The notes beneath the pieces are model-generated. The model was not told the DNA's origin. It did no database searches and saw only the letters and a program-made list of their open reading frames with translations. A stretch of DNA of 63,552 nucleotides from a virus (taxonomy: Duplodnaviria; Caudoviricetes), in IMG/VR virus record IMGVR_UViG_3300037458_000177, positions 1 through 63,552 of that record; one strand, written 5' to 3'. Below, one piece after another: positions 1 through 63,552 of the stretch; the stretch's first letter is position 1; every line of letters starts with the position of its first letter. The position numbers were made by a program, and so were the translations under genes.

Positions 1-440
1 CACCAATTGCAGGTAATGGTTATATGCAAGCTGCCCAACCAATCCTGCGCCGCTATTGACATAAGCAGTACCGAGCGCACCGCCGTCCACGCCAGCAGAG
101 ATATTGGTAGTCGCACCCGATTGAATATTCTTCAGGCGTGTGGTAAAGGTAACACCAGTAACCGGGTTAACCACTCGATACTGGTGGCCGATTAGAATAG
201 AACCCGCCGGGAGCACCGCCAGATTCCACACTTCAGCAGCATTATCCGCCGTAGCATTTGCGCGCAAGTATTCCTTGAGCGCAACATCCTCAGTCGGATC
301 AACAACACGATTTAGCCAAGAGAATTGGGCACCCTTATGGGTAGCCATATCCAAGACATCGGACGCACCAACGGCTTTCGCCGGGTACATTGCAAAATCG
401 CCATTACTCGGGCGACCACCACCAAGAAACAGATTATGTT
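1..440. repeat. Terminal overlap copy 1 (matches 63113-63552, 16 substitutions)
   Basis: Direct base-by-base comparison: colinear, no indels, mismatches confined to positions 105-313. Confidence 0.95.
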
Positions 441-447
441 CAGCCAT
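1..447 (-). CDS. 5' part of a virion protein gene downstream of the capsid gene (putative capsid decoration/minor head protein); continues across the circular junction to 63026
   Basis: ATG at 447 (MAEHNLFLGGGRPSNGDFAMYPAK...) just after the MCP stop; same frame and protein as ORF 63026..63502. Confidence 0.75.
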   Translation of the reverse strand, partial: MAEHNLFLGGGRPSNGDFAMYPAKAVGASDVLDMATHKGAQFSWLNRVVDPTEDVALKEYLRANATADNAAEVWNLAVLPAGSILIGHQYRVVNPVTGVTFTTRLKNIQSGATTNISAGVDGGALGTAYVNSGAGLVGQLAYNHYLQLV

Positions 448-458
448 GATAGCACCTA

Positions 459-1394
459 TTAAGAAATGCGCGCGTACAGGGAAGCAAGCGCCTTCGGCTG
501 GAGAACCTTAAAACCATAAACCATCAATGCCTGATAGTAACGGTCAAAGGACTCGGCAGTCTCGATAATACGAGTCTTTTCGAGAGTTGCCGCAAAGGCA
601 GTAGCGCTACGATGTCCAGCAGTAATCTGGAAAATATTCGCGCCCACGCCTGCATCGAACACATACGGAACGAAGTTGCTAATGTAAATATCAAAGTTGC
701 AGATATTATTAGAAACCTTGCCGTTCAGATAGGTGCTCTTGTTATCGCCACTGAAATACGCAGCACGCAGTTCCGAATTCATCAGAACATTTTCAAACTG
801 CGGCGGCACAACAATGAACCGATCAGCAATCGGAATGCACTGTTCGTTCAGCGTACTGTGGATATCCGTCAGCACCTGAAGAACATTAGTAGCATCGACC
901 GTAACCGGCGCACCAGTAGTACCCAAAGAATACGCACCAGACACAACGCCTGCCGCATTACCTTGGTTAGCCACGTCTGCATCTGCAAACATCGACGGCA
1001 GCAAGTCTTGGTCAACCGACACGCCCATCTGGTACGCAGCACGCTTCTGGAAAGCGGACTTGATGGTCGGGAAGTTGCAAATCTGCTGTTCGTCAATCTG
1101 ATCGAACTTGATATTAACATACTTAGCACGATCAATGACCATAGTCACCGGCTCGAAACTAAGCGTATCGGATTCAAGACGACCGTTCTTCTGGTAGTCA
1201 CGAACGCGCACTTCCGGCTCACGGAAGAAAGTGAGCTGATCGCCACACTTCTTCAGATCACCTTCGTATTCACGGTTAGTAATATCACCGTAAACAGTAG
1301 TGCAGTAGAAAAGCTCCAGAAGTTCAAGACTGAACTTAGGAGAGATGATGCTACCGCTGTACTGCGGATAGCCCGGTGCTGCAATAATTGCCAT
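459..1394 (-). CDS. Major capsid protein (HK97 fold, P22 gp5-like coat family)
   Basis: 311 aa; ITNREYEGDLKKCGDQLTF, RFIVVPP, ALMVYGFKVLQP motifs typical of podovirus MCPs; follows a scaffold-like gene. Confidence 0.85.
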   Translation of the reverse strand: MAIIAAPGYPQYSGSIISPKFSLELLELFYCTTVYGDITNREYEGDLKKCGDQLTFFREPEVRVRDYQKNGRLESDTLSFEPVTMVIDRAKYVNIKFDQIDEQQICNFPTIKSAFQKRAAYQMGVSVDQDLLPSMFADADVANQGNAAGVVSGAYSLGTTGAPVTVDATNVLQVLTDIHSTLNEQCIPIADRFIVVPPQFENVLMNSELRAAYFSGDNKSTYLNGKVSNNICNFDIYISNFVPYVFDAGVGANIFQITAGHRSATAFAATLEKTRIIETAESFDRYYQALMVYGFKVLQPKALASLYARIS

Positions 1395-1404
1395 GATTTA
1401 ATCC

Positions 1405-2331
1405 TCAGGTGTCAAAGTTGACTCGACCTTCTTGGGCAGCTTTTTCGTAGACTGCCACCAACTCATCGAATTTCTTGCGGTCGATCCGGCCCTTACGGAA
1501 ATCTTGACTAATCTTTTCTCGGTCAGAAAACTTCAGAGTTTCTTTTGCCTTCGGCGGGTCCGATGATTTAACCGTGCCCGGCACCTGCTGATTACTCAGT
1601 TGTTTCGTACCAAGAGAGAATCCATCAAAGATTTCACGAATAGTTTTCGGATCACGACCCTTATGCGCGGTCATTAATGCTTGACCAACGGTAATCGTAG
1701 TGCGAGGAATCTTGCTATTTACGTATGCCTTCCAGTTAGGAGAAGCAAGTTTTTTACGCAGTTCAGGCACCGACTGTTCAAGCGCGGCGACGAACATTTC
1801 CTCACTCATATTTGCATATGATGTCTCGGCGGATTGCACCTTTTCCTGCAATTCGCTTAGTTGTTTACGCATCGGAGCCGTCATTTCATTGGCGAGCTTC
1901 CGAGCAACTTTTTCGATGGTAGGTAGACTTTGCGAAAACGCTTTTCGTTCTTCGGGCGTCAACTCATCCTGAGAAATTTCAGGAATTGGAGCCGGACTTT
2001 CTGGTGCTTTATCTAGGCGAGCACGAAGCTGCGCATTTTCTGTTTGAAGTGCGGTCAGGAGATTCTGTAAAGACTCTAGCCGCGCTTCTATTTTAGCATA
2101 TCCATCATCTTTTGCAACTGGGGCTGTGGTGCTGTCTGTGCGCTCTTCAGTGCTCTCGACTTCATGCCCCGAACCTCCCTCGCCCGACGTGAGGAAAGAG
2201 CCTTCCTGCTCGGCTCCTGCGCTCTCCTGCGATCCTGCGGCAGTGTCGGTTCCCTGCGCTGCTGCGAGCGCAGTTTCTTCTTCTTTACGTGCAGCATCTA
2301 ATTTAACCTGCATTGCAAGCGGCAAAGCCAT
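1405..2331 (-). CDS. Putative capsid scaffolding protein
   Basis: Acidic low-complexity N-terminus, coiled coil, C-terminal AAQEGRV-type motif; directly upstream of MCP. Confidence 0.7.
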   Translation of the reverse strand: MALPLAMQVKLDAARKEEETALAAAQGTDTAAGSQESAGAEQEGSFLTSGEGGSGHEVESTEERTDSTTAPVAKDDGYAKIEARLESLQNLLTALQTENAQLRARLDKAPESPAPIPEISQDELTPEERKAFSQSLPTIEKVARKLANEMTAPMRKQLSELQEKVQSAETSYANMSEEMFVAALEQSVPELRKKLASPNWKAYVNSKIPRTTITVGQALMTAHKGRDPKTIREIFDGFSLGTKQLSNQQVPGTVKSSDPPKAKETLKFSDREKISQDFRKGRIDRKKFDELVAVYEKAAQEGRVNFDT

Positions 2332-2335
2332 GATC

Positions 2336-2569
2336 TTAGTCCTCGAATGATATTTTCAAAACAACTTTTTTACCGACCAGTGTTCTTAGGGTAAAGAGCA
2401 ATCCCAATGCTTCGCTGCGCACTGCTTCCAACTTACTCGGATCAGTCATTAGTAGCCCGTTAAGAAGCTCGCACAACCGATCCGAATATATAGAAACTAA
2501 CTCTTTACCCGCAGAAGTAGCTGTCAGACTGTCTAACTGCTTACGTAGCTGCGGAGATATTTTCGACAT
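2336..2569 (-). CDS. Hypothetical protein
   Basis: 77-aa ORF tightly packed in the late operon. Confidence 0.6.
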   Translation of the reverse strand: MSKISPQLRKQLDSLTATSAGKELVSIYSDRLCELLNGLLMTDPSKLEAVRSEALGLLFTLRTLVGKKVVLKISFED

Positions 2570-2572
2570 AAC

Positions 2573-2719
2573 TTACTTACCGCAAGAGCAACCGCCCTTC
2601 TTACCACCCTTGCCCATCTTCTTGGGCATCGAGGACTTCTTGCCCTTAGCCATCTTCATGCCACCAGACATATTGCCCTTGTATTCTTGCATCTTCATCG
2701 GCTTCGGCTGACCTTTCAT
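2573..2719 (-). CDS. Small Lys/Gly/Met-rich basic protein (48 aa)
   Basis: GGAGG 6 nt before ATG at 2719, overlapping the upstream stop; MKGQPKPMKMQEYKGNMSGGMKMAKGKKSSMPKKMGKGGKKGGCSCGK. Confidence 0.65.
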   Translation of the reverse strand: MKGQPKPMKMQEYKGNMSGGMKMAKGKKSSMPKKMGKGGKKGGCSCGK

Positions 2720-3138
2720 GGTGTTCCTCCAAGTGCTGAAATATACTTCCGGATGATTATATCGAGTACATACACCCCGATAGATGTCGCTACAGTTGCC
2801 ACCGCTGCTAATGCCGCAAAACGCCCTTTCCAATTAGCTTGTGAGATTGACTCATCTACATGCCATTTTTCGAGGGTTGTTATCCGCTCTTCGAGTCTTG
2901 CGTTAATACGCCAATTCTCGATAGCTAGAACCTTCTCAACGATATGTTCGTGCCGATCAATGCTATCTGCTAGATTATTTACCGAAGTTACGACAGAACT
3001 ATACGTCTGCTTTTGCTCCGATATACTTTCTTTGATTTCCGAGAATAGCGATCGATGCTCCCTCAGTTCATCATACATATTTTTCTGAGCAGACAATAAC
3101 ATATTCATCGGACTTGTCGGACTACTATCCGATGTCAC
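2716..3138 (-). CDS. Coiled-coil protein with C-terminal transmembrane segment (possible holin-like/lysis accessory)
   Basis: Coiled coil followed by hydrophobic FAALAAVATVATSIGVYVLDIII; near the endolysin. Confidence 0.5.
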   Translation of the reverse strand: MTSDSSPTSPMNMLLSAQKNMYDELREHRSLFSEIKESISEQKQTYSSVVTSVNNLADSIDRHEHIVEKVLAIENWRINARLEERITTLEKWHVDESISQANWKGRFAALAAVATVATSIGVYVLDIIIRKYISALGGTP

Positions 3139-3494
3139 GATGAAATCTCCACGTAGAAAGCACCCAGCGGGGTTTGTCCGTCATACCGGAGGCGATATCT
3201 ACCGGGAACAGTCACATATAGACAGGTCTGCCCGGAAGTTATCTGGATCAGCGTTCCTGCTTGGTACACATCTTGGTAGAATTGCCCGCCATCACCGCCA
3301 ACGTGTTGCAAAATAAGCGTATCATCTGGTCCAAGATTATAGGCGACAACTGGGAGAGGGGTATCTTTGACAGCAAACGTATGCGAGGCATTGTTCAGGC
3401 TATCAGGACCAAACAGCACTTTAGGATTCGTCGGCTGTGCGACGCTTTTCCCTTCTGAAACTTCTGACAAAGTAACTCTGCCTGTTTTTATCAT
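3135..3494 (-). CDS. Small beta-sandwich virion/adaptor protein
   Basis: Shares a module with the N-termini of the 8973..9890 and 9903..12908 products. Confidence 0.5.
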   Translation of the reverse strand: MIKTGRVTLSEVSEGKSVAQPTNPKVLFGPDSLNNASHTFAVKDTPLPVVAYNLGPDDTLILQHVGGDGGQFYQDVYQAGTLIQITSGQTCLYVTVPGRYRLRYDGQTPLGAFYVEISS

Positions 3495-4018
3495 GGGAGA
3501 ATCCTAATGTACGATGCGATTATCGACGAATCAACTTTGCGGGTTCTGGCATAAACACCGTCATTAACTCGTCCCCGAATACCTGTGTTTCCTTCTATAG
3601 CAGTTATGGAAGTATCGCCGGGAAGTTGATCTAAAGCGATAATTCCAATATGGCTAAAGTCGTAGACTACTATATCACCTCTGCGTGCCGGTGCAATAGC
3701 ATTTTTAATTACTGCGAGTTTTCGGGTTTCGCCCCATTTTTCCCAATCGAACGCTCGGGCAGATTTACATCGCCAAGCCTCTGCTCCAGCAATACTAGGT
3801 AGAATCTTGGCAGCTACCAATTCTTTGAGTACCGCAGGTTCTTCTAGCGTCTTTTTCAAACACCAAGAAACGAACGCTGCACACCACGAGTATGCTCCCG
3901 GTCCTAGCGTAGTCGCTGTTTGATATGTGCGAATTCGTTCGCCTACATTCTGTGACTCTTCTCGCACTCCAATTTCGTTGAACGCAATATAGTACAGAGT
4001 GCGGACGAACTCGCTCAT
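3491..4018 (-). CDS. Endolysin, CHAP-type (Cys/His) peptidoglycan hydrolase
   Basis: YSWCAAFVSW (catalytic Cys), GDIVVYDFSHIGII (His), IEGNT. Confidence 0.85.
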   Translation of the reverse strand: MSEFVRTLYYIAFNEIGVREESQNVGERIRTYQTATTLGPGAYSWCAAFVSWCLKKTLEEPAVLKELVAAKILPSIAGAEAWRCKSARAFDWEKWGETRKLAVIKNAIAPARRGDIVVYDFSHIGIIALDQLPGDTSITAIEGNTGIRGRVNDGVYARTRKVDSSIIASYIRILP

Positions 4019-4027
4019 TGATAGTCC

Positions 4028-4654
4028 TTAGGCGTAGAAATTAGGCGCTTTATTCTTTGTCGCCATGTTACTTGACTGATAGTGAATATCCGACGTATGC
4101 GCAAAAACTGCATCCGAACAATTATCTTCGATGTCATTCGCCATGCGATAGAGTCGCACAAGTATGATACCGTCAACTTCCAAAGCAGGTATCGAAACGG
4201 CAACAGTTTCCGCAACCATATGTTGATACCGTGTGGCAGGGCATGCCTGAAGTACCGTCACTGTCTGAAACGCAGGAAACGCAGCTTGATTGAATCCTTT
4301 AGCAAAGGAATAGTCAAAGCCCCATTTGACGTTTCCGGTGTTTGGCGTAGCCGCTGCATTCGACCAATGAACGTGAAAGAAGATATCTGTTCCCGGCACA
4401 TAATCGTGGGGTACATGAAACACAACGAACACTTCCTGCATCGTAGTTGCAGAAAATTGATACTGCCGCATTACCGTGCCAGTATAAATCGCGAAAGAAG
4501 GATCGGCACCACCCGATCCACGTACTTCAATCTGGCCGATAATATCGCGCCAACCAAAAGTTGGCGCGTCTACACCGACCTGTAACCCCGACCCAGAAGT
4601 TTGTGGTAAAGAAACCATCGAATCAAAGGAAACTATGTCGGTTTTGGTTTTCAC
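4028..4654 (-). CDS. Putative tail-fibre/receptor-binding head-domain protein
   Basis: Beta-rich 208 aa (FHVPHDYVPGTDIFFHVHWS) within the fibre cassette. Confidence 0.5.
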   Translation of the reverse strand: MKTKTDIVSFDSMVSLPQTSGSGLQVGVDAPTFGWRDIIGQIEVRGSGGADPSFAIYTGTVMRQYQFSATTMQEVFVVFHVPHDYVPGTDIFFHVHWSNAAATPNTGNVKWGFDYSFAKGFNQAAFPAFQTVTVLQACPATRYQHMVAETVAVSIPALEVDGIILVRLYRMANDIEDNCSDAVFAHTSDIHYQSSNMATKNKAPNFYA

Positions 4655-4666
4655 GATCTGTCCTTG

Positions 4667-4849
4667 TTACATTTCTTCGGGAAAATCTACTGACGAAACT
4701 GGTTCATCCGAAACAGTTTCTACCTTTTCGAGAACAGCAAGTACTGCTGCTGCATCTCGGGCACACTGAAGCCCTGCTGTACGCACGCCTGCATCGATCA
4801 GATTGACAAGTGCATTGAATTCAGTATCAGAACAACGAAGAATTTTCAT
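4667..4849 (-). CDS. Hypothetical protein (possible fibre chaperone)
   Basis: 60 aa, AGGA upstream, in the fibre cassette. Confidence 0.55.
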   Translation of the reverse strand: MKILRCSDTEFNALVNLIDAGVRTAGLQCARDAAAVLAVLEKVETVSDEPVSSVDFPEEM

Positions 4850-4861
4850 GATTTATTTTCC

Positions 4862-5524
4862 TTAAATTCCCGGTAGGGGGAGTGTGGGGGGAGTAAATGG
4901 AGCAATATATCTAGCTGCCCTTGTTAAACGAACGGAGTAGCATCGACCCGGCATTGGGTAAAGCGGAATTTGTTGTCCTGCGCCTACACGTACAGAACTT
5001 GCTGCAAGGTAGATACTTTGGCCCGACCAAATTGCTTTCTGGACTCCATCTACAAAAAGCCTGTTGGTAGTGCCGCTTCTACAAACACACAAATGATGCG
5101 TGATTCCTGCACTTACTGAACCGGGGCCAGCATTAATTACATATTGACTTGTAAAGTACACTACATTGCCGGCTGCATCGTTGTACATGCATGGATATTG
5201 CCCATTTATATTGGTTGGGCGAAGATCAACGTAGAATGATGGGGGGTTGAGCGAAGTCGCATTTGCCCATACTTCGAGCGTATAGTCGTCAGAACCAATA
5301 GCAAGACTACTTAGATTTTCCGTTGACTGTATATATGAGCTACCATTCAGTAGAAGTGAGTTATTATCGGCGGTAGCACCAGCCCCGACCGCTGACCATG
5401 TACGCCCCGCCTCATCACTAAACGATGTTGCGCCATTAGTTTCTCGAAAGCGCAACAACAAAACAACCTGTTCAGCAAAAGGATCTACTATACCCGATCG
5501 CGCAAATCCTTGTCCGCGTTTCAT
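4862..5524 (-). CDS. Concanavalin A/LamG-like lectin domain protein
   Basis: VVLLLRF...SFSDE, DYTLEVW, HHLCVCRSGTTNRLFVDG, VRLTRAARY..PFTPPTLPLP pattern. Confidence 0.8.
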   Translation of the reverse strand: MKRGQGFARSGIVDPFAEQVVLLLRFRETNGATSFSDEAGRTWSAVGAGATADNNSLLLNGSSYIQSTENLSSLAIGSDDYTLEVWANATSLNPPSFYVDLRPTNINGQYPCMYNDAAGNVVYFTSQYVINAGPGSVSAGITHHLCVCRSGTTNRLFVDGVQKAIWSGQSIYLAASSVRVGAGQQIPLYPMPGRCYSVRLTRAARYIAPFTPPTLPLPGI

Positions 5525-5829
5525 ACGGTATCTCCGCCAATAACTACGGAGTTAATATCATCACATTCCCACCATAGGAATGCTGGGGCATCATTAGACC
5601 CCGTATGCCCCGCCGATGAGGATGAAGGAGTAACTACCATATTACCCGTAGCGCTCCACGTTACGGCACCAGCACCTGCGGCGCGTTGAACCCAGCCACC
5701 CATACCTTGAACAAGCGTATCAGGAAATACTACGCTATTTGCCCCAGCGTCAGTAAAACGGATACACTTATTAACGTCAGTTTCGCCGATAGTGTGGGTA
5801 TTGGCAGATGTTGGAGCTTTATAAGCCAT
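5521..5829 (-). CDS. Small tail-fibre-associated protein
   Basis: 102 aa, TIGETDVNKCIRF...GAGAVTW...VVIGGD pattern seen at fibre tips. Confidence 0.5.
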   Translation of the reverse strand: MAYKAPTSANTHTIGETDVNKCIRFTDAGANSVVFPDTLVQGMGGWVQRAAGAGAVTWSATGNMVVTPSSSSAGHTGSNDAPAFLWWECDDINSVVIGGDTV

Positions 5830-5886
5830 ACGAGCTACAAATATAGCTTTAACTTCTAGTTCATCTGTCCTAATCTTCGTAGTCGA

Positions 5887-6186
5887 TTACTCAGGAACAT
5901 TGGGAGGAACAACAGCAGCCTTATCAAGTTCGTGCTTCCAGCGAATCACATTTGCACGCGTACCTGCCCATAGCGCACGAGCATAGTTGCGATACGCTTC
6001 AACTTCATTTGGACCTGTACGCGGAAGAGTCTGGCCGAAAGTAGGACTACCTTCGACGGTATCTTTCGGAGCGTACTGCGACCAAAGCCAGTCAATGAAT
6101 AGTGCTTCCTGCGGGGCAGTAATATCGGGCGCGTTGACCGTAACCGTACCTGCCGTAGCAATGAATGAGAAACGAAGATTTGGCAT
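5887..6186 (-). CDS. Hypothetical protein
   Basis: 99 aa with AAGGGA RBS. Confidence 0.6.
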   Translation of the reverse strand: MPNLRFSFIATAGTVTVNAPDITAPQEALFIDWLWSQYAPKDTVEGSPTFGQTLPRTGPNEVEAYRNYARALWAGTRANVIRWKHELDKAAVVPPNVPE

Positions 6187-6199
6187 TTCAATTATCCCT

Positions 6200-7606
6200 T
6201 TAGGCTACTTGGATACACTTCAATTCGCCGACCCAGTAGATCGTCGTTGCTGCGACGCCGGTGACTTGAATCTCGACTGACTCCAGCGTGTTATTTGCGA
6301 CCAGAGTACACGTCGCGGTCGCAAGCGCAGCATCCGCAGCAATTGTCGTCACCGTTGCCGTTCCGACAATGGTCGTATTGTTCGCTCCGTCGCGCTTGAA
6401 TACACCCTTGATCTCGAAACCGGCAGCATTGCCTGCGGTATCACGGCATCCAACAACGGCAACCGCAGTGACCATGCTGCTTGCTGGGATCACCATCACG
6501 GTTGTTCCACTAATAGTCGCACCGTCCGTTGCCAAACTGATTGGGGTTGCATCTGATGTAGTTCTTCGCACGAGTTGGCCGATCACCTGTGCGTCGCCAT
6601 TGACTGCCCTGAAAGACGACGCATAGGCATATGCAGCAGTCAAGCCGCGCGTGGTTGCGTCTCGCCCGCCGGGAATCCATGACCTGTCTCCGCTTGCGAT
6701 GTTGCGGTATCCGCCCGCAACGCATGACCATGCGCCAGACGCGGTGTTTTGCTCGCCGCCACCAATTGTACTGCCTTGCCCACTCGCGACTTGGGCTGCA
6801 GCGATCCTAGTCGTCTGCCAATCAACCGCACCCGACCCACGCGCATTACCACCCGCAGCCGTACTATCTGGCACATGCGCAGAGATCGCACCCGTGCCCG
6901 CAGGAGTCAACGCGATGCCGATATTGTCCGTACCAGTCCCCGCAGTCTCCGCAGCGACCTGCATCCAACCGGCAACCGGGCTGGCACTCAGAGACAGACG
7001 CTCGTAATTGCTGGCGTCGGTATAGGTGCCGTATATGCGGGAGGTTTGAGCGTTGGCGCCGTTGCGTTGGGCGAGGGTGTTGGCGGCATCGCGAAGCAGA
7101 CTAAGGTCTTTCGATATGCCGGGATTTGAGCTTCCTGTAAACCAGATTGACGAGTTTGTATTTAACTCGATAAACCCCGGTCTAATCCAGATACCGTTAC
7201 TACCCGCGTAGATGTCGCTGGAAAACGTAGCATCGTCGGTAACCGTCAAGTCATCCGCGATAACTACAGACCCAGATTGCGTAACCCTAAACCTTGACAC
7301 TCCGCCGACCTGCAAATCGGCAAGTAAACTCGCAGCATTACTGGCAGTATTCGTGACGTTGAACTTCAGCCCGGTAAACGGCACCGCAGCGTTATTCCAC
7401 GTCTGCGACAAGTCCAACACCGGAGCACTGGCAGTCACCGTCGCGCCGCCGAGCGTAATAGTTTTATTTGTAGCGTTATATACAAACCCAGTATCACCGG
7501 CGAACGCACCAGCATTATTATACTGAACTTGTGTATCTAGTCCGCCGGGAACGCCGCCACCGCCGCCACCAATAGCGGGAACATATATGAAGCCACGCTT
7601 ATTCAT
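6200..7606 (-). CDS. Tail fibre/adhesin-like protein
   Basis: PGGLDTQVQYNNAGAFAG module, Gly-rich beta-roll repeats (ASGxxSxVxGGxxN); C-terminal domain paralogous to 8112..8969. Confidence 0.75.
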   Translation of the reverse strand: MNKRGFIYVPAIGGGGGGVPGGLDTQVQYNNAGAFAGDTGFVYNATNKTITLGGATVTASAPVLDLSQTWNNAAVPFTGLKFNVTNTASNAASLLADLQVGGVSRFRVTQSGSVVIADDLTVTDDATFSSDIYAGSNGIWIRPGFIELNTNSSIWFTGSSNPGISKDLSLLRDAANTLAQRNGANAQTSRIYGTYTDASNYERLSLSASPVAGWMQVAAETAGTGTDNIGIALTPAGTGAISAHVPDSTAAGGNARGSGAVDWQTTRIAAAQVASGQGSTIGGGEQNTASGAWSCVAGGYRNIASGDRSWIPGGRDATTRGLTAAYAYASSFRAVNGDAQVIGQLVRRTTSDATPISLATDGATISGTTVMVIPASSMVTAVAVVGCRDTAGNAAGFEIKGVFKRDGANNTTIVGTATVTTIAADAALATATCTLVANNTLESVEIQVTGVAATTIYWVGELKCIQVA

Positions 7607-7607
7607 A

Positions 7608-8108
7608 TTAGCTCTCCCAGCGTGCGTAAACGTCTACTGGCGTATTTGCTACATCTTTTCGGCGAACAGACAATTGATCGGCATTTGTAATACCTTCAAA
7701 GGTAAAACCAGAACCATCAGGAACTGGTAGACCGATACCTACGCCGTCTTGCCGCACTTCGAGCATTGTGCCTGTAGTATTTACGATAATCAATCGTTCG
7801 CATGCTTGCGGGGGAAACGGTATCCAGTCAGTACCGACGATGGTAGTAGCAATCAGCGTATTACCGGCGCTTTGGACTGAGAGATTTTCAAGATACGCAG
7901 CAATAGTATCTAGGCGAGTTTCTACAGATTCAAGCTCGACAAGAGCTTCGTCATCTGCACTCATACCTAGATACTTTACGGTACCATCAGCACGAACACC
8001 GCCGATTACTTGAAGTACGCCACCGTCATTTGGTGGCGTATCTCGCTCGAAATTTGCTTCGTCAACATAGTTAACTGGAGCGCGTCTTGCAATTTGTTGA
8101 AGGCTCAT
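7608..8108 (-). CDS. Putative virion protein
   Basis: 166 aa in the fibre cassette. Confidence 0.55.
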   Translation of the reverse strand: MSLQQIARRAPVNYVDEANFERDTPPNDGGVLQVIGGVRADGTVKYLGMSADDEALVELESVETRLDTIAAYLENLSVQSAGNTLIATTIVGTDWIPFPPQACERLIIVNTTGTMLEVRQDGVGIGLPVPDGSGFTFEGITNADQLSVRRKDVANTPVDVYARWES

Positions 8109-8111
8109 TTC

Positions 8112-8969
8112 TTAGCTCTCCCCGCCGCCAGGTCCACCAATTGTTCCGTTAAGGAAGCCAATTTCTCGGATTGTGATTTCGGCACCAGCTATAGCGTCTA
8201 CACCGATTACCCCTGTAAATTGGACATGAATAGCCCCTAGTACCGTATCTGCGACTAGGGTAAATAGAGGAGCAAATCCTACAGAAACGCCGTGTTCGAC
8301 CGAAGTTACTGCGCCAATAATTGTTGTGGATGCCTCATCTATACCCCGTCGCACCGTCGCTTTAAGTGTAACAGAATACGCATCACCAGAATCGTTATCA
8401 ACCGCTACACACTCTGCGACAACAATACCGACAGTAGCGTTACGGAGAATGAGGCAGTTAGTTTCATCTGCGACAAGATTATTAGCAGTAAGTACCGCTG
8501 GGGTATCGTTTTCTGTTACTGCCCAAAGCTGCATACCAAGAGTATGTATTGGTGCGTCTACATCACTGCCGTATGCATGTGCCCCAATCAGCTTCCGCGT
8601 ATTTCCGCTAAATCCACCGGGAATCCAAGAATGCGCACCCGAAGCAAGATTGAACTGACCACCGGCAACTGATGCTGCGTTTCCTGAAACAATATTATTT
8701 ATGCCACCAGAAACTGTGCCGTTCGTAGAATAAACTTCGTTACTGTAACCGCCTCCGACAGTGCCGTAGTAAATTACAGCACCTTTGTCTCCGCCAACAA
8801 AATTCTCAATACCGCCAGATATAGTCGCGTAATCACTAGCAGCATTATTATCTTCACCGCCACTAATTGTAGCGCCAAAGCCTGTGAGCAAGTTACCAAC
8901 ACCGAGCGTCTTTTTTGTGAATGCCGCTCGGGTTAGTCCTGTACTACTATATCGATCTCGGGTATACAT
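8112..8969 (-). CDS. Tail fibre/adhesin-like protein
   Basis: ATISGGxxN beta-roll repeats; paralogue of 6200..7606. Confidence 0.7.
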   Translation of the reverse strand: MYTRDRYSSTGLTRAAFTKKTLGVGNLLTGFGATISGGEDNNAASDYATISGGIENFVGGDKGAVIYYGTVGGGYSNEVYSTNGTVSGGINNIVSGNAASVAGGQFNLASGAHSWIPGGFSGNTRKLIGAHAYGSDVDAPIHTLGMQLWAVTENDTPAVLTANNLVADETNCLILRNATVGIVVAECVAVDNDSGDAYSVTLKATVRRGIDEASTTIIGAVTSVEHGVSVGFAPLFTLVADTVLGAIHVQFTGVIGVDAIAGAEITIREIGFLNGTIGGPGGGES

Positions 8970-8972
8970 AAA

Positions 8973-9890
8973 TTATTCGTCCCCAATTTCAACGACGGTG
9001 CATAGGGGAGATACGTGGCAGCACTGAATCATGATTCGTGCAGTTGCCCCGCCATTGGGCCAAACACTAAAGTACGTACCATTAACATGCTCAAACTCAC
9101 CCATCTCAGAAGTAACTTCAAACGAGTAGGACTCGCCTGCTGCAATGGTCATTTGAGTACCTTCGGAACCAAACAGATCGCAAGACCCCGTATCAACAAG
9201 AACAGTAATCTTTTTTACTGCCAAGTGACTAGGTACATTTGTTATGTCGAAAGGACCAGATTCATTACCAAGCTGATAAAACAACAACTGTTCGCATGAA
9301 GGATACGCGCGAGGTTGCTGAATCAATTTTTGCGGTACTACTTCAAATCCGCCGGGGGCGTTGAAATAGCTATAGGTCACTACGCCGTTAGACGTATCGA
9401 CCACTGCTTCAACCCATGTATACTCACGGCGACTAGTATCATAGCACCAATGGCCTAGACGATCTCGGCTGCTTACGAGTGCGGGTGAGTTAAGATCACC
9501 TGTTACCGAACCGTTGAAGTGTGGATTATACGCCGGATAGTTATAGATCAACTTCGCATCAAGCAAAGCCTGATCTTCTGCCATGAAAACTACAAGAGCA
9601 GAACCATCCCCGCCAACAAACACTACGCGGTAAATACCCGTAATAAGCTCAATATACTCCATGTTATTCACACTGAGTCGAGCTACTTGTCCTTGCCGCA
9701 CAACAGGCGTCCATATTGCAGGGGATGCCCCCACAGCAGGACTAGTTTGTTTTTGGAGTTCTACATAATCAGTATCATAAATACCAGATGCAGTAATCCG
9801 TACACCACCTTCGGCGACTACAAATACGTTAGAAGGCGCCAATTCTGGATAGGCGGTATTTATAAGGAACGCACTTCGACCTGTTGCCAT
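8973..9890 (-). CDS. Putative tail/fibre-associated protein
   Basis: 305 aa, AGGAG RBS; N-terminal module shared with 3135..3494 and 9903..12908. Confidence 0.55.
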   Translation of the reverse strand: MATGRSAFLINTAYPELAPSNVFVVAEGGVRITASGIYDTDYVELQKQTSPAVGASPAIWTPVVRQGQVARLSVNNMEYIELITGIYRVVFVGGDGSALVVFMAEDQALLDAKLIYNYPAYNPHFNGSVTGDLNSPALVSSRDRLGHWCYDTSRREYTWVEAVVDTSNGVVTYSYFNAPGGFEVVPQKLIQQPRAYPSCEQLLFYQLGNESGPFDITNVPSHLAVKKITVLVDTGSCDLFGSEGTQMTIAAGESYSFEVTSEMGEFEHVNGTYFSVWPNGGATARIMIQCCHVSPLCTVVEIGDE

Positions 9891-9902
9891 GAATACTTCT
9901 CC

Positions 9903-12900
9903 TTATGCTATGCCAGCCCAAGAACCGCCGGATTTGTGGTATATCAAGGTTCCCGGCGATCCATCACTGCGCAGATAGAAGTCGCCGTTATTTCCGTTTA
10001 CGTCACTCGGAGCGCCCGTACCGGCCATAATACCCGCGCTACTCTGCATTGCCCCCGCATCTGTACCGGGGTAGATTTTAGCTGCGGTATTCAGCGTACT
10101 GTGATCGTCGTTACCGAGCGTGATGTTATTTGTAGCTGACTGATTCCTAGCTTGGTAGCCGATGGCAATACAATTATCTTGGTTTACCATCGCGATAAAC
10201 TGGAACGTACCTACTGCGCCCGCAGCAATCCCGCCACCTACATGGACAAGCGTAGTGTTGGATTGTGCATAGACAACGATGACATTTCCGCCGGGAAGAT
10301 TAGTCGGTGCGGAGCCACTAACTACGATGAACGTAACAACATGATACTCACCAACAGCAAGTGTATGTGTTGGGATCGTAATAGTCTGCGTTCCATTGAA
10401 CGCAGTACCAGTAAAGTTGGCAGAAATCGGAGCAGTAACTCCTGAACCGCCAGCTTGATTTCCAACAAATATGCTCTTTGTGGCTTTAGTCGTATAACCT
10501 GCGGCTAGACCAATAGCGACAGTATCTTCAAACGCAGCAGTTCGTCCCGAATACGTTCCGAGCGTAACCGAGGCAGCAGCGTACCCAATCGCTAGGCTTT
10601 CGAAGCCTATAATATCGGAATGCTTTACGTGTGCGCTAATTCCACTCTTTGCTCCGATGCACATTAACGGATTACTATTCGTAGGAATAGCTTCGCTAAC
10701 ATCGGATACTTTTGCTATATCAGTTACTGCTCCGTCATCGGGATTTGTAATTTCCGATATAGCAGGGGATACGGTCGTAAACTTACTGTTATCAAAAATA
10801 TAATTTTTGCTGGGCCACTTGGCAGAAGTAGCTGCTGAACTTCCCGCACAAAGAATAGCAACTATCGGGTCGTTAAAAACTTGACTAGTATACAGGCTGT
10901 TACCAGCACCTATTCCGATGCAATCGACATTCGGGCTTATTCCAGTATGGAGATTGCACAGATTAGAAGCAGCAAAGTGACCAACTGCGCTCACTGAAGC
11001 GGTACGCGAAGCATTACCTGCGTATGCACCGATAACGCTCATGCCGGAATTATTAGTCATTCGTGCACTAGCGCCTGCGTTATTACCGATAGCAAGCATC
11101 GGGAACGAAGAACTCGATCCGTCGTAAGTTAATGCCCCGAATGCATTTTCACCGATAGCCGTAACTACCGGGACAACCGTATGGACTCCTGAATTTAATA
11201 CACTAGAATATGTTCTACCGATAAGCACGCTACCATTTTCGTACCGACCTGCGCCAGAAATGGCACCCGAACCTATGCGAACAATAAAGGAACGGTTATC
11301 ATTCCCTGTACCGCTTCCGGCATTTGCATCTGTGCCGATAAAGATATTGCTCGGCCCAACAATATTCTGTCCAGCGTTCCGCCCGATTGAGACTACACTG
11401 CTACCGACAACCCCAGAACCGGCTCCGTGTCCAACAGAAGTTTGATTTGCGGCTAGAGCACCAGCACCTATACCAAGATGCGCGCATTGTTGGGCAGTAC
11501 GTGCATTTACGATGTGCCCAAGAACCGATGCAGTAATAACTAGATCGCCTGCGGTTTCTGCTTCTTCTTCAGCAGTAGTCGCGGCTTCAACCAGTACGCC
11601 CGGTGCACCAAGATTCAACACATTTTCTACGCTAGGATCAATGCGCAGATCGGCGGTTAGAATGCCCGCGCCGAGCGTCAGATCAATACTAAGCGTATCG
11701 GCGACACCAGTTACTGCACCAGCAGATGCAGTAGGTACGTATACGCCATTACCGCGCAGCTCAAGTGAGTTGCCGACATCGGGCGAACGAATCACTACGG
11801 AACTTAGTACACCAGCAGCAACCGTATGGTCAATAGTTGCGCTATCAACTGCCGACGTAATTGTTCCGGCAAAGCCAGCAGCATATAAGCCATTACCGAG
11901 AGCAGTAATAATATTACCAGCATTCGGGGAAATAATTACGTCAGAAGTAAGTACGCCTGCGGCAACCGTATGATCTACGGTGGCGGTATCCGCTGCGCTA
12001 GTAATTGTACCTGCGAATCCAGTAGCGTACAAGCCATTAGCGAGAATGCTAAGAGCATTGCCGGGATTCGGAGAGATGATTACGTCGGCAGAAAGAACAT
12101 TCGCAGCAAGCGTCAGATCGACACTGAGCGTATCGAGCACACTTGTCGGCACATCGATTGGATTGCCGTTCTGTGGACCCGGCACGTATACGCCGTTAGC
12201 GCGAAGCTCAAGAATCTGTCCGGCATCTGGCGAACGGATCACCACTGCGGAAAGAACATTCGCAGCAAGCGTCAAATCAATACTGGTTGTATCCAGTACC
12301 GACGTCGGGACCACAACAATGCTGCCGTTATCCGGCCCTTGCGCGAACATACCATTCGCGCGGAACTCAAGAATGTTATCCGCATCTGGGGAGAGGATAG
12401 CATCTGCGCGAATCGTTACATCACCGACGCCGGGGTCAGGCACAAGTGAGATATTGATAGTATTGCTATCAATCTCGTCGATAGACGTAACTACATTACC
12501 GCCGAAGCCAAGACCGCCATAGTAATCACCCCAATCATGGGAGACACTAAATGGGTATGCAAATGCCCGAATCGTACCAAGCCCACCGTTGGTAAGCCGC
12601 AGCACATATCGGCCGGCATAGAACAGAATAACGCTAGTCAAATCTTCGGTCAGGATAATTGCCTGACCGCGAATCGGCGTGAACGGAGTATAGACTGGGT
12701 TATTGTCGTAGTCTGATACGCAATCAATCGCTACACCTTGGCCGACCTGTACGCCGTGAACATGGACAACAACTGGTTCATTCCAAACTTCAAAAACTGG
12801 CGAGACTGTACTGCTACTACCAGCATCAAACAGCCGATATTCCTGACGATTCTGCGATAGTTGTGCAGCACCATCACGCTGTCTTGTACCACGGGGATTA

Positions 12901-12908
12901 AGCGCCAT
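9903..12908 (-). CDS. Long tail fibre/adhesin (1001 aa)
   Basis: Six ~42-aa shaft repeats, then YadA-like xxIGxxAG beta-roll repeats; C-terminal GAPSDVNGNNGDFYLRSD motif. Confidence 0.8.
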   Translation of the reverse strand: MALNPRGTRQRDGAAQLSQNRQEYRLFDAGSSSTVSPVFEVWNEPVVVHVHGVQVGQGVAIDCVSDYDNNPVYTPFTPIRGQAIILTEDLTSVILFYAGRYVLRLTNGGLGTIRAFAYPFSVSHDWGDYYGGLGFGGNVVTSIDEIDSNTINISLVPDPGVGDVTIRADAILSPDADNILEFRANGMFAQGPDNGSIVVVPTSVLDTTSIDLTLAANVLSAVVIRSPDAGQILELRANGVYVPGPQNGNPIDVPTSVLDTLSVDLTLAANVLSADVIISPNPGNALSILANGLYATGFAGTITSAADTATVDHTVAAGVLTSDVIISPNAGNIITALGNGLYAAGFAGTITSAVDSATIDHTVAAGVLSSVVIRSPDVGNSLELRGNGVYVPTASAGAVTGVADTLSIDLTLGAGILTADLRIDPSVENVLNLGAPGVLVEAATTAEEEAETAGDLVITASVLGHIVNARTAQQCAHLGIGAGALAANQTSVGHGAGSGVVGSSVVSIGRNAGQNIVGPSNIFIGTDANAGSGTGNDNRSFIVRIGSGAISGAGRYENGSVLIGRTYSSVLNSGVHTVVPVVTAIGENAFGALTYDGSSSSFPMLAIGNNAGASARMTNNSGMSVIGAYAGNASRTASVSAVGHFAASNLCNLHTGISPNVDCIGIGAGNSLYTSQVFNDPIVAILCAGSSAATSAKWPSKNYIFDNSKFTTVSPAISEITNPDDGAVTDIAKVSDVSEAIPTNSNPLMCIGAKSGISAHVKHSDIIGFESLAIGYAAASVTLGTYSGRTAAFEDTVAIGLAAGYTTKATKSIFVGNQAGGSGVTAPISANFTGTAFNGTQTITIPTHTLAVGEYHVVTFIVVSGSAPTNLPGGNVIVVYAQSNTTLVHVGGGIAAGAVGTFQFIAMVNQDNCIAIGYQARNQSATNNITLGNDDHSTLNTAAKIYPGTDAGAMQSSAGIMAGTGAPSDVNGNNGDFYLRSDGSPGTLIYHKSGGSWAGIA
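11580..12490 (-). repeat. Six degenerate ~42-codon tandem repeats in the long fibre gene (boundaries approximate)
   Basis: D(T/S)xx(I/V)DxTxAAxVLxxxVIxSPxxGNxLxxxxNGxY consensus; GAAAGAACATTCGCAGCAAGCGTCA occurs at ~12091 and ~12250. Confidence 0.85.
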
Positions 12909-13221
12909 TGGTATTTGACTCCAAGATTTTGTTAACTAGATCGGTCTGCTCTGCACAGAATTTAGATAGGCAAACACAAAGCTCGCGGTAGAAGCCAAAC
13001 GCTCGCGCGTCCTTTGGCGGCGGCCCCGGAATAGGATTGTGCCAGAACAGTGTGCGGCTTGTAAATAGGCCGGTTCCGTTTGTACGATATCCAATAACTC
13101 TATTGCCGAAATTAACGATGAACCTATTTTCAGCCGGAAGCAGTTTCTGCACTACGCCGGGACCATACACCAGATCATACACCTGATCTTCGGGAAAAAT
13201 CGGGGAGCCATCAAGATACAT
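12898..13221 (-). CDS. Hypothetical protein
   Basis: 107 aa between portal and fibre genes. Confidence 0.6.
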   Translation of the reverse strand: MYLDGSPIFPEDQVYDLVYGPGVVQKLLPAENRFIVNFGNRVIGYRTNGTGLFTSRTLFWHNPIPGPPPKDARAFGFYRELCVCLSKFCAEQTDLVNKILESNTNGA

Positions 13222-13223
13222 TT

Positions 13224-15251
13224 TTAGTTTCCTGCCATCGGCATATTAACTGGCTGCGGTAGCCGGGAAAGTTGATCGGGTGAAGTAGGCGGCATGCTTC
13301 TACCATCCAGCGGTGGCGGCGGTGTTCCCGGCATCGCATTAGGCTGCTGCGATGCCTGCTGGAATTTACCGAGTAACGATGCTATCGCACTGCCGCGTCT
13401 CGGATCTGGGATATACTTATCCACATCCGTACCGCGAGAGCGCAATACATCGCGTATCAGTTCTTGTACGCCTTCCTGTGGTATGAAGCTGACCAACGGA
13501 GTAAGCACCTGAATTAGTTCGACCGTTCTAGTCTGCGCCAACTCACGTTGCAGAATACCGCTTGAACCGCGAGCATGTACCTGCGCATCTACTTTCACTG
13601 ACTCATCTTCGCCGTACTTCATTTCGAGATTGTAGTACATAGTCACGACTGGGGTAATCACATCCGAATCTACGTTATGGATTACCTGCTTGATACCTTT
13701 GGCAGCATTGCCCATAAGCATAGACAGACCGCCCATCGTGCGACCTGCACCAGCAACTTGGGGATTACCAAGCACGTATGCAGGAATGCCGCTGATATCA
13801 TCGGCAATCTTCATGTAGTTTTCAGTAATACCTTGAAGTTCCGCAGCATGGCTATTGATACTTTGGAACCGGAACGCTGTCTCGGACGAACCCGCCATAG
13901 ACGGCTCGACCTGATACAATCTACCCGGTTCGATATTTCTGACGTCTGCTTCTTCTGCACTCAGGCGCGCGTAGTCAACTTCTCCGAACGGACCAGATGC
14001 AAACGCCATATTGCGTGCCAATGCTCGCGCTGCTGCATTCGCCATACGCTCAACAGATTCCAGAATATCTGGCAGTGCTTCGCCCCAGAACGATCCGTTA
14101 ACTTTCTTGAACGATGTAGCATGCAGCGGACGAACACCAAGAGGATGCGGATTCAGCACTGCATAGATCGTCATACCATCAACGACCCACACGACTGCTT
14201 CGTATGGTTTTTGCGGATCAGATACTAGAACACCAGCTTCCGTAAGAAGCTGGCCTTTGATCGATCCATAGTAAACTAGGCACTCAATATATTCTGAATT
14301 AGCGAGGATGTCATTCCGCTCTTTCAGTTCATCTTCTTCAGGATCGGTATTAACATCTATCCGCGTACCGCGATCTTGGAACTTATCCAACAGCTTACGG
14401 ATGTTCGCTTCTTTGAACGCCGGGATCGATAAACACTCATACAGGAATCCATACGTAATTCTCTTACGGAGAATAATGTACGTGCCATCTTGTGTTGTCG
14501 TGGAGTCATACGATGGGAACACATTGATCGGATCAATGCGCTCGGATTCACGAACCAGAGTTGTAGCGGTAGTAAGCTCATTCTTCTTCCACCGCAGACG
14601 TTCGCGGCTACGTACAATCGGCGACTCCATGATAGCAGTCGGATACGTAGACACGTCATCCAAGAATTTATAGAACTCTTCGAGCCAGCGACCTTCTAGC
14701 ATCTGGTCGCGGATCAAAAGCTCCATCTGCTTTGTTGCATCTTTCGCTTTTGCGACTACGTATTCTTGCGCAAGAGCTTTGAACTTTTTCGCTTCCTGCA
14801 CGATAGCAGGCATATCGCTGATCCCAAGCTGCGTAATCTCTTGCTTGAGATTCTGTATCGCAACTTCACGGATGTTATCCGGTATTTCGGGATTAGCAGT
14901 TGGGTCAAGCGTCCAAGGCTGCTCTTCTGCGTTTGCCAGAATGTCCGTCATCCAAGAGAGCGCCGCTCGGCACTTCAGATCAATGATCGGAATGTAGATA
15001 TTGGCAGATGACGCAACCAGATCAGCATCTTCTGGGTCATACTCACGTCGCCTACGACGTAGCGCACGAATAATGCGCTCGTCTACACCCGTAGTTTGGC
15101 GATTATCACGGGCATAGTTGAACGAAGTCTGCACATGCGAGGCAAGTGCGTCCTCTACGACCTCAATTTGGCTAAGTATTCGCTCTTGTAACTCAGTAGC
15201 CTTGGTAATATCTACCTGAGTTCGGGGCGTATATAGGTTATTTGGGATCAT
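13224..15251 (-). CDS. Portal protein
   Basis: 675 aa; SFWGEALPDIL...ARNMAFASGP, ADDISGIPAY...AGRTMGGLSMLM motifs of podovirus portals. Confidence 0.85.
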   Translation of the reverse strand: MIPNNLYTPRTQVDITKATELQERILSQIEVVEDALASHVQTSFNYARDNRQTTGVDERIIRALRRRRREYDPEDADLVASSANIYIPIIDLKCRAALSWMTDILANAEEQPWTLDPTANPEIPDNIREVAIQNLKQEITQLGISDMPAIVQEAKKFKALAQEYVVAKAKDATKQMELLIRDQMLEGRWLEEFYKFLDDVSTYPTAIMESPIVRSRERLRWKKNELTTATTLVRESERIDPINVFPSYDSTTTQDGTYIILRKRITYGFLYECLSIPAFKEANIRKLLDKFQDRGTRIDVNTDPEEDELKERNDILANSEYIECLVYYGSIKGQLLTEAGVLVSDPQKPYEAVVWVVDGMTIYAVLNPHPLGVRPLHATSFKKVNGSFWGEALPDILESVERMANAAARALARNMAFASGPFGEVDYARLSAEEADVRNIEPGRLYQVEPSMAGSSETAFRFQSINSHAAELQGITENYMKIADDISGIPAYVLGNPQVAGAGRTMGGLSMLMGNAAKGIKQVIHNVDSDVITPVVTMYYNLEMKYGEDESVKVDAQVHARGSSGILQRELAQTRTVELIQVLTPLVSFIPQEGVQELIRDVLRSRGTDVDKYIPDPRRGSAIASLLGKFQQASQQPNAMPGTPPPPLDGRSMPPTSPDQLSRLPQPVNMPMAGN

Positions 15252-15564
15252 TTATGCACGCCTCGGCCTGTTTAACCACGCTTGCTAGCTCAATTACGCA
15301 GGCATTGTACGCCTGTCCACCCAAAATAAACCCAGATTCTATATCTTTTGGGTCTATTTTACCCTCAGAATTCGGTACAAGTACGGGGTATGCAGGAGGA
15401 ATATTAACCTGAAGCGGGGGTTTTTTTGGTTCTATCGGCGGCAAATCGGGTTCTTGCTTCGTTTGCTTGTTGAACAGACTGCATGAGCAGATCAGAACGG
15501 TCAGCATCGACAAAGCAACTAGCCTGAGTAGGCGCGTTCCGCTGAAGTCGGGTGTAGGCTGCAT
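15238..15564 (-). CDS. Outer-membrane spanin (Rz1-like lipoprotein)
   Basis: Hydrophobic signal ending LICSC (lipobox-like), Pro-rich region; overlaps the i-spanin in another frame. Confidence 0.65.
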   Translation of the reverse strand: MQPTPDFSGTRLLRLVALSMLTVLICSCSLFNKQTKQEPDLPPIEPKKPPLQVNIPPAYPVLVPNSEGKIDPKDIESGFILGGQAYNACVIELASVVKQAEACINDPK

Positions 15565-15871
15565 AAAGATTCCTATATTTCTCAGTAGATTCTTCCACTT
15601 CCGCGTCACGGGCAACTATAATCTGCGTGATTTCCCCAACAGACTGGTTATACTTGTTGATTACTTCCGCATATGCAGCGTTCTGCTTTTCGAGTAGCGC
15701 GGCAATTGCTTGACTTTTGTCTCGCTCTACCGTCAATTCCAACTTCGTATACTTGGCATCCCAGATGAAGTTGGTGACGTATGCAGATACTGCGGCTGAT
15801 CCTATACTAGAGATCAGAATTAGGATCGGTAGGGTCTTTCCCTTTATTAGACCCAGAATTTTGAGCCACAT
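15404..15871 (-). CDS. Inner-membrane spanin (Rz-like)
   Basis: N-terminal TM segment, coiled-coil periplasmic region with late Cys. Confidence 0.65.
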   Translation of the reverse strand: MWLKILGLIKGKTLPILILISSIGSAAVSAYVTNFIWDAKYTKLELTVERDKSQAIAALLEKQNAAYAEVINKYNQSVGEITQIIVARDAEVEESTEKYRNLYAAYTRLQRNAPTQASCFVDADRSDLLMQSVQQANEARTRFAADRTKKTPASG

Positions 15872-16151
15872 TGTCGAGCCTCGCACGCATTATGGAGATG
15901 ATTGAGTTTGATGCATACCCACAGAAGAACGCAGTTATACCATTTAGCTGATCTATTTCATAAAGCCCGAGCGTCATTCCTGTTGTCAGCAGAACATTGA
16001 GCAGTAAATGGTATGGATACAGCTTTAAGTAAGAGATAACATTAAAATCATTATTCTTCGTTCGGTACTCTATGATCTTCTTAATTATGTGCGCTGTGAA
16101 ACCAAGAGCTACACATAAAATAAGGATCAGTGGGATATGCAAGTTGCCCAT
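15807..16151 (-). CDS. Putative holin
   Basis: 2-3 hydrophobic segments; immediately upstream of the spanin pair. Confidence 0.55.
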   Translation of the reverse strand: MGNLHIPLILILCVALGFTAHIIKKIIEYRTKNNDFNVISYLKLYPYHLLLNVLLTTGMTLGLYEIDQLNGITAFFCGYASNSIISIMRARLDNVAQNSGSNKGKDPTDPNSDL

Positions 16152-16158
16152 ACTCGCC

Positions 16159-16623
16159 CTATAGTTTCAACTCAAACTCATAGATATCAGGGTTGATTTC
16201 AAACTTCGGAACGAGGAGCCTATTTGCATACTTCGTCATCAGTTCTATCGCATCGGTAGCTGACTTGTGGCATGTCCAGTGCAGCGTGATGCAACCAGTA
16301 TTCATTGCTAGTTCTTTGTGGAACGCTTCTGCGACCCGTAGCGCGCTATAGAGTGTTACATCTGGATGATACACTCCGCAAATGATCCGAAGAATAAGTC
16401 CGACAACTTGTGTTAGCTGATAACTACCGATCGTACCATCTGGTTCTTCGTATATCCACAGGTCAATGCTGGGGTCAAGCAGCCTTTCGAGCATCATAGC
16501 AGTGAATTCGTCCAGAGTAAATGGCGTGGACGGGCATAATTTTACATGGTTAAGATGAAGAGGATAGATTCTAGCTATCTCTTCTGGAGTAGTGATTTTA
16601 TATAGTCTACCACCGGGCACCAT
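16159..16623 (-). CDS. Hypothetical protein (possible GNAT-like fold)
   Basis: Follows terL; weak resemblance (AEAFHKELAMNTGC) to phage GNAT-like proteins. Confidence 0.45.
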   Translation of the reverse strand: MVPGGRLYKITTPEEIARIYPLHLNHVKLCPSTPFTLDEFTAMMLERLLDPSIDLWIYEEPDGTIGSYQLTQVVGLILRIICGVYHPDVTLYSALRVAEAFHKELAMNTGCITLHWTCHKSATDAIELMTKYANRLLVPKFEINPDIYEFELKL

Positions 16624-16624
16624 T

Positions 16625-18100
16625 TTACGCATACTTCACCACCTTTTTCTCGTAGGGTTGACCATTAGCTTGTAGTATGCGAGCAACACGCCGCGAGGAT
16701 AGCTTCTGAGCACCGTAGCGCACGAACAGGCAGAGGTACTGGAGTGCGTCCATGACGTGCGAGTGCTCGTTCTTCTCAGGCATGGGCTTGTACTGCCCGC
16801 GACTCCCTATAAGACGCGCGTAAGCGTACTGTCCTAGCAGACCCTCGCGCATCATCGTCAGATCAGGCGACATCAGGAAGCCTTCGGTACGATTCAGGAA
16901 GTAATCCACTGCTTCTTTACGTGGAATGAAGCTATTCGTTATCGCAGGAACTGCTGGAAGATTTCTTTCTCGACATACATCGAACGGCGTACGCTTATCT
17001 AGGCCAGATCGCCCACGACCAGCAGGATCACCGACTATGAAGTATCTCATATTTTGGTAAGTGCTGTTCAACAGAGGCAGCACTAGGGAATCTAGGAATT
17101 CTTCCAAAGATACATCTGACGGCGTGAGTTCATCCAGTAGCCGTATGCCGCCTAGCGGTACTTGCTGGCCGAACACCGCTGCTGGCGTTAATCCCCAGTC
17201 AAGAGCTATGATAAGCGGGAGAGACTTATCGACTTTAAGTTTAGTTTTTGATACATGCAGACGAGTCTTGAAGTTGGGGAACACAGGCTTGCCATGCAAC
17301 GGCACGCCGTACTCGTTGCATACAACTCGTCGGATCGTATTGTGATCGCCGTTCGCAGACGCTACGATCTTCTCGTAGTAGTTATCCTCTAAGAAGCGAG
17401 TGTTCTCCGCTTCAGGATTCCGCTCGTATGTTTCGGTCTTTTCGTCGAACAGCATCGCTGGAGGCTGTACGAAGAACTTATATCCATCTGGCGTTTCATC
17501 TTCGGCATATCTATACCACCAATGCCGAGTAGATGGCGGGTTAGTATCGGCAATGATACCTGACCACGTAGCACCACCAAATACTATGTTTCCGTGCTCA
17601 TCCTCAATCTTGGCAGGATATCGGCCTACGCGCTGCGGTAGTGTAGTAAGAACTGCAAGATCAATTTCTGACGCTTCGTTGATATAAGCACCAGTATATT
17701 CCGTAGACAGAAGTTTGCCTACATCCTCGGGCGAATCGATTGCCATAAAGATAACTTCCATGTCTAGCATGGTGCCATCTTTTAGTTGTCGTTCGATCTT
17801 GCCGCGAATTGGGATGTCGAATACTAATGGGCAGATGGCGTTCGGGAACCAGTGCTGCCATGTTTTGATCGTAGACTGCTTCAGTTCTGGGTATGTATTA
17901 CGTATCACAACCATGCGTGTACGGCGTACATTCTCCCAAGGTTCCTGCTGGTGAGCACGTAATACAAGCTCCCACATGCACGCGCTAGATTTACCGGAGC
18001 CTACTGGCCCGCGTATCCCGCGAAAGTAGGAATTATCCTTGTGGAACTCCGCGCATGTAGGCGAAGCGTTATATCTAATTTGCTTGATGTTCGATGACAT
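16625..18100 (-). CDS. terL: Terminase large subunit
   Basis: Walker A GPVGSGKS, Walker B YINEASE, DTNPP, nuclease ALDWG, SHVMDALQY. Confidence 0.95.
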   Translation of the reverse strand: MSSNIKQIRYNASPTCAEFHKDNSYFRGIRGPVGSGKSSACMWELVLRAHQQEPWENVRRTRMVVIRNTYPELKQSTIKTWQHWFPNAICPLVFDIPIRGKIERQLKDGTMLDMEVIFMAIDSPEDVGKLLSTEYTGAYINEASEIDLAVLTTLPQRVGRYPAKIEDEHGNIVFGGATWSGIIADTNPPSTRHWWYRYAEDETPDGYKFFVQPPAMLFDEKTETYERNPEAENTRFLEDNYYEKIVASANGDHNTIRRVVCNEYGVPLHGKPVFPNFKTRLHVSKTKLKVDKSLPLIIALDWGLTPAAVFGQQVPLGGIRLLDELTPSDVSLEEFLDSLVLPLLNSTYQNMRYFIVGDPAGRGRSGLDKRTPFDVCRERNLPAVPAITNSFIPRKEAVDYFLNRTEGFLMSPDLTMMREGLLGQYAYARLIGSRGQYKPMPEKNEHSHVMDALQYLCLFVRYGAQKLSSRRVARILQANGQPYEKKVVKYA

Positions 18101-18557
18101 TTCGAGCTTTTCCGTTCGCCAGTTTTTCTGTCGGCACGTTGATCGCCGGTTGTGCAATATTTACAATCAGCTCGTACGAAGGCGCAATGTTACCGTCAAC
18201 CTTGATAGCATCGCCATACATACGCGGATTAAGTTTGGCAGCTAGCCAGCGATAGTGTTGTGAAAGCGCTTTGGCTTTATCGATCTCTTCTTTCTCTATT
18301 GCGGTACGCAAAGATTCGCTGGCAGCATCAACCAGAACTTCTGCGCCAATTCTGAGTGCTTCTTTCAGTTGCTGTTCTGTTACATGCTTCTGAAGAATTT
18401 CTTTAAGCTGTCTTTGGGACAGACTTAGAAATCTAGCTGCGGCGGATAGAGTGTATCCTTCTTGCACGCGCAAAAGAAAATCTTCGATCACGTCATGCGT
18501 AATCGCTTTTTGGTCGGGCCTTACATGAGGGCCGATAGTAAACCTAGTATATGCCAT
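18075..18557 (-). CDS. terS: Terminase small subunit (Sf6 gp1-like)
   Basis: N-terminal HTH-like segment, RWLAAKLNPRMYGD motif; upstream of terL. Confidence 0.8.
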   Translation of the reverse strand: MAYTRFTIGPHVRPDQKAITHDVIEDFLLRVQEGYTLSAAARFLSLSQRQLKEILQKHVTEQQLKEALRIGAEVLVDAASESLRTAIEKEEIDKAKALSQHYRWLAAKLNPRMYGDAIKVDGNIAPSYELIVNIAQPAINVPTEKLANGKARNVIEHQAN

Positions 18558-18586
18558 AAGGGATTAGTTGAAGTGGCGACGGCGCT

Positions 18587-18616
18587 AGTCTCGCACGAGA
18601 CTTTGGGGTATGTCAA
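18587..18616 (-). promoter_or_regulatory. Candidate late-operon promoter (TTGACA, weak -10 inside a palindrome)
   Basis: TTGACA at 18616-18611, ~55 nt upstream of terS; AGTCTCG-CA-CGAGACT inverted repeat over the -10 region. Confidence 0.45.
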
Positions 18617-18916
18617 GCGGAAGTCTGAGTCCAGACTAGATTTTTTAGGTTTTTGAAAAATTTTTTGTCTTTAGATTTTTCGGTGTTGGGAACTCAGTCC
18701 TGCATTTCTGTTTTTGCTAATGCGATGTAATGGTGCTTTTTTAGGTAGGCGGCAATTGGTCGTATTTTTTAGGTATCCGGTCATGGTTGAGCTATGGGGG
18801 GTGTGGGGGTACGGGGGGCCAGGCACACCGGGGTCTGGTCCCTACGGGGGGTGCCTATTCGCGCGCAAGGTATTATCTAAACTCGTATCCGTATTCATAC
18901 TTTTATTGCGGACAAT

Positions 18917-18941
18917 AAAAAAGGCCGCAATATGCGGCCTT
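18917..18941 (-). terminator. Rho-independent terminator
   Basis: GGCCGCA-TAT-TGCGGCC followed by T6 on the minus strand. Confidence 0.75.
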
Positions 18942-18995
18942 GGTCTTAATACCTAACGAATATATTATCTGCGATCCGATCCAATTAACAGGCAC

Positions 18996-19025
18996 AAAAA
19001 AGGGGCGCCAATTGGCGCCCCTTTT
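18996..19025. terminator. Intrinsic terminator, potentially bidirectional
   Basis: A6-GGGGCGCCA-AT-TGGCGCCCC-T4, 22 nt after the stop of 19047..19337. Confidence 0.85.
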
Positions 19026-19046
19026 CCTACCGATTATCGCGGTCGA

Positions 19047-19337
19047 TTAGTCTTTCGCAGTCTCCGCGATTTTCGTCACCTTGTAGCCGACTACCTTACC
19101 GTCTTTCAGGAAGCTCGCGGACTTGACCGTGAAACCCGGATTCTTAGCCTTGAAATCCTTTCGGAAGGCGTCCGCGCTACGCTTCCAGTCTTTCGGGCCG
19201 ACGCCACACTTGCCGCGCTCAGCGAGTGCCTTGTGAGCCTCCGCGAACCATTCTGGCGTACCTGCGGATTGCTTGCCTTTCTTCGCCTCAACTGCGGTCG
19301 ATTCCAGTTCGCTCAGGTCCATAAGAAGCGTTGCCAT
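19047..19337 (-). CDS. Isolated small basic protein (96 aa)
   Basis: TAGGGG RBS before ATG at 19337; own terminator; candidate promoter GTGACA-16-TAGTTT at 19470-19443. Confidence 0.75.
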   Translation of the reverse strand: MATLLMDLSELESTAVEAKKGKQSAGTPEWFAEAHKALAERGKCGVGPKDWKRSADAFRKDFKAKNPGFTVKSASFLKDGKVVGYKVTKIAETAKD

Positions 19338-19714
19338 GATGTTTCCCCTACTTTCGGTTACGGCAGGATTGCCGCACCGACACCAATGCACTAAGCGTGC
19401 CAAGCATCCGACCCACTACCTAGGCGCTTTTCCGACACTGGAAAACTACACTTTTGACGGTTTTTGTCACATGCTGACACTTTGCGTCATAAGCTGACAA
19501 TTCGCGGCATTTGACCGCCAGCAATGCCAGGGCGGGAAGCGGACAAGCATCCGCGATCATCCGAAACATTTAATATCTAGCAAGCGCCGCAATCACCTGG
19601 ACAAGTTAATATATCCTTTCTCATACTTTTATTCATATTTTCACGGGTTACTAGGACCTGGAATCTAGTTTTAACATAACTGTGGTGCAGCATTCAACCC
19701 TGTATTTGGAGCGC

Positions 19715-19894
19715 TGGCTAGCACAGCGCCCCCGAGCTTGTCAAGCCTCAAAAACTGGAAAATAACTCAAGTGCGAATAACTCATGCTTAAAAGCACTCT
19801 GTGTGGCTAGCACAGTTTCTGCGCGTTGTCAACACAAACAATTCAAATGCATGCCTGTATAGGTGCTGCTAGCACAAAGATCGTGCCGTGTCAA
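19715..19894 (-). promoter_or_regulatory. Three tandem sigma70-type promoters, TTGACA-N17/18-TAGC(C/A)(A/G), each with TGTGC immediately before the -10
   Basis: Copies at 19744-19715, 19832-19804 and 19894-19866; spacers 18, 17 and 17 nt. Confidence 0.7.
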
Positions 19895-20069
19895 ACGATT
19901 ATAAACGACTTAATAACCCGCTTAATTATTTACCGGAGCGTTTGTGACTGATTGTGCTTTCTGAACCGAATCTGAATGAAATGTAACCGACTGTGCCCAA
20001 CCCTTACAAATCAAGGACTTGCAAGGGGCGGTGAAACATTTACCATGATAGTTCAGCGCAATTTTTTTG

Positions 20070-20335
20070 AGTGACTTAATAAGAGGGTTAATATACCAGT
20101 TAATATCTATTTATAAATACATATTAAGGTACTTATTATTATTTCTTAATTTTACTATAAGTGTCTAGGGAGGGACGATGAAACCCGTTTTGAAAGAGAG
20201 GACTCATGACGCGCGCAAGATTTCGACCCCTCTCTTTCAACGGGTTTCAAGGTTTCAAACTGGCGTTTTGCTTGTACTGGCGCTTGTGCCGAGGTTTCAC
20301 GCCCCTACCCTTTTGGGTTTCACGGGTTTCACCGT
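20070..20335. other. Putative replication origin: AT-rich tract, 21-bp inverted repeat and GGTTTCA iterons
   Basis: AT-rich ~20075-20160; TGAAACCCG(TT)TTGAAAGAGAGG...CCTCTCTTTCAACGGGTTTCA at 20179-20249; five GGTTTCA copies in 20243-20331. Confidence 0.5.
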
Positions 20336-20813
20336 TCAGCCTTGTAACTTTTCCTACCAGTCTACTTGACTGGACACCCAATATAGAAACTTAATTCCAG
20401 TTCAAACTGGATACGGGCCGTATCCAGAATCCGTTTCCCGCACCCAATAAAAGCGCCCTCAATACGACAACAAGCAAGAAATTTCTTTCCTACATGATTC
20501 GCCGCGCGTTTCCAGATCGACGCCTGCGCGCGTTTCACGCTTCCCTATGCACTAGCAGCGACCCACCTGCCCGAATCGCCCTGAGCGCTTCCTAGGTGCC
20601 TTCCTGCCGATCCGCCCCTGCCAATCCGCGCCCCATTGCACGCCATGCGCGCCCCTCTTAACATTTCGTTCATCTTTCGGGCATTTCTCGGGCAGTCGTG
20701 TCCAGTGCACTAGACAAGCTAGCGATTTTGCTATCCTTGGCTTAGGCGGAATTGCGCCCATTTTTAATCCTACTTTTATTCTTACCTATACTTCTACTTT
20801 TACTTCTACTCTT

Positions 20814-21761
20814 ATGAATCCTACTATCCTCCAGCTCATACCGATTACAGAAAAGTCTGCAATCGCTATTCTAGCGGATGCTCGCTTAACTGGCGAAAAA
20901 GTCTACGCAGATGCTTCTGGCGATCCAGATTCGGAAGTCTGTATATCAAACGAAGCTGCGACATTAGTCTACAAGACTAAATCCCGCAAGCTACTCTGTC
21001 TGGAAACGACGTTCTATACGTCAGTTCCTGCCGACTTTACCAATACGTATCTTCGATCTGGTAAATGGAATGCAGAAGCTAAGATTCACCAGCGGCTTCT
21101 GGATACCCAACACGTTAGTGTTCGTGCAAATGCTCGCGATCTTCTGGCAGCATCTAAGTTCTCATTCCGCGCTCTTCCTCGTACTGGCTCAATCGGTGCG
21201 AATTACTTTTTACACGTCGGTCCTGATTCCGCAGAAGCTATCATCCAAGAATTAAAAGAATTAGCTTCTACTCATAGCCTAAAGCTGGCAGATATCAGCG
21301 ATACTCTGACGGACCCAGAAGATCAAGCCCAACTCTATAAGCTAATTCTGGCAGATCACGTGATCCTGATCCGCAAAGAACCCCGTGCATCTAACCGCCG
21401 TGCGGTTCCTGTACCGCTGCCGAAGTCTGCATCCTCTGCCACACTCCCAGATTCTAAAGACTTCCAAAGTCTGGACCCGAATCTGCCATCGCCACCTGAA
21501 AGCTCTTTCAAATCTGGCGAAGTTATGCCCATGTCATTCAAACAACAATTGACCACACTTCATGCGTGGTTGAATCCTCCGGCTAGTATCCTATACGATT
21601 ATTCTGGCCGCGTGCTTGAGTCTAGCCGTGAACAAGTGTCCATTGCTCTGCCCGCATCTGAAACCCGCTACAATGCCGCACTAGCTTATCTGCAAGCGTT
21701 GAATCTGATTCAAATCATTACTGCATCTGACGGTTCCCGTACAATTACTGGAGTAAACTAA
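20814..21761 (+). CDS. Hypothetical early protein
   Basis: 315-aa ORF, first of the plus-strand block; pyrimidine-rich leader with no SD. Confidence 0.7.
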   Translation: MNPTILQLIPITEKSAIAILADARLTGEKVYADASGDPDSEVCISNEAATLVYKTKSRKLLCLETTFYTSVPADFTNTYLRSGKWNAEAKIHQRLLDTQHVSVRANARDLLAASKFSFRALPRTGSIGANYFLHVGPDSAEAIIQELKELASTHSLKLADISDTLTDPEDQAQLYKLILADHVILIRKEPRASNRRAVPVPLPKSASSATLPDSKDFQSLDPNLPSPPESSFKSGEVMPMSFKQQLTTLHAWLNPPASILYDYSGRVLESSREQVSIALPASETRYNAALAYLQALNLIQIITASDGSRTITGVN

Positions 21762-21762
21762 G

Positions 21763-21876
21763 ATGAATGACTTTGCCTACTATTACAACGAATATATGCG
21801 CACTGAATGCCAGTATGTTCAAGAGTTCTTGCTTCTTGAAGCTATGGCAATTCTCGCTGACGAGTTCAACAAGTAG
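21763..21876 (+). CDS. Small hypothetical protein (37 aa, not in the ORF track)
   Basis: GGAG RBS; MNDFAYYYNEYMRTECQYVQEFLLLEAMAILADEFNK. Confidence 0.55.
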   Translation: MNDFAYYYNEYMRTECQYVQEFLLLEAMAILADEFNK

Positions 21877-21888
21877 ATAAGTAAGCTA

Positions 21889-21937
21889 GGTAATAGCCAC
21901 ATTACCCGTGGCTATTGCCGAGCGTACACTCGCGCTC
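21889..21937 (+). promoter_or_regulatory. Twin-hairpin intergenic RNA element A
   Basis: 12-bp stem followed by a 6-bp stem with ACACTC loop, just before an RBS. Confidence 0.6.
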
Positions 21938-21958
21938 GATACTACAAAGGACAAGACA

Positions 21959-23191
21959 ATGAAAGGTAAATTCTCCAAGCTCAATCACGATCTGGATAAG
22001 ATCGTTCAATCCGCACGCCGACTAAAAGCTGGGTACGAATTCACGTTCACATGGGCTGCTGGTGATCCTGATGAATTCTCATATCAAGAACGCGAGCCGT
22101 ATATGATTGCAAAAGAACAGTGCAAACAAGAAATGCGTGACACACTCAAGCTCTTTGCTCGTAACCAGAAGCGCTTGCCCCGCAAGTTCCGCGAAGAGAT
22201 TCTGAATTCGTACTGCTACTGCGTACATGAAGATCCGGGTGTTATCGAGATTTCAGCTCCACCAACCGCGAATGTGAGAATTAACCAGAAAGTACTGGCT
22301 ATTCTATTCCAGATCGCAACCAAGCACGGGTTCGTACCTTATCGTCTGACTGAATGCGGCGGTATGCATACCAACGTGGACCTGACTCGCATATCTAGGA
22401 AAAAGAAACAATACAAGAGCTTTGGTGATACCCGAGTCGGTGCGAAACTCTGTAAAGCAATCACGCGGGCATCTAGCCACTACACGCACACTCGCTGCCG
22501 ATATGAGCGCACCTATAACAATATCTACAATCAGATTCAGGAGCTTTACTACAGTCTCAAGTCGCATGCCGAGATCGTGGTGATTCGAGATAAACTGGAA
22601 AAGAAACTTGGCAGAGTCCAGACTAAGCTCCACCAATTCGCCAGCCGTGCTCGCCAGAAGCTATCTGATATCGAGTCTGACTATTACGCTGCTCTGGATG
22701 ACTACCAGTCAAAATTCAGAAGCAATAATATCCAGCGTCGGCACGCTATCGTCATCAACAAGATCATTAATATCTTCCCGTCTATTGCGTGGATATTTCA
22801 TGCTCCCAATGATGACGATTCTGGTCAGATTCGTACTCAGTTCAGCAACGATATCGAATATAAGCATGTCGCTGCACGCTACGATGACTATGGCTATACA
22901 GAATACCGATGCGTGGGTATGATCGGTGTTCCCCAACAACTCCCGCTTGTGGATACTTTCTTCCGGCGGCTATCCGCTCTCGCTCTCCAGAACATGCATC
23001 TGGTCGATGAGTTGTATCGAAACGAGCAAGAGGACTTTAACAAGTACACTGTAAAAACTGCTGTTCATGAGTTCTATCATGTGTGTCGTATCCTCGGGCT
23101 GAATCCTGAGGATTACCGTTGGTGGTACGAGAATCATCTGGTAGTGCGGTTCGGCTATGATGACGAGCCAGTTCATACTTTCCGTAAGTAA
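21959..23191 (+). CDS. Putative amidoligase (COOH-NH2 ligase-like) with a long helical insertion
   Basis: HEDPGVIEISAPP, ECGGMHTNVD and YTEYR echo the amidoligase_2 motifs (DxS..E..SP, CGxHVH, TxEFR). Confidence 0.5.
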   Translation: MKGKFSKLNHDLDKIVQSARRLKAGYEFTFTWAAGDPDEFSYQEREPYMIAKEQCKQEMRDTLKLFARNQKRLPRKFREEILNSYCYCVHEDPGVIEISAPPTANVRINQKVLAILFQIATKHGFVPYRLTECGGMHTNVDLTRISRKKKQYKSFGDTRVGAKLCKAITRASSHYTHTRCRYERTYNNIYNQIQELYYSLKSHAEIVVIRDKLEKKLGRVQTKLHQFASRARQKLSDIESDYYAALDDYQSKFRSNNIQRRHAIVINKIINIFPSIAWIFHAPNDDDSGQIRTQFSNDIEYKHVAARYDDYGYTEYRCVGMIGVPQQLPLVDTFFRRLSALALQNMHLVDELYRNEQEDFNKYTVKTAVHEFYHVCRILGLNPEDYRWWYENHLVVRFGYDDEPVHTFRK

Positions 23192-23208
23192 AAGGAGAAT
23201 GAAACAAC

Positions 23209-23481
23209 ATGGATACCCTAAACCTGAATCCATTGGAAGCCGCGCGCTTTCATGAATTGATCGCTGCTTATGGAGACTGGCGCAAATGCCGTGCTCTACT
23301 CAAGCAAGATTCTGCATTCTATACGCAGGCGATTCACTCTGCCGCACAGTCTCGCGCTGCCGATCTGCAAATGGAGCTTTCCAAAGAAACTCCAGACTTT
23401 CACTTGTGCGAGAAACTGATCGAGAAGCTGGAGCTTCTGACCGATCTTCTTAACTATCTGGATAAGGAACTGTACCAATGA
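23209..23481 (+). CDS. Hypothetical protein
   Basis: AGGAG upstream, 90 aa. Confidence 0.7.
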   Translation: MDTLNLNPLEAARFHELIAAYGDWRKCRALLKQDSAFYTQAIHSAAQSRAADLQMELSKETPDFHLCEKLIEKLELLTDLLNYLDKELYQ

Positions 23482-23837
23482 ACCGCGATCCCAACATTCC
23501 TCCGACTGCGTTCGAGATTCTTATGGCAGGTACTGCTCTGAAGCATGCCAAAAAGCATGCCAAAGACTCAAAGAATCTGCCGGACATTATCATTAACATT
23601 ACGGCAGAGTATGATCCGGCTGGTAACAGTCAGCTTGCTCTGTCCGTAGCGTTCACTGGCAAGCCAGACTTTACTTTTGCCGGTACTGTACTTCAGGAAG
23701 CGCTTGATCGCTATCTGGCAGAAAAAGGTATGGAGATTATCGGCGAGTTTGTGCAGCACTCCGAAAAGCGTAAGACTGCCGCGGATGCTATCGATGATCT
23801 CACCCAGAAGATGAAGGGCAAGGGTGATCTGCAATGA
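23478..23837 (+). CDS. Hypothetical protein
   Basis: ATGA coupling with neighbours. Confidence 0.7.
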   Translation: MNRDPNIPPTAFEILMAGTALKHAKKHAKDSKNLPDIIINITAEYDPAGNSQLALSVAFTGKPDFTFAGTVLQEALDRYLAEKGMEIIGEFVQHSEKRKTAADAIDDLTQKMKGKGDLQ

Positions 23838-24052
23838 TTCCCCCGATTGGAGCTAATCTAATAGGCTATGGTCTATTAGAAGATGGGAAGCCACGCGGTA
23901 TCTGGCCAATGCCGCTGGAGATTCTGCGACAGGCCAAAAAGCGCTATGTAAAGAACAGCTTAGATAGCAAAATTCAGATCGTGCCGATCTATATCGGCGA
24001 CCCAATTACGGAGGCTACAAATGAACGACATACTTTCGCAGGAAAGAAATAG
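23834..24052 (+). CDS. Hypothetical protein
   Basis: ATGA coupling. Confidence 0.6.
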   Translation: MIPPIGANLIGYGLLEDGKPRGIWPMPLEILRQAKKRYVKNSLDSKIQIVPIYIGDPITEATNERHTFAGKK

Positions 24053-24356
24053 CACTATCGACCATTCTGTGTCTGGCGAACTGACTGAGGCAGAACAGGC
24101 CGCAGTTCTTACCCATCTGCCGAATGCATTCCGGTTCGACGGTAAGATGGGAGCAATTTCTACTTCCAGCATGGTTACTCCAGAAGGACTCTTAATCACT
24201 CTTGCGCCGGGGGATTATGAGCCTGAGAATATGCCAGCAAATACTCTGGCTATTCTGTTCGGTGCACCGTTCCATGCGCGTGCATTTCTTGACGCGCTGA
24301 ATACCGTAGTCAATGATTCTATCCGCAACAATGAGGAAATCGATGATGGCAACTGA
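24021..24356 (+). CDS. Hypothetical protein
   Basis: GGAGG RBS, 111 aa. Confidence 0.7.
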   Translation: MNDILSQERNSTIDHSVSGELTEAEQAAVLTHLPNAFRFDGKMGAISTSSMVTPEGLLITLAPGDYEPENMPANTLAILFGAPFHARAFLDALNTVVNDSIRNNEEIDDGN

Positions 24357-24570
24357 TAACGATAAGCGCAGGCGCAACGGCAAGACCGCCAAAGATCGCC
24401 GTAATGGCTACGAGTCCCGGCGGAATGCCAACCGCGATGCTCGTAATGCCTACTGCAACAATCAGAAGGCAGAAAACCGCGAGTTCCCGTTTCATGCCTG
24501 TAATGGTAAGCGTAATCGCTACCGAGTTACTGGACCCAACGGGCAGACTGTATTCGTAAAGCGGGTGTAA
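24343..24570 (+). CDS. Small Arg/Asn-rich protein (possible RNA-binding ARM protein)
   Basis: GAGG RBS; DKRRRNGKTAKDRRNGYESRRNANRDAR. Confidence 0.65.
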   Translation: MMATDNDKRRRNGKTAKDRRNGYESRRNANRDARNAYCNNQKAENREFPFHACNGKRNRYRVTGPNGQTVFVKRV

Positions 24571-24575
24571 CAGGA

Positions 24576-24624
24576 TATGCAGCGAGAGATAATCTCTCGC
24601 TGCATACCCGGTCACTCTCGACCG
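24576..24624 (+). promoter_or_regulatory. Twin-hairpin intergenic RNA element B
   Basis: Perfect 14-bp stem followed by a 5-bp stem with ACTCTC loop, just before a GGAG RBS. Confidence 0.65.
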
Positions 24625-24640
24625 ACATGGAGTTACTATC

Positions 24641-24787
24641 ATGGATATTACTTTAGAGCTTAGTGTTGGTGAGTTCCACGCTCGCCTGCAAGTGTTTCGG
24701 GACGGTGTTCTTATCAAGGATATAAATCTTGCTGATATTGATTTCGTCCACGAAAAGCTCTTTGAGATTCTGGAGACGCTTGCATGA
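24641..24787 (+). CDS. Small hypothetical protein (48 aa, not in the ORF track)
   Basis: GGAG RBS; MDITLELSVGEFHARLQVFRDG...; ATGA overlap with the next gene. Confidence 0.65.
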   Translation: MDITLELSVGEFHARLQVFRDGVLIKDINLADIDFVHEKLFEILETLA

Positions 24788-25149
24788 ATATCTTCTCTAA
24801 CATACAACGCGGCGAAGCATTCCTGTGCAATGGGATGCTCTATGTTCGTGCCAAGAATGAAACAGCGTTCGACATGCAACTTCTGGTACTGCGTATCTTT
24901 GATCGCGATGATATTGTCGAGCCTGTATCCAGCGAGATTCGCTGGCATCGTACCAAAGAGCGGCATGATAGGGTTAAGTTTGAGTCTATCAGTGCTGGTG
25001 AAACTTTCGTGTGGCGCAAGCAACTGTATGTACGCGCTGCTAGTCCGCGTACTGCGTTCGCTACTGCTGAAGCATTGATCGAAATATTCGATCCCGGTGA
25101 ACTGGTGGAGCCTACCAATGCTGTTCTGTCTTGGAGCATAACATCATGA
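24784..25149 (+). CDS. Hypothetical protein made of two internal repeats
   Basis: Two ~55-aa copies of FxxIxxGExFxxxxxLYVRA...IFDxxxxVEP...W. Confidence 0.7.
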   Translation: MNIFSNIQRGEAFLCNGMLYVRAKNETAFDMQLLVLRIFDRDDIVEPVSSEIRWHRTKERHDRVKFESISAGETFVWRKQLYVRAASPRTAFATAEALIEIFDPGELVEPTNAVLSWSITS

Positions 25150-25367
25150 AAATGAAATACCTGATTGGTATCTGCATCCTTGCTGCTGCTTGCGGCGCTG
25201 CCATACCGGAGCCACTAATCGAGCGTGCTAGATTGATCTGTGAGCCGTATGGCGGACTCGATCAAGTGTGGAATTACAGAGTGCGCACGGAAATCTCTTT
25301 CCGTTGTGCTAATGGAGATCAGCACGTACTTCTCCCGATCAATCTGGAGAATCCTAATGGCAACTGA
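25146..25367 (+). CDS. Small exported/lipoprotein-like protein
   Basis: MKMKYLIGICILAAACG signal-like N-terminus, two further Cys. Confidence 0.55.
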   Translation: MKMKYLIGICILAAACGAAIPEPLIERARLICEPYGGLDQVWNYRVRTEISFRCANGDQHVLLPINLENPNGN

Positions 25368-25587
25368 TCTCTATGTGATTGCCGTCCAAGTCGAAGAACA
25401 GTCCCCACGTAAAACTCATTCGAGTCTGCCGCCGGGATGCACTGGCTTTATCTTCCAGCTTAATGCAGCTTCTTCCAAAGAAGCTATCGATACCGCGCTA
25501 CTCTTTACCCGCTCTTGGTGCGTGGGCAAGAATCTTAATTCTCCTGAACTGACTGCCGTGGACCTGACGCCATGCGAGAACAACTGA
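25357..25587 (+). CDS. Hypothetical protein
   Basis: GGAGA RBS before ATG at 25357. Confidence 0.6.
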   Translation: MATDLYVIAVQVEEQSPRKTHSSLPPGCTGFIFQLNAASSKEAIDTALLFTRSWCVGKNLNSPELTAVDLTPCENN

Positions 25588-25598
25588 GGAATCCCAGA

Positions 25599-25769
25599 AT
25601 GTTGATTGGATACGATGTCTATTCCGAGGACGGTACTCTTATTCATCAAGGTCGATTTCGGTACGATATCGATCAGGAACGCCGAGTGTTTGCTCAGCGT
25701 ACCCGAGATGCTCTGGAAGCATACCAGACTATCGTTACTCGTCGAGTAACTGAAGAGGGTGTTATCTGA
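25599..25769 (+). CDS. Hypothetical protein
   Basis: GAGGA RBS before ATG at 25599. Confidence 0.6.
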   Translation: MLIGYDVYSEDGTLIHQGRFRYDIDQERRVFAQRTRDALEAYQTIVTRRVTEEGVI

Positions 25770-25775
25770 CGCAAG

Positions 25776-25824
25776 CTAATAAGTCCCAGAATACCGGGGC
25801 TTATTGGCGTGCGAAGTGCGCACG
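25776..25824 (+). promoter_or_regulatory. Twin-hairpin intergenic RNA element C
   Basis: AATAAGTCCC/GGGGCTTATT stem followed by CGTGCG-AAGTG-CGCACG. Confidence 0.55.
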
Positions 25825-25862
25825 GTGCGGCAATAACTTAATACCTAACTGGAGCTTATATC

Positions 25863-26846
25863 ATGAGCCTTACTACTACCCAACTGCATACCGCTCTTCA
25901 AGACTGCTATGATGCACGCATTCCCCTGATAATTATCGGCGGTCCCGGCATTGGCAAATCCCAGATCGTCGGAGAGTTTACTAAGTCCATTGGCCAAGAG
26001 TTTCACCCGTTCAATGCTGCTGCTCTTGATCCGTCTAGCTTTGGCATTACTATCCCGCGTGCTGATAATACTGCATGTGATCTGGTACCGACTGCGCAGT
26101 TTGTCGATCAAGCACCGGGTTCGGTACAGTTTCTGGATGAACTGGACAAGATGGATACTCTTATCCAGAATACTATTCTGCCGTTGATCCAAGAGAATCG
26201 CCTGCATGGCGTAAAGCTCTCTGATCGGTGGAACGTAATGGCTGCCAATTACATGGCGAATACCAAAGGCTCTTTCGAGATTAGTGGCGTATTGCGCAAT
26301 CGCTGTGTACGGGTTGAATACGCTGGGCCAACTATCGGTGAATGGTTGAACTATGCCAGCCGCCGTAATCTACACTATAAGATTCAGGCATTCCTGAGTC
26401 TGCCGCAATACAATTCCCTGCTCAATGCATACGATCCCAAGGCGGATGCTTCGCCGACTCCGCGCCAGTGGGAGAATTGCAGTCGCGTTGTGAACTCTTC
26501 GATTCGGTCTATTCTTATGTGCGGTATGATTGGCGCTAAGGCTACTGCCGAGTTTGAAGTGTTCGATAAGCTGACTAGCAAGCTGCCATCTTATCAGGCT
26601 CTTGTTGCATCCAATGGTACTTATACTGTGCCGGATGACTTCACTCTGCAATCCATTCTGGCTACCATGATCGGTGCCGAGATTTCTGGCGCAGATGCCG
26701 AAGCATTAAAGCCGATTCTGGATCAACTCCCGGTCGAGTTCGTGATCGTTGTTCTGCGCCGTGCGATGGAGCGTAAAGCTCGCGGTATCGAGCACTTCAT
26801 TATGAAGCATAACTATGTGCAGATGATGCACGCTGCGGTGAACTAA
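25863..26846 (+). CDS. MoxR-like AAA+ ATPase
   Basis: Walker A GGPGIGKS, Walker B FLDELDK, MAAN, LRNR, SPTPRQW. Confidence 0.9.
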   Translation: MSLTTTQLHTALQDCYDARIPLIIIGGPGIGKSQIVGEFTKSIGQEFHPFNAAALDPSSFGITIPRADNTACDLVPTAQFVDQAPGSVQFLDELDKMDTLIQNTILPLIQENRLHGVKLSDRWNVMAANYMANTKGSFEISGVLRNRCVRVEYAGPTIGEWLNYASRRNLHYKIQAFLSLPQYNSLLNAYDPKADASPTPRQWENCSRVVNSSIRSILMCGMIGAKATAEFEVFDKLTSKLPSYQALVASNGTYTVPDDFTLQSILATMIGAEISGADAEALKPILDQLPVEFVIVVLRRAMERKARGIEHFIMKHNYVQMMHAAVN

Positions 26847-27262
26847 TGAAAATAATCTGGACACCGGGAAAAGTTCACGAGCCTATGGGTACGTGGCCCT
26901 TTGATGGCTATACATATGCTACGACTAGCAATCCATACTTACCGGATTTCATTATCGTAGCCATAAAGACTGTCGTACCTGAAAAGGTATCTCCGTGGCA
27001 GATGCATCGCGAAGAAACTCGTGGATATATGAGTGCGATCATACGCAAGGAAGTACCCGACGGCGAACTGCATGTGGCTCGTGCTCTAGGATTTACTACT
27101 GTACGTAATATGATTGTCGAAGATGAGTGGCAATCTATAGGAGTTATAAATCGTGAAAACCTCGATACTGTCGAAAGCGCTATGGAAGCTGCAAAACTTC
27201 GGAGCGAAAGGGAATCAGTCGGGCCTGCTCGACTTCGCGACGATCATCTGCTGCGAGATTAA
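26846..27262 (+). CDS. Hypothetical protein
   Basis: TAATG coupling to the AAA+ gene. Confidence 0.55.
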   Translation: MKIIWTPGKVHEPMGTWPFDGYTYATTSNPYLPDFIIVAIKTVVPEKVSPWQMHREETRGYMSAIIRKEVPDGELHVARALGFTTVRNMIVEDEWQSIGVINRENLDTVESAMEAAKLRSERESVGPARLRDDHLLRD

Positions 27263-28304
27263 AGAAGATGAATCGATCGAACAGATCGCTACTAATGGTA
27301 GCGCCATTCATATCAATCCGAAGTGGTGGGCTAAGCAACCAGTAGATAATCAAGTCTTTGCTTTGTCTCACGAAGCTGGGCATATCCAGAATGCTCACGT
27401 AGAGCGTGGCGCAAAAGTCTCTGATCCTACTAGGTGGAATCTGGCTTGCGATATCTGGGTAAATCATGTTCGCCTGAAGAATGGTCATAGGCCAACCCGC
27501 GATATCTATATTGACGGCAATCAGTTCGGTATCACTAACCCCGAGCGATATACTGTAGAGCAAATCTACAAAAAGCTGCCAGCTACCAAGCCAGAAGATC
27601 GCAGCAAGTCTGGTCAGCAAGGCAAAGCTGGACCGGGTAAAGGCAATGATATGATGCCTAGTCCGCAGTCTGGTACAGATAAGATTGACGTAGCTACTAG
27701 GCTTGAACGCATCAAGCAAGTAGCTAAAGGTATGAACTATAATCTGGCGTATCTTCCTGCTGAAATGGAGGATACGTACAAGGAAATGACTGCGCCTAGT
27801 AAGAATTGGGCAGAAGAGTGCGCTAAGTTTGTTGCCCGTATGCGTGAGTCTCACTGGTCAACCAGTAAACTTATGGCATCCTACCGAGCACGCAGAGTTA
27901 TTATGCCTGCTATCAAGCGGTATAATAAACTTGAGTTTGGGTTCGTACTCGATACGTCTGGGTCTATCGAAGGCCCGACATATTCTGCGTTCGTGTCCAC
28001 AGTAAAGGATGCATTCAGCCAGCTAAAGCCAGAGCGAATGATCGCTGTTCTGGCGGATGATATGGTCCGTAAAGAACTGGAGTTCGATAAGCTACCTGAT
28101 AGGATTCCTTTTGTCGGTCGTGGTGGTACGGACTTTCGTCCTGCACTGAAATACTTTGAGGAAAAGTATCCTGAGATTGGCGGAGTAATTTATCTTACTG
28201 ATGGATATGGTGAGTTTCCCCGCGATCCTCCGAAGTTCCCACTTCTATGGGCAATAGATAATCCTCACGTAAAGCCGCCGTTTGGTGACGTATGTCGGAT
28301 ATAG
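27153..28304 (+). CDS. DUF2201-like metallopeptidase plus VWA-domain protein
   Basis: ATNG...INP, HEAGH, WNLACDIWVN; MIDAS DTSGS; GRGGTDFRP; YLTDGYG. Confidence 0.85.
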   Translation: MKTSILSKALWKLQNFGAKGNQSGLLDFATIICCEIKEDESIEQIATNGSAIHINPKWWAKQPVDNQVFALSHEAGHIQNAHVERGAKVSDPTRWNLACDIWVNHVRLKNGHRPTRDIYIDGNQFGITNPERYTVEQIYKKLPATKPEDRSKSGQQGKAGPGKGNDMMPSPQSGTDKIDVATRLERIKQVAKGMNYNLAYLPAEMEDTYKEMTAPSKNWAEECAKFVARMRESHWSTSKLMASYRARRVIMPAIKRYNKLEFGFVLDTSGSIEGPTYSAFVSTVKDAFSQLKPERMIAVLADDMVRKELEFDKLPDRIPFVGRGGTDFRPALKYFEEKYPEIGGVIYLTDGYGEFPRDPPKFPLLWAIDNPHVKPPFGDVCRI

Positions 28305-28693
28305 ACCTTTGGTATGTTGGCTATCTGATAGATGGCTCAGCTATTGCCGGAGGTCCGCTATCATCTGCCAAAGGCAAGGCTTTTGTCGCGGTAATATACG
28401 ATAAGAAAACTACTCGCGCAGAAGTAGATGATATGGGGCACTTTAGTAAGAAATCTTTCGGCATCCGAATAAAGATAGATAGATTCTTGCATAATCTGCA
28501 TGGTCCTGCACGAGTAGTCTGCGACTATAGGCCATCACTAATGGGGCCGCTACAGATTCTTCAACGCGAATACTATCTAAACGGAACAAAGGAGAAACCG
28601 TTCAAGTTCGCAGAAAAGCACCCGGCGGATATCATAGAAACCTACCGATCTCTTGGTTTCCGTACCTATAAGAACTACCTACTTCGAGAATGA
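28292..28693 (+). CDS. Hypothetical protein, paralogue of the next gene
   Basis: HNLHGPAR...EYYLNG...TYRSLGF. Confidence 0.65.
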   Translation: MSDIDLWYVGYLIDGSAIAGGPLSSAKGKAFVAVIYDKKTTRAEVDDMGHFSKKSFGIRIKIDRFLHNLHGPARVVCDYRPSLMGPLQILQREYYLNGTKEKPFKFAEKHPADIIETYRSLGFRTYKNYLLRE

Positions 28694-28694
28694 T

Positions 28695-29090
28695 ATGTTC
28701 TTTATTGGCATCCGTAAAGCTACCAGAGATATAGCCCAAGGTCCGGTGGAGAACGCAGAGAAGTATGACTGTACTATCTTTACTGAATATGATAACGAAG
28801 TATGTAAAGCTACTGTACTAAAGGAGGTGATGGCGTCTGGTAAGGAAGTGCGTGTTGTATCTGTTCGTGCTAGAACGAATAGCCAGTATCATAATTTACA
28901 TGGCCCAGCTCGCATCGAGCTAGAAGAAACGCCGAACATTCTACGCATAAAGTCAGTAGAATACTATATAGACGGAGAGAAAACTAAAGGACCATTCAAG
29001 GCTGAACTCATAGACCCTGCCCTTGCTGATACTTACCGAGCAGTGGGCTTTAATGTAATAGATAAATACATACTGAGGATAACAGAATGA
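28695..29090 (+). CDS. Hypothetical protein, paralogue of the previous gene
   Basis: HNLHGPAR...EYYIDG...TYRAVGF. Confidence 0.65.
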   Translation: MFFIGIRKATRDIAQGPVENAEKYDCTIFTEYDNEVCKATVLKEVMASGKEVRVVSVRARTNSQYHNLHGPARIELEETPNILRIKSVEYYIDGEKTKGPFKAELIDPALADTYRAVGFNVIDKYILRITE

Positions 29091-29617
29091 ACATATTTGC
29101 GTTGTCTCCCATACCGTCTGTCGCTGCAAAGTTCCACTGCGACAACCATATCAATAAGATGTTGATTGAATCGGCCCAAATGCTGAGCACTACTTGGCAT
29201 GTGATGGCACCCGATGACGTGAAGATTAACCAAGCTGGTGACTGGTGTATCGCCAGTACCGGCAATAAAATCTATAAGCCGTATCAGCCGAACCATCCTT
29301 GCAACAAGTGGGTACGCGAGTGCCGCGAGAATTACTTATGGCTAGTAACTCTGGCGCACTATCTTGGTGAGCAATTCAAAGTGCGATTCGGTAAGCCACA
29401 CGGAACAAGCCGGATTGTATCGCACCTGCGATATCCGCCCAATCAGTTGCCGCTATCTGGTAGCAATATGATTACGCCGTTCGCCCAAGTTATGCCGGAG
29501 GAATACCAGAAGCTCAACGATCCAGTAACCGCATACCGTAACTACTATCGTGCAGAGAAAGCATACTTTGCTACGTGGACTAACATCGAAGTTCCCTATT
29601 GGTTTATTCAGGAGTAA
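29087..29617 (+). CDS. Pyrimidine-dimer glycosylase/endonuclease V-like family protein
   Basis: MNIF..S...AA..HCD.H..KM.IESAQMLST, NHPC..W, DPVTAYRNYY motifs. Confidence 0.75.
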   Translation: MNIFALSPIPSVAAKFHCDNHINKMLIESAQMLSTTWHVMAPDDVKINQAGDWCIASTGNKIYKPYQPNHPCNKWVRECRENYLWLVTLAHYLGEQFKVRFGKPHGTSRIVSHLRYPPNQLPLSGSNMITPFAQVMPEEYQKLNDPVTAYRNYYRAEKAYFATWTNIEVPYWFIQE

Positions 29618-29623
29618 TACGAA

Positions 29624-30487
29624 ATGAGCAATGAATTCGACACGGCCATCGCGGACCGCATAATTCTTGCATATGTTAACATCAGTGTGTGGACTGGCGC
29701 GAAGCGCGATAAAGCACTAGCGCAAGAAACGTCCCGCCGAAAAGGTGCAAGCGACGATGCTTGCTCGGTTACTAAATACATAGTTGATAAGCAGATGATC
29801 GACTATGTGAACTCGAAAGCGCAGGCTATCCGCGTATTTCACTACAAGAACACCGTAGCATGGGACGATAACAATGCCCGCGCTCTACCAGTGTCCAAGT
29901 ATTTTGAATACGAGGCTGATCTTGCCCCGCTTATTGAAGAATTCAATATGGCATGCCGCCAGTTTGCCGAGTGGTATGCTGACAACTGGAACAATCAGCA
30001 GCAACGACTGGGCGATATGTTTGATGCTACTGAGTATCCGTATCCGCAGGATATCCAAGATAAGTTCCGCATCAAGGTTTCATTCCGCCCGGTGCAGGCT
30101 ATGGACTTTCGTACCGAATTGCCGGATGTTATTCGCGAGACTGTTAAAGAGTCGCTTCAGCAGGGACTTAATGACGGTGTAAAGATGGCGACGATTGAGT
30201 GCTGGCGTCGCATTGCCGAGTGCATGGGCAAAGTGTATTGCTCTCTGGAAGAAGAGAAAAAGATCTTTCGTGATTCCCTTATTGAGAATGTTCAAGTTCT
30301 CGCTGATACTTTACAGCCACTAAACATAGGAGGTGATAAGATACTTTCTGATACCATCTGCGAAATGAAAGAACAGATTGGTGATGCCTTCCCTGATCTG
30401 CTGCGTGTTGATCCAGTCGCACGCCGACGAACTGCGGAAGTCGCTCGCAAAATTTTTGACCTTGCCAGCTTGCATTCCGAATCCTAA
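29624..30487 (+). CDS. DUF3150-like helical protein
   Basis: ISVWTGAKRD, HYKNTVAWDDNNARALP, LGDMFDATEYP, IFRDSLIEN; family commonly found beside AAA/VWA genes. Confidence 0.6.
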   Translation: MSNEFDTAIADRIILAYVNISVWTGAKRDKALAQETSRRKGASDDACSVTKYIVDKQMIDYVNSKAQAIRVFHYKNTVAWDDNNARALPVSKYFEYEADLAPLIEEFNMACRQFAEWYADNWNNQQQRLGDMFDATEYPYPQDIQDKFRIKVSFRPVQAMDFRTELPDVIRETVKESLQQGLNDGVKMATIECWRRIAECMGKVYCSLEEEKKIFRDSLIENVQVLADTLQPLNIGGDKILSDTICEMKEQIGDAFPDLLRVDPVARRRTAEVARKIFDLASLHSES

Positions 30488-30605
30488 CGGTGTATGCTTC
30501 TGTTCATGGGGCGCGATGACGGGTGTAGGTGAAGCACTCCCCTTCTCCGAACCGCTTCGCGCCCCATATCCCCAATGTTAATTTCTCACGTAAAGGAACT
30601 ATGTC

Positions 30606-31025
30606 ATGTCTAAGTTTGAAGTTCGTAAGTTTGCTTCTATCCCGAAGATCGTTGGTCGTGGCCCGAAGAATGGCGGTCGCCCGTCTGTGTATCCTTTCGT
30701 TGATCTGAAGGAAGAGGGTGATGGCTTTAGCTTCCCGTCTGCCTTGACCAAGAAAGTTCGCGGTGCGGTGCAGGCTTATCGCGGTAACTATCCGCAGTAT
30801 AAGTTCGCTATCCGTGAACTGCGCGATGAAAACGGTGCGCTGACTGGTGATTCTGCCTGTATTCTGGCTAAGATTCTGACGCCTGAAGAAGTGCGTGCTG
30901 CTCAGGATGCACGCGAAGCGCAGCGTGCTGCTGAAGCTGCGGCAGAAGCGCAGGTTAGTTCTGTGACCAGTACCCCGGCTGTGGTCGCAACTTCTGTGGA
31001 TGATGCTCTCGCCGGTCTTGCATAA
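30606..31025 (+). CDS. Small putative DNA-binding protein
   Basis: AAGGA RBS; GRPSVYPFVDL..GDGF pattern; strongly biased codons. Confidence 0.6.
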   Translation: MSKFEVRKFASIPKIVGRGPKNGGRPSVYPFVDLKEEGDGFSFPSALTKKVRGAVQAYRGNYPQYKFAIRELRDENGALTGDSACILAKILTPEEVRAAQDAREAQRAAEAAAEAQVSSVTSTPAVVATSVDDALAGLA

Positions 31026-31039
31026 TAACTAGATGCGGC

Positions 31040-31080
31040 TTGACAAAAAGAACCCCGAGGGCTACCCTTGGGGTTCTTTT
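31040..31080 (+). terminator. Intrinsic terminator hairpin overlapping a sigma70-type promoter (TTGACA-17-TACCCT)
   Basis: AAAAGAACCCCGAGG-GCTAC-CCTTGGGGTTCTTTT; TTGACA at 31040, TACCCT at 31063. Confidence 0.65.
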
Positions 31081-31133
31081 CATTTATGGGGTATCATAAA
31101 TGAAAAAGAAAATATCCACTAGGAGAAAATGCT

Positions 31134-31748
31134 ATGAGTAGTGAAGTTGTTAAGTTACTGCAACAAGCTATTTCTATCTTGCAAGGAAGTCCGACCGGGC
31201 AGAGCAGCGCTAAGTATCCGCCAGTGTTCGATCTGCAACCTCTTGGCTATACAAAACTTGGTGCTGCCGAAACTATCCGCGAAGAGTTTCTTGATAGCGG
31301 CGAAAAACTTAAACTTTCTTTTGCGGCAAAGCTGCCGGTATGGTGGTATGTCCAAGACGCAGAAGATTACGCTACCATGAATGAAAGCCAAAAGAATCTG
31401 CAAGAGTTTAACTGCGGTAACGCACGTTTTACTATGGCAATCATGCGTCTTAATCCTACTGATCCGACAACTGGACGCTCTGCTCTATGGCGATCTTGGT
31501 GGCAGGCAGTTTCCCGCGAATGGGATGACGATCAGCAAAGGTTTGTAGATACGAATCTGATACATACCGATGGCAATCCAGTTGCTGCGGTATCTAATGA
31601 CTCTCGTACTCCCGGCGGCAGGCTTCTTGACGCCAATCCGCGCGTAGTTGATATGCGGCAAGTTATCCTTGCATCATATGACTACTACTACAAGACCAAC
31701 GTCAATGCCGTCTATGATGTCGAGTCCGTGTATCAGCGAGATAAGTAG
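31134..31748 (+). CDS. Hypothetical protein
   Basis: AGGAG RBS, 204 aa. Confidence 0.75.
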   Translation: MSSEVVKLLQQAISILQGSPTGQSSAKYPPVFDLQPLGYTKLGAAETIREEFLDSGEKLKLSFAAKLPVWWYVQDAEDYATMNESQKNLQEFNCGNARFTMAIMRLNPTDPTTGRSALWRSWWQAVSREWDDDQQRFVDTNLIHTDGNPVAAVSNDSRTPGGRLLDANPRVVDMRQVILASYDYYYKTNVNAVYDVESVYQRDK

Positions 31749-31757
31749 GAGTTAGCC

Positions 31758-31982
31758 ATGTCTGGGATAATCAAGTCTAAAGAACGTATCAATATCAAGC
31801 GTGGCTTTGCTGAAGCTACGGAGTACGTTGGCTGCCATATCCAAGACGCTAGCGGTGTTTGGGTTCCTGCGCTTTTTACCCTGCCGCAATTAACTGTGGC
31901 AATTGAACGTGCGAATCTTCAGCCGGAAGATATCGAACCTGAACCGTCGCTGTTCCGCAGGCTACTCGCTCGCTTCATCTGA
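31758..31982 (+). CDS. Hypothetical protein
   Basis: AGGAG RBS. Confidence 0.7.
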   Translation: MSGIIKSKERINIKRGFAEATEYVGCHIQDASGVWVPALFTLPQLTVAIERANLQPEDIEPEPSLFRRLLARFI

Positions 31983-32027
31983 CGTAATTGTGCCGGCAGC
32001 AATGCCGGCACTACCTTTGGAGGATAC

Positions 32028-32339
32028 ATGGAAACTAAGATTCAAATTACTGCACCTATGCATGTTAGCTGCGCTGGCTTTGCCAGTGGCGTAGCTACTG
32101 CACTAAAGGCTATCCGAGGACGTACCGAAACTGCTAGTCCGCAGGATATTGAACGCGATGTTGAACTACTTTTGGCAAAGGCGAACCATAACCTAAACTT
32201 TAATAACGCAATTGTTGCCCACCAACATGGCTTCGACGCACGCAATGTGCGTATGCGCTGCCGTATTGACAAAGAATCTCATATTCTTTATCTGCATGTG
32301 TCGGGGGCGAAAGATGAAGCCGGTAAAGATAACTCTTGA
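32028..32339 (+). CDS. Hypothetical protein
   Basis: GGAGG RBS preceded by a 9-bp GCAA-tetraloop hairpin (31990-32011). Confidence 0.7.
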   Translation: METKIQITAPMHVSCAGFASGVATALKAIRGRTETASPQDIERDVELLLAKANHNLNFNNAIVAHQHGFDARNVRMRCRIDKESHILYLHVSGAKDEAGKDNS

Positions 32340-34179
32340 TCTAGAAACTTACTACGCAGATGACTACTCACTACAGAAGCGAGATACAACTCTGACAAAG
32401 TATATTCATGATCCGAGATTTAAGGCACATGGCGCAGGTATTAAGATTGAGGACGGTCCTATCAGTTGGGTAACTGGTAAGGACTTGCCTAGTTTATTCG
32501 CGCGCATTCCGTGGAATCGGACGATTCTTATCGGGCACAATCTGAAGTTCGACGCATCCATACTTCACTGGAAGTATGGATATAAGCCTGCACTTCTGGT
32601 TGATACTAAGTCAATGGCGCGGGCATTACTGGGCAATGTTCCGCCGGGTTTTAGTCTGGATGCTATAGCGCAGTTTCTATTGGGCAGGTCCAAGGGCAAA
32701 GAGCTTGCTACTACCAAGGGCGTATACAATCTATCTCCGCAGCAAGAGGCTATTCTTGCTGGCTACTGTATTACAGACGTAGAACTTACATACGAGATAT
32801 GTAAGATTCTTTGGGCGTACTTTCCCAAGAAAGAAGCTCCGGTCATGGACTGGACTATTCGCATGTTCACTGAGCCTAAGCTAATGCTGGATAAGCAAAG
32901 GCTGCTGGCTCATCGCGATGCGGTATTGAAGCATAAGCAAGACCTACTTGACAACCTGACTCGCACGCATTCGCCAGAAGTATTTCGCAGCAACGATAAG
33001 TTCGCCGATCTTCTGGCAGAGTACGGCGTAGTTCCCCCGACTAAGATTTCCCCGACTACAGGGAAAGAAACTTATGCCTTCGCTAAAACAGACGAAGATT
33101 TTCTTGAGATACTTAACTCTGACAATCCTGATGTTGTCGGTATTGTTGAAGCAAGAATGGGACTCAAGACTTCACAAGCTGAAACAAGAGCATTAAGCTA
33201 CGCCAATCACGCAGACTTTGGTCCGTGGCCTGTAGATATTGAATACTGCGGGGCACTAGCTACGCATAGATTCTCTGGCGCTAAAGGTGGCGGTGGCAAT
33301 CCGCAGAATATGCAGCGTGGTTCAGAACTGCGCAAGAGTATTCATGCACCTAATGGATATAACGTAGTAGTTGGCGACTCAACTGGTATTGAGTTGCGTA
33401 TTGCCATGACTTTGGTGAATCAGGAAGATGCGCTGGATATTATTCGATCCGGTGGTGATCTATACTGCTGGTTCGCATCACATCTATACGGCAGGAAGAT
33501 TACCAAGAAGGATGAAGCGGAGCGGTTTCTTGGTAAGCTCGCTTGTCTTAGTCTGCAATATGGATGCGGTAAAGATAAGTTCCGTAAGATTGCAGGACTC
33601 AAGGGTGTAAAGCTAACACTTGAAGAAGCTGACCAGATCGTTCGGTACTATCGTCAAGTATTTTATATGGTGCCACGCTTCTGGCGTATCTGTGACAACG
33701 CTATTCTATCCATGTATCGTGGCGAAGATATGCTTCTTCCGCCCGCTAATATCGTGCGCCTTGGCATAGATAAATTCTATAAGGAATTCTTCAATACTCA
33801 GGTTCCCGCTATCCATTTGCCGGGTGGGCTAACTCTCCGCTATCCCGGCCTACGTCGAGATAGCAATGAGCAATGGGTATACCGTACTCGCACCCATCGT
33901 ACTGAGCATGAAACAAAACTTTATGGCGGTAAGGTCATGGAGAATATCTCACAGGCTTTGGCTGGCTGTGTAATTAAAGAGCAGGCAATTAGTCTGCCGC
34001 CACATATGCGTCCTACGCTACAGGTACATGATGAACTTGTGCCAGTTGTACCAGAAGAATCTGCACACGAAGATCGGGATACTATGGAGAGACTGATGTC
34101 TATTCCTCCGTCATGGTGGCCCGACTTGCCAGTTGCGGCAGAAGTCAAATATCATAAGATATATGGAGAAGCGAAATGA
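32314..34179 (+). CDS. polA: DNA polymerase, family A, with 3'-5' exonuclease domain
   Basis: LDLETY, GHNLKFD, YCITDV; motif A GDSTGIELR, motif B RFLGKLACLSLQYG, motif C QVHDEL. Confidence 0.95.
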   Translation: MKPVKITLDLETYYADDYSLQKRDTTLTKYIHDPRFKAHGAGIKIEDGPISWVTGKDLPSLFARIPWNRTILIGHNLKFDASILHWKYGYKPALLVDTKSMARALLGNVPPGFSLDAIAQFLLGRSKGKELATTKGVYNLSPQQEAILAGYCITDVELTYEICKILWAYFPKKEAPVMDWTIRMFTEPKLMLDKQRLLAHRDAVLKHKQDLLDNLTRTHSPEVFRSNDKFADLLAEYGVVPPTKISPTTGKETYAFAKTDEDFLEILNSDNPDVVGIVEARMGLKTSQAETRALSYANHADFGPWPVDIEYCGALATHRFSGAKGGGGNPQNMQRGSELRKSIHAPNGYNVVVGDSTGIELRIAMTLVNQEDALDIIRSGGDLYCWFASHLYGRKITKKDEAERFLGKLACLSLQYGCGKDKFRKIAGLKGVKLTLEEADQIVRYYRQVFYMVPRFWRICDNAILSMYRGEDMLLPPANIVRLGIDKFYKEFFNTQVPAIHLPGGLTLRYPGLRRDSNEQWVYRTRTHRTEHETKLYGGKVMENISQALAGCVIKEQAISLPPHMRPTLQVHDELVPVVPEESAHEDRDTMERLMSIPPSWWPDLPVAAEVKYHKIYGEAK

Positions 34180-34397
34180 GCGAAGAAGGCTACTCTATGA
34201 ACATGGCTGGTGTCCCGCGTCTTGCGTCGGACAAGAATTTTATGCGTGCTCATACCATACGCAAGCAAGAGCAAAAGATAATAGCTCTTGTAAGTGTGCT
34301 GTGTATGTGCAAGACTGACGAAGCGCAGCAAGAAATCCTTCTGGCATTGCGTACCGAGAATGATAAGCTCGTCGAGCTTGAGGTTATCGATGTCTAA
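34176..34397 (+). CDS. Hypothetical protein
   Basis: ATGA coupling, GGAG RBS. Confidence 0.6.
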   Translation: MSEEGYSMNMAGVPRLASDKNFMRAHTIRKQEQKIIALVSVLCMCKTDEAQQEILLALRTENDKLVELEVIDV

Positions 34398-35064
34398 CTT
34401 TCGCTGGTCATATTCTGGCCTAACTCAATACGAGACTTGTCCGCATCGGTTCTATATGACTCGTGTTGTAAAGCGAGTACAGGAACCAGAGACAGAAGCA
34501 ATCAAGTGGGGCAATCGAGTACACAAAGCACTTGAAGATAACATCAAATCTGATACTCCGCTAGAAGAAACTCTGTCGGTATTCCAGACAGTATTGGATA
34601 GCGTGCGCAAGATTCCCGGTGAGTTTCATGCAGAGCGTAAGTTCGCAATCAATCGGAAGTTTGAGCCTGTAGACTATGATGATCCTACCGCATGGTGCCG
34701 GTGCATCACTGACTTGTTCATACATTGCGGCGATACTGCCGTGGCTATGGACTGGAAAACAGGTAAGGTCAAGAACGATTTCGAGCAGCTCAAACTTAAC
34801 GCACTACTAATCTTTGCGCATTATCCAGAGATTGAGCGTATCAAGGTAGCATATATCTGGCTCAAATTTAAGAAGGTAACTAAGAACGAGTATACCCGCA
34901 CCGGCCCGCAAGCCGCCACTTGGGATAAGTTTGTTATGGCTACTACTTTCATGGAGAATAGCTACCGCAATAACTTCTGGCCTAAGCGTCGCAGTGGGCT
35001 ATGCCGTGACTGGTGTCCGGTTCATAGCTGCGAACATAATGGGTACTATGCTGGAGGTAAGTAG
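34390..35064 (+). CDS. Cas4-like PD-(D/E)XK exonuclease
   Basis: WSYS...CP, WGNRVHKALE, DWKTGK, QLKLNA, C-terminal C..WCP...C. Confidence 0.85.
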   Translation: MSNFRWSYSGLTQYETCPHRFYMTRVVKRVQEPETEAIKWGNRVHKALEDNIKSDTPLEETLSVFQTVLDSVRKIPGEFHAERKFAINRKFEPVDYDDPTAWCRCITDLFIHCGDTAVAMDWKTGKVKNDFEQLKLNALLIFAHYPEIERIKVAYIWLKFKKVTKNEYTRTGPQAATWDKFVMATTFMENSYRNNFWPKRRSGLCRDWCPVHSCEHNGYYAGGK

Positions 35065-35169
35065 AGTGTGGATATGATAAGATTTTACTTTGGCAATTGC
35101 CAGACAGGATTCTCTGACTTAGAACAAAAAGTATGGTACCGTGGTTGGTGGATACCTTGGGGGTATTAA

Positions 35170-35388
35170 ATGAACATGAAAACTGCTCGTTATTGGATGG
35201 TACATGGTTTTGGTTCAACTAGTATTAAGCATACTACCGCAGATAGTGCGATAAAAGAAGCGTGTAGATTGGCAAAGCAACATATCGGACAGACTTTCCA
35301 TGTTCTTGCCGTAGTCGGAGCATACCAAGCCGAGGCTAACCTGTATACTCTTAGTATCGAGAATGAAAATGAGTTTCGGCAAACCTAA
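35170..35388 (+). CDS. Hypothetical protein
   Basis: HTTADSAIKEACRLA...GQTFHVL pattern common in phages. Confidence 0.65.
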   Translation: MNMKTARYWMVHGFGSTSIKHTTADSAIKEACRLAKQHIGQTFHVLAVVGAYQAEANLYTLSIENENEFRQT

Positions 35389-35635
35389 GATCGCTGTCAT
35401 TTCTCCAGACGGTACTCTAGTAGGTATCCGCCTGACCGGCACCGCTGGGGCCATCGTCGCAACAGAACGCAATCTGGAGCTATACATTGACGAGGATTTA
35501 ATTGACCAGAACAAAGCTCCCCCACACATTGCCAAGCTATGCATCGCTATGCTATTTCTAAACGAACTTAATCGCGTGTCTGACTGGTACGAAACCGGCC
35601 ACAAGATCATCGCATCTATGAAGGGGAATTCCTAA
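35369..35635 (+). CDS. Hypothetical protein
   Basis: In-operon ORF; start uncertain (35363 or 35369). Confidence 0.55.
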   Translation: MSFGKPKIAVISPDGTLVGIRLTGTAGAIVATERNLELYIDEDLIDQNKAPPHIAKLCIAMLFLNELNRVSDWYETGHKIIASMKGNS

Positions 35636-35811
35636 TGGCTGTTCATTCTCCCGCATTTGAAGATACTAAAGATTTGATGCACCGACAACTGGAAGAATGC
35701 CGCAGACTTCTATCTGATCCAGAAGTTATTAAGGCGCTACAGAGCACTAGCTATACTGTGCGCGATCAGTATCTGCGCACCAAGATTTTGCTGGACTACC
35801 ACGATGAGTGA
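35635..35811 (+). CDS. Small hypothetical protein (58 aa, not in the ORF track)
   Basis: AGGGG RBS, TAATG coupling; fills the gap up to the VRR-NUC gene. Confidence 0.6.
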   Translation: MAVHSPAFEDTKDLMHRQLEECRRLLSDPEVIKALQSTSYTVRDQYLRTKILLDYHDE

Positions 35812-36148
35812 GTATAACGTCAAGAAGGAGATTAAGAAGATACTTAAATCTTATGATCCGCTTGTTACGTTTTTCATGCCGGTGCAAACTGGCTATGGCA
35901 AGAATGGTGTCGAGGATTTTTGTGTCTGTGCGTTCGGCAAGTATCTAGCTATCGAGGCTAAGTATACAAAGACAAGCAAGCAATCGTCGCTTCAGGTTCT
36001 TAGGGAAGGCGACGTGAGGGCGGCAGGCGGCATCTATATTGTTATACACAATAGCAACCTAGACTTTCTTCGCATGCTGTTGAACCGTATGGAAGATTTA
36101 TATAACGAGGCTCAAGCGAGAAAATCATGCACGTCAGCAATAACGTAA
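35804..36148 (+). CDS. VRR-NUC domain nuclease (Holliday-junction resolvase-like)
   Basis: E..VK..IKK.L, MPVQTGYGKNGVEDF, AIEAK, S.LQ......AAGG. Confidence 0.85.
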   Translation: MSEYNVKKEIKKILKSYDPLVTFFMPVQTGYGKNGVEDFCVCAFGKYLAIEAKYTKTSKQSSLQVLREGDVRAAGGIYIVIHNSNLDFLRMLLNRMEDLYNEAQARKSCTSAIT

Positions 36149-37668
36149 TCGCAGTTCCTCTTCCACAAGAGAAACGGAATTACGTCACCTACTTTCCTAA
36201 GCATAAGATACTGCCATATAACGGGGGCGAACTACTTGTCGTACCCCGTGCTATGGAGTATGCGCTTGAGCTTAAACGGCTTGGGCTTACGAATACGCAA
36301 CTTACTCGTAACTTTAAATACCCCGGAAAGTGGAAGCCATTCAATCACCAGATAGCTACAACAGAATTTCTAGTACCCAATATGCGGGCATTCTGCCTAA
36401 ACGATATGGGTACTGGAAAGACTGCCGCATGTATTTGGGCGGCAGAATTCTTGCGGGCAGCAGGGCTAGTTCGCAGGGTCATGATCGTATCTTTGATTTC
36501 TTGCATGAAGTCAGTATGGGAGAGCGAACTATTTGGCATTTGTCCGCAGCGTAATACTGCGGTATGCTACGGTGATCCCGAACTTCGCCGAGCAATCATC
36601 GACAACGAGCCTGACTACCTTATCATTAACCCAGACGGCATTAAGATCGTAGAGAAAGAGCTTAGGCTTTATCAGCCAGACTTGATTATTGTAGATGAAG
36701 CTAGCGCATACAAGCATCCGAACACGAAAAAGTACAAGGCACTTCAGCGAATTGTCAAACCCGAAACTAGGGTATGGCTCTTAACTGGTACGCCTACTGC
36801 CACTGCACCAACTGACGTGTACGGGCTAGTAAAGCTAGTTAACCCGCATGCAATGGTGGATAGCTTCGCGCAGTTTAAGAACAACATTATGATTCGGATA
36901 TCCAACTTCAAATGGATACCGAAGAGTAACGCTATTGAGACTGTAATGGAGTACATGAAACCGGCCATACGATTTTCCAAAGAAGATTGTTTGGATATGC
37001 CGCCGGTCACGTACACCTATCGGCAAGCTAATCTATCGAAGGAACAGCGCGACGCATTCAACAACATGCTTAGCTTCTATCGTGTTGAGCGCGGCCAAGG
37101 CATACCTATTACAGCAGTCAATGCTGCGGCTAAGCTAACTAAGCTACGACAGATATGTATGGGTGTTGTATATGACGACGAGCATGTTCATCAATACTTG
37201 GACTGTTCGCCGCGACTAGACTGCCTCGACGAGATCATCGACGAAGCGGGCGACAAGTGTGTTATCTTTGTTCCATTCAAAGGAGTAATGAGTATTGTCC
37301 AGAAGCATCTAGCGAAGCGCTTCAAGGTAGCCGTGATCTCTGGGGATACATCTATGAAGGCGCGAACGGAAATCTTCGGCGAGTTCCAGAACTCTTCGAG
37401 CCTGCAACATATCATAGCGCATCCTGCTACTACATCACACGGTATATCACTTACCCGATCACATAACAGCATATGGTATGGACCTGAACAGAATCCAGAA
37501 TACTACATACAAGCTAATAATCGAATGGACCGGCCCGGTCAGGTTCATCCAGTAACAATCAGCCGCATTATGGCAGACCCATTCGAGCAGAAACTTTATC
37601 AGGCGCTAGCCGACAAGGAACATTTTCAAGATTCGCTTCTTGATTTATATTCGGAGTTGACAGCGTGA
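36127..37668 (+). CDS. SNF2-family DEAD-like helicase
   Basis: PFNHQ, DMGTGKT, IVDEAS, LTGTP, HGISLT, QANNRMDRPGQ. Confidence 0.92.
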   Translation: MHVSNNVIAVPLPQEKRNYVTYFPKHKILPYNGGELLVVPRAMEYALELKRLGLTNTQLTRNFKYPGKWKPFNHQIATTEFLVPNMRAFCLNDMGTGKTAACIWAAEFLRAAGLVRRVMIVSLISCMKSVWESELFGICPQRNTAVCYGDPELRRAIIDNEPDYLIINPDGIKIVEKELRLYQPDLIIVDEASAYKHPNTKKYKALQRIVKPETRVWLLTGTPTATAPTDVYGLVKLVNPHAMVDSFAQFKNNIMIRISNFKWIPKSNAIETVMEYMKPAIRFSKEDCLDMPPVTYTYRQANLSKEQRDAFNNMLSFYRVERGQGIPITAVNAAAKLTKLRQICMGVVYDDEHVHQYLDCSPRLDCLDEIIDEAGDKCVIFVPFKGVMSIVQKHLAKRFKVAVISGDTSMKARTEIFGEFQNSSSLQHIIAHPATTSHGISLTRSHNSIWYGPEQNPEYYIQANNRMDRPGQVHPVTISRIMADPFEQKLYQALADKEHFQDSLLDLYSELTA

Positions 37669-37685
37669 CCTGTCTATGCTAAGAT
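37657..37685 (+). promoter_or_regulatory. Sigma70-type promoter TTGACA-17-TAAGAT with extended -10 TGn
   Basis: TTGACA at 37657, TGC-TAAGAT at 37677-37685, 24 nt before the next ATG. Confidence 0.7.
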
Positions 37686-37709
37686 ACACGACCCTAAGAG
37701 AAAAACGCC

Positions 37710-38102
37710 ATGTCCCAGATAAGTGTCGATGATGTTATCGGTAAATACATAGCGCTCCGCGATGAGCGGACGGACCTACGTAAAAAATACGAGCGGGAGG
37801 ATGAAGTTCTAATTGAACAGATGAATAAGATAGAAGCATGGTTGAAAGCTATGCAAGTAAAGTTAGGTGTTACGCAGTTCAAGGGCAGCAACGGCATTGC
37901 ATACCAGCAGCCGCGTACTAGATTCACCTGCGTCGATTGGGGAGTATTCCATAACTGGATACTTGAACATCGCCGTTTGGATATGCTGGAGAAAAGGGTA
38001 GGCCAAGGTGCGCTGAAAGAGTTTCGAGAAGAAACTAATACAATACCTCCCGGCCTGAATGTGTTTACCGACTCTGAAATCGTTGTCCGAAAAGGAACCT
38101 GA
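37710..38102 (+). CDS. Conserved phage replication-module protein
   Basis: YIALRD coiled coil, DW..F..WI......LEKRV, PPGLNV pattern typically found beside SSB-like genes. Confidence 0.65.
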   Translation: MSQISVDDVIGKYIALRDERTDLRKKYEREDEVLIEQMNKIEAWLKAMQVKLGVTQFKGSNGIAYQQPRTRFTCVDWGVFHNWILEHRRLDMLEKRVGQGALKEFREETNTIPPGLNVFTDSEIVVRKGT

Positions 38103-38105
38103 GAA

Positions 38106-38384
38106 ATGGGCGATCATGATTTAGATTTTGGGCTAGCGCTTCTAGCACTGCGGAACGGTGCTAGAGTTGCCCGCCAAGGTTGGAATGGTAAAGGTATGTT
38201 TGTATACCTTGTTCCCGGCAGCACCTTTCAAGTAAATCGCCCGCCGCTTCTGGGTATTTACCCAGAAGGTACGGAGATTAAATATCTTCCGCATATCGAT
38301 ATGCGTACTGCCGATGGGTCTTGTGTGCCTTGGTTGGCAAGCCAGACCGATATTCTTGCCTGTGACTGGTGTATTGTTAACTAA
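38106..38384 (+). CDS. tad2: DUF2829 / Thoeris anti-defence 2 (Tad2)-like protein
   Basis: FGLALLALRNGARVARQGWNGKGMFVYL...VPWLASQTDILACDW signature. Confidence 0.8.
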   Translation: MGDHDLDFGLALLALRNGARVARQGWNGKGMFVYLVPGSTFQVNRPPLLGIYPEGTEIKYLPHIDMRTADGSCVPWLASQTDILACDWCIVN

Positions 38385-38399
38385 CTTTGGAGAAAAGAA

Positions 38400-39398
38400 A
38401 TGAGCATGGATCTTTCTATACTGAATACTAATAGCTTGCCGGTACACTTGCAGGCTGTAAAGACTCTCGCTACCAATATCAATCTTGGCGGCTCGGTCGA
38501 TTCCCGTAACCGTATCACCATGAAGAATGGTCGGTTCATTCTGAAGGTGGCAGGCGCACAAGAGCGCGTACTGGATGTTCTGAAGTTGCCGGTTATTATT
38601 GTCGGCGCTCACGATTATGTTTCTCGTATCTGGTATAGCGAGAAGTACCAGCAGGGTGTTGCTGCTAGGCCGGGATGTTTCTCTTCTGATGGCGTAACTC
38701 CAAATGCTATGTCGCCAAAGATGCAGGCTGCGCGCTGCGATATCTGCCCGCAGAATCAGAAGGGTTCTAGCGATACTGGTGGCCGCGCCTGTTCTTTCTT
38801 CAAGCGTCTGGTTGTTCTTATTGCGGGTAAGGCTACTCCGTTTATTCTCGACGCCAAGGGTATGAGTATCTTTGGCCAAGGTAATTCTGCGGACGGCAAG
38901 TATACCCTTACTGAATACAGTAAGTTGTTGCAGGGTAAGGGTATCAACCCGTCGATGCTTGTTACGGAATTGACGTTCGACACGAATGCCAGTGTTGCCA
39001 AGTTGTTCTTTACTCCTACTGGATTTATCAGCGAGGATATGGCGGCTCAGGTCCAGACGATTCTGGCAGATCAGGAACTCATTAACGAGTACAAGTCTGT
39101 TGATCTGAATACGTTGGGCGATGAACCTGGTACTCCGCTTGCTGTGGTAAATACTGGTCCTGCGCCAAGTAATATCCAACCGCAAGCCGCACCCGCTAAA
39201 CCGGCTCCCCAGCCCGTCCAGCAAGCCGTACCCCAACCCGTTACCCCAGCAGCACCCAAGGTGCAAAAGTTCGGCGTGAGCGCTGCCGATACGCCTGTGG
39301 AAGTCCCCGTGCCTGCCCAGCAGGCAACCCCTAGCCCGACCGCAGCACCCGCCAGCACCGCTGATATCGATCAGTTGCTGGCAGGTATTGAATTCTAA
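38400..39398 (+). CDS. Putative single-stranded DNA-binding protein
   Basis: C.S.DG..P, CDICPQNQKGS, GRACSFFKRL; Pro/Ala-rich linker and acidic tail. Confidence 0.6.
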   Translation: MSMDLSILNTNSLPVHLQAVKTLATNINLGGSVDSRNRITMKNGRFILKVAGAQERVLDVLKLPVIIVGAHDYVSRIWYSEKYQQGVAARPGCFSSDGVTPNAMSPKMQAARCDICPQNQKGSSDTGGRACSFFKRLVVLIAGKATPFILDAKGMSIFGQGNSADGKYTLTEYSKLLQGKGINPSMLVTELTFDTNASVAKLFFTPTGFISEDMAAQVQTILADQELINEYKSVDLNTLGDEPGTPLAVVNTGPAPSNIQPQAAPAKPAPQPVQQAVPQPVTPAAPKVQKFGVSAADTPVEVPVPAQQATPSPTAAPASTADIDQLLAGIEF

Positions 39399-39408
39399 GT
39401 AGCGGGCT

Positions 39409-39449
39409 TGTACCCGGCGTAGATTCTTACGCCGGGTACACTTTTGTTT
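39409..39449 (+). terminator. Intrinsic terminator
   Basis: 13-bp stem TGTACCCGGCGTA/TACGCCGGGTACA followed by CTTTTGTTT. Confidence 0.75.
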
Positions 39450-39463
39450 ACGGGAGACTATAA

Positions 39464-39805
39464 ATGTTTATTACTAATAAGCGCCGGGAGATATACGGTA
39501 GCTCCCCTTTCAGCGCTGCTATCTTTAATGCTGACGTAAGTATTGGTGTAATAGCGGAAGTGATGGGCGTAACAAGGCAAACAATATATACATGGTTTGA
39601 CAAGAATAAGAAAGTAGATTTCGCCAGTGGCGTGAAGCGCATTGCTCTCACGCATGCGTTAGAAGAACTAATTGAGGAAGGAAAGTTTCCTTCGCCTATT
39701 GGCAAAAAAGAAAAGATCAGACTAATTCGGATGTACTTTCATAAGCACCTGTATCGTGTAGCGGAAAGCACAGGGGAAGAAATGCCTGATGGTTTGATGG
39801 GGTAA
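39464..39805 (+). CDS. HTH DNA-binding protein
   Basis: IAEVMGVTRQTIYTW helix-turn-helix. Confidence 0.8.
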   Translation: MFITNKRREIYGSSPFSAAIFNADVSIGVIAEVMGVTRQTIYTWFDKNKKVDFASGVKRIALTHALEELIEEGKFPSPIGKKEKIRLIRMYFHKHLYRVAESTGEEMPDGLMG

Positions 39806-39807
39806 TC

Positions 39808-42645
39808 ATGACCCCGCAAGAATTTCTGGCGCACGTACTTCCTACGAACGGGCTTTATTGCCTCGCCATGAAATCTAGTACAGGAGTAAGGCATAGAACC
39901 TACGAACTGATTGATGATCTGGTGAATGATGCAATAGAACTGAATGCCCAAGGGCAGGATGTTTATTTCTGCATATCCACGCTCAGAGATCGCGCCGTAA
40001 TAATTGACGCCAAGAGTAGGGTGCGTGTAGGCCAGAACTGTCTGGAGACTCGCTCGCTTATTCTGGACGTAGATATTCGGGACGATAAGCCGGGACATCA
40101 CACAGATAAGAAAGAAGCTCTTGTCGAAGTAGCGGCGCTTGCAAAAGAAATTCTGTTGGGTACTCCCACCATAGTATTTACTGGTGGCGGTTTCCATGTC
40201 TACTGGACTGCGGACACTTCCCTATCTGCTGATGATTTTGCCAGTAAGAGTGCGTACTTTAAGAATTTGGTTGTTGAGAAGTACCCTAGACTTGCTGCTG
40301 ATCCGACACGTATCGCAGATAGAACAAGTCTGCTGCGCATACCGGGATGCACGAATCAGAAGCGACAAGCCACTGTCGTAGTTTTACGTAAAGGTGACGT
40401 GTTCCCTATCAATGCGGTTGCTACATGGACAGCGCAGACGGGTAAAATAAATGGTAATCATACCAAGCTCAGTATCTTTTCCAAGTCTCCGCCAGTAAAG
40501 CTCGATAAGGTTATTGAGAACTGCGCGCAGATGAAAGAAATGCTGGATACTGGCGGCGCAAACTGTACCGAGCCGCTATGGTACGCCGGCTTGAATCTAG
40601 TAAAGCACGGGGAGAATCCGAATGAATGGGCACACAAAATATCTGAAGGACATGCTGGATACTCGCATGCTGCAACTGAAGCAAAGCTGGCCCAAGCTAC
40701 AGGAGTGGGTAGTGGTCCCACTACTTGCAGGCATTTTGATGGGCTTAATCATGCTGCTTGTCTTGCCTGCCCCTATTACGGGAAGATAACTTCCCCGATT
40801 CAATTGGCATCTGGTACTACTGCTGTTGTCGTAGTGGTTCCACCGATCTCGTTTACTCCCCCGTGGCCGTATCGTCGCCGATCTACAGGCGGAATTGAAG
40901 TTGTCCCAGAAGAAGGGGCACCGCCAGAACTGGTATATGACTATGATCTATTTCCAGTTAAGAAACTTCGGGATGAAAGCTCGGGCGAATGGCTGATCCG
41001 ATATAAATACTTTCAGCCTATTGATGGTTGGCGAGAGGAGACTGCGGCGCTATCTGATTTCTACGATAAGAAATCAGCGTTCAAGGTACTGATGAAAGGC
41101 GGTGTTGTTCCTACGTTCGGTCAAGGTTCCAAAGCATATAACGTAGGAAGATATATGGTAGAGAGCATACGGGCGCTTGAGAAAACTCAGGGTTCAGCTA
41201 GTATGTATAGTCAACTCGGTTGGAGACACGATGATACTGCGTTTGTTGTGGGTAATAGGATGTATGCGCCGGGAGTTATTTCGTCGGTTGAAACGTCAGG
41301 AGCGCTGAAGCAACTTGTATCCAAGTTTAATATAGCCGGATCATTGCAGCGCTGGGTTGATGTGTTTGATGCATATAACCAACCGGGGCTTGAGCCATAT
41401 GCGTTCGGAGCCTTGATGGCATTCGCTAGCCCGCTGTATAAGTTCACCGGCCATAGCGGCATTATCTTCAATATGGTTGGTGAGAAAGGTAGTGGCAAGA
41501 GTACCGTGCTGAAAGTCATCGCTTCAGTATGGATGAAACCAGAAGAACAATTGCTGAAAGAAAGCGATACAGTTAATAGCGCCGAAGTAATTCTCGGAGC
41601 TATGCACAATTTGCCAGTGATGTATGATGAGATCACCAACATCGACGATAAGAAACTGAGCGACCTTTGCTACAACATCACTCAGGGTCGCGGTAGAAAT
41701 CGCCTACATTCTAATGCTTCGTTGAAAGCTAACACTGCTACGTGGGCGCTGGTTATGTGTTCATCCAGTAATCTATCACTGGTAGACAAGCTCTCGCAGC
41801 AAAAGGCTAACTCGTCAGCAGAAGCTATTCGTGTCTTTGAGATTCGCGTAGATGGTAATGTTGTGATCGATAAGACTATGGCAGATGCAGCGTTCCGCAA
41901 GTTGGAAAGAAACTACGGTACTGCGGGCGACGTGTATGCCAAGTATCTTGTGGAAAATAAGGATGCTGTGGTGCAGCAACTAGAAGATGCTATCATCCAG
42001 ATTGATCGGGAGCTAGGCATTAAAAGCCCTGAACGATTCTGGTCGGCTCTTCTGGCATGCGTCATGGTAGGTGGAGAAATTGCAAAGAGTCTCGGACTAC
42101 ACAGGTATGATATGGACAAGTTATATGCATGGTCGGCCAAGCACATTGCCAGTATGCGAACCAATGTGGAAGAGAAAACCGCGGACCCGCTTTCTGTCCT
42201 CGGTAACTTCTTTGCTAGTAAGATTCGTAATACCATCGTAATTGTGCAGGGCAAACTTCGTGACTCGCTTATGCCCCATCTGCGGGATACGCCACAGATA
42301 CGTATAGAAGTTGACCCCGGTGCGGCGGTAGCTTTCATCGAAGTTAAAGCACTAACAGACTACTGTAAGTTCAATAACGTATCGTTATCTTGGTGGGAAA
42401 CTCGTATGCGCAATATGGGTATACTCGTCGAGACTAATAAGAGCAAAAGATTGACCGCAGGCTGCAACGATTTACCCTCGATATCCGTAAAGACTTGGGT
42501 ATTAAATCTTACTAAGCAAGAGTTCCGCGAAGATATCGAGCGGATCATAACTGGCCAAGAAGCAATCAGTAGAAGTCTCGAACCAGTATCGAAGAACGCA
42601 AAATATGTCACGGTTTCGCCCAAAGATAATACTGCCGGAGAATGA
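39808..42645 (+). CDS. Primase-helicase (primase N-terminus, Cys cluster, DUF927 P-loop domain)
   Basis: LDVD, TGGGFHVYW, LLRIPG; EPLWY; C...C..C..ITSPIQL; GEKGSGKST; DEITN. Confidence 0.9.
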   Translation: MTPQEFLAHVLPTNGLYCLAMKSSTGVRHRTYELIDDLVNDAIELNAQGQDVYFCISTLRDRAVIIDAKSRVRVGQNCLETRSLILDVDIRDDKPGHHTDKKEALVEVAALAKEILLGTPTIVFTGGGFHVYWTADTSLSADDFASKSAYFKNLVVEKYPRLAADPTRIADRTSLLRIPGCTNQKRQATVVVLRKGDVFPINAVATWTAQTGKINGNHTKLSIFSKSPPVKLDKVIENCAQMKEMLDTGGANCTEPLWYAGLNLVKHGENPNEWAHKISEGHAGYSHAATEAKLAQATGVGSGPTTCRHFDGLNHAACLACPYYGKITSPIQLASGTTAVVVVVPPISFTPPWPYRRRSTGGIEVVPEEGAPPELVYDYDLFPVKKLRDESSGEWLIRYKYFQPIDGWREETAALSDFYDKKSAFKVLMKGGVVPTFGQGSKAYNVGRYMVESIRALEKTQGSASMYSQLGWRHDDTAFVVGNRMYAPGVISSVETSGALKQLVSKFNIAGSLQRWVDVFDAYNQPGLEPYAFGALMAFASPLYKFTGHSGIIFNMVGEKGSGKSTVLKVIASVWMKPEEQLLKESDTVNSAEVILGAMHNLPVMYDEITNIDDKKLSDLCYNITQGRGRNRLHSNASLKANTATWALVMCSSSNLSLVDKLSQQKANSSAEAIRVFEIRVDGNVVIDKTMADAAFRKLERNYGTAGDVYAKYLVENKDAVVQQLEDAIIQIDRELGIKSPERFWSALLACVMVGGEIAKSLGLHRYDMDKLYAWSAKHIASMRTNVEEKTADPLSVLGNFFASKIRNTIVIVQGKLRDSLMPHLRDTPQIRIEVDPGAAVAFIEVKALTDYCKFNNVSLSWWETRMRNMGILVETNKSKRLTAGCNDLPSISVKTWVLNLTKQEFREDIERIITGQEAISRSLEPVSKNAKYVTVSPKDNTAGE

Positions 42646-43147
42646 CGCGGGCTTAGCCCAACGTCGCAAGGCTCAAACAATGGCTACTGCGGGATATAAG
42701 GTAGTAGGTTCAAGCGCAGTACGCGATCCTGATACTTCACAATACTATACAGATAAGCAATGGTATGGGCTTATGAAAGGCGATAAGTTTCCAGTTGATA
42801 TAGAAACAGAACTGAAGATTCTCACTGCGCTTCGGAGCATCCTCTCTATCGAATCTCGCTGGGCTAAGGGCGCACTATGTAGACTTGGCGGTGGAAAAAG
42901 CTGGCATAGAGTATCGGACCCGAACGTCACCTGTTGGTGTATTGTCGGAGCGCTAGATAGAATTAAAGATAAGAACTACGCAGTGTTAGGGGTACATGCA
43001 GATAGATTGTATAATAAACTTACTAGTCTAGCTAGTAAGCTAGGTTTCAAATACTTGGAGGACTTCAACGATGACCCGCGCGTAACGCACGAACATCTGA
43101 AAAAATTTCTAGAGAAAGCAGAGCAAGCAATAGGAGAAAAGAAATGA
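42605..43147 (+). CDS. Hypothetical protein (DUF6197-like C-terminal half); start uncertain
   Basis: RWAKGAL...CWCIVGAL...FNDDP..TH pattern. Confidence 0.55.
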   Translation: MSRFRPKIILPENDAGLAQRRKAQTMATAGYKVVGSSAVRDPDTSQYYTDKQWYGLMKGDKFPVDIETELKILTALRSILSIESRWAKGALCRLGGGKSWHRVSDPNVTCWCIVGALDRIKDKNYAVLGVHADRLYNKLTSLASKLGFKYLEDFNDDPRVTHEHLKKFLEKAEQAIGEKK

Positions 43148-43371
43148 GCTATACTCCGATTCCCAAAGGATTATTGCCGGAATTTCTCGCCGAACTTGAT
43201 GCGGCGGACGACGATGATGCCCCTGATGGTGCGTGGTGGCAAATACTCGAAGATACCGCTGCGGAATTTATACGACGACACAAATTACGCGGTTGCGCAA
43301 ATTCTGCAACCCACCAGTGGGTTAGAGCACGTTTTACTAGAACAAAGCAAGTAGCTGGAGAAAAGAAATGA
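43144..43371 (+). CDS. Hypothetical protein flanked by 17-nt direct repeats
   Basis: GGAGAAAAGAAATGAGC at both ends. Confidence 0.7.
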   Translation: MSYTPIPKGLLPEFLAELDAADDDDAPDGAWWQILEDTAAEFIRRHKLRGCANSATHQWVRARFTRTKQVAGEKK

Positions 43372-43541
43372 GCGTGTTCGATACCCCAACAGGAATTTAT
43401 TGGCGCAAGACAAACGAGTTGCGCTTTGTTACCCGCATACTGCCAGAGACTCAGAGTAAAGTAAAGATTCTTCAGCAGATGATGCAGTCGAGTTTTGGCG
43501 AGCTAGTCTGGGAAGATGTACCCTTGGTAGAGGAAGATTAA
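43368..43541 (+). CDS. Small hypothetical protein (57 aa, not in the ORF track)
   Basis: GGAG RBS; MSVFDTPTGIYWRKTNELRF...ILQQ...WEDVPLVEED. Confidence 0.65.
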   Translation: MSVFDTPTGIYWRKTNELRFVTRILPETQSKVKILQQMMQSSFGELVWEDVPLVEED

Positions 43542-43542
43542 C

Positions 43543-43734
43543 ATGAACCGAGCTAAATTTACGATAACTGTAGTAGGATATACCGATCTCAATCCCGAAC
43601 ACTACGCTGACGGTAGCACTGTTCAAGAAATGATCGATGCGAATACGAATGATATTACTCAAGAGATACATAGTGCAAGCTATTTCTTTCTTGAACAGCC
43701 TGAAATTAAAGTTATCTCGGAGTTATTGCCATGA
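43543..43734 (+). CDS. Hypothetical protein
   Basis: GAGGA RBS. Confidence 0.6.
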   Translation: MNRAKFTITVVGYTDLNPEHYADGSTVQEMIDANTNDITQEIHSASYFFLEQPEIKVISELLP

Positions 43735-44261
43735 ACCACTGCATGATTGACATCGAAACACTGGACGTTCGCCCGACTGCGGTAGTGCTGTCTATCGGCG
43801 CTACAGTATTTGATGAGAACGGTATCCAAGATAAGTTCTATCGGGTCATCGATCTGAAAGATTATGATAGGTATCCGCAGTGTACGATGGGTACGGGTAC
43901 AATTCTTTGGTGGATGCAGCAATCTGAAGCTGCGCGAAAAGCACTTACTTCTGCGGCCACTCCGATCCTTACCGTACTTGATGAACTCGCTGCGTTCTAC
44001 CTTATCCCCGGTTGCGGTAAAGTATGGGCTAACGGTGCGCAGTTTGATATCGTAATTCTGGAACATCTATATGGAGTTGCTGGACGTAAGGCTCCGTGGA
44101 AATACAATCATGTGATGGACTATCGCACGATTAAGAACGTATTCTGGAATATCGCTGCGGATAAGCTGCAAGATGGGGTTGCCCATAATGCACTATCAGA
44201 TGCAGAGTACCAGACAAAGCATCTGATTAAAATCAATCGGGGAGTCGGAGGGATTCTGTGA
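43731..44261 (+). CDS. DEDDh 3'-5' exonuclease (Rv2179c/Exo VIII N-terminal-like)
   Basis: MIDIETL, WANGAQFD, HNALSDA. Confidence 0.88.
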   Translation: MNHCMIDIETLDVRPTAVVLSIGATVFDENGIQDKFYRVIDLKDYDRYPQCTMGTGTILWWMQQSEAARKALTSAATPILTVLDELAAFYLIPGCGKVWANGAQFDIVILEHLYGVAGRKAPWKYNHVMDYRTIKNVFWNIAADKLQDGVAHNALSDAEYQTKHLIKINRGVGGIL

Positions 44262-44620
44262 ACTTCGCAGATTCGGAATTACAACGTATGAGATCATTAC
44301 GTAGTCCTTGGCGCAAGGGACCATTCTGCGCCACTAAAAAAGCCGAAGCATCTTTTGATACGGAAATTCTGGATACGCTCGTGAAGAAACTTCCGCCGAA
44401 GATCGATATGTCTTTCCCAAAACAATGGGAGAGAATTCTGCAAGCTGCCAAGAAACTTGGCAGATTTACCATGCACGAACTTGCTACTGAATCCAAGGCG
44501 GGCAAGGGCGCAGTGAATAAATTCTGCATGCAATTCTGTAAAGTATCAGGCGGAACAGAAGGCAGGCAGTACCGTGGCAGTATCGCCATTATCTACGAAC
44601 CAAAGGAGATCGTTCAATGA
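44258..44620 (+). CDS. Hypothetical protein (possible winged helix)
   Basis: GTGA coupling. Confidence 0.55.
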   Translation: MNFADSELQRMRSLRSPWRKGPFCATKKAEASFDTEILDTLVKKLPPKIDMSFPKQWERILQAAKKLGRFTMHELATESKAGKGAVNKFCMQFCKVSGGTEGRQYRGSIAIIYEPKEIVQ

Positions 44621-44922
44621 ACACTGTTACTATCAAGATGGCAGACGGAACCGACAATATTGTGCCGGTGCAGCAACTGGCAGTTGAGGGTATGCGTATC
44701 AGTATCTCGGCCAACGGTCGGGAAGCACTGAAGAAGATGTCGGATAATTCAGTGCATGTCGAAGCGCGTAATGACGCAAATAGTTTGCTATGGCTTGCGA
44801 CCTTTGGCCCGGTGCTGTTCAGCATTCTAGCGCAGCACGAAGCTGCATCGAATATCGCCATGCAGAAGGCTGCTGCCGAAAAGGAAGCCGGAAATGAAGA
44901 AGCCAGTCAAGCCGTCAACTGA
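44617..44922 (+). CDS. Hypothetical protein
   Basis: AAGGAG RBS. Confidence 0.7.
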   Translation: MNTVTIKMADGTDNIVPVQQLAVEGMRISISANGREALKKMSDNSVHVEARNDANSLLWLATFGPVLFSILAQHEAASNIAMQKAAAEKEAGNEEASQAVN

Positions 44923-45232
44923 AATAGGTATGCGGTTTAACGATGATAAGCCGCAGCTTAATTACGTATTGACTGGCAAGCATGCGCTTGCTGGACTCGC
45001 GGCGGTAATGCAGTATGGGGCAACCAAGTATTCCAGAAATAACTGGCGTAAGGGGTTGCCTCATACAGAGATTGTTGATAGCATGATGCGGCATCTAGCC
45101 GCGTATGTGTCTGGCGAGAATAATGATCCTGAAAGCGGACTGCCGCACATAGATCATATTCTATGCAATGCATTCTTCTTAGCGGAGATAGCACGCACTA
45201 AGCCGGAGCTTGATAATCGCGAGGGCGTATAG
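44894..45232 (+). CDS. DUF5664 dATP/dGTP diphosphohydrolase-like protein
   Basis: GMRFNDDKP, YGATKY..NNWRKG, RHL, DPESGLPHIDH..CN. Confidence 0.8.
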   Translation: MKKPVKPSTEIGMRFNDDKPQLNYVLTGKHALAGLAAVMQYGATKYSRNNWRKGLPHTEIVDSMMRHLAAYVSGENNDPESGLPHIDHILCNAFFLAEIARTKPELDNREGV

Positions 45233-45297
45233 CTCAATGGTAGAGCAGGAGACTCATAATCTCTTGGTTGTAGGTTCGAGTCCTACTGCGCCCACCA
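45223..45297 (+). tRNA. tRNA with CAT anticodon, most likely tRNA-Ile2 (lysidine-modified, reads AUA)
   Basis: Full cloverleaf: GGGCGTA/TGCGCCC acceptor, GGAGA-CTCATAA-TCTCT anticodon arm, GTTCGAG T-loop, encoded CCA; lacks initiator features. Confidence 0.9.
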
Positions 45298-45312
45298 ACA
45301 GGAAAAATTAAG

Positions 45313-45513
45313 ATGAAAAATTGCTACTTGGTTATAGTCCAAGGTAAGAAGAAACAGTGGCCCCAAAAAATCTGGATGAGTCCAGAAGAGGCGGTCAATA
45401 TGGATATCGACGGTGTAGATGTAGCGCTATTCATACGACCCTTGCCTAGTTGGATGTACGCTATAAAAGATTTCTGTGTTGACGTATTCAACTTCAGAAA
45501 CCCCATGCGGTAA
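45313..45513 (+). CDS. Hypothetical protein
   Basis: AGGA RBS; last plus-strand gene. Confidence 0.55.
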   Translation: MKNCYLVIVQGKKKQWPQKIWMSPEEAVNMDIDGVDVALFIRPLPSWMYAIKDFCVDVFNFRNPMR

Positions 45514-45545
45514 TAAAAAACCCGGCGAAAGCCGGGTTTTTTATT
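45512..45545. terminator. Bidirectional terminator between the convergent genome arms
   Basis: AATAAAAAA-CCCGGC-GAAA-GCCGGG-TTTTTTATT. Confidence 0.92.
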
Positions 45546-45549
45546 TGTG

Positions 45550-45786
45550 CTACTTATCTACTGGATCAACTGGGCCGATTATACCGACAGGTACGTAGTT
45601 CGCTGTATCCATATAGGCCAGCGGACCTTGATCCAGTTCGACATAATCCCACTTGGTAAAAACTTGGATGCTGTTGTTTTCACCAATGATATATTTAACA
45701 TTGCCGTCGAAGTCGCTCATTACGGCGGCACCTTGGAATACAACACGCATGCCGTTTACTCGATACTTTACTCGTTGAAGTTTCAT
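45550..45786 (-). CDS. Hypothetical protein
   Basis: ATGA coupling; last late gene. Confidence 0.6.
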   Translation of the reverse strand: MKLQRVKYRVNGMRVVFQGAAVMSDFDGNVKYIIGENNSIQVFTKWDYVELDQGPLAYMDTANYVPVGIIGPVDPVDK

Positions 45787-48686
45787 TGTTGATCCTTAAA
45801 TGCATTCCATTGGGCGAGTGTCTGCGCTCGCATTAGTTGACGTGTTTCCATAAGCACTCGGATTCGATCGGCCTTCTCCTGCTCTGGAATATTAGATGCA
45901 CGTACCGCATCAATAGCTTTATTGATCTTGCGATCATAACTTCTGACTTGCTTATCAAGACCCACACTAAGGCGCGGGCCTTGTTCCATCGGTAAGCCTT
46001 CATCGGTGATAACTTTATACCGTTTCTTGCCAAGACTCCATTCTCGTCGAGCTTCGCTGAATACACGCTGCGGGTAGTAGATCGCATCCTTGGTTTGCAG
46101 CGTAGGCATCAACGGGATATCAACCGCAGTCAGCGGATCACCGCGAAGAACTTTATCATTCCACGTAGCCATGCGATGCGCAGTTGTACCAAGCACGCCC
46201 GTATATTGGGTAAGATTATGCTTCAAAGATTCTGGTGTGAAATCTCCGAATTCACCAAAACTATCGTATAGAAGTTTCGACAAACTCTTATACATCTGGT
46301 CCGTGTTATCCCGACCCTGCATATATTTAGGCGTATCTTTATCTATATACGGATTCCAGATTTGAAGCCCTTGTGCTGTGGTATTAACTCTTGATTCCCA
46401 TATCGGGCGAGCCAGCGACGGAACTAGAGTCATACCGAACGCAGTCATTACACTTTCGGCATTGATCGAATCGCCGGGATCGGCAGGCGCGACAAAGGTA
46501 GTATTGTCCAGTGCAGTTTTTACAGCAGCAATGAATGCCTTGGTTTCTGTAGTATGCCCGAGCAGCAATCTTGCAGTAAGAATACCCGGCATGGCAAGTA
46601 CAGTCTCCATGCCTAGTGCACGGGGCAATACGTAGAGCGCACCGTTATCCCCTAATATGGGAATAACTGAGTTGCGGATCAGCGTATAATCATCTACCTT
46701 CTTCAGTTCATCTTCGCCATCGTCGCCTTCGCCGAGCACCATGTTGGCAAGCATGTATGCCATAGCAGTTGATCCTGCATACATGGCAGCAAGCGCGCCC
46801 ATCATGGCGGGATTTTCTGCGCGTAGAAATGTCTGGAACATACGGAACACGCCAGCCGCAGCGGGTCCGTAGAAGATATATGCGGTACGTAGCCACTCGC
46901 CATACTTACCACGATAGTTGAAGTTCATTAGATTCTTGACGTAGATCGCAGCAGTCTGCTCATCCATACGTCCAGATTCAACTATCGCCTTGAACAGTGC
47001 TACGCGGGTAGACAGATCAACGCCATTGATAAGCCCTTCGTAATACTCATTAGCTTTACTGAGCTTACCTTTTACGCCAGTCTGGCCGATAGCTGCCAAA
47101 TACATTTCATCCATCTTCTCGCGGATGGATTGGATATCCAGACTTTGCAGGAACGTACTCTCGCCGCCTAACGCAGAGAGTTTGTTCGCCCACTTGGCAT
47201 ACACCGAACCCTGCATTTCAAGCTGCTGCTTACCAAGATAATCTCTAGTATGATAGCCTAGCGCATCCTTAAAACCGCCAAAGGCTAGCACGTTTTGGAG
47301 ATACTTCTTGGAGATTCCAAAGTCGTACTTACCATCTTTATACCCGAGATCAAGCGTGCCATAGATAAGCTGGTTACGAAACTCACGGATGAAGTTCGTG
47401 TAGAATACCCACGGCGCATTGTACTTTGTCTTGAGATTGCCGATAGGGCGGATCGTATATTTATAGATTGAGTTAGCAATGTCACTCGTATGTAGCCACT
47501 GATTCTTCAGGCCGACAAATAGATCAGGGTCTTTGATCTCAATTACATGAGATACGTCACCTTCCTGTACTACAATCGTATTCGGCTTACGTGCAATACG
47601 CCCGCCGGGCGGACGCTTACCAAGAGAATCGTGCTTGATCGTAGTCGTGTTGTAGGTATCTATAACTTTGGCATTAGCCAGAGTCGGGCCATACATATCA
47701 ATGACGCCCTTGATCGCATGCGCAACCTCGGCTTCATAGAGTTTCTTACCCGAACGCAGTAGATCGAACTGAAGTTGTTCAATCATATCGTTGGAGAGTT
47801 TAGTCTTACCCTTCAACTCTTGGTCAGTATTGTCATTCAGATAGCCCGTGCTTTCCCAGACATCAAAGTCATCGAAGAAACTTTCCAGATCCTCTACCTG
47901 CGGAGACTTAAACGGCATGTAATGCTGCCAGCCCATATACCCACGCACGAAATCTTTGATCGGGCCATTAGCTCCCGACTGCGAACGCCGACGATTTAGC
48001 TCCTCACGAATCGCAGCAAACTTCTCATAGTGCTGCTCGTAGAACCGACCGTATTCAGGATTCATTGCGCCGAGATACATTTCCGCATCGGCCCAAGTTT
48101 GGCCTTCGTAGTCTAGTTGATCTTTGTATGCGCCAGATTCGCCTTCCTTAAAATACTTTACGGCATTATCTGGGTCGAGCAATTCCGCCCGCATTTCCAG
48201 AAGCTCTTGCAGTCTACGCTGATTCTCTTGGGGCGTATTCTTCGGCACAAGAATAGCGTATTCTTCGCGCCTTATACGAAGCAAGTCACGAAGCTCGTTA
48301 CCTTCTTTCGTAAAATGTTTAGCGGCAGACTTACGACGGATTAGAAACTCCTGCGTGCGTTCGATGATTTGAAGCATACGGATATGAGTAGATACGCCAG
48401 ACTTGAAATCTTTCCAGTCTTGCCCAAGCTCCGTGGCCCGATCAAACATGGCCTTATTCATAGGCTCAATATAAACTGCGATATCAGCATCCTGCTGGTT
48501 CGACGCTTTGCCTTGCACCGAATCATTTAGAACTTTAACATTTAGGTGCGCAGGTATAGGTATGCCAGTTAAAGCCGCAAGTCTATCTAGCCACGAATCA
48601 ATGCGCGCGGTACGATCTGAAAACAGCGTGGATGCATGATCCATCGCACGCCGAGCTTTCATATTAAGTGAACATGCAGTAGCCAT
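45783..48686 (-). CDS. Large internal virion (ejection) protein with LPD38-like C-terminal domain
   Basis: VKNLMNFNYRG...YIFYGPAAAG, P.LARPIWE...N, FTPE...H....YTG.LG motifs; TAATG coupling puts the start at 48686. Confidence 0.75.
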   Translation of the reverse strand: MATACSLNMKARRAMDHASTLFSDRTARIDSWLDRLAALTGIPIPAHLNVKVLNDSVQGKASNQQDADIAVYIEPMNKAMFDRATELGQDWKDFKSGVSTHIRMLQIIERTQEFLIRRKSAAKHFTKEGNELRDLLRIRREEYAILVPKNTPQENQRRLQELLEMRAELLDPDNAVKYFKEGESGAYKDQLDYEGQTWADAEMYLGAMNPEYGRFYEQHYEKFAAIREELNRRRSQSGANGPIKDFVRGYMGWQHYMPFKSPQVEDLESFFDDFDVWESTGYLNDNTDQELKGKTKLSNDMIEQLQFDLLRSGKKLYEAEVAHAIKGVIDMYGPTLANAKVIDTYNTTTIKHDSLGKRPPGGRIARKPNTIVVQEGDVSHVIEIKDPDLFVGLKNQWLHTSDIANSIYKYTIRPIGNLKTKYNAPWVFYTNFIREFRNQLIYGTLDLGYKDGKYDFGISKKYLQNVLAFGGFKDALGYHTRDYLGKQQLEMQGSVYAKWANKLSALGGESTFLQSLDIQSIREKMDEMYLAAIGQTGVKGKLSKANEYYEGLINGVDLSTRVALFKAIVESGRMDEQTAAIYVKNLMNFNYRGKYGEWLRTAYIFYGPAAAGVFRMFQTFLRAENPAMMGALAAMYAGSTAMAYMLANMVLGEGDDGEDELKKVDDYTLIRNSVIPILGDNGALYVLPRALGMETVLAMPGILTARLLLGHTTETKAFIAAVKTALDNTTFVAPADPGDSINAESVMTAFGMTLVPSLARPIWESRVNTTAQGLQIWNPYIDKDTPKYMQGRDNTDQMYKSLSKLLYDSFGEFGDFTPESLKHNLTQYTGVLGTTAHRMATWNDKVLRGDPLTAVDIPLMPTLQTKDAIYYPQRVFSEARREWSLGKKRYKVITDEGLPMEQGPRLSVGLDKQVRSYDRKINKAIDAVRASNIPEQEKADRIRVLMETRQLMRAQTLAQWNAFKDQQ

Positions 48687-51364
48687 TAGGTACACTCTAT
48701 CTGTGGGCCAGCAGCAGGAAAGTCTTTATTGTCGTCCAGCAGTTGCCACTGTTGCGGTACGTTAGGATTCTCAATGCCTTGAGCTTTTAGGCCAGCTTCG
48801 TGCTTTTTCCACCACCGATTAAATTCTGGAATCTCTTTACGCAAGATATCGGTTGGCGTTGTCGTATCAGCAAGCCATTCGCCTATTGTAATGTCGCTAC
48901 CGCCTGTAGGAAATCCTGCTCGGTCTTGGATTTTTCCGCTACTGATAGCATCTTTGCGAAGTCTTTCGCCGCTATCGAATCCTTCTCTTCCTTCGACAGC
49001 ATTAGATGCGTCCGTAGCGTTTCTCTGACGCTCTCCAGTACGTCGGGCGTTAGCTCCGGCATCTGCGACGCCGCCGCCTTCTCCCTCATGTATAGACTTC
49101 GCAGAGTTTTTTGTAGTGGATTCATTGTATTTGTCGCGGAGATCATTGAATAGCCCCTCATATTTTTTCAAGATTCTTGCGAGCTGAACTCGCATTTCGA
49201 TATCAAACCCATCAGCAGCTAGACGAGAATCAAGTTCGTGGAATTCCGAAACAAAATCAGTACCGTGATCTCGGTGGACAATATGGGTAAACTCATGCAC
49301 CATTGTATCATACAAGCCCTTAACAATGCTAGGCAAAGTTTGCCCTTTCACAGCCAAAGGATTTATGAACGACCCCTGCATTGGTACAATAATATTTACG
49401 CCGTGATATTGCTTGTCGATAGACACGCCGACAAAGTACGGCATCTTATCTTTTACAACACTGCGATTAAGTATGTCATACCCCCACAAGGAAGTACTCT
49501 GCGAAAGCTCGCCAATCTTATCTCGCACGGCAAGCATCGCGCTTCCCATTTCTGCAAAGAATACATCTGCAAGAGGATCGACGCTGCTGTAGTCTATGTT
49601 AGTGTTATTATGCAGTACGGGCAAGTCCGCGTCAATCCCGATATCAAGTAAGAAATCGGAAATCTTTGGAGCATCTACCGTTGTCTCCATACCAGAACTA
49701 TAGTTCTTTTCGCTTTCACGATCAACCATAGTCTCTGTAGTACCATCTTCATAGCGACCAGTAACTTTGCCGTTAGAGATATCGATACCTACCGGGATAG
49801 GAATGTCCGGCATTTCTTCTGGAGGTTTATTCTGTGGACGCTGGCGAATGAACGAATCCAGATCTACATTTCCAGAAATATCCATATCGATGCGCGGCAG
49901 TGCCCGCATATTTCTGAAGGTATCTACAACGCCCTCTGCTTCTCTGCCAGAAGCAACCCGCTTTAGATAGTCACTAAGAAGCCCTATGTCATCCTTTACG
50001 TTTGCCTTCCAACCTTCGCGCTTGATATCAAACGGATACGTAGGAGAGTCCGCTTTTACTGAAGGGCGTACATTGATGTAGATATCATATGGGATTTTCT
50101 CCCACCCCTTAATATTAAAAGCATGCTCAAACTGGTACACGCCCGAACTAAGAACGTAGTGCTGGGCAAGATAGGACTCTTTATGTCGAGACGTACCAAT
50201 GAAAATATCAGCTTGCCCCCATGAGAATGTAGCGGTAGTATGCTGGGTAAATCCCGACATATCTGCGTACTTGCCCATTGGCACAAAGGAACCCCGCTCC
50301 CATATGTCGGCATTTGGGTTGATGATAACTTCGGGGTCAAGTCGGAAAGACCGATTGAACGATATAGCTACCCGGCTATCAAGTAGTGGCTTCTTAAAGA
50401 ATTCAATAGCTGAAGCATTTGAGGGGAACCAAACATACTTCTCTTCTCCGTTCACCATAATCTTATCAGGAACTTTGACAATGATGACTGTTCCGTGGTC
50501 GGTTTTACCGACCGGAGTTTCTTCGATAGGGAAACCCTTGGAGAAGATATCTTCACTATTTACGCTAAACGTACTGTTCGTTCCACCACGTTGGGTATTG
50601 ACCCATATCCGTTCGTTACCAAGAAGAAACGCGGCTTTAGCCATACCAAAGCCACCACCGGCTGTCTCGCCTTTTGCAAGACCTGCTTTTTCTGTACCTG
50701 CAAGAGTCAAGAAAGCATTACGTATCGTGGCAGGAGTCATGCCCCTACCATTGTCTCGTATCGCGATCAGTCGGTTAGTCGGATCAATCAGAACATCAAT
50801 CCGGCCTTCTGCTTCTAGTCCTTCAGCAACAGATGCCCGTACTGCGTCAAACGAATTCTGGATAAGTTCTTTAACAGAAACGTCGGCAAGATTACCCGCA
50901 TACATTTGTGATCCGATAAGCTGAAGTAGCCTATCGAGGTTCGCATTTCCTTTAGCTCGCTTAGTTGCCATTAGACCCTGCCCAGCCTTAGCCGCTTTTT
51001 CAGCTTCAGCAAGTACAGTTTCCACAGTAGCGTATTCTTTCTTCGCCAGTAGATCAAGCGTAAACATATACTGTGGTATCGTAAGATCACCGCTAGAGTA
51101 CAAGTCTTTAGCGCGAGTGCGCAACTTTTGTACATCTTCCTTGGAGTAATCTTCCTCTACTGTTTCCCCAAGTTTAGTATCTACGTCGATAACTACTAGC
51201 TCACTCGGCGGCGTACTCTGTGCTTCGAGAACTTGGTCAATCGCATCTACAGTTTCGTCAGTTGTAGGAACTAGCGTAAGTCCCTGCAGTAATTCCGTTG
51301 TTTCTGGTTCCGGTATAGTTGGGGTCGGCCCTGAGCTAAGAAGTTCTTGCTCAGGGCTTACCGT
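48686..51364 (-). CDS. -1 frame extension of the upstream ejection protein: GHKL ATPase plus HExxH metallopeptidase (892 codons)
   Basis: Frame stays open 240 nt above the TTG at 51124, up to the slippery site; KELIQNSFDA, IRDNGRGM, GGGFGMAK; HEFTH..HRDHG..F. Confidence 0.8.
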   Translation of the reverse strand, partial: TVSPEQELLSSGPTPTIPEPETTELLQGLTLVPTTDETVDAIDQVLEAQSTPPSELVVIDVDTKLGETVEEDYSKEDVQKLRTRAKDLYSSGDLTIPQYMFTLDLLAKKEYATVETVLAEAEKAAKAGQGLMATKRAKGNANLDRLLQLIGSQMYAGNLADVSVKELIQNSFDAVRASVAEGLEAEGRIDVLIDPTNRLIAIRDNGRGMTPATIRNAFLTLAGTEKAGLAKGETAGGGFGMAKAAFLLGNERIWVNTQRGGTNSTFSVNSEDIFSKGFPIEETPVGKTDHGTVIIVKVPDKIMVNGEEKYVWFPSNASAIEFFKKPLLDSRVAISFNRSFRLDPEVIINPNADIWERGSFVPMGKYADMSGFTQHTTATFSWGQADIFIGTSRHKESYLAQHYVLSSGVYQFEHAFNIKGWEKIPYDIYINVRPSVKADSPTYPFDIKREGWKANVKDDIGLLSDYLKRVASGREAEGVVDTFRNMRALPRIDMDISGNVDLDSFIRQRPQNKPPEEMPDIPIPVGIDISNGKVTGRYEDGTTETMVDRESEKNYSSGMETTVDAPKISDFLLDIGIDADLPVLHNNTNIDYSSVDPLADVFFAEMGSAMLAVRDKIGELSQSTSLWGYDILNRSVVKDKMPYFVGVSIDKQYHGVNIIVPMQGSFINPLAVKGQTLPSIVKGLYDTMVHEFTHIVHRDHGTDFVSEFHELDSRLAADGFDIEMRVQLARILKKYEGLFNDLRDKYNESTTKNSAKSIHEGEGGGVADAGANARRTGERQRNATDASNAVEGREGFDSGERLRKDAISSGKIQDRAGFPTGGSDITIGEWLADTTTPTDILRKEIPEFNRWWKKHEAGLKAQGIENPNVPQQWQLLDDNKDFPAAGPQIECT

Positions 51365-51387
51365 TTTGGGGAGGCAAGTTTTCCTCC
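51328..51387 (-). other. Programmed -1 ribosomal frameshift signal
   Basis: GGAGG (51387-51383), 12 nt, C CCA AAA (51370-51364), 6 nt, GCCCTGAGC...GCTCAGGGC hairpin (51357-51328). Confidence 0.85.
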
Positions 51388-54057
51388 AACTCTAGTTTGA
51401 ACTTTAGTTCGGTTCCGCTTCGGTTTAGTTGTTTCCTGTTCCTGCATAAGAGTATCAGAATACTCTTGGTCGAATGGATCGACGTTTGGCGCAAACGCTT
51501 TAGCCTGATTAAGAATCTCTTGCGCCCGATCCAGCGATTGCGGAGTACCCTCATTTAACAGGCGTAAGAATTCTTTAGCCGCTTCTGGCTCAAGCGGCAA
51601 GTCCATATTAGGTTCGGCAGGTGCATTTACACCAACTTCTGAGCCGATACCGGGAGGACTGAATCTAGCGCGTTGATCTTCTGTAAGCCCTTGACCCAAT
51701 CCTAAATCTGGACCCAGCATGTTTGGCGGCTGACTAAACAGCTCACGTTCTGCTGGCGAAACGCCGAAGCCTAGATCATTGCCCGGTCCATTTATACCCT
51801 GCTGAATCCCGCGACGCTGTTGGTCGGTAAGCCCTTGGCCCAATCCTAGATCAGTACCAGTGCTGGGCATACTGCGCAGCACATTACGTTGCTGATCGCT
51901 GATCCCGAATCCAAGATCAGACGTATATGGTGAGATACCATAGGCGCGACTATAGTCTGCATCAACGCGCGTAAATTCATTATTTAGTGCAGTCTCAAGC
52001 GCACCCGGCTCCATACCTCTAGCAGTCGGTACAGTAACATATGTAGCCATATGTTCTGCGTAAGCACTTGCCTGTTCGTCAGACAAGCCGCGAATCTTAG
52101 CAGAGCGGAATGCGTAGTTGCGTATCGTATTGCGAATCTGAGTAGTAGCCGCTCGCCCTACCTCCATAGCAGCTTCTATTCTACCGAGAGTTTCTCTGGC
52201 AGATTTCTGCTCTTGCATCAGTACGTCAGATACTTCTTGGTCCGACCCATCAAATACAACTTCTGCAACTTTCTCCGCAATCTGCTCGGGCTTTTTTTCC
52301 GCAGTAGCCGCAGCTTTTTCAGCAGTTTCTATAGTAGCAAGTAATTCTCGAACTTGGGTAGCTACTTCAGCAATAGGCGGCGCTGCACCCGTAGTCTGAT
52401 TAGTAGCTACTTGTGCTGCCTGTTGTTGCTGTTCGGTAGGTGCACTAGCCGCAACAGGCGCGGCTGTGGGCGCAGTTGTAGCCGCTGCCGGGGTTACGGC
52501 TGGCTCACCAGTTGCCGCTGCTGTGGGCGTTCCTGCGGGCGCTGCCGTAGCCGCAGGCTGGGCAGTTTGACCCTGCTGACCCGCCAAAGATTGCTGTACG
52601 AAGCCGGGAATTGCCTGCATTAACTCAGGCGTACCCCGGATAGCAGGCATATTCTCTAGCTGCTTTGTCAACCAACCAGCAGGATCGGGTTTCTTTGGCG
52701 CAGCCGCAATCGCTACGTTAATAAGATTCTGTAGATCGGGAATCTTAGCTGCCCGTGCGGCAATAGGATTACCTGCGCCAGCAGCCGGGGGCGCATTTGG
52801 ATCAACAGGTTTAGGCGCGTTGGGATCAGCAGGCCCGCCACCGGGAATACCTGCAAGAGTACCAATTACGCCGCCAGTAACCATACCAACAACGCCTTGC
52901 TTTTGCGTAGCTGGGTCAGTAAACCTTTCTCCAAAGCTACGTTGGTCCCCCATAGCTGCGGCTTCACCAGCAGCTTGACCAGTTTCCTGTCCGTATTCTT
53001 GCCCAGCCTCAAGCCCACCAGCAGCAGGCACACGCTTATAGAAAGGAAGATTCTTGAGCGAAGGAATCTTACGGAGCGCAAGCGTATATTCTGCAATCGG
53101 GATAGTGCCTAATGCAGCAGCGGCCCATATCTCAGGCTGCTTGAGAACTTCAGCTCTAGCTTCCGCAGCTTTAGCTTCGTCGCCAGTATTTTGCAGTACC
53201 TGCTGATATACGCTATTCTGAATACCGCCAACTTCACCCAAAGACATTGTGCTGGCAATACCTGTAGCCTGCGCGCCAGCTTCAGTAACTTTGCGTAGGC
53301 CAGGAATCTTAGCAGCTTGCGCGCCGATCTTACTGGCAGCACCAGTAGCTGCCAGTAACTTAGCTGCGCCTTTTACGCCTAGTGAAGCGCCAAAGCCGCC
53401 GCCAAGAAACTCACCCCCAAAATAAGCCATAAGATCGGGGTTAGTTCCAATAAACTTGCCAACCTCAATCGCGCTGACGGTATCATCGTCAATCATCCTC
53501 TTTAATTCAGTAGCCCGCATTTTTACATCTTCGGGCGTAAATTCTTGCTTCAGACTTTCGCCGGCAGCAGAAATAGCTGGGCCGTATTTATCTGAGCCAA
53601 ACAAAGTCATCAAATCGCCGGGAAGTTTTACAAGTCCGCCCGCAGCGGCAGCCGCAGTAGTCTGCGCGAACTCTCCAACTTCACCGGCAGCCTTTCTGAA
53701 AGCACCTTGTTCTTTAGGCTTTTCCGGCGCTACTGGTTGTGCAGGCGCATTCGGATCGGGAGCAGGAACCCCGAGAATTTGGTCACGTACAGCTTTAGCC
53801 TGCGCTACTGCCGCCGGATCAGCCATAGGATCAGATATCAATTGGTTCAGCGCACCAAGATTCTTTGGACCCCAGCCACCAGCAGCAGTAGTATTTGTAG
53901 CAAGACGCTGTTCCCGCTGCATATCCATAAGGAACTTAGCATACTCACTCTTTGCTTGGGAATCGGCAGCGCGCTGATTTGCGTCGCGCAGCGCAAGGCT
54001 AGAACCGGGGTGCGTAAGAGCAACGCTATCTTCGGGAATACCATACGGATTAGCCAT
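51358..54057 (-). CDS. Large internal virion (ejection) protein, 899 aa; N-terminal half of a predicted 1790-aa frameshift fusion
   Basis: Ala/Gly-rich helical segments (EAGQEYGQE), Pro/Ala linker; lies among internal virion genes. Confidence 0.75.
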   Translation of the reverse strand: MANPYGIPEDSVALTHPGSSLALRDANQRAADSQAKSEYAKFLMDMQREQRLATNTTAAGGWGPKNLGALNQLISDPMADPAAVAQAKAVRDQILGVPAPDPNAPAQPVAPEKPKEQGAFRKAAGEVGEFAQTTAAAAAGGLVKLPGDLMTLFGSDKYGPAISAAGESLKQEFTPEDVKMRATELKRMIDDDTVSAIEVGKFIGTNPDLMAYFGGEFLGGGFGASLGVKGAAKLLAATGAASKIGAQAAKIPGLRKVTEAGAQATGIASTMSLGEVGGIQNSVYQQVLQNTGDEAKAAEARAEVLKQPEIWAAAALGTIPIAEYTLALRKIPSLKNLPFYKRVPAAGGLEAGQEYGQETGQAAGEAAAMGDQRSFGERFTDPATQKQGVVGMVTGGVIGTLAGIPGGGPADPNAPKPVDPNAPPAAGAGNPIAARAAKIPDLQNLINVAIAAAPKKPDPAGWLTKQLENMPAIRGTPELMQAIPGFVQQSLAGQQGQTAQPAATAAPAGTPTAAATGEPAVTPAAATTAPTAAPVAASAPTEQQQQAAQVATNQTTGAAPPIAEVATQVRELLATIETAEKAAATAEKKPEQIAEKVAEVVFDGSDQEVSDVLMQEQKSARETLGRIEAAMEVGRAATTQIRNTIRNYAFRSAKIRGLSDEQASAYAEHMATYVTVPTARGMEPGALETALNNEFTRVDADYSRAYGISPYTSDLGFGISDQQRNVLRSMPSTGTDLGLGQGLTDQQRRGIQQGINGPGNDLGFGVSPAERELFSQPPNMLGPDLGLGQGLTEDQRARFSPPGIGSEVGVNAPAEPNMDLPLEPEAAKEFLRLLNEGTPQSLDRAQEILNQAKAFAPNVDPFDQEYSDTLMQEQETTKPKRNRTKVQTRVGGKLASPKR

Positions 54058-54059
54058 GA

Positions 54060-54299
54060 TTACACCATATCAAAGATTTGTTCGATCATCGCGTCGAAGT
54101 TATCGACGGCCATTCGCTTATTAACTTTAAGCTCAGGAGTAAGTAGGCTCACTGGTCCGTCATCTGACGTAGTAAGCATAATATCAGAATGGAAGTCCGT
54201 GTGCTTGACTTCCAGAATCTTGGCATCAGCAGGATTAAAGAGAGAGCGATCTTTCGCCCTCGGCTTAGGTGCCATGTTATAGAACTTTTCTAGGTCCAT
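54060..54299 (-). CDS. Hypothetical protein
   Basis: 79 aa tightly packed in the operon. Confidence 0.6.
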   Translation of the reverse strand: MDLEKFYNMAPKPRAKDRSLFNPADAKILEVKHTDFHSDIMLTTSDDGPVSLLTPELKVNKRMAVDNFDAMIEQIFDMV

Positions 54300-54302
54300 A
54301 AC

Positions 54303-55385
54303 TTAGAATCCTACGAAGCCAAAGAGCTGCTGATACGCATCACGTACCTTAGTCGGATATTCAAGATTCTCTTGCCGCTTCTTCGGATCGCCGACTTTGG
54401 TAAGGTCCAAGTCCATGCGCCCGTTATAAGCGCGCAGCAACTGATCGATGTTATATGTGGGATACTTACGCTGCCGTTCGGCAAGTAGTTTATCTGCTAC
54501 GCCTACGCTGGCTTGCTGATTCTCCGGATCAAACATCGGCCCGCCATACATATCGAAGTTACCGGGCATGATCTGCATAAGCCCGCGCGCACCTTTAGGG
54601 CTTGTGGCATTTGGATTAAACCCAGATTCTGCTAGTGCGATTGCTGCGGTTGTCCCGAGCGGCAATCCACGCGCTTGATCTACTTCGATCATACGCTGCG
54701 CAATAGTTGGGTCAAGTCCACGCTCAACAATCTTCTGCGTTACAAATTCAGGAGTAAGATTTTCTGGCGCAAAAGTACCGTACCTATTAGCACGTTCGAC
54801 CATTCCCATATCTAGTTGTCCGTTGGTCGGCGCAGCATATCCGTAAATATTTGGAATATCAGTAATAGGCGCAATACCACCACTAGGGGGCGGCGGGGCA
54901 GAAGTTTGTGGGGCATCTACACCAAACCCGTTGGCTTTCATCCAAGCATCTAGCGCAGACTGCCCCGCATTATATTGCGAAGGCGGGTTCAAACCTTGCT
55001 GCTGGAACTGATCAGAAGTACCAAGAACTAGCCGAGCATTTAGATTGCCAGTACGCGGATCGCTAGCTTCGGCGCGAACTTCTTCGGCTTCGTCAAGTGT
55101 ACTAGTTCCATAACCGTAGTCAATAAGATTTTTTGCATTCTGTGCCTGATATTTGGTCCTATCGGCAGTAGTTTCATACGGCAAATTCGCGCCGCGAACT
55201 TGGTTGCCATAGCGCATATTGGTACCGATCTCGCCCATATATGCGTTATTAAGCTGCTTGCCCTGAACCTCAAGCGGGTTCATTAGCTTAGCTTGCTTCT
55301 GGGCTTCAATAATATTTTGAAAGTCAAGCTCATCTTTACGCCCGCGCGTAAACGAGTCATAGAAAGCAGGAAGTACCTGTGCCAT
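54303..55385 (-). CDS. Internal virion protein with SLT lytic transglycosylase domain
   Basis: AIALAESGFNPNATSPKGARGLMQIMP...LRAYNG; GGAG RBS before ATG at 55385. Confidence 0.9.
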   Translation of the reverse strand: MAQVLPAFYDSFTRGRKDELDFQNIIEAQKQAKLMNPLEVQGKQLNNAYMGEIGTNMRYGNQVRGANLPYETTADRTKYQAQNAKNLIDYGYGTSTLDEAEEVRAEASDPRTGNLNARLVLGTSDQFQQQGLNPPSQYNAGQSALDAWMKANGFGVDAPQTSAPPPPSGGIAPITDIPNIYGYAAPTNGQLDMGMVERANRYGTFAPENLTPEFVTQKIVERGLDPTIAQRMIEVDQARGLPLGTTAAIALAESGFNPNATSPKGARGLMQIMPGNFDMYGGPMFDPENQQASVGVADKLLAERQRKYPTYNIDQLLRAYNGRMDLDLTKVGDPKKRQENLEYPTKVRDAYQQLFGFVGF

Positions 55386-55386
55386 A

Positions 55387-56238
55387 TTATTCTCCGCCCA
55401 TTGCAGTTGCAGCCTTCTGCGCAAACATTCCGGCAGTAGCAGCTATTTGATTACCCATTGCAGCTTTGTAATTTGCGTAGTTCTGTGCAGCATTTGTATA
55501 CTGTGCAAGCGCCATAGAGTAGCCACGCGAAGCTACGTTGCTGCCAGTAACGCCGATATTTGCCGCAGCGATCAGACGGTTCCAGCGACGATTATTGAAT
55601 TCATCTTCGCGAACATCTTCGATACGCTCGGCAATAAGTTGGTTATCAACTTGTGCAGCAAGACGTTTAATAGTGATATCGATATCATCCATACGCATAG
55701 CGCCATGCGCGTAGCGATCCGTAATTCGGCGCTTCACATGCCATGCAGTACACAAATCTTTGATCTTTGCCGCTGCCATCTGGCCGCGACGGAATAAATC
55801 TTTGTCGGGATTTTGATCCTGAGTAATTGACCCGCGCCCATCTCCTAAGTACGGAAGCGTACGGAATGCGGTTTCAACTAGTTTCTCAGCAAGAAACGGC
55901 TTATAGTTGTTGATCCAGTTTTCGGCATCTTCGCGGAATTCAGCGTAGTACGCTCTCGACACTACGATAATGCGGTCGTATATATCTTCCAGATCATCGA
56001 TCAGGCCGGTGATCGCACCGTAGCCGCCCGTAAAAATAATAGGCAAACTTTGCTGTAGCGTATTACCTACGGCAGATACGTCAGAATTTGCACCAGGAAT
56101 ACCGTGCTTCACGTTAGCGCCGGTAGCGCTCACGCCAGCAGACGTACTACCAGATAAATTACCGCCGGGAGAAGTAGCATTACCGCCGGGACCAGCACCA
56201 GCTTTCGCTCCACCCGCTACCATTTCTGTGCCTGTCAT
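55387..56238 (-). CDS. Putative internal virion protein
   Basis: Gly-rich N-terminus, helical; resembles 56235..57062. Confidence 0.6.
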   Translation of the reverse strand: MTGTEMVAGGAKAGAGPGGNATSPGGNLSGSTSAGVSATGANVKHGIPGANSDVSAVGNTLQQSLPIIFTGGYGAITGLIDDLEDIYDRIIVVSRAYYAEFREDAENWINNYKPFLAEKLVETAFRTLPYLGDGRGSITQDQNPDKDLFRRGQMAAAKIKDLCTAWHVKRRITDRYAHGAMRMDDIDITIKRLAAQVDNQLIAERIEDVREDEFNNRRWNRLIAAANIGVTGSNVASRGYSMALAQYTNAAQNYANYKAAMGNQIAATAGMFAQKAATAMGGE

Positions 56239-57062
56239 TTGACCATTCTCCCGCCTTTCACCGTATCAACATATGGTCGTTGAACTTGTGTCATCATCCG
56301 CGCAGAATAATCTTCCATAGGAGTACCAATCCGCGCATTGGTAATTACTTCGTTTTTCTTTGGGATTACATTAGGCTGTGGGAAACGCATCATATCAGAA
56401 GGGTTAGGAGTCATAGCTTTTTGAAAGAGAGCACCTGCCGAAGCTGCAAAGTCATTCGCCATAGCGCCGTACAGATTGCCCTTAGCCTCTACAGCATTAG
56501 AGAGCAATCCGAAACTTGCTGCGCCGTCCTGCGCCATAGCCACGGCGCTCTTGTTAGAGTATTCGCCTACAGTAACAAAGCGATCATAGCGACGCTGTCC
56601 CCAGATATTCTCTTTATATTCCTCATACCGGAATAGGTGATTCTGGATGTCCGCATGTATTGCGTAGATAAAAGTATCGCGGTAGTTTTGTAATTCTACA
56701 TAGACGGACTTTGGCAGCGAGTACATTTGCCCGCGTCGATCATAGTATGAATCCGCAGCTAGACCAGATGCCGAATTGAAGTTGATGCGCTCGTATTTTA
56801 CAAAGTTAATGCCGATACCCAGTGTCTGCGCGTAGGCATATCGGGCAAGATAGTTAGGAGTGAATACCGGATCAACAGCAAGTACCCGCAGCACATCCTC
56901 AGTTTTCGGACGAAAAACTGACCGATAGAACTCTCTCTGATTCGCGAAAATCTCAAGATATCCCTCGGCTAGATCCATCTGCTTACGCATAAACCTTAGC
57001 TGCAATCTAGCCATTCGATATGAATTGAATGCTTGGAGTGCCGCAATAGCGGTATCAGCCAT
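56235..57062 (-). CDS. Putative internal virion protein
   Basis: Helical; resembles 55387..56238. Confidence 0.6.
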   Translation of the reverse strand: MADTAIAALQAFNSYRMARLQLRFMRKQMDLAEGYLEIFANQREFYRSVFRPKTEDVLRVLAVDPVFTPNYLARYAYAQTLGIGINFVKYERINFNSASGLAADSYYDRRGQMYSLPKSVYVELQNYRDTFIYAIHADIQNHLFRYEEYKENIWGQRRYDRFVTVGEYSNKSAVAMAQDGAASFGLLSNAVEAKGNLYGAMANDFAASAGALFQKAMTPNPSDMMRFPQPNVIPKKNEVITNARIGTPMEDYSARMMTQVQRPYVDTVKGGRMVK

Positions 57063-57064
57063 GA

Positions 57065-57586
57065 TTACACTACCTTATAGATTTCATCTCGCAGTTGCTT
57101 GCTGTGTTCGCGCGCAAATGCAGCTCCACCAAAACAGAATGCCGCCGCGCTGCAAACTTCAAGCCACGAATTTTGAGTAGCAAACACCATAAAGCGTACT
57201 GTCTGAGAATCTTGCGTCTGTTGCTCTAGCACATACTCTACGCTATCAATCCACGTATTGATCGAATTCATCAAGATAGGATGTAAGTATCCTCGAAACG
57301 TAGCGTAGAATTGATTTGTCTCGAAGCCAAAAGCTAGATCATTTAGTGCACGAAGTAATGCCGCGCTGTTGGGCGCACCTACAACCAGTGATCGATAGGC
57401 TGCGAACAACGATACCACGCTCGCAATGAATTCACAAGCCGAACCATATCGACCCTCAGTTACTTCCCGCTCTTCCTTGCGCTCAATTGGAACCGCATCC
57501 AATACAGGACGCAAAGTTCTAGCTACAATCGCACGTACATTGACGTGCAATTCATTCGCGTATTTTACTTGTTCTCGGTAGTTCAT
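57065..57586 (-). CDS. Hypothetical protein
   Basis: 173 aa, GGAG RBS; follows the nozzle gene. Confidence 0.65.
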   Translation of the reverse strand: MNYREQVKYANELHVNVRAIVARTLRPVLDAVPIERKEEREVTEGRYGSACEFIASVVSLFAAYRSLVVGAPNSAALLRALNDLAFGFETNQFYATFRGYLHPILMNSINTWIDSVEYVLEQQTQDSQTVRFMVFATQNSWLEVCSAAAFCFGGAAFAREHSKQLRDEIYKVV

Positions 57587-59376
57587 CGGGATTCTCCATT
57601 AAGTTCTGTCATAGAAGTAGCGATATGAACTTCATCTATGTATGCTTCGCCTTCAAGCTCAAACACCCAATTAGTCGCTTTATACAGGTGCGGTAGTCGG
57701 AAGGGTTCGTTACCATATACATTTATTTCGCACCTAAGTGCCCCATCACCAAACAGACGAAAAATTACCGAACCCATACCGTCAGGTATCGAAGCGTAGT
57801 TTTTGGTAAAGGTGATCTTTGCCGCAGCAAAAGTAGTAGGCGCTCGGGTCACAAAGGTTTTACTGCGCCATACATATCTTGCAGCTTCTCCTAGTTGTTC
57901 TGGGCGTTCCAGCCCGCTCCACTCATATAAGTTAGTTCCCTCGTACGGAGCATCGAAGATAAACAACCTATCACGCCCGTAGACCATACTATATAGGCCA
58001 GGCACAGGATTAGGACGCGCAGGAATAATCTGACTATCGACGTAGACTAGCTGACCGAATTGCGTCTGCCCCGAAATCTGGTCGGGCACGTCCATAATCC
58101 AGTTTTCGCCGCCCGCTGTTCCTACTCCAATATAATACCCTTCAGCCCAACCAGCGATTGTTGGCGCAAAGATAGTATTCCACTGTTGCGGAAGGATCAT
58201 ATCTTTAGTAACCAGCACTTGCTGATCCCGGCTAAGCGCGACCAGTCCTCGGGGCGAACTATACAGTGCACCAAAGTTTGTACCCACAAGTGCCCGCGCA
58301 GCTTCAGCAGCGTACCTATCTGGATAGCGTTGTACGTCAAAACTAATCCCCGCCGCATCTGGACGTACTGTTACTTTGTAGGCAGAGTTATTCCTACACG
58401 TAACGATAAGCATATCATAGTATGCAACCATACTCGATATGCTTTCGGGGATCGTGATCTGATTCCGCAGTGGAAACGCATGGAACATAAACCGTTCGGA
58501 GATACTGATAGTTCCATCGACGTATGCTATTGCCAGATAGCCAGCATCAAGCTGCACCATAGCAACCGCATCGATCTGCCTTGGATTAAAAAACTCTCTA
58601 CTGAGCAGTAGATCGCCCGGTATGGTATGCGTCGGGATGTCATCGACAAACACAAACGATGATGGAGTGTATGCGAACTCCGTCACCAAAAGAAAATCAG
58701 TATTCAGTTTATTGCCTAGTTCTTCACCAGATTCATACTCACTTGCGGTGCGGTATAGCCGAATTTTTGAGATCGGGTATAGTCCGGTAGGAGGATTAGC
58801 GAAGCTAGGATTGATACTGATCGATATCGAGTCGCCTTCAAAACAGTATATATCTGCGCTAATAGTGCCGGGGGTAGATTCTTCCCCAAACATATTTACG
58901 TATGTAGCGCAGTACCTACGTGCGGTAGGATACTTACTGCGTTGTTGGGGCGAAACGCCTTGGTTAACACAGGCAGGGCCGGGCGGCACTCCAAGAGCGC
59001 GAGCAGTTGTTCCGCTGTAATCCGTACCGCGAATTACTGAAGCAGCAATTGAGAATGTACGAAGGCTAAGTTGATATGGATATCCTGTGTATGCGTAGTT
59101 GTATGCGTTTTGATTTAGCATCCTTGTTAGAATTGGGTACTGCCCTTCAGCGGCAGATGTAAACAACGTATTTTCTACGCTGTCGTATCCAAGCTCACCA
59201 TTAAACTTAATAGCCGGATAGGTAGACTGGTTTATAAAATTAAGCCTCTTAAACGGCTGCAACTTACCATTCAGCAATCTACAGTTCCGCGCGTAGGATG
59301 CATTTCCATTGGGCAATAACTTAACGTCTACTGCTGGAATCATGCCTCCGAAGGATGTCACATGGATAGCGGCCAT
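57583..59376 (-). CDS. Tail nozzle / tail tubular protein B-like (stabilisation protein)
   Basis: FGGMIP...LLP...A..ARNC, Y.ATYVN.FGEES.P, IRLYRT, YSSPRGLV, WRSKTF, FRLP motifs. Confidence 0.75.
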   Translation of the reverse strand: MAAIHVTSFGGMIPAVDVKLLPNGNASYARNCRLLNGKLQPFKRLNFINQSTYPAIKFNGELGYDSVENTLFTSAAEGQYPILTRMLNQNAYNYAYTGYPYQLSLRTFSIAASVIRGTDYSGTTARALGVPPGPACVNQGVSPQQRSKYPTARRYCATYVNMFGEESTPGTISADIYCFEGDSISISINPSFANPPTGLYPISKIRLYRTASEYESGEELGNKLNTDFLLVTEFAYTPSSFVFVDDIPTHTIPGDLLLSREFFNPRQIDAVAMVQLDAGYLAIAYVDGTISISERFMFHAFPLRNQITIPESISSMVAYYDMLIVTCRNNSAYKVTVRPDAAGISFDVQRYPDRYAAEAARALVGTNFGALYSSPRGLVALSRDQQVLVTKDMILPQQWNTIFAPTIAGWAEGYYIGVGTAGGENWIMDVPDQISGQTQFGQLVYVDSQIIPARPNPVPGLYSMVYGRDRLFIFDAPYEGTNLYEWSGLERPEQLGEAARYVWRSKTFVTRAPTTFAAAKITFTKNYASIPDGMGSVIFRLFGDGALRCEINVYGNEPFRLPHLYKATNWVFELEGEAYIDEVHIATSMTELNGESR

Positions 59377-59378
59377 AA

Positions 59379-60872
59379 TTATACAACATCCGAGACTGCC
59401 ACGCAGTTAATAGTTCCAGAAACTACCTGAGAACCAGTAGGAGTAGTGGACCGGATATCGATAACGCCGCCGGGATATGTGGTCACGATTGCGCTGATAT
59501 TCTTCTGTCCGCTCTTGAATGCAGGTAGGACGGTATGCGCAACACCGTTCACATAGATACCAATCGAGAAAGATTGATTGTATTCGTCCGCCCCCGCAGT
59601 CGGGTCACTAAACACTACGGTAGCATTGACGAGCACAAAATCGGCCAGATTTACCAGCGCAGTTTGAACCACATTAGTAAGCGCCGGACCAGTAAGCGAC
59701 CCAGTAGTAACTACATGAGTAACAAAACTACCGAGACTATTCAGCGCGACTTTCAGTTTTGCTGGCGTAAGCACCCTATCGACAGTGCTAAAGTTAGCCG
59801 CTTCAGAGTTATCAGCGATCTCGACTAGACCCTGCACTGCTTCAGAAGCTGCGCCGATAGCAATAGTGCGGATACCAGTACCGCCGCTACTGATCGTAAC
59901 GCCGGGAGTGCTAGTAGTAATTGAACTAATTGGTCCGAACCCGCCCGGCAAGGTAACTATCTGGCCTTGCGCGTTGATCTGTACGCCTTCATAGCTACCA
60001 GCAACTACACCAGTATTTGCAATACCAACGGTGGGCGTACTTGTCGGAACGCCAGAGACTGCGATACCAGTACCGGCATTGACGATGGTAACTGTACCGG
60101 AACTGATAGGTGCATCAGGAATAGCACCAGTAGCCACGGCAGTAATAATGCCGTTAGCAACAGTGATCTGTGGATTAGTAAAGACTCCGTTAGGGAGCGC
60201 AGTCGTAACTACTTCCATTACTCGGCCAGTATTCGACACGCGAATACCGGAGATTACTCCGGTCGCACTAAGTCCCGCACCGAAGGCATTACCGCCGCCT
60301 ACAGTTGGAAAGATATTACTTAGCGAAATCAACGGAGTTGTCGTAGTATTCGTGATACCGAAATCTGCCGTACCTGTAACACTGGTTACAGTGCCGCCAA
60401 CCGGGGGCGAATAGCCGGGATCAAGTCCGATAGTAAAGTTCGGATAGGTGCCTGTAAGCACCAGATTTGCTCCTGCGCTATACATAGGAAAATCTACGTT
60501 GAATACGGCAGGCCCGCCAGTAATAGCGCCTACGATATTCGACGTAAATGTAACGGAGGCACCGATTGCCGCCGCTTCTTCTTGAACGCCATTGGCAGTC
60601 CACACAAAGCGAATCGAAGTTCCGTTAGGAAACGACGCTGCGGTAGTTCCCGCTTGCGCGCGTGTAATGCTTACCGAGCTTCCTACAACTTGGTTAAGTT
60701 GCACAATCTCAAAACTTACGCCGTCGGAAAGCGCTGCTTCGGTATAATTAGTACCGTCGATACCGAGCGTAGTCAAAAAAGATATAGCCCCGGCAGGAAG
60801 CGTTACGCTAGTCGAAGCCGGAGTTATGCCCGCGCTCAGATTGGAAAAGAAAGATTCTGCTGACTTAAACAT
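59379..60872 (-). CDS. Tail fibre protein
   Basis: N-terminal EIV...ITRAQAGTTA.SF..G anchor, GTVTSV repeats, ASEAVQGLVEIA. Confidence 0.75.
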   Translation of the reverse strand: MFKSAESFFSNLSAGITPASTSVTLPAGAISFLTTLGIDGTNYTEAALSDGVSFEIVQLNQVVGSSVSITRAQAGTTAASFPNGTSIRFVWTANGVQEEAAAIGASVTFTSNIVGAITGGPAVFNVDFPMYSAGANLVLTGTYPNFTIGLDPGYSPPVGGTVTSVTGTADFGITNTTTTPLISLSNIFPTVGGGNAFGAGLSATGVISGIRVSNTGRVMEVVTTALPNGVFTNPQITVANGIITAVATGAIPDAPISSGTVTIVNAGTGIAVSGVPTSTPTVGIANTGVVAGSYEGVQINAQGQIVTLPGGFGPISSITTSTPGVTISSGGTGIRTIAIGAASEAVQGLVEIADNSEAANFSTVDRVLTPAKLKVALNSLGSFVTHVVTTGSLTGPALTNVVQTALVNLADFVLVNATVVFSDPTAGADEYNQSFSIGIYVNGVAHTVLPAFKSGQKNISAIVTTYPGGVIDIRSTTPTGSQVVSGTINCVAVSDVV

Positions 60873-60883
60873 TTCTAGCTCCG

Positions 60884-61273
60884 TTAAGATGGATTCTCGT
60901 CCATAGATGGCGCGTTACCAGTAACTGCGTATAGCCCGCTAACGTGGCATGGTCTGCCCAGCCGCAACGTAAAGTACGGTTTACACGCAAGATTGTTGAC
61001 GTACACTGTAGCGGAATACAGTCCGCTAGACAAGGCGTACAAATTACTGTCAACGAAGAATCCGATATTACCTTCGTTATCCCGGTTGAAAGCAGGATAT
61101 TCAATCACTGTTCCGCTATCTTCTCCCTTACGAGTAATGCGGAGTACAACAGCGGTCAGAGGGGTATTTGGATTCACGCATCCGCAATCCGAACCGCCAC
61201 GTACCGCAAAGTACAGAATACGAACGGTAGGGTTGATATCAACGATCTTCGTTTTTACTCTCACGCAACTCAT
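60884..61273 (-). CDS. Hypothetical virion protein
   Basis: 129 aa, ATGA coupling. Confidence 0.55.
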   Translation of the reverse strand: MSCVRVKTKIVDINPTVRILYFAVRGGSDCGCVNPNTPLTAVVLRITRKGEDSGTVIEYPAFNRDNEGNIGFFVDSNLYALSSGLYSATVYVNNLACKPYFTLRLGRPCHVSGLYAVTGNAPSMDENPS

Positions 61274-61905
61274 ACGAATCGCCTCGCAGCAATCTTCATC
61301 GGTCCACGAATGCGGGATCGCTCGACCCGCTGTCTTGCGTTGACTTTACCCTGCTTAAACTTGAACTCAAATAGTCGTGCGCTATTGGCATCGTAAAACG
61401 GTTGCCCTGCAATCATTAGACAGCGAGCAATCGCCCCCATCGCAATTGGCTCTGCCCAATCCTGATATAACTCTTCAGGCATAAAGCAAGAATCTTGCGA
61501 TACCGCAACAACAATCTCTACAGTGAGTGCTTCAGGTTCATCATACGCGGGTGCTTCCCCAATACGAAGCGCGCCATCCTGATACCAGAATGTATTGCCG
61601 CCAATAGAGCAGCATTTAGGTTCGTAGGCAGGGCAGTATCGAGTCTGTTCGCCGTAGCAAACTTTACGCAGCGCGATAAATCGCATGCAGTCGTAGACAT
61701 CAATCGGATATTCCGTAACGTCTTTCTGAAGATCGACAAGATAAGTCTGAGTTAGAATACCCGAATATTCTGTAAATTCAATTGCTGCTAGACGTATGTT
61801 ATGAACCAGTAGTTCAGCAGGAATGCCCATACAGGCAGGCTGCATGAATGGGATGAGGCTATCCCATCCGCGCGAAGTTTGGACGTTAATTAACTCGCAT
61901 GCCAT
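61270..61905 (-). CDS. Head-tail adaptor / tail tubular protein A-like
   Basis: IRLAAIEF, LYQDWAEPIAMGA...PFYD. Confidence 0.7.
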   Translation of the reverse strand: MACELINVQTSRGWDSLIPFMQPACMGIPAELLVHNIRLAAIEFTEYSGILTQTYLVDLQKDVTEYPIDVYDCMRFIALRKVCYGEQTRYCPAYEPKCCSIGGNTFWYQDGALRIGEAPAYDEPEALTVEIVVAVSQDSCFMPEELYQDWAEPIAMGAIARCLMIAGQPFYDANSARLFEFKFKQGKVNARQRVERSRIRGPMKIAARRFV

Positions 61906-62603
61906 TACCTTCTCCTACCGGGGGCAAGCATCGTCCCATTATGCAGCGACTGATCCGCTTTTGCCATTGTATCCATTAGCTTGTAGAAATCGGCGCGATG
62001 CTGCATAGCAAGTTTGAAAGAACTCTCGCTTTCCTGATCGACTTCGTATGCCCGCGCCTGCATCCACGACACAATAGCTTGATGATATTTAGTGCCAAAC
62101 GGAATAGCTGCTATCGATCCCGGCGTAGCGAATTGCGGAGTTTCGCCGCGATAAGTTCCCTGTACCGAAACAGAAACTCCACCGGGAATACTTGGATAGA
62201 TGAACCATTTCGTGGGATTAGCAGCTTCATACGCCCAATTGTACGGACGATAGAATGGTGCCGTAAGACATGATGCCCGATAGAAAGACTTAGCAAACGC
62301 TAGGTCTACTCTAGTGAGCGGTACTTGATCCGGGCATCCGGCTACAGTAGCATAGTCTACCGAAATCAACTCGGTAATTCCCGAGGGTAAACTTTGCAAA
62401 GTACCGAATGCAGTTGGCAAAAGCCCCGACGTGATAAGCACGTCAGGGCGAAGATTAGAAACTTGAATCAGCGCGTCGTTCAGATATTCTAGTAAATCTT
62501 CTCGCGGCCATCTAAAATAAGCTGGCGCTGAACTACCAGAATCATCTTGGTCATTCAGTTGCCTCGAAACTTCCAAGATGATTCCGCTGACTGTATTGTC
62601 CAC
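61905..62603 (-). CDS. Head-tail adaptor-like virion protein
   Basis: QLND...RWPREDLLEYLNDA.....RPD, FIYP, ARAY..D.E. Confidence 0.7.
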   Translation of the reverse strand: MDNTVSGIILEVSRQLNDQDDSGSSAPAYFRWPREDLLEYLNDALIQVSNLRPDVLITSGLLPTAFGTLQSLPSGITELISVDYATVAGCPDQVPLTRVDLAFAKSFYRASCLTAPFYRPYNWAYEAANPTKWFIYPSIPGGVSVSVQGTYRGETPQFATPGSIAAIPFGTKYHQAIVSWMQARAYEVDQESESSFKLAMQHRADFYKLMDTMAKADQSLHNGTMLAPGRRR

Positions 62604-62606
62604 AAG

Positions 62607-62963
62607 TTACTCTCCCACAGCATCAAGCCCCGAAAGAAGCTGCGCCGAAATATCTGCGACTTTAGTGTCGCGATTTGCTGCTGCTTCTGGCAGCGGCGGA
62701 TTCAGAAGAGACTTATCAATCGACCCGGCGAGATCATTAACTTTCTCGACCTGCGGTGCCTTCTCAATCTCTGCTGTAGTATCAGGTGGCGCAGGAATGA
62801 ACCCCAACGGCTTATCCTGAATGTGAACTTCTTTGGAGAATTCGACAACAGTGTAGTTCGGATTGTTTGCCAGTGCCGCCATGTACGGATAGACGATACC
62901 GTTAGTGTGGCGAAGATACTTTACACCGGGCTTAAACTTGGCAGAAAATTGCGGAGTTTTCAT
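62607..62963 (-). CDS. Hypothetical protein
   Basis: GAGGA RBS, 118 aa. Confidence 0.65.
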   Translation of the reverse strand: MKTPQFSAKFKPGVKYLRHTNGIVYPYMAALANNPNYTVVEFSKEVHIQDKPLGFIPAPPDTTAEIEKAPQVEKVNDLAGSIDKSLLNPPLPEAAANRDTKVADISAQLLSGLDAVGE

Positions 62964-62984
62964 TTTCTTTCCTCATAGAGAAAT

Positions 62985-63014
62985 ACATAGGGGGAGTGTA
63001 TACTCCCCCTATGT
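62985..63014 (-). terminator. Hairpin after the capsid/decoration genes (partial terminator or mRNA stabiliser)
   Basis: ACATAGGGGGAGT-loop-ACTCCCCCTATGT with a weak U tail. Confidence 0.65.
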
Positions 63015-63025
63015 GGTTTACTTTC

Positions 63026-63552
63026 TTACCACTGACCGCGGAACGGAGTCACCAGCAACGAACCGACTTCGATTCGCAGATCGGCAATACCGCCCACCGG
63101 GACAGCAACCAGCACCAATTGCAGGTAATGGTTATATGCAAGCTGCCCAACCAATCCTGCGCCGCTATTGACATAAGCAGTACCGAGCGCACCGCCGTCC
63201 ACGCCAGCAGAGATATCGGTAGTCGCACCCGACTGAATATTCTTCAGGCGTGTGGTAAAGGTAACACCAGTAACCGGGTTAACCACTCGATACTGATGGC
63301 CGATCACAACAGAACCCGCCGGGAGCACCGCCAGATTCCACACTTCAGCGGCATCATCCGCCGTAGCATTTGCGCGCAAATATTCCTTGAGCGCAACATC
63401 TTCGGTCGGATCAACGATGCGGTTCAGCCAAGAGAATTGGGCACCCTTATGGGTAGCCATATCCAAGACATCGGACGCACCAACGGCTTTCGCCGGGTAC
63501 ATTGCAAAATCGCCATTACTCGGGCGACCACCACCAAGAAACAGATTATGTT
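63026..63552 (-). CDS. Putative capsid decoration/minor head protein; start codon lies at 447 across the junction
   Basis: Open frame to the window end; same gene as 1..447. Confidence 0.75.
   Translation of the reverse strand, partial: HNLFLGGGRPSNGDFAMYPAKAVGASDVLDMATHKGAQFSWLNRIVDPTEDVALKEYLRANATADDAAEVWNLAVLPAGSVVIGHQYRVVNPVTGVTFTTRLKNIQSGATTDISAGVDGGALGTAYVNSGAGLVGQLAYNHYLQLVLVAVPVGGIADLRIEVGSLLVTPFRGQW
63113..63552. repeat. Terminal overlap copy 2
   Basis: Matches 1-440 with 16 substitutions. Confidence 0.95.

What the first reader, a model, noticed from the sequence alone, without database searches (positions are those of the whole stretch)
51328..51387. Complete three-part -1 frameshift cassette inside a putative ejection-protein gene
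Seen: the minus strand reads GTT GGA GGA AAA CTT GCC TCC CCA AAA CGG TAA GCCCTGAGC AAGAACTTCTT A GCTCAGGGC. This gives an internal SD (GGAGG) 12 nt before an in-frame X XXY YYZ heptamer (C CCA AAA), a 6-nt spacer containing the 0-frame stop, and a perfect 9-bp GC-rich stem with a further short stem on top. The -1 frame has a TAG only ~30 nt upstream, so any shift must fall in this narrow window. That frame is then open for 892 codons, including 80 protein-like codons (TVSPEQELLSSGPTPTIPEPETTE...) above the weak TTG start called by the ORF track. Established: SD plus slippery heptamer plus hairpin is the dnaX/IS3-type -1 architecture; the familiar phage cases are tail assembly chaperone, capsid and tail-tube genes. 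Inference: an 899-aa and a ~1790-aa isoform (junction ...GKLASPK/TVSPEQ...) are made in a fixed ratio. I do not know of this being described for a podovirus ejection protein.
Basis: partly seen in the sequence, partly recalled or inferred. Interest (0 to 1): 0.9.

Follow-up and report, generated by a model that had tools for sequence, protein, structure and literature searches.

The report
Conserved frameshift arms phage virion protein
In an uncultured wetland phage, a large virion-module gene ends on a ribosome slip site and an RNA hairpin that a diverged relative also keeps, so some ribosomes very probably slip back one base and attach an 891-residue ATPase and protease module that has no start codon at its own beginning.

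Summary
On the minus strand, ORF A (899 aa) ends GGAGG-N12-C_CCA_AAA-CGG-TAA, followed by a 9-bp stem, a bulged A and a 4-bp stem.

The -1 frame opens 21 nt before the heptamer. It runs 892 codons, and the first 80 hold no ATG, GTG or TTG.

It is not an assembly error. Two independent assemblies match exactly, and a 94%-identical contig from another study spans the junction with no gap.

A metagenome relative, L007, whose B protein is 57% identical, keeps the same heptamer, a 6-nt spacer, the TAA and the hairpin design. Four of the 11 stem pairs changed on both sides and none is broken.

Six further A homologues stop at the same point, ending in ...PK...PKS or ...KKK.

ORF B is a GHKL ATPase plus an HExxH module. 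In most relatives that module sits inside single giant proteins with a median length of 2,625 aa.

Best reading, about 0.8: a programmed -1 frameshift makes A and a 1,790-aa A-B fusion. The upstream SD is not conserved, and no expression data exist. My literature searches found no such case in print. AI notes from this scan report similar frameshift-added cargo on other phage DNA.

The parts
51358..54057 (-). ORF A, 899 aa, the 0-frame product. It is Ala/Gly/Pro-rich, has two moderately hydrophobic conserved segments (residues 310-328 and 388-406) and a basic C-terminal tail.
   Evidence: No Pfam, PHROG or PADLOC family. Six homologues of 922-962 aa.
51383..51387 (-). SD-like GGAGG with 12 nt between it and the heptamer. 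It can also pair with CCUCC (51374-51370).
   Evidence: Not conserved in L007, which has AAGG 10 nt upstream.
51392..51394 (-). Last stop (TAG) of the -1 frame before the slip site. It bounds a 31-nt overlap window.
   Evidence: L007 has a TAG at the same aligned column.
51364..51370 (-). Slippery heptamer C_CCA_AAA in the frame of A.
   Evidence: Identical in L007 at 162-168.
51358..51360 (-). 0-frame stop TAA, the last 3 nt of the 6-nt spacer.
   Evidence: Same place in L007 (172-174).
51328..51357 (-). Stimulatory hairpin: 9-bp lower stem, bulged A at 51337, 4-bp upper stem and a 3-nt loop.
   Evidence: z = -5.0. L007 has the same design (z = -3.5). 11 shared pairs: 7 invariant, 4 changed on both sides, 0 broken. 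No terminator-like site. No Rfam family.
51125..51363 (-). Linker of 80 codons in the -1 frame with no start codon and no stop.
   Evidence: The X4 variant has third-position changes at 51140, 51143, 51170 and 51197 (my arithmetic).
48686..51363 (-). ORF B read in the -1 frame, 892 codons from ACG. It holds a GHKL ATPase (about 50534-50881) and an HEFTH zincin motif (49283-49297).
   Evidence: HATPase_c_3 scores 41.2 bits against a cut-off of 25. WLM scores 22.9 bits, below its cut-off of 26. The N-domain of Hsp90 is the nearest solved relative, E about 3e-4.
45783..48686 (-). ORF C, LPD38-containing. Its ATG (48686-48684) overlaps the stop of B as TAATG.
   Evidence: L007 has the same TAATG junction. 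C matches the C-terminal ends of 17 of 148 giant B-module proteins.

Best explanation
This is a programmed -1 ribosomal frameshift site at the end of a large virion-module gene.

Most ribosomes read C_CCA_AAA CGG and stop at TAA, which gives the 899-aa protein A.

A fraction of ribosomes are paused by the hairpin that starts 6 nt downstream. On these, the Pro and Lys tRNAs slip back one base (CCA to CCC, AAA to AAA). The ribosome then reads on through 892 codons and makes a 1,790-aa A-B fusion with the junction ...LASPK/TVSPEQ....

B is a GHKL-type ATPase followed by an HExxH metallopeptidase-like module. It has no start codon at its beginning, so it reaches the cell, and probably the virion, mainly as a C-terminal extension of A.

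Shown: the signal, its reality in the DNA, its conservation with compensatory stem changes, the start-less open frame, and the fact that relatives carry the B module inside single giant ORFs.

Inferred: that shifting actually happens, its efficiency, that A and A-B are packaged and ejected, and that the ratio matters.
For: 1. The anatomy is complete: heptamer, 6-nt spacer with stop, and hairpin with z = -5.0 and 0 of 200 shuffles as stable. The site is unique among the 244 heptamers of the window.

2. The frame split is real. X1 and X2 contigs are identical, and a 94%-identical X4 contig spans the site with 0 gaps.

3. L007, whose B protein is 57% identical over 100% of the query, keeps CCCCAAAA-NN-GTAAGCCC. 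That is 16 of 18 identical, the best 18-nt window in an alignment that is 79 of 172 identical overall.

4. The L007 hairpin has the same design. All 22 of 22 cells pair across 11 shared pairs. Four pairs changed on both sides, against 0-1 when the partners are slid by 1-3 columns. Two of the changes, CCU to CCC and UCA to UCG, are synonymous in the B frame and pair with each other (my reading).

5. The -1 frame is stop-free from the heptamer to B. In the window that is 80 codons, against 7 and 6 stops in the other frames, P about 0.012. In L007 it is 39 codons to the first GTG, against 2 and 2 stops.

6. All 6 other A homologues (922-962 aa) stop at the same place, ending ...APK...APK...RPKS (three times) and ...NKKK. 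The window ends ...SPKR and L007 ends ...PPPKS.

7. The B profile finds 1,691 proteins at E <= 1e-3. The 148 best representatives have a median length of 2,625 aa, 127 are at least 1,500 aa, and the module starts hundreds to thousands of residues in.

8. L002, L003 and L004 carry the module in single ORFs of >=1,432, >=2,167 and 2,315 aa.

9. The neighbouring junctions in the same operon use ordinary ATG starts: TAATG for B/C and an ATG for A.

10. There is no terminator-like site here.
Against: - Only one relative could be read at DNA level. Covariation therefore rests on two sequences, and 24 of 500 shuffles reach the observed values.
- GGAGG is not conserved in L007.
- A TTG at 51124 is preceded by AAGGAAG 11 nt upstream. 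Most invariant residues of the conserved B block start at that codon; only D76 is invariant in the 30 aa before it. Some independent initiation of B therefore cannot be excluded.
- L007 has a GTG and an ATG inside its linker.
- No longer protein related to A was found (weak evidence). A shows no BLAST or HMM similarity to the N-terminal parts of the giant proteins.
- No efficiency value for C_CCA_AAA was found in the one paper I searched for it.
- The host and its tRNAs are unknown.
- There is no proteomic, ribosome-profiling or reporter evidence.
Confidence: 0.8

Rival explanations
1. B is made only by independent initiation, at the TTG at 51124 or the ATG at 51067 that the gene caller chose. 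On this view the 237 nt after A's stop are an untranslated spacer, and the hairpin serves another purpose such as mRNA stability, processing, or lowering translation of the downstream gene.
For: AAGGAAG lies 11 nt before the TTG. The gene call on record (P0003, 793 aa) starts at the ATG. Most invariant columns of the B block begin at the TTG codon. Some B-family proteins begin close to the module, for example P0018 and P0022.
Against: The spacer is stop-free only in the B frame (0 stops against 7 and 6, P about 0.012). The in-frame heptamer is letter-identical in a relative whose flanking protein sequence is otherwise hardly alignable. All A homologues end in PK or KK just before the stop. X4 differences upstream of the TTG include 4 of 7 at third codon positions of the B frame and none creates a stop. 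The ATG has no SD-like sequence.
Confidence: 0.1
2. An ancestral single giant gene suffered a 1-nt deletion in this lineage. The split is merely tolerated: B is lost or made only by low, unselected slippage, and there is no programmed signal.
For: Relatives carry the module in one ORF. Homopolymer runs such as CCCC and AAAA are typical indel sites (general knowledge).
Against: B is under clear purifying selection across the split lineage: 57% identity over 891 aa and many invariant catalytic motifs. The hairpin keeps pairing through 4 double changes. The stop, spacer length and heptamer are unchanged. Seven A-family proteins plus L007 share the same end.
Confidence: 0.06
3. The split is a sequencing or assembly artefact, a one-base undercall in CCCC or AAAA.
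For: The window is a metagenome-assembled record. The shift falls in two 4-nt homopolymers.
Against: Two Logan assemblies are identical. A 94%-identical contig from a different study has 0 gaps, and no indel was listed. A separate JGI contig, L007, has the same frame structure. Six other gene calls for A stop at the same place.
Confidence: 0.02

Closest known systems
-1 frameshift extensions of phage virion proteins: T7 gene 10A/10B, and the Lactobacillus phage A2 major head and major tail proteins (Garcia et al. 2004 and Rodriguez et al. 2005, seen only as reference-list entries; the rest is recalled)
   Same: A slip site near the 3' end of a structural gene gives a minor, C-terminally extended form of a virion protein.
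   Different: Those extensions are short decoration-type or structural segments of capsid or tail proteins. Here the extension is 891 aa with two enzyme-like domains. The carrier is a large protein with no family match that sits among internal-virion-protein genes.
Lambda G/GT tail assembly chaperone frameshift (passages of PMC5009743 seen; Xu, Hendrix and Duda 2004 cited there)
   Same: A conserved -1 slip near the end of the upstream ORF, a downstream ORF with no start of its own, and two products linked in ratio.
   Different: The gene position differs: there is no major tail or tape measure context here. Lambda's site is G_GGA_AAG without a strong hairpin (recalled). Neither lambda product is in the virion (passage).
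E. coli dnaX and IS3-family three-part signals: an SD-like element, A_AAA_AAG and a stem-loop (recalled; IS clusters with stem-loops are mentioned in PMC4066793)
   Same: The window has all three parts at canonical spacings: 12 nt upstream and 6 nt downstream.
   Different: The heptamer is C_CCA_AAA. The SD-like part is absent from the one relative. In dnaX the shift truncates the protein, whereas here it extends it.
Giant 'polyvalent' phage proteins with LPD domains (Pfam LPD38/LPD39; Iyer et al. 2017 recalled, not read)
   Same: C carries LPD38 (68.8 bits). The B module is found inside proteins of 2,000-7,000 aa whose C-termini match C.
   Different: In this lineage the protein is divided into three ORFs: A, then the frameshift, then B, then a TAATG overlap, then C.
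MuF-like/VIP2 toxin gene pairs, raised as possible PRF cases in the PRFect paper (PMC10885494, passage seen; fused forms described in PMC7302621, passages seen)
   Same: The idea that a head-internal protein and its enzyme cargo are fused in some phages and may be joined by PRF where they lie in different frames.
   Different: In that paper it is only a remark about 'false positives', with no signal analysis. The protein families are different.

Membership tests
Programmed -1 ribosomal frameshift site (heptamer plus stimulator) | X_XXY_YYZ heptamer in the 0 frame | tested here: met
   C_CCA_AAA at 51370-51364 in the frame of A. Identical in L007.
Programmed -1 ribosomal frameshift site (heptamer plus stimulator) | Stable downstream structure 5-9 nt after the heptamer | tested here: met
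   6-nt spacer. The hairpin has z = -5.0 in the window and -3.5 in L007, with 0 of 200 shuffles as stable in each.
Programmed -1 ribosomal frameshift site (heptamer plus stimulator) | Upstream SD-like stimulator 10-14 nt before the heptamer (dnaX/IS3 subtype only) | tested here: inconclusive
   GGAGG with a 12-nt gap in the window. L007 has only AAGG with a 10-nt gap.
Programmed -1 ribosomal frameshift site (heptamer plus stimulator) | A -1 frame that opens just upstream, has no start of its own at that point, and encodes a conserved protein | tested here: met
   TAG 21 nt before the heptamer, then 80 start-less codons, then a conserved GHKL/zincin protein.
Programmed -1 ribosomal frameshift site (heptamer plus stimulator) | Signal conserved in diverged relatives, with stem covariation | tested here: met
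   One DNA relative: 16 of 18 nt identical, and 4 of 11 stem pairs changed on both sides. Six protein relatives have slip-compatible ends. The sample is small.
Programmed -1 ribosomal frameshift site (heptamer plus stimulator) | The trans-frame protein is actually made | not testable with these tools
   No RNA holder was listed. No proteomics is available.
Lambda-type tail assembly chaperone G/GT | Position between the major tail and tape measure genes, with small chaperone ORFs | tested here: not met
   The ORFs are 899 and 891 aa. The neighbours are SLT, internal virion and LPD38 genes. No tape measure hit among the 28 ORFs scanned against PHROGs.
GHKL (Bergerat-fold) ATPase | Pfam HATPase_c or HATPase_c_3 above the curated cut-off, with N-box, G1 and G2 motifs | tested here: met
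   41.2 bits against 25, and 28.1 against 26.4, at residues 161-276. The ELIQNSFDA, DNGRGM and GGGFGMAK columns are invariant in 3 of 3 sequences. The motif names are recalled.
Zincin (HExxH) metallopeptidase, WLM-like | HExxH plus a family-level profile match | tested here: inconclusive
   HEFTH is invariant in 3 of 3 sequences. WLM scores 22.9 bits, below its cut-off of 26.
Giant polyvalent or internal virion protein of phages | LPD-type domain and one multi-domain ORF of more than 2,000 aa | tested here: not met
   LPD38 is present in C and the B module is internal to giant proteins elsewhere. Here the protein is split into three ORFs, so it works like such a protein rather than being one.
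Ejection or internal virion protein (packaged and injected) | Presence in the virion and release into the host | not testable with these tools
   Context only: phrog_511 internal virion protein (E = 2.9e-57) and an SLT-domain protein upstream. A has no family match.

The most novel reading that the evidence does not exclude
The cassette may work as a Gag-Pol-like loading device in a dsDNA phage. A, a structural or ejected protein, would be made in bulk. A fixed minority of copies would carry the GHKL-ATPase/zincin module into the capsid and then into the host. On this view the same enzymes that relatives carry at 1:1 inside one giant protein are dosed here by ribosomal slippage. Together with the similar, unverified AI notes from this scan on other phages, one of which also reports a CCCAAAA site plus a hairpin, frameshift-gated cargo on packaged proteins would be a recurrent and so far undescribed phage strategy.
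Probability: 0.45. Interest if true: 0.75.

Novelty: new variant of a known kind. Interest (0 to 1): 0.6.

Why it matters
Gene callers split this locus into an 899-aa 'hypothetical' and a 793-aa protein that is truncated at its N-terminus. This hides both the real product and the link between the two ORFs.

If the shift is real, it shows a phage setting the dose of an injected enzyme module by recoding rather than by gene fusion. It also gives a compact natural signal of about 45 nt (51328-51372) that can be tested directly in a reporter.

The finding bears on how giant multi-domain phage proteins evolve through fusion, fission and frameshift-linked intermediates. It also bears on the annotation of uncultured phage genomes.

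Tried and rejected
**Searches that found no close relative**
- INPHARED phages, by blastn and by tblastn with A and with B: no match.
- IMG/VR with B alone and with the A alignment: none.
- GTDB genome contigs with the A alignment: none.
- A searched against longer proteins: none, which is weak evidence.

**Loci fetched but not informative**
- IMG/VR loci L005 and L006 are unrelated GHKL proteins.
- Loci L008-L012, found with P0018, have 1,801-2,229-aa single ORFs with their own starts and no A-like ORF. They say nothing about the frameshift.
- P0022 had no IMG/VR match.

**Tests of other functions for the hairpin**
- Terminator scan: 0 sites.
- Rfam: only a chance snoZ5 match at E = 4.7.

**Attempts to characterise A**
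- PADLOC found nothing for A, B or C.
- Atlas look-alikes of A are unnamed viral clusters, one with LPD22 on 12% of its members. Its Atlas model has a pLDDT of 0.52. This is a lead only.
- BLAST and HMM searches of A against the N-terminal parts of the giant proteins found no similarity.

**A lead I dropped**
- I considered that the cassette sits at a different protein position in L007, because an NTxPES-like helix lies after the site there and before it in the A family.
- The profile match is too weak to say (E = 0.01-0.1 in a 3-sequence search). It aligned instead to a repeated LRTRA...IPxY...LD motif.

**Expression**
- No RNA holder was listed.

**Literature**
- Seven searches found no report of a frameshift in an internal virion, ejection or polyvalent protein.
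- I saw only listings and abstracts, apart from passages of PMC10386132, PMC10885494, PMC4066793, PMC5009743 and PMC7302621.
- Supplements are closed. The PRFect supplementary tables may list comparable predictions.

**Limits of the read-laying result**
- The differences table left 18 differences unshown. I cannot say whether the X4 variant changes the stem.
Full report
**Observation.** The window is a 63,552-bp IMG/VR virus record. On the minus strand the 899-aa ORF A (54057..51358) ends as GTT GGA GGA AAA CTT GCC TCC CCA AAA CGG TAA. GGAGG lies at 51387-51383, followed by 12 nt. The heptamer C_CCA_AAA lies at 51370-51364, in frame with A. The 6-nt spacer CGGUAA holds the stop.

The hairpin follows directly. 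It has a perfect 9-bp lower stem (51357-51349 with 51336-51328), a bulged A, a 4-bp upper stem and a 3-nt loop. It folds at -33.2 kcal/mol against -19.3 ± 2.8 for shuffles, z = -5.0, and 0 of 200 shuffles fold as well.

The -1 frame has a TAG at 51394-51392 and is then open to 48686. Its first ATG, GTG or TTG is the TTG at 51124. The 80 codons in between hold 0 stops, against 7 and 6 in the other two frames; 1.2% of shuffles are stop-free.

Of 244 XXXYYYZ heptamers in the window, only this one joins a long 0-frame ORF that is about to stop to a long open -1 frame.

**Not an artefact.** Logan contigs of two runs that may be the source samples match 50900-51900 exactly. A 604-nt contig from a different study (X4) covers 50984-51587 with 36 substitutions and no gap. 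No insertion or deletion was listed in any of the four runs.

Among the X4 differences shown upstream of the TTG, those at 51140, 51143, 51170 and 51197 fall on third codon positions of the B frame. The other three change V to I and V to Q, and none makes a stop (my arithmetic). Eighteen differences were not shown, so I cannot say whether the hairpin varies in X4.

**Relatives.** The phage database, IMG/VR and GTDB genomes hold no close relative. The protein database gave P0004, which is 57% identical over 100% of B, and P0005, which is 48% identical.

The contig of P0004 could be fetched as L007. It carries the same cassette. Its upstream ORF, which is open at the 5' end, finishes GCA CCG CCC CCA AAA TCG TAA. 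A hairpin follows with an 8-bp lower stem, a bulged A and a 4-bp upper stem. The -1 frame runs from a TAG at 141-143 into the 985-aa B homologue.

When the two junctions are aligned, the -1-frame TAG, the CCCCAAAA and the GTAAGCCC all coincide. That 18-nt stretch is 16 of 18 identical. The 172-column alignment is 79 of 172 identical overall, and most 18-nt windows score 5-9.

On the 11 stem pairs that share columns, all 22 cells pair. Seven pairs are invariant and four changed on both sides: U-A/C-G, G-C/A-U, A-U/C-G and A-U/U-A. Sliding the partners by 1-3 columns gives 10-59% pairing and 0-1 double changes. With only two sequences, 24 of 500 shuffles reach the observed values.

Two of the changes, CCU to CCC and UCA to UCG, are synonymous in the B frame and pair with each other. 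That pattern fits selection on the RNA structure laid over a coding sequence.

The B/C junction is TAATG in both genomes. The layout A, slip site, B, TAATG, C is therefore shared.

**The A family.** Six further A homologues (922-962 aa, 41-51% identical) were found. All stop at the same place. Their ends are ...KKAPK (two)...KKRPKS (three) and ...PNKKK, next to ...ASPKR in the window and ...PPPKS in L007.

A Pro-Lys or Lys-Lys pair within two codons of the stop, in an otherwise variable basic tail, is what a conserved C_CCA_AAA or A_AAA_AAA site would give. No longer protein related to A was found, which is weak evidence.

**What the ORFs are.** A matches no Pfam, PHROG or PADLOC family. It is Ala/Gly/Pro-rich with two moderately hydrophobic conserved segments, and its Atlas model has low confidence.

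B has a GHKL ATPase domain: HATPase_c_3 scores 41.2 bits against a cut-off of 25. Its nearest solved relatives are Hsp90 N-domains at E about 3e-4. It also has an invariant HEFTH motif with a sub-threshold WLM match.

C carries LPD38 and matches the C-terminal parts of the 3,427- and 2,793-position PHROG profiles.

A profile of B finds 1,691 proteins at E <= 1e-3 and 335 at E <= 1e-30. In the listed best hits the module usually starts hundreds to thousands of residues into the protein. The 148 representatives P0017-P0164 have a median length of 2,625 aa, and 127 are at least 1,500 aa. C matches the C-terminal ends of 17 of them.

P0017 (2,945 aa) reads straight through the equivalent of the A/B boundary into the conserved ...LRxxAKxAYxxGDLxIPQY... 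block. IMG/VR loci L002-L004 likewise carry the module in single ORFs of >=1,432, >=2,167 and 2,315 aa.

The A-B-C trio is therefore a divided version of a giant multi-domain phage protein. B is normally an internal module, not a protein with its own N-terminus.

**Genomic context.** Upstream on the same strand lie an SLT-transglycosylase protein and a phrog_511 'internal virion protein' (E = 2.9e-57), then virion structural proteins. The terminase, portal and major head genes are at the other end of the record on the same strand.

I found no tape measure or sheath hit among the 28 ORFs scanned against PHROGs, but I did not establish the tail type. 'Ejection protein' is thus a reasonable context inference and not a demonstrated identity.

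**Mechanism.** The best-supported reading is a programmed -1 frameshift. Tandem slippage of tRNA-Pro and tRNA-Lys on C_CCA_AAA would be stimulated by the hairpin 6 nt downstream, and in this phage possibly by GGAGG 12 nt upstream. The products would be A (899 aa) and A-B (898 + 892 = 1,790 aa).

The stop directly after the site and the -1-frame TAG 21 nt before it confine productive shifting to a 31-nt window that holds only this heptamer.

Functionally this resembles known C-terminal frameshift extensions of phage virion proteins, and in logic retroviral Gag-Pol. A bulk protein and a minority of copies carrying enzymes would be linked in a ratio set by the RNA signal. That part is inference.

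**Rivals.**
- Independent initiation of B at the TTG at 51124 cannot be excluded as an additional route. AAGGAAG lies 11 nt upstream, and most invariant residues of the B block begin there. It does not explain the conserved in-frame heptamer, the covarying hairpin, the stop-free start-less linker or the A-family C-termini.
- A merely tolerated indel is hard to square with 57% identity and invariant catalytic motifs in B across the split lineage, or with stem covariation.
- An assembly error is excluded for practical purposes.
- The hairpin is not terminator-like and matches no Rfam family.

**Comparison with what is known, and novelty.** The mechanism is classical. The window shows the full dnaX/IS3-type three-part layout, but the SD-like part is not conserved, so only the heptamer-plus-hairpin core is supported as the conserved signal.

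It is not a lambda-type tail-chaperone frameshift, because the context and ORF sizes are wrong.

My seven literature searches found no description of a frameshift in internal virion, ejection or polyvalent phage proteins. The nearest printed idea is a remark in the PRFect paper that MuF-like and VIP2 genes, fused in some phages, might be joined by PRF where they are separate (PMC10885494, passage seen).

This scan's own AI notes, which are unchecked, report similar frameshift-added cargo on packaged proteins in several other phages. One of them describes a CCCAAAA site plus a hairpin. The kind of finding has therefore been made before in this scan on other DNA. I tested none of those notes.

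**Verdict.** I rate it a new variant of a known kind, with interest 0.6.

The finding would gain most from two things: the DNA of the six A-family contigs, and any proteomic or reporter test.

Noticed in passing
window 48684-48688 (-) and L007 3240-3244: The stop of B and the start of C overlap as TAATG in both genomes, the layout usual for translational coupling. C therefore has its own ATG, unlike B.
   Followed up: partly
window 51351-51377 (-): A TTG 5 nt after GGAGG opens an 8-codon mini-ORF in the third frame (MPPQNGKP) that ends at a TGA inside the 5' arm of the stem. GGAGG could thus also act as an ordinary ribosome-binding site. This is probably coincidence.
   Followed up: no
window 51370-51387 (-): GGAGG can pair with CCUCC, whose last C is the first base of the heptamer. 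This forms a 5-bp hairpin directly 5' of the slip site. It could mask the SD-like element or act as an upstream modulator.
   Followed up: no
L007 144-150: L007 has a second near-slippery site, C_AAA_AAG, in the A frame directly after the -1-frame TAG, about 17 nt upstream of C_CCA_AAA. A shift there would also be productive.
   Followed up: no
P0012-P0016 C-terminal about 90 aa; window B residues about 80-115; L007 -1 frame residues 207-241: The C-terminal part of the A-family profile (…TLRTRAT…IEPEINPYEQMLDPIAAQEF…) aligns weakly (E = 0.01-0.1) with the conserved start of the B block (LRTRAK…IPQYMFTLDLLAKKEY). This may be a repeated linker-helix motif on both sides of the slip site.
   Followed up: partly
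window 45223-45297 (+): The only tRNA gene found is a single tRNA-Met (CAU), on the opposite strand just beyond the end of ORF C.
   Followed up: no
window 459-1394 (-) and 57583-63552 (-): The major head gene lies at one end of the record, and the remaining virion genes on the same strand lie at the other end. The linear record looks circularly permuted within the structural module.
   Followed up: no
L008-L012: IMG/VR relatives of the C part (33-59% identical to P0018) carry it in 1,801-2,229-aa single ORFs with their own ATG and no A-like 900-aa ORF upstream. This is another way of dividing the giant protein.
   Followed up: partly
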